From contig BFEA01000002.1 of NCBI GenBank assembly GCA_003427395.1, forward strand, positions 3,260,040-3,318,095: 58,056 bases of DNA, read 5' to 3'. The DNA comes from Chara braunii (lineage: Eukaryota > Plantae > Charophyceae). The position numbers and the translations under genes were made by a program. Below the pieces are notes generated by a model, which was not told where the DNA came from, ran no database searches, and saw nothing but the letters and a program-made list of their open reading frames with translations. How positions within the stretch are numbered: the first letter of the stretch is position 1; the number at the start of each line of letters is the position of its first letter. Below are positions 1 through 58,056 of this stretch, in pieces.

Positions 1-50
<50 letters not shown>
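1..50. repeat. (AG)n microsatellite
   Basis: Perfect AG dinucleotide run. Confidence 0.97.
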
Positions 51-51
<1 letters not shown>

Positions 52-1090
52 AGACGACAAGCACCGATGCCCGCCAAGCACAACATGGGAAGAAACAAGG
101 GGAGAGCGAGAGAGAGAGAGAAAGAGAGACATGAAACAAAAATGGGACGACATCGGCGAGTGTTGCTGTGCGCCACGACGTAGTCGTGGCGGGGTCCACT
201 TGTTTTTTTATAAAGGTCCATGTTTGTAGTAGAGGGTGGATGCTAGGCCTCAGGAGGTGCCTGTCGTTGTACTCAACCAGTGAGGGGATCAGATGGCTTG
301 TGTCAACCCCAACGACAATCTTTTTTGTCCTCCAGGGGGCATCATTCGTGACCTGTTATATCCTAATCTTATCGCAAGTCGAGCCCTATAGCAGTGCGAC
401 CCATACCTCTCTATCTAAACCTGGACCTACACCAACCCGCACCTTCCAAGGAGCCACAGACACCCCGGGTGCTACCATAGGGACACCCCGAATCCTCGAG
501 GACGACCCGGATACAGGCTAGGTGAACCTTTATCACATCATGCAGACTCTATGGGTAGCGAGCCACCCTTCTACATACAGTTCGACAACCCTCCCTCCCC
601 TGCCTAAGATGACTCCCTTACCTAGGAACCCTTCCTCAGACTCATACCCCAACCGAACCCTCAATGGGAACTCAGACAGGTACCAACCCGGATGAAGCCC
701 AGCCCACAAGCATCGTGAGATAAACCTGAAGCCCGCCCGTGGGAATCGTACATGCCTAACACCCAACCACTACCACTACTCAAGGGTGTGTGGAGAGAGC
801 GAAGTGTACCTGGGATGCAGGATCGTACAATGTAGGTACGATCTCTCGTGGATGGACCATGAGGCTGGGAAACAACCATGGTACCCAGACGCGCTCAGTC
901 TCTCCTGCAGAGCAGCCGATACGAACGAGGCGGCGCACTCAGACAGGCCCACAGATCCTACACAAAGTCCTATCTACCCATCCCCCCTCCCACCTATCAA
1001 TCTACCCAATACTTCCCCCCTATCCACGGTGAGTACACAAGGCATGACCTAGAGATCATCGGACCATACTCAACACACAACCCACACGTA

Positions 1091-1125
1091 AACACTCAAC
1101 ACTCAACACTCAACACTCAACACTC
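1091..1125. repeat. (AACACTC)5 tandem repeat
   Basis: Five consecutive copies of AACACTC. Confidence 0.9.
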
Positions 1126-2390
1126 ATCAGACTTCCACAGGTCAAACCACTCAAACAGTCGTCCCCCCAAAGCCCACTACCAGCATACTGCAACCATGGA
1201 CCTAACCCCTTGGGTGGTGCGCAGGCCGTGTCTGTATAAGTACTACGCGTCAGCCCAAGGGGTGTGTGCGAATGGCTGGGTTCAAAACTCCACGGCCTCG
1301 TGCACCGTGCACGTCCGCCATTATGCGCTTTCATAGCACCCGATTGAACTTCAATCCATGATGAATTCACACGTTCCCATAAACGCATGCAATTGCAGAG
1401 TAGACTTGACGGAGGCAAATCCACACATAATCGGAGAGAGAGATGCATAGCTGAAGCTCATTAGACACGAGAGAGTTGAAAAACGAATTTCAGTTCTTAC
1501 TCATTCCCTGTCCTCCTCCTATGAATCCAGAGGACTGTATTCCCAAGGAATCACAACCACGTTGTCAACAATCCCGAACAACCAAAACAAATGGTGAACG
1601 AAGTATGCAGGAGTTTTCTTCTTCCTCCTCGCCACCGCATACCCCTGGCTATGGCTGTCGTAGCAGCAGAACGCCAAAACTGTTCCCATAGAGCCAGTCC
1701 GAACTAGCAACCCTCCGCAATAGCAGCACCAGCTTAGGGCCCGCACAGAAGTGCAGCGCAGGAATCCTGATGAAGAAGCAGACGACCAATCCAGTATTTT
1801 GAAGAAGATGCTCCCTCGTGAGGAGGGACAACGAAAGAGCTGCCAACGGACATGATGGCAGCGCCCAAGACCCCAACAACAGTCTTGTGGAAGCTTTCAT
1901 GCAGAGCTGCAAAATAGCAGGATTGAACTTCGGTTCCCAAACTGCAGCTATGGCTGGGCTTCAATGAATAAGATAACCTCGTCCAAAATAGCGCAGCAGC
2001 GCTCCAACAATGGACGGTCAGAGTTTCCCCAGCAGCCTCAAAAGAAAAGACCCCAACCCAATTTTCATTCCGCTACTACTCACGACCTAGACCTACGAGA
2101 GACTTCCCAAGGAGCAGCCTAAGACTCCTCTGTATCTGCACTGAAAATGGGGAAAAGGGGACCTAGACCTATGACAGTGCAAAACGAAAAAGGCTGAATG
2201 GCCTAAGACTGCCACAAAGGGACTACTAGTGACAGATATAGGAATCTAGCCCACGAGGCTCGAAACTAACGAACGAGACATGTAAATTGCAGGTCACGGG
2301 ATCGAGTCCCGCAAGGCTCAAAACAAAGAAACAACAAACACAGCCACACATAGTTAGTGTACCACTCGCAGAAAGATCTGCAATTCATTG

Positions 2391-2668
2391 CAGGAGGAGG
2401 TGAGGAGGATGTGAGGAGTAGGAGGAAGAAGACAACATGACAAGGGGGAGGAGATACCATCCAAAAGTTTCCATGGGGGAAAAAAAATTGACAAGGTCGT
2501 GCAAGGAGGGTGAGAGGTGGAGGAGGGGGGATGGTAAGTGACGAGGCCATGACAGGGACGAGATGAGATGGAGGAGGAGATAAGGGGGAGGAGAGATGCT
2601 GAAGGAAAAGGAGAGGATGGAGAAGGAGGAGATGGGGAGGAGGAGGGGGAGGAGGAGGAAGAGGAAGA
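2391..2668. repeat. GGA-rich degenerate repeat, left part of the sequence interrupted by the Gypsy element
   Basis: GGA-rich with the motif GGAGGAGATACCATCC...AAGTTTCCATGG, which recurs at 11984-13090. Confidence 0.75.
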
Positions 2669-3927
2669 CGTTATGATCCTGGACAATTTCGGAGTTCACA
2701 TTCAGAAAGTACAATGCCATCCAATTGCGAAAAGAAACGAATGAACTTGAGAGGAGAGAGAGGGAAAGAAGAAGATGTACACCAGCAAAAACCAATGAGA
2801 ATTCCCTTCTTCTTCGCCAACCACTGTCCTCCTCCTTATCTCCTCCCCTCTTTTTCAGCCAAGAAATAATAATACTAATGTTGAATGGCTGAACCAGAAT
2901 CAATGTCCGAATCCCTTTTCTACTGCAGGCGTCACATGAGGTCCACCATAGCCATGACCACCCTTCGTCCTCCTCCTTCCACAGTCGAAGCTATGGCGGG
3001 CTACCAGAGCACCGCCCTGCTGTACCAAGGACAACACAAAGCAGCTATGGCTGCTCTAGCTCAGGCCGCCACGCCTGACTCTGCCTCGAAGCTTCTTGGT
3101 GTAGCTCTACCCCAACGGGGGCCTTCCAGATGCAGCGCCCAGCAAGGTGATGAAGATGGCATCCACCATAGCCAGGTAAGTACCTATGGCGCTCCTCCCT
3201 CCTAGTCTTGGTCTTCTTCCTTCTCCTGTCGTTGCTCCTCCCCAGCTGCGTTGCTCTTGATGCTTAGCGCTGCTCCAGCCAGCGCTCCAACCAGTGTGTC
3301 GCCAAACTTGCACACCGATAATGAGGAGCACCTTGCTCCTCCTGGAGATATAGCGGCCTGCTTGCCTCTTGGCAAGTGACTTCTGAGGTCACGTGGCCTC
3401 CAAGCAACCGGTACGTCCTCCCATCCGAAGGGAAACATCATTGCAAACTTTGATATTGCTCGTACAGGCCCTATTCTCAGACTGGTTGGACTGGTACTTG
3501 CCTAGACCTAGCCTACAACTACTGGGCCTCTAAAAAGGCCAACTTTGTCTTCTTTTGCTCGGCCCCAAGTACCCGACACATGTACCTCTACCTGGTGTGG
3601 TACTGACCTACTTGTTACTCGAGTGTTTTTTCCGCTGCTTCAAGTGCCGCGGGCCTCTTTCCCCGCCACTTGAGTGTTTCCCCCGCTGCAACCCTCAATG
3701 CCACGGCCACAGGTAAGTACCGGCCCTTTGGGCCGTCCACACGAACAAGTACGCTTGCGGGTCCCACACATACACTCAACCCGACAAGCACTCAGACATG
3801 CATGCAGACCAGCAAGCACGCACACACTCAGACTTAGAAAGCTCGGCAACAAGCGGGAAGGCATGCATTCCATTGGCAAAACTCAAAAATCAGTTGGGTC
3901 TCAGTCCGTGTTTGGCAGGTCCTAACA
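2669..3927 (-). repeat. 3' LTR of the Gypsy element
   Basis: Direct repeat of 10667-11983 (roughly 90% identical by eye). Reads CGTTATGATCC...GGTCCTAACA on the + strand, so one terminal TG is changed to CG. Confidence 0.93.
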
Positions 3928-3943
3928 CTACCCCCCTCTCAAG
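3928..3943 (-). promoter_or_regulatory. Polypurine tract (PPT)
   Basis: Minus strand reads CTTGAGAGGGGGGTAG immediately before the 3' LTR. Confidence 0.88.
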
Positions 3944-3971
3944 AGCGAGGTCTCTTCGAGTGAGTAACTCA

Positions 3972-6900
3972 TTATGAGTCCCGGACAAACATAGTGAAGA
4001 GATTACGTGAGTACTCAGTAGCAGTGAGTTTTGCAGAGATTTTGGGAACAACATCAGAAGCTATTTGTGGTTCGTATGCTTTCACAAAGAGAGGTGGGTT
4101 GCGCATCAGTTCCTTCTTAGAGATCCAATGTAGGTCGTCCAAGAGGTGGTACATGAAATGAACCTGATATTGTCTGTTGCGTCCCTCCTCGATGTGATTT
4201 TTAGTTCTGACTATCTTGTGATCGCAATTGATTGCACGACGGATCATGTTCTCACGATATTTGAAGGTTTTAGCCTCGCGATATATAAACAACTTTGACA
4301 TATGTGCACAAATGAGGAGGCACAACAATTACGCATGAAGGACCAAACTTATCACCAATCACGTCCAAAACTTCCCACGGATCATAATAGAGAGGGAGAA
4401 GTTTGCGTGACACCCCCTCTTCTTCCGAAAATTCAGACATCTTGACCCATACGTAACTTCCCACTTTGATTGTCGAAGGTGTGTGCTTCTTATTCGCATG
4501 ACGGATCATGGCGTATTGTCGCTTGATCATTGCTGCAATGGCAACCTTGAGCAAGCGATCATACTTGGCGCTAAAGCCAGGCCCGCCAGGTGTTAGACCA
4601 GCCGGCTGTTCAGGGAATAAGTAGGAGAGCGGATTACGGATTTGCCAACCGTAATACAACATGTTTGGCGTCATGTCGGTAGATGATTCGAATGGAGTTG
4701 TTGTACTCCCTTTGATTAAATACAGAGCTTCATCCCACGCTTCTTGATCCGGGATAATTAAAGCGTAGAGAAGTTGAAACACATTCTGGTTTATTTCTCT
4801 GGCAAATCCGTTGACTTTGGGATGTCTACCAGATGTCATGCTCAGTTAGAGACCAAGGAGTTGGAACGTGAAGTCCTTCCACTTAGTACGTATGAAACGC
4901 GGGTCTCGATCGCTCACAAGGGTTTTTGGGGTCCCGAACTGCAAAATGTACTTTGGTGGAACTCACGGATCACAAGTTCACTTGGGGCATGAGGTGGCAA
5001 TGAAATCAGTTTTAGGAATTTGGAAAAACGGTCAACAAGCACCATCACTTGCAACTATCCATATCTTACTCGTTTTTTCCATGTCCGTGAAGTCAATAGA
5101 GACGGATTCTTCGGGACCGTTGGGAATGGGAAGAGGTTTAACCGTTTGAGCAGCCCCATGGGCTTTTGTCTTGATGGTTTGATTCGTTGACAGACTTGAT
5201 ACTCAGCCACAAACTTTTCAGCACACCCTTTCATTTCAGGGCAATCAAATTGTTGTAATAGGTTTTTGTAGGGTTTTGCCATGCCGAAGTATCCACTCCG
5301 ACCGTGAGCCAAATCCAAGAAGTGAGTGCGGAGAGGTTCATGGTTGCGTAGACACAAACGGTCATTCTTTTCGTAGCGTCGAAAAACCAGACCTTCACAT
5401 TCGTGAAAATCAAGCTGATTGTTGGGGTCAGCCCGCAACCGCTTAAGGAGTGGTCTAAGGTATGGATCCTTGGCAACTTGCTCCACGAGTTCCTCCTTTA
5501 GTTTCTTCTGGAGGTCGTAGGAATTCACAAGGCGAGTTATATACTCGTGGTGGTGAGACAATGCATCAGCAAGTCGATTATAACAACCTTCTTGTGTCTT
5601 AATTCAAAGTTAAAAATGTCAATCTCATGGAACCAGCGAGTCAACGTAGGGGACAAGGTAGTTGTTCCTTGATCCATTTCAAAGTCGCATGATTTGAGAA
5701 GACTTTGAAGCGGCGTCCCAAACGATAGTACTTCCAGTGGTCCAAAATAATGCGCAAAGCATAAAGTTCGCGCATATAGATGGAAGTAGCTACCTTTTCA
5801 TTGGGCATGCGTTTGCTGTAGAATTCGAGTGGACGCGAGCCATCACCATCTTGTTGCAGCACCGCGCCAATCCCGTATTGGCTCACATCCGTAGTGACTA
5901 CCAATGTGAGTTTGGGATCCGCAATGCGGAGCACAGGATGATTCACCAATGCCTCTTTCAAGGTTTGAAAGGTGGTATCACATGCTTCATCCCATGTATA
6001 AAATACCTTTTTGCTTGTTAGTTTGGACAATGGGCGAGCAATGATAGAGAATTTGGGCACAAACTTACGGTAGTATGATGCAAGACCAAGAAAGGAATGC
6101 AATCCGCGGACATTCGCGGGTTGAGGTCACTTGTATATGACCTCACCTTGGCTGCCTCAGGCTCAAGACTTGCAGTAGACAACCGGTGCCCAAGATACAT
6201 GACGCTGTCCGTCGCAAACTTAGATTTGTCTAAGTTGAGAACACTTCCTCAAGGTGCTTTATGTGTTCCTCGATCGATTTGCTGAAAATCAGAATGTCAT
6301 CCAGATACATAACCACAAATCGACCAATCTGTTCACGGAGGACCTTGTCCATAAGACTTTGAAAGGTGGCCGATGCGTTCGTAAGACCGAAAGGTATTGT
6401 CGTGAACTCGTAAAACCCATTGTGTGTGTTGAACGCGGTCTTGTGCTGGTCATAAGGATCGACTTCAATCTTGTGATACCAAGACTTGAGATCGATATTG
6501 GAGAAGACTTTGCCCCCCCACCTACAACATCAAGCAAATCATCTATGCATGGCAATGGGTATGCATTCTTCCTTGTGATGCGGTTTAGACCGTGATAATC
6601 AATACACATTCGGAGCTTGCCTCCTTTCTTTGGGACAAACAAAACTGGTGCATTGAATTCAGATTCGCTCGGCTTGATCCACCTTTTGTAATCATCTCAT
6701 CAATTTGCTTTCGGAGTTCCTCCAACTAGTCGGATCCCATACGGTATACACAACCTTTTGGAGGAACAATGCCTTATACTAACTCGATCGTGCAACCTTT
6801 TGGAGGAAGGACGCCTTACACTAACTCGATCGTGCGTTTGGCTGATCGCGTGGGGACTCCACGCGGCTCGGCCAGAACTTCCCGGAATCGATTGAATAAG

Positions 6901-7650
6901 CTTTGGATGTTTGTTGGGATTTTCGGGGGTGGGGGATCGAAAAAAGGATCACCTAAATCGGGTTGCAGTGTAGTAGTGAAGGCAACCGAATCTGAAGTAG
7001 AATCATTTGGACTAGAAGTAGATGGGGAAGTAGAAATACTAGAAGTAGGCACATTAGGCAAAATAGGATTTGTACTACCCGCAAAAGTAGAAGGCACATG
7101 AGTAGGACAAAAAAAAGCAACATACAATTGTTCTTCTGCCTTGCGCTTGCGCCACTTCTTGCAGAACTGCATTGCATTGAGATAAGTCACTTGGGATTCA
7201 CTCTGCGCCTTCATTTCCCAAAGCATCATGCACCACAAAGAGATCAACCTTCCACTCAGTCCATTTGCATGGGACCGTAACCAGCCCAACCCAAGGACTG
7301 CGTCGAAGGGGTACTTGTCAAGTACATAGAAGTTGAGTGCATGTGTAACTGCCTTATCTTTGTCAAAGGTAGTGCGCACACCACTGACCGCATGCGTAGA
7401 GGAGACAACTTCCTTGTTGCCTACCTGGGTTTGGCAAGGGGTCTGTAACTCCACTTGCCTCATTCCCAAGCCCACCTTGCGTATCCCATGTGGACACATG
7501 AAGTTAGTAGTTACGCCACATTCAACCAAGACACGGAGGTAGCGGTGGTTAATGAGAAAATTGAAGAAGATTAATTTTGTTGTTCCTTGAGCACGCCATT
7601 GTTTCATCTCAGCCCAATCCTTAAGGTGGTAGTTGAAGTTGACCTTTTCG
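3972..7650 (-). pseudogene. pol: Frameshifted Gypsy pol (protease, RT, RNase H, integrase, chromodomain)
   Basis: Protease-like [49 protein letters not shown]. RNase H FLGLASYYRKFV...TTDVSQYGIGAVLQQ...RELYAL. Integrase zinc-finger region LAHGRSGYFG...CQRIK and core SGRHPKVNG. Chromodomain-like RQYQVHF...HWISKKEL. Confidence 0.93.
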
Positions 7651-8209
7651 AACTCCTACCAAGGCTCATCATAGAGTACATGACATGCATCAGCCTTGGA
7701 ATCAAAAGATGAGGGGGCTTCAAGGGAAGATTGTTCATCTACGTGAGGTTCGGTCTCCCTTGCTGTAGAAAGTGTTGATGCCAACTCTACGCCCGATTCG
7801 GGGTTCCTTGCAACCTAAAACAACTTTGGACTTTATAGTTGGGTTTTAGGCAATGCAGGCAAACTCTCTTCTTGATCCTAGCCTTCCATTCATTTTCGCT
7901 GATCCTAAGGTTCAACCAAGGTTTGGTTGCAACATCCTCGAGCTTGGCTGGGAACTTGGCTCCCTTGGGAAGTGGGATATAGTTTTTTCATTGAGTTCCG
8001 GTTTGGCCTTTCACATTGGCGGACTTTCTAAAGGCATTAAGTTTCTCTGCATCATTGTTAATATCGCATTCATGGGCTGAAGATGAACAGCATGTATCAG
8101 ATTTCTGCTCTTGATTGTCATGGTGGGGTCATCTGCATAGGCCTCCTCATCAGCCTCCAACAGGTCATGCACAACAAAGCGGTTGCAGCCTCTAAATCAC
8201 TTGCTGCCT

Positions 8210-9200
8210 ATAGGCTTCTTGTTGCCTGCTGTAGAAACGAGGTCTGACTACATCCTGCATGAGGGAAAGTCAGTCCGTGTTTCCAATGAGATCTCTGCCT
8301 AGGCGATGTGTGTAAGTAGTGGGAACCGCACCTTTCACTACATCCATGCATGATTGTGCAGTCATTTCCAACTCGAGAGTGGCAAAAAGTCTGCTTACAT
8401 ACAATTGCAGGTTGTGCATGGTGCTCGACCATTTGTTGCGCTTGAGATTGTCAAGCTTGTTCCTTACTCTAACAGCAACATGTGGATCTTTGTATTGTTT
8501 AGTCGAGATCTCTTCCAGTGTGGCCATTTGGTCATGTCAATCTCAATCGTCCGACTTGCATAGCTTGTATTCCTAAGAAGCCCCGTACAGCGGGTTCGAC
8601 GTTGGTCCCTAAAATCAAGGACTGGCTCATCAATTGAGTTCCCAATACCTCAAAGTAGGCTCTCATGGAGCTGATCCAAGACTCCACGTCTTCCTTGCCG
8701 TCATGCTTAGACGATATTTGTACCGCCTTTTTGTCCACGCAGGGACTGCTATAATCAGCTCCAACAAATGTTGTGTTTGAACTCAAGGCTGCAACAGTTG
8801 CCGAAATCCCTGCGCTGTCACTTATTGCAGCGGCAGCGGGGTCTGCACCTAATGCAGGTCCCAATTGAACCACACTTAGAGACAAAGAGGTAGAGGCATG
8901 GAGAGGAGCAAAGACTGACTGGTTAGCAGCATTGGAGGCAGGAGGTAGCGGGAGAGGATGCGTCTGCAGTTGACTTACCTGGCCAAAATATTTGGATATA
9001 TGACCAGGCATTTCACTTTGCAGATGACAGTTTATGAGAGCACACACGTACTTGACCAGATCTTTCTTGACCTCAGTGTCAGCCAAGGAGGGGACTGTTT
9101 TAAAAACGGCCTCATTGTCCGCAACAACGGTTTTCCGCTTTTCCTTCTTTGCCTTCTCTTCCCTTGTCAGTCCTTGTCGTAGAGGACTCAGAACAATGGT
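8210..9200 (-). pseudogene. gag: Disrupted gag
   Basis: Lies upstream of pol. Fragments KHDGKEDVESWISSMRAYFEVLG and YKDPHVAVRVRNKLDNL resemble retrotransposon gag. Boundaries approximate. Confidence 0.75.
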
Positions 9201-10653
9201 TTGTCCTCATCGTTGGCCGCATCTAGTTGGCCCTTCAAGGCTACAGAGGCCTTTACCGTGGCCATGTTAGAACTACCGGGGTTCTCAGGCATTACGAAAA
9301 AAGACTCAGCAAGTCACTCAAGATGTGTGCTCTCTCTCTCCCTTCTCTCGCTCTTCATTTTATCCACGAGTCTCTACGGGCATCGAAATATGAACTCAAA
9401 AAAAGAAACAATTGAAAACCTCAAAGAAGAGAAGGTAGAACTCCTAGCCGGAGCGACATTACATTTGGACTAGAGAGCAACCATACAAAAAATAAAAATA
9501 AAAAAAATCAGATGAGAGATCTGATCCAGCATCTCAGCCTGATCAAACCGAATACGAGATCCCCTGGAGTCCAATCTGATCAGTTTCGTGGACGTACAAC
9601 AAATTCAGACGATGAGTAACGACATGCAAATGAAGAATTGAGTGGTGTATAAGGTGCGAGTCAAGCCACAGACCGTGCGGTAAAAGTATACAAAACATGT
9701 CAATAGAGATTCCCTCGGCAGCAAGTGCTCTAGCCAAAGAATAAAACTGCGTCCCGGACAGAAAGAGAATGATCTAACGTCAAACAGATTTGGGCCTAAG
9801 GGGCCCTTCTTGCTTGGGCCTGGTCCCACTAGGTACGCAGAAGGTCCCAAGTAGGTCATCACCAAGTCCCAACCAAGAAGAGTCCCATATGGACCTATTT
9901 CTGCCTCTACCGAACTGGGAAACGAATTTCAACTTTGGAAAGAACCTATAGTCTACATCCGTTCAGAGACAAAAAGACAATGCACTGCAGAAAGATATGG
10001 TGTCCAAAGCAAGATACCTCATCTCTTTATCCATCAGGTGAGAAAACAGTTTGAAAAAACATACTCACAATCAAGACCACAGACGAGTAGGAAAAGAAAC
10101 CCAGAGTAACCCCAACAGGCAATCAATGCCATGCACACGCATACATAGGTGCATGGCACTTTCCTGAGTGGCCCTAGAACTCACCCCCCTCTCATATGGT
10201 CCTCCTGACCCATTTAACACAACCCCTACACTAGTGTCCTCTTACTCCAGCACCAAAGTGCAACGCCGGATCCCCCGACGATGCTGAAGAACAAGGTAGC
10301 AACTTGCAGTCCGTAGATGCAGAATGGCTGGAACCTATAGTGCGCCTACTTGAGGGAAGCCCTAAGTCACAAAGTGTCTCCCTTGAATCAGATTCCAGGT
10401 GCGAGTGCCGCTCATTGTCGCCTCTCCCAATTGTCGCACCAAGTCATCTAGAAGTGTCTCGCCACTCCGATCTTACTCTCACACAACCTAGTTAGGTCAA
10501 GTGTCAACCCAACATGACCTAACTAGGTGGGGGCAGCTTCCCTTAACCACGCTGCCCCACTTTCCTCAACTTCCAGCCCTAACCTAAGTGGTAGCCCTCC
10601 ACTTAGGTTAGGGTTGGAGCGGCAAAGTCAACTCTCGCCAGCAAGTAGAATCC

Positions 10654-10665
10654 GCTCTGATACCG
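10654..10665 (-). promoter_or_regulatory. Primer-binding site, tRNA-iMet type
   Basis: Minus strand reads CGGTATCAGAGC, 11/12 identical to canonical TGGTATCAGAGC, 1 nt from the 5' LTR. Confidence 0.9.
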
Positions 10666-10666
10666 G

Positions 10667-11983
10667 TGTTATGATCCTGGCCAATTTTGAAGTACACATT
10701 CATCAGAAAGCACAATGCCGTCCAATTGCAAAAAGAAATGAATGAACTTGATAGAGGAGAGAGGGAAAGAAGAAGAAGAAGATGAAAGAAAGAAGAAGAA
10801 GAAAATGTAGATCAGTAGAGACCAGTGACAATTCCCTTCTTCTTCGCCAACCACTCTCCTCGTTATCTCCTCCTCTCTTTTTCAAACAAGAAATAATGAT
10901 AATATTGTTGAATGGCTGAACCAGAATCAATGTCTGAATCCCTCTTCTACTGCAGGCATCACATGAGGTTCACCATAGCGATGGCCACCCTTCTTCCTCC
11001 TTCCACGTCCAAGGCTATGGCGGACTACCAGGGCACCGTCCTGATGTGCAAAGGACAACACAAAGCAGCTATGGCTGCTCTATCTCAGGCCGCCATGCCT
11101 GACTCTGCCTCGAAGCTTCTTGGTGTAGCTCTACCCCAATGGGGGCCTTCCAGATGCAGCGCCCACCAAGGGGATGAAGATGGCATCCTCCATAGTCAGG
11201 TAAGTACCTTTGGCGCTCCTCCCTCCTAGTCCTGGTCTTCTTCCTCCTCCTTTCCTTGCTCCTCCCCAGCAGCGCTGCTCTTGATGTTTAGCACTGCTCC
11301 AGCCGGTGCTCCAACCAGTGTGTCGCCAAACTTGCACACTGATAATGAGGAGGAGCACCTCGCTCCTCCTGGAGATATAGCGGCCTGCTTGCCACTTGGC
11401 GAGTGACTTCCTAGGCCGCGTGGCCTCCAAGCAACCGGTACCTCCTCCCATTCGGAGGGAAACATCATTGCAGACTCTGATATTGCTCGTACAGGCCCTA
11501 GACTCAGACTGGTTGGACTGGTACTTGCCTAGACCTAGCCTATACAACTACAGGGCCTCTAAAAATGCCAACTTCGTCTTCTTCTGCTCGGCCTCAAGTA
11601 CCCGGCACATCTACCTCTACCTGGTGTGGTATCGGCCTACCTGTTACTTGAGTGTTTTTTCTCCGCTGCTTCAAGTGTTGCAGGCCTCTTTCCCCGCCGC
11701 TTGAGTGTTTTCCTCACTGCAACCCTCAATGCCATGGCCACAGGTAAGTACCGCCCCTTTGGGCCTCCCACACGGACAAGTACCCTCACGGTTCCCACAC
11801 ACACACTCAACCTGACAAGCACTCAGACTTGTCAGGCAAGGCATACAGACAAGCAAGCACGCACGCACACACTCAGACTTAGAAAGCTCATCAACAAGCG
11901 GGAAACTCAGCAAGGCATGCATTCCGTTGGCAAAACTCAGAAATCAGCTGTCTGTCTCAGTCCGTGTTTGGCAGGTCCTTACA
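10667..11983 (-). repeat. 5' LTR of the Gypsy element
   Basis: TGTTATGATCC...GGTCCTTACA with TG...CA termini; homologous to 2669-3927. Confidence 0.93.
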
Positions 11984-13090
11984 ACATGAAAAGGGGAGGA
12001 GATACCATCCAAGTTCGAAGTTTCCATGGAAAAAAAGGCGACGAGGCCGTGACATTTTAGGGTCAGAGCTGCAGGAGGAGGAGCGGAGGAGGAAAGATGG
12101 ACTAGGGATGGAGGAGGACGAGGAGAGATAGAGGAGGAGGAGGAGGAGGGATGGAGGAGGGGGAGGAGGAGGGATGGAGGAGGGGGAGGAGGAGGACATA
12201 ACAAGGAGATACCATCGGAGGAGAAGGACGTAACAAGGAGGAGGAGATACCATTGCGGCTCGATGAGATGGAGGCCGAGAGAGGGGGGAGGAGAGATGGA
12301 GGGGGAAGAGGAGGAGGCGGTGAGGAGGAGGCGGAATACAACATGAGAAGGGGGAGGAGATAGCATCCAAGTTCGAAGTTTCCATGGAAAAACAAGTGAC
12401 GAGGCCATGACAAGGAGGTCAGATCTGCGGGAGTAGAGATGGAGGAGGAAAGATGGACGAGTAGGGATGAAGGAGGAGGAGGAAGTAACAAGGAGGAGAT
12501 ACCCTCGAAGCTCATACTTTACATAAAATGGTGACGAGAGCTTTGACGAGGAGGAGGGATGGAGGAGAAGGACGAGGAGGAGGAAAGGAGAAGGCAGAGG
12601 AGGAGAGGTGGAGGAGGAGGTTAGGATGATGAGACATGGAGGAGGTGAGTAGGAGGAGGAGACACAGAGGACGAGGAGCAGCTTAAGAGGAATGGAGATG
12701 GAGGACGTCGGGACTGGTGGAGAGAGACCATCACACTTCCAAGTTTCCATATACAAAGAAAAAAAAGTGTGATGAGGGGGTGATGAAGAAGGTGACAAGG
12801 AGGTCAGGAGGAGGGGGAGCAGGTGACGAGGAGGTGCAATAAGGTGACGAGGAGATACACTCGCAGTTTGAAGTGTCCATGAGGAGAGGACGTGATGAGG
12901 ACTGGTGGAGGTGAGGAGGAGATGTGGATGAGTAGGAGGACAACAAGCAGGAGGAGGTCATGAAGACATACCATCGAGGTTCGAAGTTCTATGACGCGGA
13001 CGAGAAGAGATGGAGGACGAGGAGAAGGAGAGGAGGATGACGAGATGAGGAGGGGGAAGATGTAGAGGAGGAGGGGGAGGTGGAGGACGT
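11984..13090. repeat. GGA-rich degenerate tandem repeat
   Basis: Recurring units GGAGATACCATC...GTTCGAAGTTTCCATGG separated by GGA runs. Confidence 0.8.
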
Positions 13091-13767
13091 GAGTTTGAGA
13101 GAGAGCAAGCGGGCTGGTGGAGACCCACCTGGGGCCTTGTACGGCACACGGTAGGGGTGCGCGTGTGCGCCAACAGCCCATGATTTGGCGCACGACGTGA
13201 GCTTGCATGTATGATTTGAAATCATTATAGTTATTTATCGGCAGCAGTTGCGTGTGCAACCTCCCCCCCCTCTTCTTTCCCGTTCAACTGCTAACTGGCA
13301 TGTACGAGTGCAATGCCTGGCAGTGCCTTCTTTTCTGCGCCCAAAGCATGAGAGAGATGACAACTGAGCTGTATATCTCAGTTCTGGGCCTGACTGCAGC
13401 CCCACTCCCTTTGAACCAGTCTTGCAGTATTCGGCTTTTTTTGCTGCAGGATCGGGTGAGCTCATTTCTGAAGATGACTGCAAGCAAGGACTTGCAGTTG
13501 TAAAATGCCCCTTTGGGATTTCCATTCGAGGCAGCGGCCCTTTGTAGCCATTTTGCGCAGCAAGACCACTCAGTCTCGATTCCCCCGTTTTGAAGTTCAA
13601 TTCCGACGTTCATTCTTTTGCTCCTCTTCAGATTTCCTTTCTAATTTCTATTTCGAATTTTCCCTCTTTAGTACTTTTTTTGGTTATTCCCCCATCTGCT
13701 CCCCCCTCCCCACAGCGCCTTTAGCTTCCTGCGTCTTTACAGTGGGTCTTTGTTCTTTTGCTCTTAA

Positions 13768-13916
13768 ACCACCAGTACTTGGCCAAGCTATCGGCCGTGG
13801 GGAAAAATAGAGTAGAAGCGTTTGTAGTTGGATGAATGTGGGCTCTGCTGTAGTGGACCGTACATTTCCTAAAAGTGTGGCTTGTTGACGGCATGACTTT
13901 AGGAAGTACTGGTGGT
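13768..13916. mobile_element. 149-bp MITE flanked by TTAA (piggyBac-like target site)
   Basis: TTAA|ACCACCAGTACTT ... AAGTACTGGTGGT|TTAA: a perfect 13-bp TIR with TTAA on both sides. Confidence 0.85.
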
Positions 13917-14712
13917 TTAATCGGGATAATTGGGAAGGTAGATGGGTAGCCAGATTTTATTCTTTTTTTTTCTTTTCTTAGATTTTGTTTGCAGCCACCC
14001 GGGAGGTGTATCTTTGTCTTTCCACTTCAAGTTTCCTGAATCTCTAGGTCTGTCTGCCACCTGTCATGACTTCAGTGAGCGCACCCGGAGTTTCTTTCAG
14101 GAATCTCTTGGTCAGTCTGCCACTTGTCAGCTGGTCGTATGTGGTTGTTGCACGGTAAAATTGGGTAGTCAACACTTGTTATGAGTCGAGTGAGTGCCAC
14201 CTGAATGCATAAGGAAGGAAATGAAACGAAGAAGGACATGAGTACTCGGCGGGTAGGGTCATATGTGGTTGTTTGAATGGCGAAATTGTGCGACATAAAC
14301 CCGTCATCCATGTCATGACTTCAGTGAGCGCACCTGAAGTTTCTGTCGTGAATCTTTGGGTCTGTCTGACACATGTCAGCCAGTCATGTGTGGTCGTTGA
14401 ATGACAGAGCTGGGCAACAGACGCCTGTCAAAGGCTGTCATGAGTTGAGTGTAGAGCACCCGAATAAAAGAAAAATAAGGCAGAAAAACGAATACAAAAC
14501 AGAAGCTGGCGCTCAAAAGCTCAAAACAGAATAAATAAATAAAAAAGAAGGAGAAAGTGGGGCGCAAAAGAAGGGCGAGCAAAAAAGGATAGCGAGCGGA
14601 TTGAGATCCCCTTCCTGAACCCCTGGCTCTAATAGAAACGCCCGGTCCAGAAGTCCGGATTTCTGAAAGGGGAATGGGAAGTGTGAATAGTACTGAATAC
14701 CAACTGGCCTTA

Positions 14713-14819
14713 CCCATCTTCACCCGAATAGAAACGCCCGGTCATTATCGCTGCATCTGGACCGAAAGTTGTGCCAAATACAGCTATAATGACCGGGCGT
14801 TTTATTCGGGTGAAGACGG
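14713..14819. mobile_element. Fold-back MITE flanked by TA (Tc1/mariner-like)
   Basis: TA|CCCATCTTCACCCGAATAGAAACGCCCGGTCATTAT ... ATAATGACCGGGCGTTTTATTCGGGTGAAGACGG|TA; nearly the whole element is an inverted repeat. Confidence 0.75.
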
Positions 14820-15372
14820 TAGTTCAGATGGCACCACACATATGATCTGTTGATGTTGAAACACATACCTGAGTTCGAACTCCAATGGAGTCAGATGAGT
14901 GAAAATAAGTCTGAATTTACCTTGAGCCGGTCGGTTCAAAGGTGATAGCTTGAGGCCAGCCCTCTTTAAAGGGGTGGTGGGAAGAGAAGGAATGGAGTAT
15001 GAAATTGCCACTACCATTATGATGCCCTCAAGCTTCTTGAAATGCAAATTGGGGGGTTGGGGGAGGGGGGGGGGGGGGGGGGGGGGGGAGGGATCGGGAG
15101 ACGACAGGAATTGTGAATTTGTTTGTTCATGGCATTATCCACATTTCCATCTTTTGATGCGGAGATGCAGAAAGCAGATCGATTCAATTGCAATTTTCTG
15201 CACCGCTCCACAAACACGTCCAGTTTCCTGTCTTTAATAGCGGGACCGTGGCCCTGAAGAACAATGCTGCCTTTTTCTTGTGGAAGCCTATGTCCTGTGA
15301 GCTTGCCATGTGGATTTCCCCCCCCCCCCAAACTCCCCCACCCCCACCCAAACCTTCATCCGTCGATCGTTT

Positions 15373-15567
15373 NNNNNNNNNNNNNNNNNNNNNNNNNNNN
15401 NNNNNNNNNNNNNNNNNNNNNNNNNNNNNNNNNNNNNNNNNNNNNNNNNNNNNNNNNNNNNNNNNNNNNNNNNNNNNNNNNNNNNNNNNNNNNNNNNNNN
15501 NNNNNNNNNNNNNNNNNNNNNNNNNNNNNNNNNNNNNNNNNNNNNNNNNNNNNNNNNNNNNNNNNNN
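15373..15567. other. Assembly gap
   Basis: Run of N. Confidence 0.99.
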
Positions 15568-16056
15568 CCCCCCCCCCCCCCCCCCCCCCCCCGGGTGAGC
15601 AGGACTTCAGCCCTGATTTAAGCATAGTCAGACGAGCCCTGATATTTGCACGTCATCATCGTTGTCTTGTGTTGTTCTTTTCCTTTTTTTTGGTTCTCCA
15701 TTGGGCGTGTTCATCAGTCCACGCTTGATTCCTATCTATCTCATCGCATGGGATCTTCTTTTTTGTTTTTTGTTTTTTTTTCTAATGAAAAGCCAGCACA
15801 ACGGCACTGGGGGGGGATGCCACTAGGGGGCTTTATACGAACAACCTCCCCCACTGCACGTTCCGGATGATCCGGTGTATTGGTGGGGAGCCGCACCTGC
15901 TGGAAAGCGAGTCCATTGCATGGGATCGAACCGAAGATCTTTGGCATAAGTGCATAACTGGGACACTGTGTTGAAACGTGGAGCCATGCCAGCTGCGACA
16001 ACCAGCCCACTCACCCACGCACGGTCACTGCACCATTAAAAGAAATAATAATAATC

Positions 16057-16412
16057 AGGGATAATTTGTAAAATGCCCCCGTAAGTTAGAGATCTGTGCC
16101 GAAATTCCGCTGAAAGGTGTGGGTAGAGCGGAATGCCCTTTTGGCGCCCATGTTTGTGTTATGCCCGTCAGGCCAGTGCGCAATTTTGCAATCTGGACCT
16201 AGCCATTTGGGCCTTGGCATTTTGCAATTGGGCCTTGGAAAAGCTGGCGAGTATCAGGGCATTTTGCCAATATTCCAGAGATGGGGGGTCCCCCGGGCCA
16301 GGTCACAAGAGTTTTTTTTTTTTTGTCATAGGGGCATTCCGCGCTATTCTTATCTTTTACGCTCATTTGGGCATACACCTGACCTTATGGGGGTATTTTC
16401 CAAATTATCCCT
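16057..16412. mobile_element. Mutator-like (MULE) MITE with 10-bp TSD
   Basis: TIR AGGGATAATTTGTAAAATGCCCCCGTAAG / CTTATGGGGGTATTTTCCAAATTATCCCT, with AATAATAATC on both sides (16047-16056 and 16413-16422). Confidence 0.85.
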
Positions 16413-16631
16413 AATAATAATCGCACCACTCCCGATCCACCTGCAGGCAGTGGCAGGGCCAGTGCGGCATGATTTTCTGCATAAGTATTCTTCCAGACAG
16501 TCTGACAGCGACCAGCACAGCGTGAGTCGAACTGCCAGCAGCAGAACTGTTTACACAGAAATCACATCGTGCCACATTGATCAATCCCCTTCCCCGCCCT
16601 CCCCGCAACCCACTCAAAATACACGCTCACA

Positions 16632-16668
<37 letters not shown>

Positions 16669-16671
16669 ACC

Positions 16672-16993
16672 CTGATGAGGCGGTGGAAGTCTAACGAAAC
16701 AGTTGGGTTGTGTATAGCGCACCTCCTGAGGAGTCTAGTTGTTTTAGCAGTTTTGACTGTATCTTTTGGAGTTACAGGATATTCTTTACCTTGGGATCAA
16801 ATTGGTTATTGGGCAGTAAAAATTGTGACTGGTGTACCGGAAGCAATTCCTATAGTAGGATCGTCATTAGTAGAATTGCTTCGTGGAAGCGTGAGTGTTG
16901 GACAATCAACTTCAGTTGGGTTGTGTATAGCGCACCTTGTGAGGAGTCTTTCTTCTTTGTTTTCCTATCGAGGTTTACGAAACAGTCCGTCAC
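16672..16993 (+). ncRNA. Scrambled remnants of the hammerhead-bearing repeat surrounding the petB insert
   Basis: CTGATGA-GGCGG-TGGAAGT-CTAAC-GAAA-CAGTT at 16672-16704, CCTC-CTGAGGA at 16722-16732, CTATCGAGG at 16965-16973 and GAAACAGTCCGTCAC at 16979-16993 each match parts of the copies at 29370 and 30233. Confidence 0.55.
16737..16912 (+). pseudogene. petB: Plastid-derived petB (cytochrome b6) fragment (NUPT)
   Basis: Translates to [58 protein letters not shown] with AT-rich plastid-like codons. Flanked by a 37-bp direct repeat (16700-16736 and 16913-16949, 2 mismatches). Confidence 0.96.
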
Positions 16994-17404
16994 CGACAAC
17001 CTTTCTTTGTGGAGTGGTGTTCAGCCATGGATTCGAGTTTGAAAGAAACAAGAAAAGAACTGTGAAAGAAAGAAGGGGGACTCCTCCCCCCCCCTCCCCC
17101 AAGAAAAAAAAAAAAAAAAAAGGCAGGGGGCAGAGGGAGGGGGTGGCTCCCACATGGATGAGTCAGACATGCTGGGTACCCTTTCACACGATTAGTTTTA
17201 TGGCTGCAGGTCCAAGTCGACAGCTGGCAAATACGTTGCAAAAAAAATACTGGCTCAAGTTTTTTTTTTCTCTTTTTTTTTTAGCTCTCTTCTCCTGGCT
17301 GTAGTTGCAAGCAGGGAGGATCAGAAAAAAGAAAAAAGAAAAAAAAAGGAGGATCTAATATCTTTCCTTTATGGCAGTCTGCCCACCGTGGAATCGGATC
17401 AAGA

Positions 17405-17897
17405 AGGATCTAATATCTTTCTTTTATGCCGCGGCCCGGCCACCCTGGAATCCGATCAACCAGACATAGGGTGCAGACAAAAAAGAAAAGGAAAAAAAAA
17501 AAAAAGAGGAGGATCTAATATTATGTACTATGTAGTCCATTATATAGGGGCGCCCTCCACCACAGAACCTTCCACACGTATCTGCGCTGCTTCGTAGGCC
17601 ACATACTTTTGGACTGACCCAACATTTTGAGTGTATCGGGACCACAGCATCGGATCAAGGAGGATCTAATATCTTTCCTTTATGGCGGCCCGCCCACCCT
17701 GGAATCGGATCAACCGGACATAGGGTGCAGACAAGAAAAAAAAAAAAAAAAAAAAAAAAAGGGAGGATCTAATATTATGGTGTCCATTAGATAGGGCCGC
17801 CCTCCACCACAGAACCTTCCACAGGTATCTGTGCTGCTTCGTAGGCCACATACTTTTGGACTGACCCAATATTTTGAGTGTATCGGGACCACAGCAG
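17405..17897. repeat. ~250-bp tandem duplication with an internal GGAGGATCTAATAT sub-repeat
   Basis: 17405-17650 is repeated at about 17660-17897. Confidence 0.8.
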
Positions 17898-18626
17898 GCC
17901 CAGATAAATTTGGAGTCTTGTGTAGTGGAAGGACGGCCGTATCCATGTGGATCATGATGACGTGGAACGGCCTGTTTATACTCTGTGGGTTTTTTTTTTT
18001 TTTTTTTTTTGGCGGTACTCTGTGGGGTTATGGATGTGCGTGCAAATGACAAGGGAAAAAATACCTTAAAAAAAGACAAAGCACAAAGTTCAGCAAACTA
18101 AAGAGGGATTTTGTCCAACAGGCCTAGCTCAGGTGGTACACTTACGAACTGTTGAAAATTGAAATGCAGATCTGAGTTCGAATTCCAGTGGTGGATTTTT
18201 TGCACACGTTTCGAAAGACAAAGGATGAGCTCAAAAGGGGTTTGCACAGTGCTGAGTCTGCTGACGATGCAAAACCTAAACCGCTACACCATGACTGTCT
18301 GCACATGCCGGTGTGGGGGGGGGGGGGGGGGGGGTTGGTTGGGAGCGTAATCTGTAAGGGTTATCTTTCCACTGCCTTCTGTCTGGTCTGGCTGTGATGT
18401 GGTTTAGCCGCACAGAAGATTGCTCAGGGTCCTGGGCTGGATGCTCTTGGGGGATATAAGAGAGCAAGGCATTCTTTTCTTTTTCTTTATGTTTTTCTTG
18501 AAGGTCGTATGATCATCGAATTAACCAGCCCCGGGTGATTCAGAGTTATTTCATTCTTTGTTAATAAATTACAAAAAAATCCGTTCTTAAAATTACAAAA
18601 AAATCCGTTCTTAAAATTACAACAAC

Positions 18627-18720
18627 AAAAAAAAGTTTTCATTCATCTGATTCCATCAGGATTGAACTCCGGTCTGTTTATCAGCAGTTCATTGGCGTAC
18701 CATTCAGCGTCACAGGCTGG
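18627..18720 (-). ncRNA. tRNA-derived (SINE-head-like) Pol III unit
   Basis: Minus strand has an A-box-like GACGCTGAATGG, a B-box-like GGAGTTCAATCC and a T8 run ~25 nt downstream. No convincing cloverleaf. Confidence 0.5.
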
Positions 18721-18790
18721 GTCAGGGGCGACGTTTTACCTCCAGTCTCACCTTTGTTGTTGAGTTAACGGTCCAATCTGGGGGTAGAAC

Positions 18791-18854
18791 CCAGCTCATG
18801 TGGCTGGATGGTACACCCATACAACTGTCGATAAACAGATCAGGAGTTCGAACC
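18791..18854 (+). ncRNA. tRNA-derived (SINE-head-like) element, inverted partner of 18627-18720
   Basis: A-box-like TGGCTGGATGG and B-box-like GGAGTTCGAACC; shares the GATAAACAGA linker with the minus-strand copy. Confidence 0.5.
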
Positions 18855-21301
18855 GTGCTAAACCAGACCAGACAACACAGTGGGGGTTCAAACTACCACC
18901 TGATACGAGGCACCCAACCATTGCTAAAAGCTATGCCTGGCGCCCGACCATTTTGTGAAGACATTTGCAGCCTTCTGGCTGTCATCTCCGTGGTTGGCCA
19001 TTCCACTTAGTACCACGTGGCTTCTGGCTTGGCCATGAGCCCCGCCCCACGTCATGCAGATAGTTGACGAGGCAGAGACTGGGAGCTGGTCTATTGGTGG
19101 GAGGAGTGGGAGTATAATCACCGCAACGACGTGGTCACGTGCGGCGTACAAGGGAGCAACAACAACGATTTCCAGCTACCAAGCAGCTATGGCAATCTTG
19201 GACTGCATGAATGGCGCCCTCCATTAACAGCAGGGTATCTTCTTTCGTATATGAAGCGGTGGTCCTGCTTTGAAGGCAGCTGGAGGGTTGGTCGGCAGCC
19301 AAGCGGCAGCAAAGAAACTATGTCTGCTTCACAGACTGCTTCATCGACGAGGAGGTTGGTGAACAGCTGGCTGGATGCAACGGAGGAGGCATCGGACACA
19401 ATCCTGTTTCGATACATGATCACAACTCCACATGGTCATAGGTAACTGCAGGTGTAAGGTAGTGCTGGACAATGTCGGATGGGCATAGGATATTGTGGGG
19501 GGGACTGATGTGTTTTGTTAGAAATGATGTCTGCAGAGGAATGACGGTGGCGGGTAGGGATGCAGGGTGGAAGATGGGGATGGTTGTCCGCTCTGTGTTC
19601 CTGAGGAAGGCGTAAGCGGCGAGACGCAGGACGAGGAGGGGTTAGATGCCTGTCCTATCCCGCCTGCCGTTCAGCTTCTTCCGTCCTTTCCTCAGCTCCC
19701 TTCCTCTTTCCCATCCTCTGTGCCACTGATTGGTCGTTGTGCTAATTTTGGTAGTGTGCCAGATGGTAGCTACTAGAATAAAGACTATGTTGAAACTGAC
19801 TCCTCTATGGTGCTTAAAAGAGGGTTACACCAGAGGGAGTCGGCCATTGCTAGAATGAAGAACACGAGTTCGAACGCACAGGTAAGGACCACGTTCACCT
19901 ACATTCATCATTATTATTATTATTTTCGTTTTTTTTTTACAATATGTTAGTAAGAAGTGCACTCTACAGATTGGTGTAAAGTATGGTTAAAATGACCCTT
20001 TGGTTTTCTTATAAATGAGGGTGAAAATTGGGGGGTCGGTTAACCTTCTCTCATTCATCAGTGATCAGGGGTGGCTTGGAGAACCACCCTTTGACGGGGG
20101 AGTAAACACCACCATGCTAATCATGACAGTGGGCTGCAAGGTGGGGATAGGATTCATAGCGGTCGGACGGGTTACCTTGTCTTTGGCTTTCTGGTCCGTC
20201 TCGATTCAAGTTACACATGACGGAGGTTAGAAAGCAGGACACTTCATTTAACCACCAGGGTGGACGGGAAGAGAGGGTGGTGGGGCACGGGGCAGGGAGT
20301 AGGCGAGGGTGAGGGTTGTTAAATAGGAGGGCGAGCCTTGTTAAACAGGGGTCATGGGGTGGCTGAGAGAAGGGGTTGGTTTGTAGGCGAGGGCGAGGCT
20401 TGTTAAACAGGAGGCCCTGTGTCATGTACAATGAAGGCATTGTTCGCAGGAGGCCTGTTAAACAGGAGGGCCAGTATATATGGTCCCCACCTCGGGAGAG
20501 GCGGTTAACGGAGACCCAAAAAACTGATTTCAGCAATGAAAACATTTTACCCCATTAACCACTGGTGCACGTCGGGCGGGGGTTCACACAACAACAAACA
20601 ACAAGTGAGGTGGAGTAGTGGGTGGCCTTGAAGATTTATCACCTTGCCCCCTGCATAGAACTCCGACAAAGATAGGAGGCGACACCTTGTCAATCGATGG
20701 GGGTTGTCGGCTGCTGTTATCCTCGTTGATCCTATCCTGCAGGGAGAGGGACGCAGTTTGCTACGAGGGCATTTTCTCCTTACAGATTTATTGAACGCAA
20801 TTCACTGTTCCCGGATCAAGCGGTTGGGTGAGTTCCAATTGGCTTACAAAACAACAACAACAACAACAAGATGGGTGAAGGTATGGATGGTCTCGAAGAC
20901 TGTCTCCACCCTTCAGAAGTTTTTTCAACTAAATGCAGTGAATCAGTAGGTACTACTAGGTAATGTATGGCCGAGGTACTGGTGATTTAACCACTCCATT
21001 GGAATGAAGTAGCTGTGAAAGGTACTGATGGTGGACGCGGGGAGACAAAGGCAGCGATCCTCGTCCACTTCGTCAGCAGACCTATATTGGAATTTGGAAC
21101 TGTTATCTTGATGGGGCGCTGGCTCCGGTTGCCAGCAGCGGTGGCTCCCCACCAATTGACAGAGGCACAGGAACATCAGACTGGATTCCTCAGACAGGCA
21201 GGGTGTTAATTCTACTCTCTACTCTTAATATCATGGTCTCATGTTATGATTTGATTGCCGTGTATTTAGCCATCGCACTTCCCCCGGAGTATGAGCTTTA
21301 A

Positions 21302-21702
21302 ACCACCAGTACCTTTCCCAGCTATCAAGTCCGAGCCTCCCACTACCGGTATGCCAAGCCTTGCAGAGGCTAGTGCTACCGGTAGCAGGAAAGTCATCCT
21401 TTTCCATTTAAAAAAAAAAGGGGGAAATTTGTCTGGCACCCCTGTAATTTTCATTATTTAAACTATTTTGCGTCGCGCCCCTCCCACGGCCGATTTACCC
21501 TGTCGCTCCCCTCTGACCACGATTCAAATTTCCCATAAAACCTCGGTGTCGTTTGGGCCTGAAATATTTTTGTTATGCCCCTACCGGTACCCGTTCCAAA
21601 TTGGCAGTTCGCGCCTAACCAGCACCAAAAAATCCATATGCCCCTACCGGTAGGGTGCATCTTTTCAGCACGTCTATGACTACGCGCATGGCAACCACTT
21701 CN

Positions 21703-21794
<92 letters not shown>

Positions 21795-21982
21795 GAATCT
21801 TCCCCCACGCAGTTCGTCTTTCTTTGTTTTTCATTAGTTTTCTTCGTTCTTTCCTATTTTTTCCGTTTTTCAGGAAAATTTTTTGTTTCCCGGTCCTTGG
21901 GTAGCGACCGCGTTCCCTGGCGTGACCTTCCATGTTTAACTGCCACGGAATATATTTTCAAGCGGGAAAAGGTTCTGGTGGT
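21302..21982. mobile_element. 681-bp non-autonomous TTAA-flanked element, same TIR family as 13768-13916
   Basis: TTAA|ACCACCAGTACCTTTCCC ... GGGAAAAGGTTCTGGTGGT|TTAA; contains a (CT)n run. Confidence 0.75.
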
Positions 21983-24170
21983 TTAAATCACAAGTCCTTT
22001 TCCCAGCCATTTTTCTAAGAGGCACTGTGCATGCAGCTGTGTTGGGTGGGATGTACCGCTGGAATCCCATCCATCTAGGCAGAACGGGTCTCATGCAAGA
22101 CCCGCTTTGCCTGGATGGATTTCCAACGAAACAGCACCCGGGACATCCCTCCCGATGCGGCGGCGGGTCCTAGAAAAATAGATGGAAAATGCCCTCTGGT
22201 GGTTTAACAGGGGCTTGCCTTACCATGCTGACATGGCAGGTGGCACCAGGCAAGGAAAAAAACATTTTGCGCCAATGTTGGTTCACTCTTGTTTGGCTTG
22301 CATCAGCAATCCGGGTTGGCATAGAGATGCTTGGAGGGAGTAGTGGTTTAAACTGAAAAATAAAAAACCCGGCGGTCATCGGAGGCCGTGAGAGGCAGTA
22401 GCGGTTGCATGCCTGCCTTCCACTATGCCTGCAGAGCTGCCGCACAGGAAGACATCCCACTTGCAGTTTACTGATAAGGGATACTGTCTGTGCATAATGA
22501 ACACCTTTGAGTCTGCGCCATTATTTCTTTTATCTGGAAGTTCGCAGAGTTGGAAACAAACATAGGAAACACATCGTTGGTGTGGACAATCTAGAGATAG
22601 GTTTCGTAGGGATCTCTAAGCTCACATTTAGTTAAAAGCAAGTCGACTTTGTAGATGTCCATTGCTCCACAGGCTGTTGCGAAACATCTGCCAACGCAGC
22701 ACCGCCAAAAGGGGTGAGGTCCACTTGCACGATTTACGAGATACGGCCGATAGATAACGACGAGCACTGGTCGATATCCGTTCATCTGTGTCAGTGGGAC
22801 TTTGTCTGGGCAGTGAAGTCCCCACAAAATCCTCTCTGATGCTGTTATGTGAAGTTCCAAATGGCCGATATAATTGTGGAAAAAGAAGGAAAAGTGTAAT
22901 CATGATCTGTAGTCTAAACCTTTTAAGGGCATATTCGCAAAAAGGGTTTTCGGGAACATATGCGAAGGTATTCATACCTAGATTCAGTTAAGAAAAGCAT
23001 CGAGTGAGAAGGGTCCTCACGCATGGGGGCCGCCGCACGACTTGCAAAACAAAAACAAAATGTGGGTGCATCTTTCCACAAAATGTGGCTATATACATCC
23101 GTTTAAGCACCGGATGTATATTGCCACCTTCTTCGGGAAGATGAAACGGAACCAACCTCTTTCGTTTTGTGAGTAGTGTGGTCAGGCCCTATCTGTCACC
23201 GACAGCGGATACTTTTCTGGTAATTACGGATTGAAACGGAACCGGGTTGCAGCCTTCCTTCTTCTGCTTCTTCTGCTTCTTCTGCTTCTTCTTCTACTAC
23301 TTTTAGGCTATAGCCTTCCAGCATGGAAAGGGGCCTTGGCAGATAAAAACAAAGTTCTTTTTCTGCAGGTGGGTTTTGAATGATATGATTATCACTGGTC
23401 TTTCAGCATGGTCAAGTTCAAAAAAAGAAAAGAAAAGGAAAAAAGAAAAGCAGTTACTTCTCAAGAGAGATTCGGAGGAAAAAAAAAGAGAGAAAGAAAG
23501 AAAAAAAAAGAGAGAGAACAACATTTTTCTGCAGGTGAGTTTTGGATGATATGAGATTATCACAGGTCTTTCAGCCAAGTGGGCTTCTGCTCCCCTATGC
23601 CTGATTGGCTGGAAAAGGAGGAGCACGGTGGGGGGAAAGGGAAGGAGGAGGCTAGAACTCCTCTACCCGGAAAAAGAAGGGAAAAAAGGAAAAGATCAGG
23701 GTGGGACCATACCTCACGTGGTAGAAGAATATAAGGGTGTACCGACTAGTACGATCTTCCCTACAACACAACACAATCTGATCATTCATGTTTGTTTACA
23801 AGCAATGTTTCCGTCTTATACAGTCATCACGAGGGTGTGTCATAATGGGGGTGAGTTGTGGTCAGGCAAAGACTGTAGGCCCTTCGACCAGGCTCCTGCA
23901 CATGGCTTCACACCTGGGGCGAGGCCAACCGGATTTCTCCTTTTTGGTTGTCGATGGCGAGAATGAATCCCGCAAGGTGGCACACAGGTCGTTGATGGCG
24001 AGAAACGACCGTCTTCCCCTTTGAACACAACGGACCCTTATTTTGCCTGTACCTGACAAGAAATATAGCTTGTATACATTCATTATCAGGGCGCGTTATG
24101 TTCCAGGGAAAGCGGTAGGAATTCCATTACAGTGGACATAACTCTGTGAGCATGCCGGTGAGTACTGTCT

Positions 24171-24223
<53 letters not shown>

Positions 24224-24527
24224 NNNNNNNNNNNNNNNNNNNNNNNNNNNNNNNNNNNNNNNNNNNNNNNNNNNNNNNNNNNNNNNNNNNNNNNNNNNNN
24301 NNNNNNNNNNNNNNNNNNNNNNNNNNNNNNNNNNNNNNNNNNNNNNNNNNNNNNNNNNNNNNNNNNNNNNNNNNNNNNNNNNNNNNNNNNNNNNNNNNNN
24401 NNNNNNNNNNNNNNNNNNNNNNNNNNNNNNNNNNNNNNNNNNNNNNNNNNNNNNNNNNNNNNNNNNNNNNNNNNNNNNNNNNNNNNNNNNNNNNNNNNNN
24501 NNNNNNNNNNNNNNNNNNNNNNNNNNN
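24224..24527. other. Assembly gap next to (CT)n
   Basis: Run of N. Confidence 0.99.
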
Positions 24528-25109
24528 AGGCTGGTGAGGATCTTCTTCTTTCTTTTTTGTTTGTCTTTCTTCTCTTTTTCTTTGCGTTTGATTTCCTCTT
24601 AGAGGTGAACCCCACAGGTTTGCAGCGAAAGGCTGGAAACCGACCGGCCTTTCCAGGATTTAGCTGTCGGGGGAAACAACCAATTTTTTGAAAGAAGACC
24701 CCACCCCCCCGCGCAATGAGGCGGGGCCGAAGGGTTTGCTGTCCGCATTAGGAAGACTTTCCTTTTGTGTCATTGCAAATTCCATTTAAGGATTGTACCT
24801 GGACAATAGCGGGCGGCGCACAGTGCCGCTTGGTACCGGGTCCGCAGCCCAGTTTTGACAAGTGGCCCATCTTTTGTTCTTTTTGTAATTTGGGCCCACA
24901 GCACATTGTCCCACAAATGTTCCGACGCGAAATGACCAGATCCGGTTTCCCGAAGGGTTCGTCTGCTCACCCCATTTGCCACCACTGCAGCATCTCCGCC
25001 GCCATCTCTCTCCATCTTCTTCTTTGTGTGTCCTTTGTTGTCAATCACTTCTGCAGTCTCAGGGACAGTGGCGGGCATGGATTGCTTGCAAGCGGGCGGT
25101 CCGCGTGGG

Positions 25110-26340
25110 AAGATTGGATGGCCATCAATGACATGGTCTTCCTCGTGCAACCGCTGCAAATGAGGAATGTCGCTTCCATGACGGTGTTGCAGGCGGCAGT
25201 AGCATTGCCCCTGCAAGTGCCAGGTGTTGGTGACAACCTCGCCTTCATAGGGGGATGTATGATTCACAGCCACATTATGCAGTGTGCAGCCTTGAAGGTT
25301 GCCCAGCAGCAAGCATGAAGGAAAGGTAGATTGTGGGTATTGGAATGCAGCGGAGGCGTGTGGTTGGACCTGCAGATAACGTGCTCCAGAGATTTTGTTC
25401 TTCCATGTCGGCTCGTCCTCGAAATCCTTGAGCGGATAGAACTGCACATTCAACGGCATGACACGAACTGGAGGGGGCCATTAGCAGCCTCTCCTAAGTT
25501 CGCATGCGAGCTGGGACATTGGGCAATGGGCACATATTCCAGACAGATGCTTGGCGTGTGGTTGGCGAGTGCCCAGCAGAGCAACACTGACGTCTTGGAG
25601 ACACTTATCAAGGGATAAGGTCACCTCATCATATTCCGTTGGGGGTGTTGTCTATAGGACACCCTAGATGCTTTCTAGAGGAAAAGATTTCCAAGGTGTG
25701 TGGGCATCATGGACTGCACCCACATATACATAGAGAAGCCAAAGAGCAAGAGGGCGGAGTGCTGATACGACCGCACCGGTGGCCACTCCACTGCCGCGCA
25801 GGTTGTGTGTGACCATGATGGCAGGATCTTGGAAGTGTTTGTGGGGTGCCCTGGGTCCGTTCACGATGCCCGTGTGCTACTGATGTCACCCATGTACAAG
25901 GGTGTGCAAGAGGGTAGGGGCATCTTCCATAGTGGTGCGTGACGGCGGAGAAGTCGGGTACTACCTTTTGGGCGATGCTGGGTACCCACAACTGCTATGG
26001 ATAGTGACCCTGGTTAGGGGGAGCACGAGGACGCCACGTTCTATATTGCTTTAAGGTCTATCATCGAGCGATGCTTTGATCGATTGAAAGGATTGTAGTG
26101 CAATTTCATTCGGTGTCAGAACTGCAACATAAAGACCTTGTGCGAGGAGTTCATGTCATGTGCATTCTATACAACATCATGATTGATCATCGATGCGAAT
26201 GTCGAAATCGATCCCATTTTGTTGACAACTGACTCTGAGAGTGGCGAAGAAGACAACGACATTCCTCGTCCTCCTCGTCAACGGCGATGTCGAGCAGGCG
26301 AGATCAGGTGGCACAACGGGGAGGAGGGCTAGGGATGGGA
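25110..26340 (+). pseudogene. Decayed PIF/Harbinger DDE transposase (HARBI1-like nuclease domain)
   Basis: Manual translation across stops and frameshifts gives FPRCVGIMDCTHIYIEKP (~25690-25741), QVVCDHDGRILEVFVGCPGSVHDARVL, YLLGDAGYP and IIERCFDRLKG. These are the characteristic Harbinger motifs in the right order. Boundaries approximate. Confidence 0.88.
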
Positions 26341-26536
26341 GGAAGGCTGAGGATGGGAGGAGGTTTCACTGGTACACTGCACAAATGCTAGCAAAGTCGT
26401 CAGGGATAGGCTGAATTCGCCATGTTCAACACCACGAGAGGTTGCATGGTCCACTGCCTGCAAACCCTTAGGGTGCATGATGCACTGCCTGCAAATCCTT
26501 GGGGTGCATGATGCGTAAAGAAACGGCAAAGCAAAG

Positions 26537-26638
26537 GTCGATTTCGTAGTTATGGACTAGTACATGTCTCCATGGTGCACTTGTGACGGAGCTATCGAAC
26601 CATAATGACTGTGCTGCACTCATCTTCATCACCCTTCT

Positions 26639-26722
<84 letters not shown>

Positions 26723-26723
26723 N

Positions 26724-26794
<71 letters not shown>

Positions 26795-27266
26795 CGCTCG
26801 CTCGCTCGCTCTCTCTATATATATACATATGGTATAATATATGGTATATACATATGGTATAATATATGATGATATATATGTATAGGGTTCAACCTCTTGA
26901 TGGGCCTGTGAAACTCCGATGAAATATTTCGTCACAGCCCTTCGTTTGTTGTCTGATTCTCCCGCTCTGCCTACAGTTTACTGGCCAACTATGTTGGACG
27001 ATATGTATCCCTCTTTGTCTACTGTTCACCCAGCAATTCCGTTTCACAATATATATATATATATCCCTCTCTGCCTACGGTTTACCGAGCAGTTCTGTTT
27101 GACGATATATATATATATATATATTATACCATATGTATATATATACAGAGAGAGAGAGAGAAGAAGAAGGGTGATGAAGATGAGTGCAACACAGTCATTA
27201 TGGTTCGACAGCTCCGTCACAAGTGCACCATGGAGACATGTACCAGTCCATAACTACGAAATCGAC
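26537..27266. repeat. Long inverted repeat enclosing a decayed hammerhead-repeat copy
   Basis: 26537-~26650 is the reverse complement of ~27150-27266, and the match extends through the CT/AG and TA-rich runs. No TSD seen. Confidence 0.85.
26884..26932 (+). ncRNA. Truncated, heavily decayed type III hammerhead copy
   Basis: AGG-GTTCAA-CCTC-TTGATGG-GCCTG-TGAAACT-CCGAT-GAAA-TATTTCGT aligns to the copies at 29370 and 30233. Confidence 0.5.
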
Positions 27267-27269
27267 GTG

Positions 27270-28604
27270 CGGGCCTACTGAATGGTTTCGTTTTTTTACT
27301 ATGGATATGGTAGAATGTTTGTTTTGTGAATCTTGTCTGCTTTGCTACTGTTATTGGGCATCCTGGTTGATTGTTTCCCGTTGTTCGGCCTTTTGAGCAC
27401 GGGGCGGTGCTTGTGTGTGGGAATCGTCATCTGGGATTGTCTTCTCTTTCTTTTTGGTTGTCACACTGGAATCGGAGTCCTTCTTTTTGCTTTCTTTGCA
27501 GACAAGAATGTTTTGATATCCTGGTTGGTCTTGTCCCGTCGTTTGGGCTGTGAGTTGGGGTGGTGCTTGCGTGTGGGACTTGTCATCTGGGATTTGTTTT
27601 GTTGCCCCCTGTTCTGTATTATTTGGCTGTTCCCTTCCTCTTTTCTTTGCCTCTTTGCCTTCTGGTTGTGTGCAAGTGGGTCGATATGACACACGGGGGT
27701 GGGGGCAGCCGCCGCTCAACCTACTACATCCACGTGGGCGGCCTTGTATGCAAGAGGTTCTGAACAGGGGGAGTTGTAAGGAAGAAAAGAAATGAACTGA
27801 TATTTTTTTTGTTTTCCTTTGTTTTTTTCGCTTTTGCGCTCTGATATTTATGTGATGATATATACTCCGACGTTGCTAGCTCTCTGCTTTTGCTGATGAT
27901 GCGGCGAGCGTCGGGCCTGTACTAGCAGGCTTTGTCTTTTCTTATGGAAGAGAATATTTTTTAACATATTTTCTTTAATCTTCCCTATTGATTGGGGTGT
28001 TGCGTTTTACGGGCCTATTGAATGGTTCCGTTTTTTCACTATGGATATGGTAGAATGTTTGTTTTGTGAATCTTGTCTACTTTGCTTCTGTTATTGGGCA
28101 TCCTGGTTGATTGTTTCCCGTTGTTCGGCCTTCTGAGCGCGGGGCGGTGCTTGTATGTGGGAATCGTCATCCGGGATTGTCTTCTCTTTCTTTTTGGTTG
28201 TCACACTGGGATCGGAGCCCTTCTTTTTGCTTTCTTTGCTGACAAGAATGTTTTGATATCATGGTTGGTCTTGTCTCGTCGTTTGGCATGTGAGTTGGGG
28301 CGGTGCTTGCATGTGGGACTTGTCATCTGGGATTTGTTTTGTTGCCCCTTGTTCTGTATTGTTTGGTTGTTCCCTTCCTCTTTTCTTTGCCTCTTTGCCT
28401 TCTGGCTGTGTGCAAGTGGGTCGATATGACGCACGGGGGTGGGGGCAGCTGTCGCTCAACCTACATCCACGTGGGCGGCCTTGTACGCAAGAGGTTTTGA
28501 ACAAGGGGAGTTGTAAGGAAGAAGATAAGAAATGAACTGATATCTTTTTTGTTTTCCTTTGTTTTTTTCGCTTTTGCGCTTGGATATTTATGTGATGATA
28601 TATA
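27270..28604. repeat. ~595-bp direct duplication (27270-27863 and 28010-28604)
   Basis: Two copies with scattered substitutions, both ending in TA runs. The divergence argues for a real duplication rather than an assembly error. Confidence 0.88.
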
Positions 28605-28894
28605 TACATATATATATATACGTACCTTTGTTTCATGGGTGTTTTGCTGTTTTTTGACGAGTTGTGAATCGAAAGTCTATAGAGTTTTCCATTGAGTGAT
28701 AGTCAGCGTGGATTTTTGTCACAGGTACCATGAGGGAAGTGGTTGGTGCCCACGTCAAGGTATGAATTGCCGGGCAGTCGTTGGCGCTATGGTTTACATG
28801 GCAGCTCTGTTTGAACAACCCCTTGTTTGTTGTCCCCTTATCCCTCTTTGTCGACGGTTCACCAGACTATTTTGTTTGACGATATATACAATAT

Positions 28895-28932
28895 CTGTCT
28901 CTTATACACATCTAGATGTGTATAAGAGACAG
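28895..28932. other. Nextera mate-pair junction adapter (library artefact)
   Basis: CTGTCTCTTATACACATCT+AGATGTGTATAAGAGACAG, two inverted Tn5 mosaic ends. Flanked by an identical 161-bp duplication (28734-28894 and 28933-29093). Confidence 0.99.
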
Positions 28933-29107
28933 GGGAAGTGGTTGGTGCCCACGTCAAGGTATGAATTGCCGGGCAGTCGTTGGCGCTATGGTTTACATGG
29001 CAGCTCTGTTTGAACAACCCCTTGTTTGTTGTCCCCTTATCCCTCTTTGTCGACGGTTCACCAGACTATTTTGTTTGACGATATATACAATATTATACAT
29101 ATATATG

Positions 29108-29470
29108 GAGTGTTTTTTTTTTTTGTGATAGACCTTTCTTTGTTTTGTAAGTGTTTTGCTGGCTTCTGACGGGATGTGAACCGAAACCTTCTGGAGTTTT
29201 CCATCTAGTGTGGGTGAATGATAGTCTGCTTTGTTTTTCATCACGGGTACCTTAAGGATAGTGGTTGGTGCCCACGTCAGGGTATTGGTTGTCGGGCAGT
29301 CGTTGATGCTTAACCACGATCGGGGTTAGGGTGGATTATCACTTAAAATGTAATCAATTAGGGGATTCTGCAAACTATTGAGGGTTCAGCCTCTTGACGA
29401 GTTGGTGAAACTTTGATGAAACAGTTTGTCACAGATCCTCGTTACCAGGCAGTTCTCTTTGACGATATAT
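29108..29470 (+). mobile_element. Hammerhead-bearing repeat unit (retrozyme or Penelope pLTR-like)
   Basis: Homologous to 29971-30360 and in part to 28625-28894 and 26884-27110; ends TTGACGATATAT. Confidence 0.6.
29370..29429 (+). ncRNA. Degenerate type III hammerhead ribozyme
   Basis: GCAAACTAT-T-GAGG[GTTCAG]CCTC-TTGACGA-GTTGG[TGAAACT]TTGAT-GAAA-CAGTTTGT. All three stems and the core order are present, but the core carries C>T and G>A changes. Confidence 0.7.
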
Positions 29471-29909
29471 ACCACGACTTCAATAGCACCCCGCTACAGT
29501 TTTCGTCGATCACTTCGAGAAACGATAGTCAAAGGAAAATTTGAATGGGGAGCAACTAATATTCCACCGAAACCTGGGAGGAACGAAAACCGTCCACGGG
29601 AAGGCTTCCAGGACAAGATCGTACAAGAAGTTTTTAGAATGATCTTAGAACCTCTTTATGAACACCACTTTTCCACTTATTAACGCGGCTTCAAACCGGG
29701 ACGTAGTGCTCACACGCCCCTTAATGTTTTAATGGGTACCTTTTATGGTTAACAATGGTATATTGAAGGATCCCTGGAGGCCCTGGAGCTGTAAATCATT
29801 GAACTCTCTATAAGATCATCCAACGAATAATCCGAGATAAAAGGATTCTGAAACTAATCCGCTCTGGACTACAAGCTTTTTTTCATATGCCACACGGAGA
29901 GATGGAGCG
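29471..29909 (+). pseudogene. Group II intron reverse transcriptase/maturase fragment, probably organellar
   Basis: Translates to PKPGRNENRP..FQDKIVQEVFRMILEPLYEHHFSTY*RGFKPGRSAHT..WYIEG..VNH..IIQRIIRDKRILKLIRSGLQA, the N-terminal RT subdomains of group II intron-encoded proteins, with stops and a frameshift. Confidence 0.9.
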
Positions 29910-29970
29910 TTTGTGGTTGGGGTTTTCACTACGCGGCCATGTTGTGCCGCTAGTGCCATTAACGTGTTTA

Positions 29971-30360
29971 GAGTGTATTTTTTGGCTGTGATAGACTTTT
30001 CTTTGTTTCATGGATGTGTTGTTGGCTTCTGATGGGGTGTGAACTAACGGTTTGTAGAGTTTTTAATTTGGTGTGGGTGAGTGATGGTCTGCATTGATTT
30101 TAGTCAAAGGCACCTTGAGGGCAGTGGTTGGCGCCCACCTTAGGATATCAGTTCCTGGGCAGTCATTGATGCCTAACCACAGTCGAGGTTAAGGTGGATA
30201 AACACTTATAGTGTAATCAATTATCGGATTCTGCAGACTGTTAAGGGTTCAGCCTCCTGATGAGTTGGTGACCTCCAATGGAACAGTTTGTCACAACCCC
30301 TCGTTTGTTGTCCTCTTTTCCCTCTGTGCCGACGGTTTACCTAGACAGTTATGTTTGACT
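29971..30360 (+). mobile_element. Hammerhead-bearing repeat unit, second near-complete copy
   Basis: Direct repeat of 29108-29470, followed by TA and CT microsatellites. Confidence 0.6.
30233..30291 (+). ncRNA. Degenerate type III hammerhead ribozyme
   Basis: GCAGACTGT-T-AAGG[GTTCAG]CCTC-CTGATGA-GTTGG[TGACCT]CCAAT-GGAA-CAGTTTGT. CUGAUGA is intact and stem III has 9 bp, but GAAA has become GGAA and GUC has become GUU. Confidence 0.72.
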
Positions 30361-30380
30361 ACAGGTATATGTATATAAAT

Positions 30381-30431
<51 letters not shown>

Positions 30432-32733
30432 CCCCCCCCCCCCTCCCCCCCCCGCCCCCATATGCTTGTATGTAATCGTTTGGGAAAATGTTATGTCAAA
30501 TAAACCTTCCCTAATCGATACCTCAAAGAAGTTGTCTCACCATATAGACCACTAGGAGGAGTTGAGGGCGCAGGCGTTGGCGAGGGAGTGGTCAGGGCGA
30601 GTGGCATGGGAGGAGTAGCAACAAAGGCTAAGGGACTTGGAAACGGGGCGAGCTTCAGCACAAGGTGAGTATACACTTGCACACCCTGCAGTTGGCGGTG
30701 CGCAAATACCCGCGAAGAGTGCAGTAGGAGGTGCACAAACGGCCCGAGACTCAGTAATACGTGGAGGTTCGAGTGCCACCGATGAGGGAGAGTTCGGAGG
30801 CTTTGTTCGGGACCCTCGATGGACATGTTGTTGTTAGATTTGGTGCATCGGGTGCAGGATAGGGGACACAAGGAGCGTCGTACGAAGTCGAGGACGATGT
30901 CGAAAATGGGGAAGGCTTGAATCATGTGGAGATGGGACACATGGGCGGGGAGGATGTGGTGCTTTCTCTTGCATATGAGGTTAGAGACGACATGTCCCCT
31001 GCATTGGTGGTACAAGCTCGGTCGCCGGGGCCATTGCAGCCAATCAGAGATGACGACTCAGCAGGTGTGCCTTCGGACAACAGTTTGGGACGTTGGTGGA
31101 TGGGACAGAGACTCTGCAGTCGGGGGTCTTGCCGGAGGACGAAGGGTATCGTCGGAGGAGGGGTAGATGGCACCGGGTTTGTTGTTTGCTCTTGCGTTGG
31201 ACGGACTTGGTGCATGGGGTGCAGGGTAGGAGACAAAAGGATAGTCATACGAAGTCGAGGACAATGTCGAGAAGGGGGAAGGCTCGCGCCGGGGCAATTG
31301 CAGGTGCCCAGAGATGACGACTCAGCAAGTGTGCCTTCAAACAACGATTTGGGACGTTGGGTGATGGGACAGGGACTCTGCAGTTGGGGGTTTTGCCGGA
31401 GGACGAAGGGTATTGTCGGAGGAGGGGTAGATGACACCGGTTTGTTGTGTGTTGAGCAGTTGGTGTGATTTTTTGTTGAGTATCCGATTGACATCAATTG
31501 GACGGGTTGACACCCAAAAGGCACTGTCGAAGTCGCGTCATCTGTGGGGTGGGCACCAGTGAGCTCACATTACTTAGGGTCTTCCTAGCGTGATGTCCAT
31601 GAGAGAGAGGAGGTTTATAGACAGGCAGCGGCGCAATGGGGTGTCGGCGAGGAGGGAAAAATGCATCCATCACCCCCCATGTCACCACCACCGCCGCGTG
31701 GCATAGGACATCCCATATCGGACCTCACCGTCGGACAAGGCCGCAATCAGTCTTCGTCGTCTACGCTACGTGAGGGGTGAGATTGGGGTGGTCCAACATG
31801 AGATGAATGGCTGAGCGTTTGAGACGGGGCATCACATCGGGGGGAGAGTGGCTTTGGATCCGGCTGCCAACGTAGAGACGCTTGGACCGAGCATCTACAC
31901 GGTTGGACGGATCATCGGAGTAGACCGAGGTCAAACAAGGAGATCGCTAGTGTTGAACACGTCATGGAGGTCCACAAGGAGTGGTGTAAACCTCGTGGTC
32001 AGATGGTAGGTCCAGCCATCACAGATCAATCAATGAGTTGGAGGCTCGGATTGCTGCAAAGGAGGCACAGTTGGCAAAGTTGCAGGCGGAGAGGCGGTAG
32101 CGTTGGAGCAGGCGACAACATATGGTTAGGAGGTAAACACCAAGGAGGAGCTGATCGCACAGGTTGTGTGAAGAGAGAGAGAGGAGCAGGGGATCAGCAT
32201 GTACCATAGTTGACCTCCGTAGGGTAGTCGTCTAAGCGGTCCACTCGACACTGCCAGTATAGGGAGGAGGCGCACAACGAGGAGTTTTTTTTTGGGTATA
32301 TTATCATAGTTGTTTCCATTATGTTTCTTGTGGCATTATTTTATGTATAGTACGACAACACAAACGTGCGTGAGTCGGTTGCTCAGCCGCCTTCCGTAGA
32401 TGATCATAGTATACTTAGATGCTGCTTTAATTTCGTGTTATTAGTTCTTTATGTAGGGCGTGCAGATGTTTCGAGTTCTCAGACATTACTCAGTTAGCCT
32501 ATGAAGCTTTCTTTCTGGCTCATTTCACGTCTCTTTTCCTCCTGCTGATTGTTTGTTACGATTGTAAATTCATGTTTTTTATGTCATTTAGTCATTGGAA
32601 TGGTGGCTTGATAGAGTGATATTGATATTTGATACATGTCAGTATTGTCATTGAAAATAAACATGAATGCAGCTGCGTTGCGATGCATCCATTCTCATGC
32701 TATTTTGTGTGTGTCTGTTTCACCAATGGTTAA

Positions 32734-32881
32734 NNNNNNNNNNNNNNNNNNNNNNNNNNNNNNNNNNNNNNNNNNNNNNNNNNNNNNNNNNNNNNNNNNN
32801 NNNNNNNNNNNNNNNNNNNNNNNNNNNNNNNNNNNNNNNNNNNNNNNNNNNNNNNNNNNNNNNNNNNNNNNNNNNNNNNNN
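32734..32881. other. Assembly gap next to (TG)n
   Basis: Run of N. Confidence 0.99.
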
Positions 32882-32888
32882 TGTGTGT

Positions 32889-32958
<70 letters not shown>

Positions 32959-32984
32959 GTGTGTGTGTGAGTGTGCGTGAGTAT

Positions 32985-33790
32985 TGCAACTGAAGCAGAT
33001 GCTGATGCATGAGCTGCACATTCCACCACAGCTACTGCAGGTGCTACTACACCTCCCGCAGCGGCTGCAGGTGCTGCTACAGCTGCTATACATGTTGCTG
33101 GACCTGCTGCAGATCAGCAGCACCAGCTGCAACAGCAAGTAGAGCACATGCAGGTATTGCAGCAGCGAGTGCATGCACATACTGCAGGTGCTGCTGCAAG
33201 TGTTGCCATGGGTGTCGCGGCTGCTGCAGTAATTGCAACACGTATTGCAGTACCTACAGCAACATCTGCAACAATCGCAGCTGCTGCAGATGGTGCTGCA
33301 GGTACTGCAAAATGCGTTGCAGCAGCTGCATAAACTGCACAAGTTGTAACTGCTGCAGCAGCAGCTGCATAAGCTGCAAAAGCTGTAACTGCTGCAGCAG
33401 CAGCTGCAGCACCGATCAGAGCATGTGCAGCAACTGCAAGTGCTGCACCTATGACAACCGCTGCAATTGCTGCAACAGTACCTGCAGCACCGACAGCCGC
33501 TGCAGATAGTGCTGAATATATTGCAAGGCATCCTGCAGTAGTTGGAACACCTATTGCAGTATGTGCGCCACTTGCAGTTGAAGCAGATGCAAGTGCTGCA
33601 GCTGTTGCAGCAGTTGCAGTACAACACCTACACCATCCACACATGGTACTGCGCGTATTCCAAGACGGGCTGCAACAGCTGTAGATGAAGATGCTGCAGC
33701 AGCTGTTGCAGCATGTGCAGCACTTGCAGCTGCTGCCACAGCAAGTGCTGCAGGTGCTGCAACAACTGCGGCAGTTGCTGCTGCAGCATC
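32985..33790. repeat. CTG/CAG-rich low-complexity tract
   Basis: Dense GCTGCA motifs give poly-Ala, Gln and Cys ORFs in several frames. Confidence 0.85.
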
Positions 33791-34346
33791 TGCACCTGGT
33801 GCCTCTCACAGCCCCATCCAACTATTCCGCCCCTCGCATGCTCCTCCCTCAAGACCCCCCACCCCCCTTTCCCCATTCACCCCCTTCCCCACCCCCTACG
33901 CACCAATGCACGACCAATGTATATTCTTTTTTTTTGTGGGTCCCTTGGCACCCACTTCACCCCTCACACCGGCGAATCACAAAAATCAGGGTGGCGGGAT
34001 GATTTTTTTGAACCCTCTTAAGTCCCATAATTGACCCCCTCGAAAAATTATTATTATTATTATTATTATTATTATTTTGGATGGGGGGCCGCGACCAGCC
34101 CTGAGTAGCTGGAACCTCGCCCCCAACCCGCAGAAACCCCCTGCCCCTGGACACTTCGGTCGGCCGCCAGTCATTAGTGTGACGGTCACCGGACATGGTG
34201 ATTTATAGTGTTATTCCTTTTTCATGTCTTGGGATCATCTTGTTTGTGATGTTAAAAGGTTGATCTAAACTGTTTTCATATTTGCATGATGCTCAAAATA
34301 GAAGACAAACTTCTGTGCGTTCATGAAATTTTGTACTTCACGATCA

Positions 34347-34730
34347 AAAGAGAAGACGCATGCATTCACATGTTCTTCATAGACGCACTTTCATAGCATG
34401 ACATGTGTGGTGCTTGCAGCCCATCGACGATGGTGAAGCGGCGGATGTCATGTGTTGACCTTTGTTGTTATACGCGCACACACACATTTTGGATTTCACA
34501 AGCGAAAGAGAAGACATGCATTCACATGTTCTTCGTACATGCACTTTTCTATCATGACATGTGTGTCATTTGTATCCCGTCAAAGTTGGTGACGCAGTGG
34601 ATGTCATGCGTTGACCTTTATTGTTATACACACACATACGCACACACATTTGGATTTTACTATCGAAAGAGAAGACACATGCATTCACACGTTTTTCATA
34701 CATGCACTTCATATCATGACATTGTCGAGC
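34347..34730. repeat. ~160-bp degenerate tandem repeat, about 2.4 copies
   Basis: AAAGAGAAGAC..ATGCATTCACA recurs at ~34347, ~34506 and ~34667. Confidence 0.8.
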
Positions 34731-37146
34731 GCATTGGTTTCCGCCTTTTTCGCAAAAGGCAAGAGCCCTCCTGACCATGTCACCCAGGATGGATAATTCC
34801 TACGAACACGAAGACGGGCGCGGGCGCATTGCCACCTCGCCGCTCTAGCCGAGTGCGTTGGTCGTACCTCTCGTGATCCCCTTCAAAGGGGTAAAATCCC
34901 GCGAGGCATAACTTGTTTTCTCTAAGGGGGCGTTACGACCTTTAAATGATGTATCCATACCAAGCTACTGACCCACGTACGAAAACCTTTTAGATGCAAA
35001 TGTTGAGGTAGGTCAACCGATGACGTTTTACTCGTTCGGTACAGTGGAGGTACATCTGAACCCGAACGCTCTTTGTTCTTTTGGGCGCTGATCTTCTAAG
35101 TACGAACGAATGTCGGTCGACTACAACGGTTTCGGCCAAGTGTGATACCCACGATTAATCTTAGGCCCTTTAAATTAAATCATACAAAAGATAAAATGGA
35201 AAAAAAAAATCAATACTACGTAGATTCAGTTGCACAAGACCGGCTCAGATCGCATCGGATACAGCCAAACCGACGTGAAAAGTCGACGGTTTCTACGTGC
35301 ATACACATTAAAGACCATTTCCCCTCACAGATTAAGCTTTTGATGTCACCAGTGTTTTTTTCTAATAATGACACATATAATGGTCACTCCAAGAGGTTGC
35401 TAAATTAAGCCCCTTTAAGTGAGATTGAGGAAAACTCAATACCCCTCTTAGTCGTCGCATAAACCTTTTCAGAAGTGCTATGGGGTACTCCTCCTCCTCG
35501 CTCGAGCACAAGACTCGAATCGCAGAAGTCGGGTCGCCTCCACCGAATCGACAAGAGTACCCCTCCGTACAAAATGGTCCACTCTTGGAGCGATAACAAG
35601 GTTAACTCCTAAAGCAACGAACCTCTACCCACGAAGCCTTCTAGAGCGAGGGAATGCACTACCAACTCCGAATGAAAATCATTCATCCCTTAGAGTTAAA
35701 GGAGGTACAAAATGGGAATCATTTGGACGAGCACAGACGAGTAAAGTCGTTCGGGCTATAATGGGTAGCCTTAGAAGAACACTAAGTCCACTTGACTTCA
35801 TCTTCAGTATGTTCGCAGGGCCCGTCAAATTTTTTCATTTCAAGATACAAGTCATTTTTCGATCTTGGCAGGTAAGAGGTAGAAAAAATACCATTTTTTT
35901 CGTCATTCCTAAGATAGGTGCGATCAATTTTTTTTACAAACATCCTTCTACATACCTATACACCAAGCCAAACAACAAGTTCAAAGGGATCTAACAAAGC
36001 CCCATATTCAAGTCATACCTCACCTTTCACCTCCATGACTCTCACAACCCTACTCTACCGTTTATTTTCGAACATTAATCGGATAGGTCAAGCATAGTGT
36101 GGGTAAACATAAGGTGTGAAGGGGATTTCGAGTCTTCCACTGACCTTGAGTGATTGAAGAACAACGTTGGCGGACCCAATCAAGAAAGTCAGGTAATATC
36201 TTAATCAAGTAGAGGAACAAACTTCATAAATGTCAAATATATATGACCAACAACTCGATCAATCGTGACCCTCGCAATAAGAAAGTAGTCCACAGTTCCT
36301 CAATAGACTCAAATTGGGGGAGGTTGTGCCCATTGAAAAAAAAACTTAAGTGAGATAATTTTAAAAGAGGGCGGTCCCAAAGTAAGTTCCATGCAGTCCC
36401 AGTATCCCAGATGGTCCCTTTGCAGTCCCAATGGTACCACAAAGTTCCACTGACTGTCCCAAGTTCACCCAAAACGTTCTCTGAGTCTAAATAAACTTGT
36501 ACGTTGTCGCCTGCAGCATACAATAATCAACCTTCAAAACAATAAAACATGGTTCCAGGTATAAACTTGACCCAATCCATCTGTCACGGTTTTTCCATGA
36601 GACCATTCAAAAGGAGATAGACCATGCTGGAAGAAAATCCAACCGCACGTCCCTCAAAAAAAACTTATGTTGTCGTTTCGGTAGTTCGACGACATGTGTC
36701 CTAAAAATTGTTCCACTGTTATACAATAAATTCGGTTGTACGTCCCCTTGAAACCCCTTGCAATCCTCGTGTTCCGACAACATCTTGCCACAAAACGGTG
36801 TTGCTGTCATGCAAAACTCCAGCAGCACCTTCCCTTGGGAAGGCCTTACATCGCAATAGCAATCCGACAACACTTGCCTTCAAAACCTTGATGCTGCAGC
36901 CTTTTTTTTTTTGGCAAATATCCTTCTCAATTCTCGCCATTGACGCGCCGTTAGCCTGACAGCATAACCCCCTTAAAAACGTTTTGTTGTTGTGTCAAAA
37001 TTTTGACAGTATAACCTTACAAAATGGGGTATAGATCGAATGACGTTGTGGGCCAAGTCCTTAACCTGTGTTCATTGTTGTTTTTTTTTCGACCTGTCCT
37101 TCAAATTTAATGCTTCGTTGCTTTGAAAAAACAATGACTAGTTTAA

Positions 37147-37280
37147 ACCACCAGTACTTGGCGCAACCATCAGCCGCAAAAAAAAATAGAGTAAAAACAT
37201 TTTTAGTCAGATGAATTTGGGTTCTCCTGTAGTAGGCCGTACATTTCCTAAAATCGTGGTGCGTTAACAAGCACGACTCT
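37147..37280. mobile_element. Third copy (one end only) of the TTAA-flanked MITE family
   Basis: TTAA|ACCACCAGTACTTGG, followed by ~130 bp homologous to 13768-13900; the other TIR was not found. Confidence 0.7.
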
Positions 37281-37734
37281 GTGAAAACTTCCACTCGCAA
37301 AAAAAAACCATGTAGATATAAGTTGTTGAACGCTACTTGGTTTAGGTCTTACAATAGGTTCTTTATCTTAACCATCGGTATCTTTGAGTTTTTTTTTTGC
37401 AATGTCGATAAGTACAATGTGCCTATTTTTGTTAAATCGGTGTAGGCGAACAATCGAATTTGTTTCTTTAGGTGCCACCAAGTGGCACCAACCTTTTCAT
37501 ATTGGTAGGTTGAACACTACATGATATAGTGTATTAGCATTTATGTTGAAGAGGTTTAAGCCATTGAACCATACGTTATGTTTTAAATCACTACAAGACG
37601 TCTGCGTTATATTTTAAATCACCATTGATCCAAACGTTATTTCCATGATGCGGTTTTTTTATTTCAGACTTGGCCTACTGAGCCAAAAGGATGGGCATCT
37701 ACTAGTAGCAGTTGTGGGGGGGGGGAGGATGTAT

Positions 37735-37975
37735 TCTTTCATCGTTATTTTTTTTTTTGCCATGAATAAAAATTAGTGTAATATTCTATAAAAAAATCAT
37801 TAGTTAGTTTTTATATTTTTTTATCGTTTATTTTGATCAATAAAAGTTATTTAATGCATTCTTTCGCCGCCATTTTTTTTTTGCCATGAATAAAAATTAG
37901 TGTAATATTCTCTAAAAAAATCATCAGTTAGTTTTTTTTTATTATTATTATTTATTTTTATCAATAAAGTTATTG
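37735..37975. repeat. AT-rich ~125-bp tandem duplication
   Basis: TTTTGCCATGAATAAAAATTAGTGTAATATTCT occurs twice. Confidence 0.85.
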
Positions 37976-38935
37976 AAGTTAGCGCATTTAACATTCTGGA
38001 ACAAGTGGCCAACTGGCAATGACAATGCCTACCCGCCAGTATTAAATCTTAATGATTTGACGACCTATAATACTTACCCTTTAAAAGTTTTAGATCTCTT
38101 TTGGACTTCTACCGTCTTCAACTGGATAAAACATTTGATCATTACAGTTGTAGCTGATACAACTTTCAGTCCAAACACCGCGAGAATGATTGAGCATTCT
38201 ATTTGGGTGAAGGTGGTAGTCGCAAGGTATGATCGCTCTTATATTTTTCAAAGGTGTCGGTTCTTGCAACAAAATTGGTTATCTACAAAATGCAAAACAT
38301 GAATCATCGCGCAACTTCTACCATCATTATACCCCATTTTTAATGGGCATACTTTAAAAAATTATCGCATCTCGACACATACGTAACAATCCACGACAAT
38401 AGTTTTTTTTTTTTCCCCTTCTAAGTTAGTTGTAGTGCCCTGCCAATGAGGCAGGGCGCTTTCGACGGACAACCGATACTTGCAACGAACGGGACACTCT
38501 TACATGTACTCAAGATTCTGTATCAAATAATTTTTACGCCCAAAGAGTTATTGTTGGTTTTGCTTTTTTTTTCGTAGAGTCGTGTTTGTTGAGAGCTGTA
38601 ACGCCCGTTGGGAGAGCAAATTCTCACTTGTGCCCAATGTTTTGTATCTCTCAACAAATCTCGGTCGCTAGAGAAAAATGGTGGGGGGGACGCAGGCCAC
38701 AAAGAGGCTCTTGCTGGCTCGTTATTTTTTTGCAAAATGCATTTTCAACCCCTGAAAAAGGTGCGTTGAAAGTAATGAGGTTTAAAACTTAGGTTAGATA
38801 AACTTCCATTTTCAAGGCTGTTCCAAGTTTGGATGTAGTAGTGTTCAGGTTAGTTTTACACATAGGTAGGTTATACTTTAGAACATGGAAATACTTGTCG
38901 GAAATCGAGGCGTATCATGCTCAACAATAAATGTT

Positions 38936-38996
<61 letters not shown>

Positions 38997-41900
38997 GCAT
39001 TAAGTGCGCAGGTGATTGTGTATGTGTGGCGTAAGTTGTACGTTGAAAACTGACGTACATCTGAATTTTGCCTCATCCGTCTATCGCTCGGTTTCTAGCT
39101 TTGTCCTCATGTTTATCTATGTTTGTCTTTGTCTCTTTCTTTATCTATCTATTTTTTTTTTCTCTCAAAAGGTAAAAGACAAATTAAGGCCCTTGTGATT
39201 ATATTCTCTGCGCCAACACGGTTAGCTTCTACCCTGTTTACAATGGTATCCCGCTTTCAAAATTATTGTGGTCTTGAGATAGATACGCCCACCCACAATA
39301 TCAGTGTCTTAGGGTTAGATCTCACCACGAGGCTGAGAAAGTTATTGACCGCGTCTTATGATTGTTTCCTTTTTAGGCCTGTACTGCTTGCGGAAACGAA
39401 CTCGCAGTGTGCATATTAAAGGATGCTACATAACATCCCAACTTCGAAAACTGCGAACTACCGGTCCCTGCAGGGCACAGACTTTTAAAGAACATGATGC
39501 AGCGACGCCCAATAGCAAACCCGTTTCCACCGTTTTCATCCTCGTGGTGCCCCCCCCCCCCAACCCCGCTCTGCTCTCAAGTTTTGTCCAAACGGAACGG
39601 GCATCGTGAGACAGTGCCCAATAGAAACATTTTGTGGCAGCAAGAAAAGCAAGGATCCTTGGACCATTAAACTTAGAAACATGCCAGGGGTCAGTTCAAA
39701 AACCTCCCCAAACAAGCATGTGGACCAAGTCATTCAACTTAGAAATAATGTTTGGTCCTCAAAAGAAACCGTGCAAGCCCCAAAAACAAAATCACAGTAG
39801 TCAGGTCATTCACCTTAGAAATATTATTTGACCCTTCGTAAGGTAAATGTCAAAGAAACATTGCAGTCATTCAACTTAAAAACATGTCTGGCTCTTTTTG
39901 TGACCCACAATCTCAATCAAGACCACCTTTCTCCCACCTTCCTCCCCAATTAATCCCTTTTAGTTTCGTTTTCAAACAGTAAAGTAGATAAACTTCGAGC
40001 GTGTATTCCTTTTACTTAGTCTAAATTCAGTTCTGAGTAAACACAATCCATAGGGATGCACAAATGCATTGCGATCAGCATAGAAAAATGTACTGGTTGG
40101 GTACTGATTGGGCGGGGTTAGCGGGCTCACACAAGGTAGAGAAGGGTATACCTGACAGTTCTCTACCTCTAGAACTCCTCCTAGATCTAGGTAAAGCTAT
40201 CACAATTGGTGGGTGGACCTCCGACAAGGTTTTGCCGCTGTCTTGTGGGTTGCAATCCCACCGGCCGCCTTCCCTTCCAAAATCAAATTAAAGTTAGAGT
40301 AAGAAGGACAGAACAAGAGGTTTTCGACTTTCGAGGTACAAGAATGGTACAACTCAGCTCGCGCGAGAGGGCCTTGATATCTTCTAGTTTAGAGTGGTCC
40401 GCAATGGTGGTCAAAAGTCGCATCAAGATGATCGCCTGACGACTCTTCAAATTGATGTAGTGCCCCCCTTGCGGAACCTGGCCACTTCCCCAAGTTGATA
40501 CATTGTTCCCATTAACTAACCGCTGGTACACAGCCTAAAAATACCACGTTCAAATAGAGCACACCCCTTGTTGCTCTATTCGAAACGCAGGTGAAATGAA
40601 GTAAGATTCAACTGAATACTGTGTGCACAATAGTAACCAGAGTAGCACTTGCAGTAGACTCGTCGGACTCTAGCATCGGTTTCAACCGAAATGCACAACT
40701 AGCAAGATACGATGACACACAAAGGAAGTACCGCCGCACAACAAATAATCCATAAGCGGCGATTGCACTTCCTTTAGCCGATGTCTTGAGATTGCATGAT
40801 CCCCCACTTCTCCAAGTAGCGGCTCGTACGAGGGGACCACCCATCTCTTGACCTACTGTCGGACCAGTTTGGACGCAGACCTCTGATCTGCAAATAGTAA
40901 TGAAAACCAGGTAGCGGAAAATTGTTCAGCAAGCAGAAACACACTGGTATGATGCTGGTGGAGATCCAAAATAAACGACCTCACTCTAAAAAAAAAAGTA
41001 GGTACCCAGTACCATTACTACTGCGGGCAAGCTTCTCGTCTCCTTTACGGTTGGTGTAGTGGCGTCAACTTGTGGTTTTGCAATACGTTTTTATTACGGT
41101 AGTGTTTCCCCTAAAGAAGCAGTAATAGCAGAAGAACGGTACCGTAATAATGACAAAGGTGCAACAATACCGTAGTGGGGCAAGCGGTAGTGGCAACGGA
41201 ACATAGTAGCGATCTGGATACCACAACCAAAAGCAGTAGCAACATCACCCAGTTGAGGTAGTTGCGGTGATGATTAGGACATAATAGCAATAGTTTGCCC
41301 TTCAATATACAGCGATAGCAATCGAAAACCTTTGTTACACCAACACTTCAATTTCAACAGAACTTTTTCCTCAGAAAGTTGCCGCAGTCAATTGTCTAAC
41401 CAAAGCATTATCAGGCTAAATGACCCATGAGCAGTTAAATCGGTCAACAGGGAGGTAGAAAGTTGAGGGTGTGGCGGGCCGTATTAACAGTAGCGTCAAG
41501 CTAAGTAGATCAATGACTGCCCTCGTTCACGAAACCCAAGTCAGCACTCTTCGCAGACACGACCCTCCACCATATGAGCCGAGTTATGCACCACCACGCG
41601 GCAAACTTCGTAATCCCTCTTCAACTACCTTCCTCTTTTTCTTGCATTCTTTGTCCTTCAGTGTTCCGTTCCCAAGGCTTGCGCCTTGGCGATGTCGATT
41701 GCCTCCCCTGCCGCAACACTTTACACAACCTCTCGTACTATGTTGGAACAATGCAAGTAAACTTCCTTTTTCTTTTCTATCTTCGAACTACTTGTTTTCT
41801 CTCTCACACACTCTCTTTCTTTGCCTCGCCCCACAAGTTCTCTCACAGTTTCACGTTGCCCTCTCGACCAGATACAACTGGCCAAGGCGCTTCAACGATG

Positions 41901-43050
41901 AGTAGGAAGATGGTGGCAACCACTGTAAATACAATGAGCACCCAAGTGTGGTGGAATAATTCGAGCGTCGAGACCTTGAAAACGAGCAGTGTGGCGACCA
42001 AGCGAGCCGTGAAACCACACTTCCTCACTGTGCAAAATGAGAATGAATCCCTTGCCAAAACGAGATTAGATAAATTCCCCGTTCACACCGAGTCGGTGCA
42101 CAACTTGGCTCCGTAGCTCAACTACCAATTCATCCCACATTGCTATCTCGACCAAGTAAGTACGCTCCTTCTCCCTCTCTTGAGTGTGCTTGTGCTCTCA
42201 GGCCGTTCAACCAGTGATGATGTTGATGACGACCACTCGCAAACTCAACGATCACTACGAACGACACACAACAAGGTCATGATGACCAAGGCAAGGGCGA
42301 ATAATGCGAAGAAGGCGATCATCACTAAATAGAGGAGAACGACCGCCAATGAAAAAGAGGAGGGCCATGATAGGGCCGAAGTCAGGGTGACAAGCAATGC
42401 TACAGGAGGAACGATTACGAGCGGGACGCAAATGGCGAGCAGAATGACGTCGTGCCCAGCACTCACGATGGGTGACACCATCTCGACGATGAGCACATTC
42501 AGTAACACAATCTCAGAGAATCCGGACGATAAGCAGTAACACGGCCTTGCCTCCTACACTCATTAGATGTGAAATATGAGGATGAATCTTTCACTTAGAC
42601 ACAGGAAGATACTTGCCTTCAATGTCTCTTGCTACAATGCCTACTATACAACTTGAAAGCAATCCGTTGATGAATCTTCCGCTAAGAAGGGGTGGGTACA
42701 TGCCAAGTAAGTATCTCGCTTGACAGGGCGCTCACGCACGCGCACCAGTACTCCACCACTCCGATTTTTCACGCACACGCTCGTGCCCGCTCCCTCGTGC
42801 GTTCAGTCCTCCTCCTTCGTTCTTTCTAATCCCCCTTCTTCCCTCCTCTTTTCCCTTTTTGCCTCTAATCCCTGCTCGCTACGACCTTCCACGCCCATAA
42901 CGTCGATAACGATCAAGATGGCAACATAAGCACGATCGTGATTCCAACAGCCATGAAGAAAACAACCAGCGGGGTCGTGGTGGAGGCTATTACGGCAACC
43001 AAGATGAGGAATACTTAGATGGACGCACTCCTTGACAGCAGAGTGCTAAC

Positions 43051-43158
43051 AAAAAAAAAAGAAGGAAATCTTATTTCGATTTATAGGAGGAACCCTTATG
43101 CAGGGGCTATGCTAATCTTTTCTGTACCATTCCATCTTTAACAGATGTCCCGAAGGAC
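43051..43158 (-). ncRNA. U6: U6 snRNA-like sequence (diverged variant or pseudogene) with T10 terminator
   Basis: Minus strand reads GTCCTTCGGGACATCTGTTAAAGATGGAATGGTACAGAAAAGATTAGCATAGCCCCTGCATAAGG...ATAAATCGA...T10, collinear with plant U6. ACAGAGA has become ACAGAAA and the 3' third is diverged. Confidence 0.85.
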
Positions 43159-43235
43159 GACTACGGGACAATAGCCTGGAGATGTCACCTTCGGGCTAAC
43201 CGTCCTCAAGCAATTCAAGAATACTTAGTTTTACC

Positions 43236-43308
43236 CCTAGTTCCTTTCATTTGGATTTGAACTCCTGTCTGTAATTCCCCAAGTCATAGGTATACCAACG
43301 GAACTAGG
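43236..43308 (-). promoter_or_regulatory. tRNA-like Pol III A/B-box module upstream of the U6-like sequence
   Basis: A-box-like TAGTTCCGTTGG and B-box-like GAGTTCAAATCC ~30 nt apart, enclosed by the 9-bp stem CCTAGTTCC/GGAACTAGG. Similar to the elements at 18627-18854. Confidence 0.6.
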
Positions 43309-44084
43309 ACAACCTGCCCCAGGATCGGTTCCGGTAGTGGGACTCAAAAAAAGGAAGAAAGTAAAAAAAGTAAAGTAATAAAAAGGGAGAATCCGGGACT
43401 ATACCTAGGGGGAGGGTAACCGTCAACACCCCTTTTTGTCCCACTCGTCGGCCCCAGGGTCGGGGTCGACGAGAAAACCAACGAGGATAGTCTCGCTAGA
43501 CCCTCAAACCCTCGGTTCCTTCAGACTGCTCCATTGCTCCCGCATCGCCAAATACTGGCCTTGATCCCCGAACCTGTTCTATGAAAGTCCAGCACCGTAA
43601 CCAATAGTGCTATGCCCAAGGCTGGTATTAGCATTAGAGGATTCAAGGAGGAAACCTATATAAACGGGTTCCACCCATTGCACAACCTCATCATGGTGCC
43701 CCAAACTATACCCCGGCCCACTGGTCAGGCGTACGGCCGTCGAAGTTGGCGCATTCACCTCATGGGCGCCCAACACTACTTACGGTCGCACGTGCACCAG
43801 GACAACTAGGAATTTTAAGTCCTAATCATCACTTTCTAATAAAAAACTAATATTTTTATCACGAATACTAGGCCTTGGCACACTAGAATTCACCTCACGC
43901 CTTAAACTCGCACGTTCACACACTTCCTCTTGTGTCGGCCCGTCACTCTGGCTACAGAAAGTCAGTCACGGGCTGAGCAACACTTATGTGAATGTCTACC
44001 CTAAATACCATCTCATGTGCAACTTGTACAAGGTGCAAAATCACGCGCGAATACCCTTGTAAGGGTATTCACGCCTACAGTGGG

Positions 44085-44290
44085 GCCGCATACGTGCCTG
44101 GGGCGGGAGGAGCTGGGGGTGGGGATGCTTCGAGAAGGGGGATCTATGGAGGGGGTCCGTGGTGGGGGTGCGGGGGTGGGGGTGCCAGGGGTGGGGGTCG
44201 GTGGTGGTGATGTCGGGGACCGGGGGCGGGGGTTAGTGTTGGGAGTCTCGGGGTCTCTCTATCTCTCCCTCTCTTCTCCCTCCCTCTCTT

Positions 44291-44321
<31 letters not shown>

Positions 44322-44352
44322 TACACACACACACACTCACACACCTCTCTTT

Positions 44353-44389
<37 letters not shown>

Positions 44390-44825
44390 GCACTCTCACA
44401 CACATAACCCAGAGGAGGTGACCGATAGCACGGGTGTGGGGGTTGGAAACTGGGGTGGGAGTGCTGGGGTTCGAGGCTGGGGGTGCAGGGGTCCGGTGGT
44501 AGGGGTGTCGGCGTTCGGTGGTCGGGGTGCCTAAGTTCGGTGATTGGGGTGTCGGGGTCTGGTGGTGGGGGTGTAGGGATCTGAGGGCGGGATCGATGGT
44601 GGGGGTGTCGAGGTCCAGTGGCGGGGGTGAGGTGGAGGGAGCAGAGGGCAGGTGTGGGGTCGAGGGGGCAGAGGGCGGGGGCGCGGTCTGGGGCTGAAGC
44701 GGTGGGGGTAGGGAGCGGTGACGGGGGCCGGGGGTCAACAATCCCCGGTCCAGTGGTCGTCCCCCCCTGGGTTGGGGATCCAGAGGCGGTGGCGGGGATC
44801 CCGGTTTTCAGAAGGGGATCCCTGC
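44085..44825. repeat. G-rich low-complexity region with internal CT and CA microsatellites
   Basis: Many GGGGT and GGGGATC motifs. Confidence 0.7.
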
Positions 44826-47800
44826 ATGACAACCGTTAAAGAGGAGTTGATGATGGTGGTGGCAAGCAACAAATGATCTAGAGGGAGGGCAACTGTATAG
44901 CAGAGAAGCAAGACATGTACGGAGTGGTTTCCAATTTAGGGAGGGGAGGGGAATGAAGGAAGACAAGGCTGGCTGATCGGAGGGAGTGGGGATGGCGTGT
45001 GCATTGTGCGCAGGAAGTCCACTCGTGTGCGGTGTATGACACCAACTTCTCTGCATGAGCGAGTCTATGAGCCTTTTTTCTTTTTTACCTGCAGAGTAAC
45101 AACGGACGATCTAATCAGTTTTAGTTTCTCCACCAAGTCCAAATTGCATTATCAATGAACGGGGTGTTCGGCTCAACGTATCCTCGGTATGTGTATTTTT
45201 GCCTTGTCTGAGGGACAAGTCCATGGTAATCCCTGATACCTGGACACATCGGCCAATCATAACTCGTTAGTTCTGTAGTTATAGGAACTTCCTTTCCCTC
45301 TTTTTTTCTATCTTATACGTAGGATTTGCTCGCGCCTTGGAGAGCGTGCTTGAAATTTCTTTTTGCTCAGATTTCTTGAATATGAAAGTCAGGGTTGTCT
45401 GTTGGGATACTCAGCAACAAATCCTTCCCTTGTACAAATGTGAAAATACCTATGCAAGCCCCATGCAATTTTTGTTAATGGATTTGGAATAGGCGTAGGA
45501 ATTCACGTGTGCGCAAAATCTTTTTTCAAACTTTTCAGTTTCAAATCGACTTTAGGAATTAGGTGCGGCTTCACTGATATTTCATGTAACTGTTTTGGTG
45601 CCCTTATAATTTTGCGCGCGTACATCTTTCTGCACCCGATTTTTGCAAAGCAATTTTTCCTCGTTTTTCAAAAGCCGTTATTCGTGCCATTAGCGCTAAG
45701 CTGTAACTGTCTTCTTTTCTTTCTTTGCGTGATGTTCTTCATTCTCACTGTCGTTGAATCTTGGTTTTGCTATGCCATGCCTTCGGTAACCTCCCTTCTG
45801 ACCTTCGTCTACACGCAGGAAGGCCCCGCCTACCCATAGAAATCAAATGACAACATGTGAAGAGGCTTTGAAAACCTCATGCTACAATCTGACTGAATAC
45901 GAAGTACTTCGCACACTGACAGATGGGACAGATGGGCATAACCCTCCAGAGTGTGTTTCCCCTTATGTCCTCCTATTCCTATCATCCCCACTCTTTTTCC
46001 CTTCTCTCCTTCTCTACAACTGTAAATCTCGCAAGCGCGTTGCTTCCGCTCTCTTGCAATACATCGGCCAACTCTGGAGGAGTAGTGGTTAGATGAGGTG
46101 GTGATCAACAGTTCAAAAAGTGATGATGTGTCAGTTGCAGCTTTGCGGGATTGCGTGTTGGATCGCTGCTACAAACTGCAGGATCCAGACGAATTTGCGC
46201 AGTAGTTGAGTGTATGGGATGATGATCGGAGCTATTTATAAGAAAACTTGGAGGCCTTTTTAACCAAAAATTGCATCATTCCACAAAGTGCACATAATAT
46301 TAACAAACCACAAAAAAAAAAAAAAAAAAGGATGAAATTGTAAGGCAAAAGTGCACTTGAATAAAATTTTGCTCTTAGAGAATTTTTAAAAATTTCAGTT
46401 TTTTTTTTGAAATGGTTATAATAGACAATCCCAATGGACAAAAACACTTCAGAACACTGAGAAATGGTCTTGATTGGATGGATGACCCAAGGTCATAGCT
46501 CGAGAGCAGAAGGCCTTGCGTCTTGTTTTTTTTGTATCTCTGCCGGTTACTGTTCGGAGTGGCGATGCGTCAATTTTGTTTTTTATTTTGAGTGAGTGTA
46601 TATCCTCTCTCTCTTTTCTCTCCCTTTCCATGGATGTATGAGCAAATGTATGATTATACATCAGTCGTAAAAGGTGAATCGTTACAAGTACTCATCCTCG
46701 TGTAGTCAAAATTTTTGTCGGGCTATGATTGTTGAAGCAGAAAAACCAAGTTCGGTTCAATGGTTAAAATGTGTGTTCGTCTCGTTCTTTTGGAAGTAAT
46801 GTGCTAATGATGGATGTACGCGACTTCGGTTTATCTTTATCTCTTGACGATCTCGTCGGGATGTGTTCTCCGCGCTTTCAATCGATCCACCCAGCTCGTT
46901 CCTTGATATTATCTTGAAGGATGTAATTAGGACCTTCGTTGCGTCTCAATTGATTGAAAACGTGTAATTCATCGGACACCCCTTACTTTTGTCATTTTAA
47001 TCATTTAATAGATCGACCTTTTTGACAGTTGTTTTACTTGTTAAGATTTTTGCTCTTCTTGTCGCCGAGGATACCAGTCGTTCTGTAGTTCCTTGATATT
47101 TTTTGTTGATGTCACATGGAGTATATATCTTCGACCCCCGTCCTTTTCCCTTAGAGAAATTGCCGCGAATGAGCTCATAAGAACTTCTTGCATAACTTTT
47201 CCATTAGTTTCCTAGGTGATTCCCCAAGCCGACATAATACCGGTGCCGGTGCGAATACCCTTACAAGGGTACTCGCACTGGGTTTTTATAGTTGACCGAG
47301 GAATGGGTCGATTCAGAATTTATGGGAAGACTACACGAGTTGCAGGGGCGCGCGGACTAAAGGTTCGAAGGTAATACCTAGAAATAGAGAGTGTGTGGGC
47401 GCGCAGGTTTGAGGCGCACGTGATCTTCTCCCTTTTTTATTGCAATAGAAGGCACGGCGTGGATGTTCGTCGCCGTGCTCTATCATAACAGTCGTTTTGT
47501 TTTGATTAAACTGACTAACTTAGGGACGCTCCGTTCTCTGGTCTCGCATAGTATGTTGGATGGTTCAGTGAGCCAATGTGGACTTACATGGAATCCAGAT
47601 GATGGGAACTGATGGATTCGTCCGGGTAAGGGTAGCCGCGGCACGGTTGGGAGGTCGACGCGGCTTTTTGTGGTCATGTGTGTGAGTGCGGGCTAGGAAA
47701 TGGCATGGGGTGGCTCCTTTGGCCCCAAAAGGTTGGGGGCTACCTCTTTATTAGGTGAGTGAGGCCTGTTGGTACCAGGCTTGGGCTTAGCCCTATAGGT

Positions 47801-48180
47801 TACAGAACCGGACTGGTACGCAGCAGACGCAGGGATCGAGGCCAACAGTATGCGGCAAGGGAGCGGAGAAGCGTGGCGAAAAGGCTTGAGGGGTTGATGC
47901 GCCTGTGGGACTACCCCCCTCGCCTTTTGTTGCCGCGGGGCCGAGCACGGGGGTGTCACCGTGCAGCTTGGTTGCGGCGGGGTAGGGGGATGTTCGGTTG
48001 TTGTCCACACTGCACCTCACTTCAGCCTTGCTGTGTTGTTGTTGGTACAGCTGCGCAAGCCACTGTATGGTTGTTACACTGTGCGCTGTGGTGCCGGTCG
48101 CGGCTGCTCCTTTGCAGTGAACCTTGCTGACTCACTGTGACTTCACTTCTGGTTGCGGAAGTTGCTGAGCCGATTTCAGG

Positions 48181-49406
48181 CTGCTGCATTGTGTGGAATA
48201 CGGTCGTTTGGCCGGGTGACAGCAGCTCCGATTGGGGCAAGGGGATGACGCAATGCAAGGGAGAGTGATCGTACGGTAGGTGAGGCTATTGACTGCAGCT
48301 TGGAGGAGTGTCTGGACTGCGAGGAAGATTACTGTTACAGGCGGCTGAGTTGTGCTGAAGGTGATGGCTGTTTGGGCGCCGGGACTACGGTCTTGCGAGA
48401 AGTGGCTGATATCTACTATGGGGGAGTTATTGTTGTGACTGTGCGCCAGTGGCCGCATACCGCGGCAGTCTGCTGTGGGCTACCGCTGTGTACCGCTGCT
48501 GCGAGTGTGGACCGTGCGGGGGTTGTTGTCCCTGTTGACTGCGGTATACTATTGAGTATCGCGACAACCGTGGCTGAATGTTGCAGTCTGCTATACGACG
48601 GCGGCCGGACATGGGAAGGTGACTGGGCTTGGAAAAGGAGATTGCTGCTGCAGCTCAGTGGAACGGTGGCAAAGGAGGTTAATGCTGTGATTCGGGAGGA
48701 CGACATAGATTGGACTTCGATGATTGACTGCTGAGTTGACCAAGTTGTCACACCGGCTGCCATTGCGGGGCCCTCAGGCGCACGACTGCTGCATTGTGTG
48801 GAATACGGTCGTTTGGCCGGGTGACAGCAGCTCCGATTGGGGGAAGGGGATGACGCAATGCAAGAAATTTTTCCAGAAGTTAAAGATTTCCGTACGGTAG
48901 GTGAGGCTGTTGACTGCAACTTGGAGGAGTGTCTAGACTGCGAGGAAGATTACTGTTACAGGCGGCTGCGTTGTGCTGAAGGTGACGGTTGTTTGGGCGC
49001 CGGGATTACGGTCTTGCGAGAAGTGGCTGATATCTACTATGGGGGAGTTGTTGTTGTGACTGTGCGCCAGTGGCCGCATACCGCGGCAGTCTGCTGTGGG
49101 CTACCGCTGTGTACCGCTGCTGCGACTGTGGACCGTGCGAGGGCTGCTATCCCTGTAAACTGCGGTATACCATTGAGTATCGTGACAACCGTGGCTGAAT
49201 GTTGCAGTCTGCTATACGACGGCGGCAGGACATGGGAAGGTGACTGGGCTTGGAAAAGGAGGTTGCTGCTGCAGCTCAGTGGAACGGTGGCAAATGAGGT
49301 TAATGTTGTGATTCAGGAGGACGACAGAGATTGGACTTCGATGATTGACTGCTGAGTTGACCAAGCTGTCACACCGGCTGCCATTGCGGGGCCCTCAGGC
49401 GCACGA
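48181..49406. repeat. ~610-bp tandem duplication (48181-48785 and 48786-49406)
   Basis: Near-identical adjacent copies, reflected in the paralogous ORFs 48300-48734 and 48837-49355. Confidence 0.92.
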
Positions 49407-49904
49407 AGATTACAAGGCCCTCTCCAGTGAGCTTGAGAGCACCCCCCTTGTATCTGAGAGTCTCAAACTTTCTTCTTCGATCCTTTTTACTCTAAGTTTA
49501 GTCCTGATCTGAGGGGAAGGCGGCAGGTGGGATTGCAACCCGTAGGACCGCATCAAGACTCTGTGGGGAGTCAGCCCACCAATTGAGGGAGCTCTGCCGG
49601 AACTCAGGAGGAGTTATGGAGGCAGGGAACTAACAGGTAACCATTGTTGTCCCCTCTATAAACCCCGTTATAGCCCCTATCTGTACTACCTATTGCATCG
49701 CTGATTGAATATATGATGTGCAGCCCTACCTTTTTTTGTTTTGACTTTCAGGACACTGAACAAGATTAAGTAAAGGAGTGTATGTTCAAGTTCAGTTTTA
49801 ACTTTATTGGTTGTGTGAATTCAGATTGCTGAAAGAAACTGCATCTGGGGAAAGGCAGGATGGAGGGTTGTTTTGCTTGAAGGTTGGTTGGGTCATTAAG
49901 GCTG

Positions 49905-50862
49905 GGATGTCCCCATAAGTTTTGGGAGACCGTGTGCTTTGTTTATTTTGGTTTGCATGGAGCGTCAGACCCTTCTATAAGTTCAGGGGGTCTGATTGCT
50001 TTGGAGGCTTGGATGTCCCCATAAGTTTGGGGAGACCCAGTGCTATGGNTTGCATGGAGGGTCAGGTTGTTCTGTAAGTTCAGGTGACCTGACTGCTCTG
50101 ACTTGTGAAGGGTCTGATTGTGCCTGAATTTCAGGGACTCGGGGCATTCAATAAGTTTTGGTGCCTTAAGTTGCCTTGTTTTCACTGGGGTCTTATCTGT
50201 TTCTTTGGTTTATGAACGAGGAGGTCTGAGCTGTTCTATAAGTTTAGGTGGCTCGGCCTCTTCCTGCTTTTTATTCTGAAGAAGTAATTTTGGCAAAGGG
50301 CAGACCCTTCTGTAAGTTCAGGGGATCTGACTCGATGCCACACACATGATGAATCAGAGAGAAATGAAATTGGTAGAGAGTTGGACCCTTCTGTAAGTTT
50401 AGGGGGTCTGGCTCAAAGCCTCGCACATATTGGAACCCAATGGTTATAATTTGGCTATACTTTACTATTATTTTATTTGAGAACGAGCTAATCAGACTGC
50501 TCTATAAGTTTAGGTGGTCTGACTATAGTCGTATCACAACTTGAAGAGAGTATAACTAAGAATAAAACTGGTGGTAAGCCGGGCCAGACTGGACTTAAGT
50601 TAGTTCAGTCATATGCAGCCTTAGAAGACAAAGGTGAAGACAAGTATATATAACTTGGATATCTTAAACCGTTCAGGGTGACTAGAATGGTCTAGTCGTG
50701 CACCCAAAGAAGAGAAAAGTAGTTGTGTCGTCTGTTCATGTATATTCACTGGCAAGTTAGGTTCATTCCATAAGTGGGTGTCCCGACTCTATGCCTGGCT
50801 AAGTAAGGTGCATTCCATAAGTTTGGGTAGCCTGACCTTATGCCTTATGTAAGTTGGGTGTA
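49905..50862 (+). repeat. Array of about 13 stem-loops with a conserved TAAGTT loop
   Basis: Examples: TCAGACCCTTCTATAAGTTCAGGGGGTCTGA, GTCAGGTTGTTCTGTAAGTTCAGGTGACCTGAC, CTGAGCTGTTCTATAAGTTTAGGTGGCTCGG. Confidence 0.75.
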
Positions 50863-51129
50863 AGGAGGTAAAGCATTGAAAGATCATGAACTATTGTTTG
50901 TTCAGGTATATCTTGGGATAGTGAGAGTACTTACCTTTGTGGTTTGGCCTGCATGTGACTGAGTGAGGTTACTACTTAGTCTGAGTTTCAGATTGATAGG
51001 TAGTTGCTTTAGTTGTTCGCCACGTGCTAGAGCCATAAGAGTTAGTATCAATTCCTGCATTTTCTGTACTAACTTTTTTTTACTTAGGTCAATTCTTGCA
51101 TTTTCTGGGATTTTTTCTTATACTTGGCT

Positions 51130-51700
51130 TTGTATAAATCTTGACAAGCTACTTTCTTTACGGGAAGCGCTGACGAAATTTCTACAAATTTAAGGAGTTA
51201 GTCGAATTTTGACTTGGCAAAAGTTCAACTTTGTCTTTTCTTATATCTGAGTTAGTAAAAATCTGGAAAGTCTCATTTTCTAAAGGGAGTGATGCCCAAA
51301 ATTTTGCTAATTCAGGGAGTTAGACAAAACTTGGACTTTGAGAAGTCAAACTTACTTTCAAATCCTGGACTTAGCCTTGTATAAATTTTGGAATAATACT
51401 TTTCTAGAGGGAGTGCTGCCGAAATTTCTACCAAAGTAAGAAGTTAGTTAAATCTTGTCTAAAATTGAACTCAAGTTGTCTTTGAAGTTCATATCTGACT
51501 TAGTATAAATCTGGGAAGCCTCCCGTTCTAAAAGGAGTGTTGCCCACATTTTTACTAATTCAGGGAGTTAGACAAAATTTGACTTTCCAGAATTGAAGTT
51601 TATTTCTGCTTTCATATTTGGACTTATATAAATTCTGGAAAGACAGTTTTCTTACGGAAAACGCTGCCGAAATTTTCTTAGTTTAAAGGAGATTGATTAT
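51130..51700. repeat. ~123-bp degenerate tandem repeat, about 4.6 copies
   Basis: Units begin TA(T/A)AAAT at ~51133, 51256, 51379, 51504 and 51627 and share GGAGTG..GCC and GGAGTTAG. Confidence 0.8.
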
Positions 51701-54700
51701 ATTTTGATAGGTGATGATTTTGATAGTCCACTCTTAATGGGGGAGATTTTGCTGTATTGCTTAGAGGTAGACTCAAACATAGATAACTAGGATGATTGGG
51801 GTAAGATCACGATATGGAGATTGTTCTCCATGAACTTATAGGTTCAGCCTGGGGCGTTGACCTGTCATGTGTTACAGACCCTCTTGATCGTTGATTAAAG
51901 ATCCGGACTAGATTCAGTTTGATCCTTTGAGGGTCATCATCTGTTATCGTTGATAACAGGTCGGTTGCCGATTCGTCGGTTTACGACTCAATTCCAACTC
52001 ACCCTCCACACTCAACCTAGAAAGCTATAGCCCTGGTATTTGTTTCGTTAAGGTTTCACCCGAACTTTTATTGAATGGTCATTTAACAAAGGCACTGAGT
52101 ATTTAATTAAGGTTGGTTGGACAGGAGGTTGGGGCTTGCATGGCTAAAGCGAGGGGTATGAGTGCAGAGATTGGTTGGGGTTAACTCCGTGTAGCGCGTG
52201 GACTGTTGCTTGACTTTTTGATGTGATTGCAAGTATGTGTCGTGGCTTAGATCCTGGATTTGACTGCCTGCGATCACATATATACGTATGGTTGTGAGGA
52301 GCCTCACTTAGACTGTGAGAAGTGATCGTCACATACTTACCCCTTTATATATGTATACATGGGTGTACTTGGGATGAATGTCTGCATGGGCTAAGGGGCC
52401 CCGTACCAAAGACCTACTAAGAGGTGAAGATTGAGAGACATAGGGAAGATCTTTCCTTTTATTTGTTTTGCTTCTTGGGAGTTTTCCTAGTCGGACGTTG
52501 GTCCTGGACCGGGATTCAAGGTCCTTGTCCAGGACATCCCAAACCCTAGGCTCTGCAGGGGAGGAATTTTTCCCTCGCGCAGAGCCTATTTACATTGCCC
52601 GTCGAGGCACCCCACCTTGAAGGCGGAAATACCGCGAGGGCCGAACGACATGTCCTTCAGCCGTTCAATATTGTGCGGGGCAGCCCCTTACGATATATTC
52701 CTTCAACCATTCAATACCGCGAGGCCGGAACCGCGATTACCACGTACGGTTGACATCGTTGGTTGGTATGAAACTGGCCTGCAGCTGCGCGACCTTATAT
52801 TAGAATCCCGCGCACGACGTTCCGCCGCTCTAGTGTTTAAAAGTTATGAGATCAAAAGGGACCCGTACGTATGCGCGAACGCTTGGGATTACTATAGGCC
52901 GCTGACACCACCCGAAAGGGGAAGGGTACCCCAAGGTTTTGTTTTCTTTTGGGATAAAGAGGATCTTCGGTCTATTCGTGTTTTTTAAGATTTATAGTTG
53001 GACATTGTAGTGTGTGGCAGCCGTCAAAGTCAAACCCCTTGACCTCTGCCCAGGTCTAGAGAGGGGTTCATCTCCGGGGCAGTAAGAAACGACTGCCACC
53101 ACAGGTATGGACCTGTGTACCACCCACTTTGCACAGAGTGCAAAGAGGGTGTGTGGTCTTCAACCGCGCTTAGACGGTTGTCCATCGTCGAGAGATAAAC
53201 CCTCAAGGCGCGTGTCAGCCGACACTTGAGTGTCGAATGCGACCCTTGAGATTAACGAGGACTGCATGAATATGGGTACTACATGGTACGCCATCATTGG
53301 GACTGCTTGCGTACGTTTACACTGCTAGTCGATATGAGTAAGCCCGGCGTCCGCGCGGTTTTGTACGAAGTCTTGCGTGCGACGCCTATCCGATTTTCGC
53401 ATCGGAAAGTTATGGGACGGCTACCGAGGGGCTAGGAGTGTTGTCGCGTTGTTTGTATTGTGTCATTTCGTATGTGTGCGTGTGTGTGTTTTATTTTTGT
53501 GTTTGTTGGAGTGGTGTGTGCGTGGTGTGTGGGATGCGTCCTAGCTGACCGACGACGGGCCGCGCTTGGGACCTCAACCCCCCTGGTTCGCGTGCGGGTC
53601 TGATAGAGGCGTATTACCGCGTGTACCCCGTATGCTACAGCGAACGAGAAACGCCCTCGGCTGGTCCACCTCTGCGATTGCAACTGATTAGCTTTCGTAC
53701 TGTGGACTGGTAGCTCGGCGGGGATACACCCACCGAAGAGAGGTGACAACTTCCGTAAGATGGAGGTAAGTCGTGCCTCACGTAGACCCTATCCTGTCGT
53801 AGGGGCTCGCGAGAGGTATGGTTGGCGCACTCGGCCGGAGCGGCTTGCGGAAGCTCCACATGTATATTTGTGACGAAGGATTTAAACCAACGCCTGTGTG
53901 ATGCGGCCGGGAGGGTCCCGCGCTGCCCTGGTGCAGTGCCGGACCGATGCGCTCGACACCGGAGGCAAAAGTTACTTCACGTGGACTAACTTCTTATTCA
54001 AAAGTAACCCCCGAAACCACATAGATTCGATTATTTTGTTTTCAGAATGGTGAACGCGTGTTTATCGCCATGTGGACTGAGCCAGCTGAACCATCAGGAC
54101 GTCAACTTCTTGAACCTCCCTGACTACGGCCCTCCCCGTACAACGAGGACAGGACGAGTGTTTGTGAGTGGGCCATGTGAGAAGTTGTCGCCAAGATAGG
54201 CGGTCCTTGTTACTCTCCTTGCGAGGCACAATGTTCAGGTTTTGTAAATGCTATTTTATTTTTTTTATTGTCGATACTCGCTTTCTCCCTTATTCTGTTT
54301 TATTCCCCTTCAACGAGTTGATTTTCATCCCATGGCCGACAGTTGTGCCCCATTGGCCTCGTACTTTGTGCAGCGATTGTCGCCGCACAGAGCGCTTTCA
54401 AGCCAGAGGATTCAACTATCGGACATGTGGCGAGGAGGAATATAAGCAAAAAGCAGTAAGACTGCGACCCTCTGATTCGGATTCATAACTCTGTAACGAA
54501 CGATGCCACACATCGAAGTTCAAAGGTACTTCTTGGACTAGGTGACCTTTGAGAAAGGGCCCGCTTCCCTAGCCTCTCCGCCTATTGTTCATCGTTCCAT
54601 ATCTGGAACCACACGAGAGATTTCAGTTATGTTTTTGTCTCCACACTCAATTTTCCAAAATCCTTCGCACACCCCATTTCGCCGCTTTTCTGGGGCCCTT

Positions 54701-56833
54701 TTTATGCTTTAGTCACTCCGACAAGGAAAATGGAACAGGGTGTGAGGTTCCTGAGCATCACAGGTGTATCTTTTGTTGTACTAGAGGAAAATTCGTTCAT
54801 CGTGGCGCTCAGTGGAGTCGAGGCTCCGAGGCTCGTCGGACCTGCCAGCAGAGCTCGAGGTAGCGCCGAAATAAAATATTGATCGCTCCCCAGAGGCTGC
54901 CTAAAAAAATGACACCTTCATCCGAAGAAAGAAAACTGGGCGTCGTCCCCACAAACAGCAATACGACTTTTCAAACGGACCGCGACTCCTCCGAGCCCCG
55001 ATGACTCCCACGACCGTTGCACCGACCGGTCAGTCTCGTGACAATGACCAGACCCCTTCACAGCACCCCTCCACCCCCTCTAAACCACACCCCGTTTGTG
55101 GTCGTCGACATTTCCTCCTAACTGTGAATTATCTTTTTTTTTTTTTTTCTTTTTTTTTTTTGGGAAGCTGCGAATCTAGCTCCCCGCCCCCTCTTAGGGG
55201 TGGACCCCACTGGCCGGTGGCTGGAGACTAGTGTTGACGATAAAAGACGGTCGACCGTGGTTGAAAAAACTTTACGCATTTTGAAGGGACCCCACCGCAG
55301 ACCGATAGTTTCGACACTGGAAAAGGCATAGCATACTCGAATAGGAAAACGCTGAAGGGTGTTTCCTGAAAAGTCAAGTCGGCGGGTGCTGTGGACCGTG
55401 GCCTGGTAACGCACTGCTCCAGGACAAGTCCGTGTGTGGCCGTGCGCGACCTGGTGTGGCGGGTTCCGCACAAGTGCCGTGCGTTGCTGTGTGGCCCGAG
55501 CGGGTCCGCTCAGGTAATGGGAAATTACCGTTGGGGGCGTGGGTGGATGTCCCTCCGTGCCGTTGGTGGGAGGTGTCGTTTGAACCATTGGTAGCCGGAG
55601 TGCACTGAGCACAAGAGCACTGACGGGGAGCCATCGCCAGGGAGAGGACGGTTTGGTGAGTCACAAAGGTTAGTGAAGGTTGTGCGGTCGACAGGGCCAA
55701 AACAGGCGGTGTACAAGGGTTGACAACGTCGCGGTCACGTTAACGGAATCGCCATGGATCCATCGGACATGGCCGCTTCGGAGGAGGAGTGGGAGGACCT
55801 CATGAAGGTCACGGCTGCATGGCTGGCCGTCGTCCGAACCCCGCAAAAAATTCGAATTTCAAACGGTCCACCACGACGTTCATGAATTCGGGGGACCATG
55901 GACTCCACAGACTGGCGGGCCCTTGGGAATACCATGCGACACCACGGGAAAACACGAATGTCCGCCACGGCCTCCGGGTACACAGAACGACCCACGGCGA
56001 GGATGCATGGTCCACGCCGTGAAGCCCGTGTCTGGATGGACATGCCCCCCCCCCCTGCTCAACTGGCGGCCTCCTTGGAAAAGGTCTGGAAACCGGTCGG
56101 CGTCGAATTTCCGGACCGCGGACCATGTAGAAACGCCCGTCACCATTTCCGCAACCTCTTTCCAAGCACAATGGGGTCTAGAATTCCTTTCCGGGCCAGC
56201 TTTCCACACCCGTTTCCAGACCCAATGGGGTCTGGAAAACACCCGGGCGCCAAAACTTTTCCAGGCCGCTGGCCAGTGGGGTCCACACCTTAAGAGACTC
56301 GCCACACAGGCTGTCCAAAACCACGTTTTGGACAATTTTGCCTCGCCACACAGACTTTCGAAGAATTGCGGCTCAAAAAAAATTCGACAGGTGTCAGAAT
56401 GCTACGCTCGACACCATCCCCCCATTTGTTTCCTCCCGTTTGCAGGGGCCAGAAACTCGAAAGTGCCCGACCTGCCTTTCCAGAATTGCGTTCGAATTTG
56501 CATTATCAGGGACTGTTCCGTGACGCCCGTGCCCTGTTGAAAGTCGAAAGGCGGATTCCATTTGGCCATGACCCAAAAAAAAAAGCCTTGGCCCTCTACA
56601 GCCTGTGTGGCGAAAGGGGGTAAACTGTCGACCGCTGACTTTCGAAAATGTTTTCTGACAGCTGTCGAATCTCGAAGAGTTTCGACAGCCTGTGGGCCTC
56701 GCCACTCCACTCTCGAAATGTGAAAAAGACAAAATAATGTGGAGGGCGCATCTGGCCATGTTCTAGCAGGAAGTTCATTCTCATTTTGCACGTTTCGAGA
56801 GTGGTGCGGCGACGCCCTGTGTGGCGAGCCTCA

Positions 56834-56945
56834 AGGCCCTGGTTGCACTACTCGCCATCCGCCAAGATTTCGAATGCATCTGGACCAAACGATTTCCACA
56901 TGCAATCAAAACGTTGGCGGATGGCGAGTAGTGCGTCGAGGCCCT
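56834..56945. mobile_element. Fold-back element, Tourist/PIF-like MITE candidate
   Basis: Perfect 21-bp inverted repeat GCACTACTCGCCATCCGCCAA (56845-56865 and 56914-56934), further inner pairing, and ..GGCCC|TTA at the right end. Confidence 0.55.
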
Positions 56946-57510
56946 TAGGCCTTTTTTCCTTGAAATGAGCCGCGGCTGGTCGCCCCCCAACTGCACGATC
57001 GAGCCCCCCCGCCAAGCCCACCGCGCTGTTGCCATTTGCCAACAGTTTGCCAACAGGTTGGGATTTCCTGCCCAGCAAGTCCCCTGGGCTGGGTCCGTGG
57101 CGTCCAGAGCGAAAACCCCTAAACCCTCGGGGTTGGTGACATCTCGGGGGCCCGCGCTGCCGCCAGGCCCTGTGCAAGCTTTGCAAGCTTTCTTTTGCCC
57201 ACGGAAAACAGTCCCAAGTGACAGGGCGCCGATTCGATTCTGGGCTCTTCGATCTTCGGGATCGACGTTCCAGAATCGGGCACGTTTTCCAAGTAGTCCA
57301 CGCGCTATTTGTTTGCCTGGTGCCCTTGCGAATACAAATGCCCACTCTGCGCGGGCGGTTTGTCGACGACTGAACTCCCTGCTCTTCCGTCAAAGCACGC
57401 CGCGGCCGTTTTCCCGACGCTTGTTGCGGCCGCCCCTTGCCGCCGGTGGCTGCCGCCACTGCTGCCATCACTGGTCTCAGGTAAGTCGTCAACTTCTTCC
57501 TCTTCGTGCA

Positions 57511-57588
57511 CGTGTGTGCGTGTGCGTGTGTGTGTGTGAGAATGAGAGAGTGAGAGTGAGACAGAGAGAGTGAGAGAGAGAGAGACAG

Positions 57589-57664
<76 letters not shown>

Positions 57665-57863
57665 GTGACCTCGTCCAACCTTGCGCGAGGGTCGCACGCC
57701 TCCTCCTCCTCCTCCGCTTCTTTCTTCTTCTTCGTTTTCTTCTTCTTCTTCTTCCTCTTCTTCTATTGTCACCATTCTTCTTCTTCTTCTTCTCCTCCTC
57801 CTCCTTCAATCTCTCCAAACGCATGAAATCGAGGTGCCAAAAAAGAATATGCAAGAGTGGGGG

Positions 57864-57927
<64 letters not shown>

Positions 57928-57970
57928 GAGCGAGCGAGCGAGCGAGCGAGAGAAAGAGAGAGGACGAGCG

Positions 57971-58056
<86 letters not shown>
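57511..58056. repeat. Compound microsatellites (TG, AG, CTT, GAGC)
   Basis: Directly visible simple repeats with short unique interruptions. Confidence 0.9.

Follow-up and report, generated by a model that had tools for sequence, protein, structure and literature searches.

To our knowledge, the transfer of organelle sequences to the nucleus is held to be almost wholly DNA-mediated. In L1 chimeric retrocopies (U6-L1 and similar chimeras formed by template switching), the foreign part lies 5' of a 5'-truncated element, with a single target-site duplication (TSD) and a poly(A) end. Plant retrozymes are reportedly LTR-type non-autonomous elements with type III hammerheads. In Chara braunii, Chlamys hammerhead elements, which are Penelope-like elements (PLEs) with an N-terminal endonuclease (EN), have already been published together with non-autonomous derivatives (Craig et al. 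2021, PMC8557442). A published target of theirs is (CA)n, and for PLEs both multicopy head-to-tail insertion and trans retrotransposition of host genes have been reported, as well as unusual 30–40-bp 'tail' extensions ascribed to the resolution of an intermediate by the endonuclease (PMC8557442). At the DNA level, 828 polymorphic NORG insertions are known from rice, with a TSD of >5 bp in 110 and of >20 bp in 36, all read as DNA-level events; Oryza NORG insertions cluster and are later fragmented by TEs (PMC12129026).

We analysed a stretch of Chara braunii DNA of 58,056 nucleotides (the window; assembly GCA_003427395.1, contig BFEA01000002.1), in which a piece of plastid petB and a piece of a mitochondrial maturase ORF lie beside hammerhead-type units. 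Somewhat probably, both pieces (the first a NUPT, the second a NUMT) entered the nucleus as ordinary insertions of organelle DNA, in repeat-rich, microsatellite-rich DNA of the Chara braunii type.

Hammerhead units and similar described elements

The hammerhead family near 29 kb includes the following units.

26850 to 27111, + strand: unit P, 5'-truncated (self-comparison, nhmmer)
28616 to 29093, + strand: unit 0, slightly 5'-truncated, hammerhead region deleted, inflated by an assembly artefact (self-comparison, nhmmer)
29104 to 29471, + strand: unit A, full-length (~365 nt), mutated hammerhead (nhmmer, 383 bits)
29967 to 30366, + strand: unit B, full-length, best hammerhead of the window (nhmmer, 431 bits; Rfam)

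All five family units lie head-to-tail on one strand, the hammerhead being ~90 nt from the unit 3' end, and about 2.6% of the window matches their nhmmer profile. A TA-rich tract precedes unit P, which begins where the hammerhead is predicted to cleave or within a few nt of there; such a start speaks for an RNA intermediate in this family. Behind unit P stand two more copies of the 3' end, each 48–56 nt long. The hammerhead of unit A reads TTGACGAG...GAAAC at about 29390–29427, and the unit ends with GACGATATATA. Unit B, 78% identical to unit A, has helix III and the CUGAUGAG box, with GGAAC replacing CGAAAC. According to the preliminary description, both organelle inserts lie in hammerhead-ribozyme repeats. 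Cores of hammerhead type are indeed present, but they are decayed copies: in the Rfam search, only 30235–30289 in unit B scored (Hammerhead_3, 25.9 bits against a gathering score of 48.5), no stretch of the window reached the gathering threshold of RF00008 (type III), and unit A, unit P and the core at 16672–16700 had no match.

Like the Chlamys elements of C. braunii, the units carry their hammerhead close to the 3' end, are often 5'-truncated (units P and 0, and element E described below) and are inserted in several copies head-to-tail (P, 0, A and B). The flanks of the units and of element E are (TA)n or (CA)n, and Chlamys elements, which are high-copy in C. braunii, likewise insert at (CA)n, (C)n and (TA)n tracts. 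Unlike Chlamys elements, the units have decayed hammerheads and no RT or EN ORF, and no PLE ORF was found within the window; the likeness is one of structure, a link to a Chlamys master element being putative. A metagenome search for further copies of either hammerhead family gave 0 matches. By these features, the flanking units look like decayed copies of Chara's hammerhead, non-LTR, microsatellite-targeting retroelements of the Chlamys/Penelope-like type.

A likeness to plant retrozymes is also visible, as the arrangement A-NUMT-B has a non-coding centre between two units of ~360 nt whose hammerheads resemble type III. However, the units of the window also stand in tandem without a central region, end in (TA)n and lack TG..CA, and A and B are only 78% identical. 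The 499-nt spacer that A and B flank is part of the longer stack P, 0, A, B, and no TSD, which in retrozymes would measure 4 bp, is discernible in its TA-rich flanks. A tRNA-Met primer-binding site (PBS) near 29472 was not matched at ≤2 mismatches, the three matches elsewhere in the window being at chance level. A classical LTR retrozyme was therefore rejected on the missing PBS, the tandem units and the (TA)n ends.

The petB insert and its host element

The petB piece interrupts another element, here called element E.

16633 to 16666, no strand: (CA)n microsatellite, directly left of element E (read from sequence)
16668 to 16699, + strand: element E, 5'-truncated, starting within the hammerhead at CCCTGATGAG (core search, alignment, nhmmer)
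16700 to 16736, + strand: left copy (Y) of a 37-nt direct repeat, containing CTGAGGA (self-comparison)
16737 to 16912, + strand: NUPT, plastid petB exon 2 (PDB, Pfam, plastid-depth contigs)
16913 to 16949, + strand: right copy (Y') of the 37-nt direct repeat (self-comparison)
16950 to 17050, + strand: remainder of element E, up to a purine-rich low-complexity tract with C and A runs (pairwise alignment)

The insert of 176 nt encodes amino acids 122–179 of cytochrome b6 in an intact reading frame. It matches the cytochrome b6 structure 6rqf (E 9e-29) and PF00033 (E 1.4e-22), and shows 0/176 differences from read contigs of the same organism at plastid depth (~1,000–8,000x), which extend past it both ways into plastid flanks that are still petB coding sequence. 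The coding-strand petB fragment first reported at this place is thus confirmed. NUPTs of petB are common, since the read contigs hold at least five other petB junctions at nuclear depth, with unrelated flanks; a search for NUPT paralogues through short petB-like proteins gave matches from other species only. Several nuclear-depth contigs stop at 16911/16912, two of them with possibly related flanks. These ends were not counted as a fixed RNA 3' end because they are largely an effect of aligning to the insert of the window.

Element E has lost its 5' half. Its hammerhead core, CTGATGAG-N15-CGAAAC at 16672–16700, is intact and is the sole exact match in the window (0.04 expected; at least one match in 4/100 shuffles). 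Helix I and the 5' strand of helix III are missing, helix II is poorly paired or unpaired, and the fold has a z of -0.65. The core aligns at 28/36 positions to those of units A, B and P, and it was this 36-nt core alone that the profile of the 29-kb family recognised in element E (nhmmer, E 0.012). Positions 16950–17050, which the profile missed, show weak similarity to the 3' region of that family (pairwise z about 2.7–3.5). Neither element E nor the petB flanks have a further copy within the window, and in the read contigs the hammerhead of element E does not recur exactly at high copy number.

The surroundings of petB differ from their first description as follows. The insert had been placed within a hammerhead repeat, and a decayed core does adjoin it, but its flanks are not a repeat within the window. 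It was said to start 4 nt after a hammerhead core; CTGAGGA at 16726–16732 does end 4 nt before petB but belongs to the duplicated 37-mer and is no ribozyme (as a second core it was rejected, the next CGAAAC being 31 nt away with no helix II between). Finally, the repeats on both sides are real, but the supposed pieces of the same motif are the 37-nt direct repeat at 16700–16736 and 16913–16949, with 35/37 positions identical (94.6%) and two adjacent differences (CC to TG in Y').

In the assembly, both petB joints are blunt, free of filler and of microhomology, and flanked by this 37-nt duplication. Such a clean duplication with blunt joints might arise if a PLE GIY-YIG or LINE endonuclease nicked an old element at sites 37 nt apart and organelle RNA (via RT) or DNA were joined there in trans, the hammerhead element being in that case a target only. 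The 30–40-bp tail extensions of PLEs, with the role ascribed to their endonuclease (PMC8557442), would suit this event. Yet the 3' end of petB carries neither a poly(A) nor a microsatellite tail, long TSDs also form where no retroelement enzyme is at work (PMC12129026), and the NUMT locus would be left unexplained; we consider insertion in trans improbable. By analogy with the rice TSDs of >20 bp (36/828, PMC12129026), the duplication appears compatible with DNA-mediated insertion.

Element E looks older than the petB piece because the latter is identical to plastid DNA at 176/176 positions while Y and Y' differ at 2/37 and the element is low-copy with a decayed hammerhead. The contrast between 0/176 and 2/37, along with the decayed hammerhead, argues against an origin of petB and its host element from one cDNA. 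If, on the other hand, Y and Y' are a true TSD that arose when petB was inserted, it would be mildly unexpected for them to differ at two positions while petB has no difference at all (P about 0.01–0.09), which is a point against an ordinary insertion of organelle DNA.

The joints stand in the assembly, and per-run contigs from three DNA runs cover neither of them, nor 16670–16736 or 16913–17132. This would be expected if the petB insert, or the NUMT junctions, were chimeric reads or gap-closing errors of a short-read and mate-pair assembly. However, the same contigs show neither the insert-bearing nor the empty form of element E, and their absence probably reflects tip-clipping in the graph beside plastid k-mers at about 8,000x rather than true absence. 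A de Bruijn misjoin at petB is excluded because the joints have no k-mer in common with plastid DNA, and it is unlikely that two independent chimeras would both lead back to one locus and overlap there by 37 nt.

The mitochondrial insert and the assembly around it

The second insert lies between units A and B, downstream of two assembly features.

24224 to 24527, no strand: assembly gap between the petB and NUMT loci, left edge in (CT)n
28895 to 28932, no strand: Nextera mate-pair junction adapter, palindromic, 38 nt (sequence match)
29472 to 29512, no strand: 41 nt between unit A and the NUMT, without similarity to mitochondrial contig L003 or the rest of the window
29513 to 29906, + strand: NUMT, internal part of a Chara mitochondrial group II intron RT/maturase ORF (tblastn, phmmer, nucleotide alignment)
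29907 to 29970, no strand: 64 nt after the NUMT, possibly filler or a further, more decayed stretch of the ORF (protein and nucleotide alignment)

The fragment was identified only through tblastn, which returned 745 plasmid records annotated as group II RT/maturase, and exhaustive phmmer; Pfam and PDB searches on its stop-free pieces found no RT match, and a word-indexed protein search gave no candidates. Among library proteins it is best matched by the mitochondrial 'reverse transcriptase and intron maturase' of Chara vulgaris (72–74% amino acid identity, E 1e-53), of which it covers residues 342 to about 476. Against the Chara-type mitochondrial contig L003, which carries atp1 and the intron ORF, 358/407 nt are identical (88%). 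With three indels, three in-frame stops and one frameshift (near 29780), it is a decayed mitochondrial sequence in a nuclear context, and its 12% divergence with stops means that it does not stem from contaminating organelle reads. Of the two inserts, the petB piece is the young one and the NUMT the old one.

The preliminary description was right that a sense fragment of a group II intron RT lies between hammerhead units, but not that it starts right after unit A: the 41 nt at 29472–29512 intervene, so the NUMT is not flush with that unit. A NUMT filling the whole A-B spacer was likewise rejected: the protein HSP reaches 29955, but the nucleotide alignment to L003 spans only 29513–29906, and the residual score equals the 95th percentile of shuffles. 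In sequence, the 41 and 64 nt that bound the NUMT look like filler or patchwork.

An adapter artefact had been noted ~540 bp from the maturase insert, and the Nextera adapter does lie 539 nt upstream of 29471. It is flanked by two perfect 161-nt copies (28734–28894 and 28933–29093, 100% identity), so that about 199 nt of unit 0 are spurious. Such an untrimmed adapter with a false duplication in the same repeat stack, like the 120-nt inverted duplication (98%) nearby, lends some weight to an artefactual origin of the insert junctions, which we nonetheless consider very improbable. The gap at 24224–24527 bears only on the statement that the inserts are 13 kb apart and on their mutual strand, not on the orientation of each insert relative to its own ribozyme.

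Origin of the organelle inserts

As reported at the outset, both inserts share the orientation of the adjoining hammerhead units, petB, the maturase piece and all units being on the + strand; with two events, the probability of such agreement by chance is 1 in 4. Within the window, these two were the only protein-coding organelle pieces of ≥50 aa that were found, and for both to lie in or between family units the nominal probability is about 1e-3 to 1e-4, a post hoc figure for two events before look-elsewhere correction. These adjacency statistics favour an association, and with it a capture of RNA in which the element RT would jump to organelle RNA during target-primed reverse transcription and then back to element RNA, yielding one cDNA. 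As in L1 chimeras, foreign and retroelement parts have one orientation at both inserts, as one cDNA would give. The one-strand, head-to-tail stack, including the serial 3'-end copies, accords with cDNA synthesis on several templates, a process that could take up foreign RNA, the start of unit P points to an RNA intermediate, and both multicopy head-to-tail insertion and trans-mobilisation of host genes have been described for PLEs (PMC8557442). An out-and-back jump between two element RNAs would, moreover, explain that the copies of the 37-nt repeat already differ.

Other features fit RNA capture less well. Unlike the foreign part of L1 chimeras, petB sits inside its element with a duplicated part of that element on either side, and stretches of 41 and 64 nt keep the NUMT apart from the unit termini; direct joints to an element terminus and equal ages of the two parts were thus not found. 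The petB joints lack microhomology, for the jump back the RT would need an internal landing site or an element RNA truncated at its 3' end, and the 0% divergence of petB contrasts with its decayed, low-copy host. The spliced exon junction by which RNA passage might have been recognised is spanned by neither insert, petB lying wholly within exon 2 and the NUMT wholly within the intron ORF, and no other RNA-only feature was found in the two. In sum, the anatomy permits RT template switching, but no feature demands it. RNA capture at these loci appears unlikely, and quite unlikely too is the wider proposition that the RT copying Chara Chlamys-type elements occasionally jumps to leaked organelle RNA and builds fragments into head-to-tail arrays.

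For the preferred origin as two ordinary organelle-DNA insertions, we infer a DNA route and the following order of events. Organelle DNA would have been captured at a break or stalled fork. At petB, the blunt joints and the 37-bp target duplication may stem from a staggered break, or from template switching during replication, within an old copy of the element, while the NUMT may have entered a stack of (TA)n-targeting elements with filler added at each of its ends. That the inserts lie near hammerheads would then probably reflect the abundance of the elements and their break-prone, microsatellite- and hairpin-rich surroundings rather than reverse transcription of organelle RNA. Like the Oryza NORGs, the inserts are short internal gene fragments with blunt joints or filler and, at petB, one of the occasional TSDs of >20 bp; unlike what that survey reports, both events here fall in one retroelement family and are co-oriented (PMC12129026). 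Indeed, the small share of the window covered by the family (~2.6%), the sense orientation of both inserts and the one-strand, head-to-tail arrangement of all units speak against the DNA route.

To conclude, the present evidence does not reach a demonstration of organelle RNA capture. If true, capture by a retroelement would add a second, RNA route of organelle-to-nucleus transfer beside the usual DNA route and would connect endosymbiotic gene transfer with the template jumping of Penelope-like elements. Besides, this work describes two NORGs of a streptophyte alga that are clean examples, one of them bearing an unusually long flanking duplication of 37 bp, together with the precise anatomy of a hammerhead retroelement stack, and both loci are useful as test loci for genome-wide analysis.

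The petB insert and its probable host element

The plastid-derived petB piece encodes cytochrome b6 residues 122–179 in an intact frame, and its limits in the preliminary description, 16737 and 16912, were borne out by the read data. When per-run contigs from three DNA runs were compared with 16300–17400, exactly this stretch was covered, at ~1,000–8,000x and with 0 differences, and the high-depth contigs ran on into plastid petB at both of its ends and not into the window flanks. Since these plastid-depth contigs match without differences, the piece is identical to the organism's plastid gene between 16737 and 16912; the exact piece is present in many runs of one organism. The insert is bracketed by a 37-nt direct repeat (16700–16736 and 16913–16949; 35/37 identical, the two differences being adjacent), and in the assembly its joints are blunt at both ends, with neither filler nor microhomology seen there (microhomology being assessed against plastid flanks from contig loose ends). 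The CTGAGGA beside petB, previously read as a hammerhead core, belongs to this direct repeat, which explains why pieces of the same motif had been reported on both sides of petB.

The hammerhead core proper, CTGATGAG-N15-CGAAAC, lies upstream of petB at 16672–16700, directly after a (CA)n tract, and is the sole exact match in the window (0.04 expected by chance). It has neither the 5' strand of helix III nor helix I, its helix II pairing is poor, and it was not reported by an Rfam search. It matches the cores of the hammerhead units near 29 kb at 28/36 aligned positions (nhmmer E 0.012). The remaining petB flanks have no second copy in the window and resemble that family only weakly. On these sequence features, the petB flanks are read as belonging to a decayed copy (element E), truncated at its 5' end, of a related hammerhead element, into the middle of which petB would have been inserted. 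A stop-free frame of 396 codons (16114–17301, + strand), which is also the petB frame, spans the (CA)n tract, element E and petB; it has no family match except petB and is probably a low-complexity effect. Just to the right of the locus, 17346–17900 holds ~250-nt tandem units (91–94% identical), each with A-rich runs and a AGGATCTAATAT motif.

In the three runs, 16670–16736 and 16913–17132 were not covered by any contig, whether carrying petB or representing the empty form, and unique DNA near the locus was covered ~6–9x. Assembly of the ~8,000x plastid path probably clipped the short element arms, treating them as low-coverage tips. No k-mer is common to the petB joints and the plastid, which makes a graph misjoin unlikely. 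Nuclear-depth contigs from runs X1–X3 and X24 also carry parts of the petB stretch, with left junctions at 16768, 16769, 16813 and 16822 and, in two or three of the contigs, a right junction at 16911. They show the variants C at 16823 and C at 16888, also dominant among the few oligo-dT RNA reads, which could reflect transcription of NUPT paralogues or a difference between strains.

The maturase fragment and the surrounding hammerhead units

Pieces of the maturase frame gave no Pfam or PDB match. A tblastn search of 49 residues against plasmids returned 745 records (best E 1e-3), and among the matches listed the annotated features were reverse transcriptases (RTs) or group II intron RT/maturases; two such bacterial RTs align to 29555–29782 (E 3e-14 in the window). 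The best match to the fragment, found by exhaustive phmmer, is a 760-aa mitochondrial protein with 73% identity, the 'putative reverse transcriptase and intron maturase' of Chara vulgaris (domains RVT_1 and Intron_maturas2), which aligns to 29513–29782 and then, in another frame, to 29779–29955 (E 1e-53, 72–74% identity). As nucleotide reference, we used metagenome contig L003 (1–4911, 4.9 kb; JGI 3300075934), which carries an ATP synthase alpha gene with ATP-synt_ab domains, probably mitochondrial atp1, together with a 774-aa group II intron RT/maturase that clusters with the Chara vulgaris ORF at 90% identity. Over 29513–29906, 358/407 nt are identical to L003, with three indels, and the alignment breaks off abruptly at either end; this stretch is thus a decayed NUMT of ~394 nt, sense on the + strand. 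Its homologous part contains three in-frame stops and one frameshift. Of the limits proposed earlier, the end at 29909 was right and the start at 29471 should move 41 nt rightward. Neither the 41 nt preceding the NUMT nor the 64 nt following it match L003 or the rest of the window beyond chance.

Members of the hammerhead family were located with a profile built from the copies, and were found only at the following positions.

Hammerhead family members located by the family profile
26850–27111, + strand, unit P
28616–29093, + strand, unit 0, ribozyme region lost
29104–29465, + strand, unit A, full-length
29967–30366, + strand, unit B, full-length
16671–16706, + strand, core of element E

Units A and B (~365–400 nt each) are 78% identical to each other, the start of unit P coincides with the predicted cleavage site or lies no more than a few nt from it, and two more copies of the 3' end (48–56 nt) come after unit P. 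The units terminate in GACGATATATA and (TA)n, are arranged head-to-tail and have no tRNA-Met PBS; LTR-type retrozymes were rejected on these grounds, and the sequence anatomy is that of non-LTR, microsatellite-targeting, head-to-tail elements. Between 27267 and 28604, two copies of a ~600-nt unit (94% identical, ~740 nt apart, with an internal 156-nt repeat) both end in GATGATATATA and run in the same direction as the hammerhead units; they probably represent a further non-autonomous element of this stack that targets (TA)n.

The window is eukaryotic and rich in repeats, with many microsatellites. Five N-runs occur, of which three are gaps of 148–304 nt; the gap at 24224–24527 bears only on the distance and mutual strand of the petB and NUMT loci. 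Assembly around units P to B is poor, with an adapter artefact in unit 0 and an inverted repeat around unit P.

Other features of the window
~4273–9206, − strand, pol region of a Ty3/gypsy-type LTR retrotransposon (Pfam RVT_1, RT_RNaseH, RT_RNaseH_2, Integrase_H2C2, RVP_2)
26537–26656 and 27147–27266, arms of a 120-nt inverted repeat (98%), unit P at centre
28895–28932, untrimmed Nextera mate-pair junction adapter (38 nt) inside unit 0, between two 100% identical 161-nt copies
43058–43158, − strand, U6 snRNA gene that exceeds the gathering score (63.9 bits) and has a T-run after it

Within 28734–29093, ~199 nt of unit 0 are spurious and stem from assembly. The inverted repeat (26537–27266) surrounds unit P together with (CT)n/(GA)n and TA-rich DNA and has more inverted arms at 26801–26879 and 27107–27160; it is a genuine palindrome or else a product of fold-back misassembly.

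RNA or DNA route of insertion

In C. braunii, Chlamys Penelope-like elements (PLEs) are present in very many copies, and one type there carries a canonical 3' hammerhead (Craig et al. 2021, PMC8557442). Targets of these elements are (CA)n and (C)n tracts, 5' truncation is frequent, and copies occur as partial tandems and as multicopy insertions arranged head-to-tail; a 30–40-bp 'tail' is common on PLEs, which sometimes retrotranspose host genes in trans (PMC8557442).

The observation that organelle inserts lie beside hammerhead repeats is largely real, although coordinates needed correcting and the ribozymes are decayed. No further protein-coding organelle piece of at least 50 aa was found in the window (392 stop-free segments searched), and a tRNA search found none, so both known inserts fall in a family whose ~1.5 kb make up 2.6% of the window. 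This placement favours the proposal that a retroelement RT built organelle RNA into element cDNA, as do the shared orientation of both inserts with the units and the fact that the family stacks head-to-tail and clearly moves via RNA. If the RT had jumped out from one element RNA and back onto another, the flanking repeat would also have had copies that were unlike from the outset. However, the NUMT is padded by its 41 and 64 nt of other sequence and is not joined to unit termini, and an RNA-only mark is absent from both inserts. Moreover, petB has no substitution, in contrast to its decayed host element with repeat copies differing at 2/37, which argues against element and insert coming from one cDNA; P is ~0.01–0.09 if the 37-nt repeat and the insert arose together from one template. 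In the reads, element E is no exact repeat of high copy number. The read contigs contain five or more further petB junctions at nuclear depth with unrelated flanks, which is against RNA capture or neutral, and the same holds for target-site duplications >20 bp, also present in 36/828 rice NORG insertions (nuclear insertions of organelle DNA) that are read as DNA-level events (PMC12129026). RNA capture is therefore possible but rather improbable, and no feature discriminates in its favour. As a minor alternative, nicks by a retroelement endonuclease may have set the 37-bp stagger at petB.

The most likely explanation for both inserts, which we hold with roughly even confidence, is ordinary NORG insertion: organelle DNA would have entered, at the DNA level, break-prone retroelement and microsatellite DNA.
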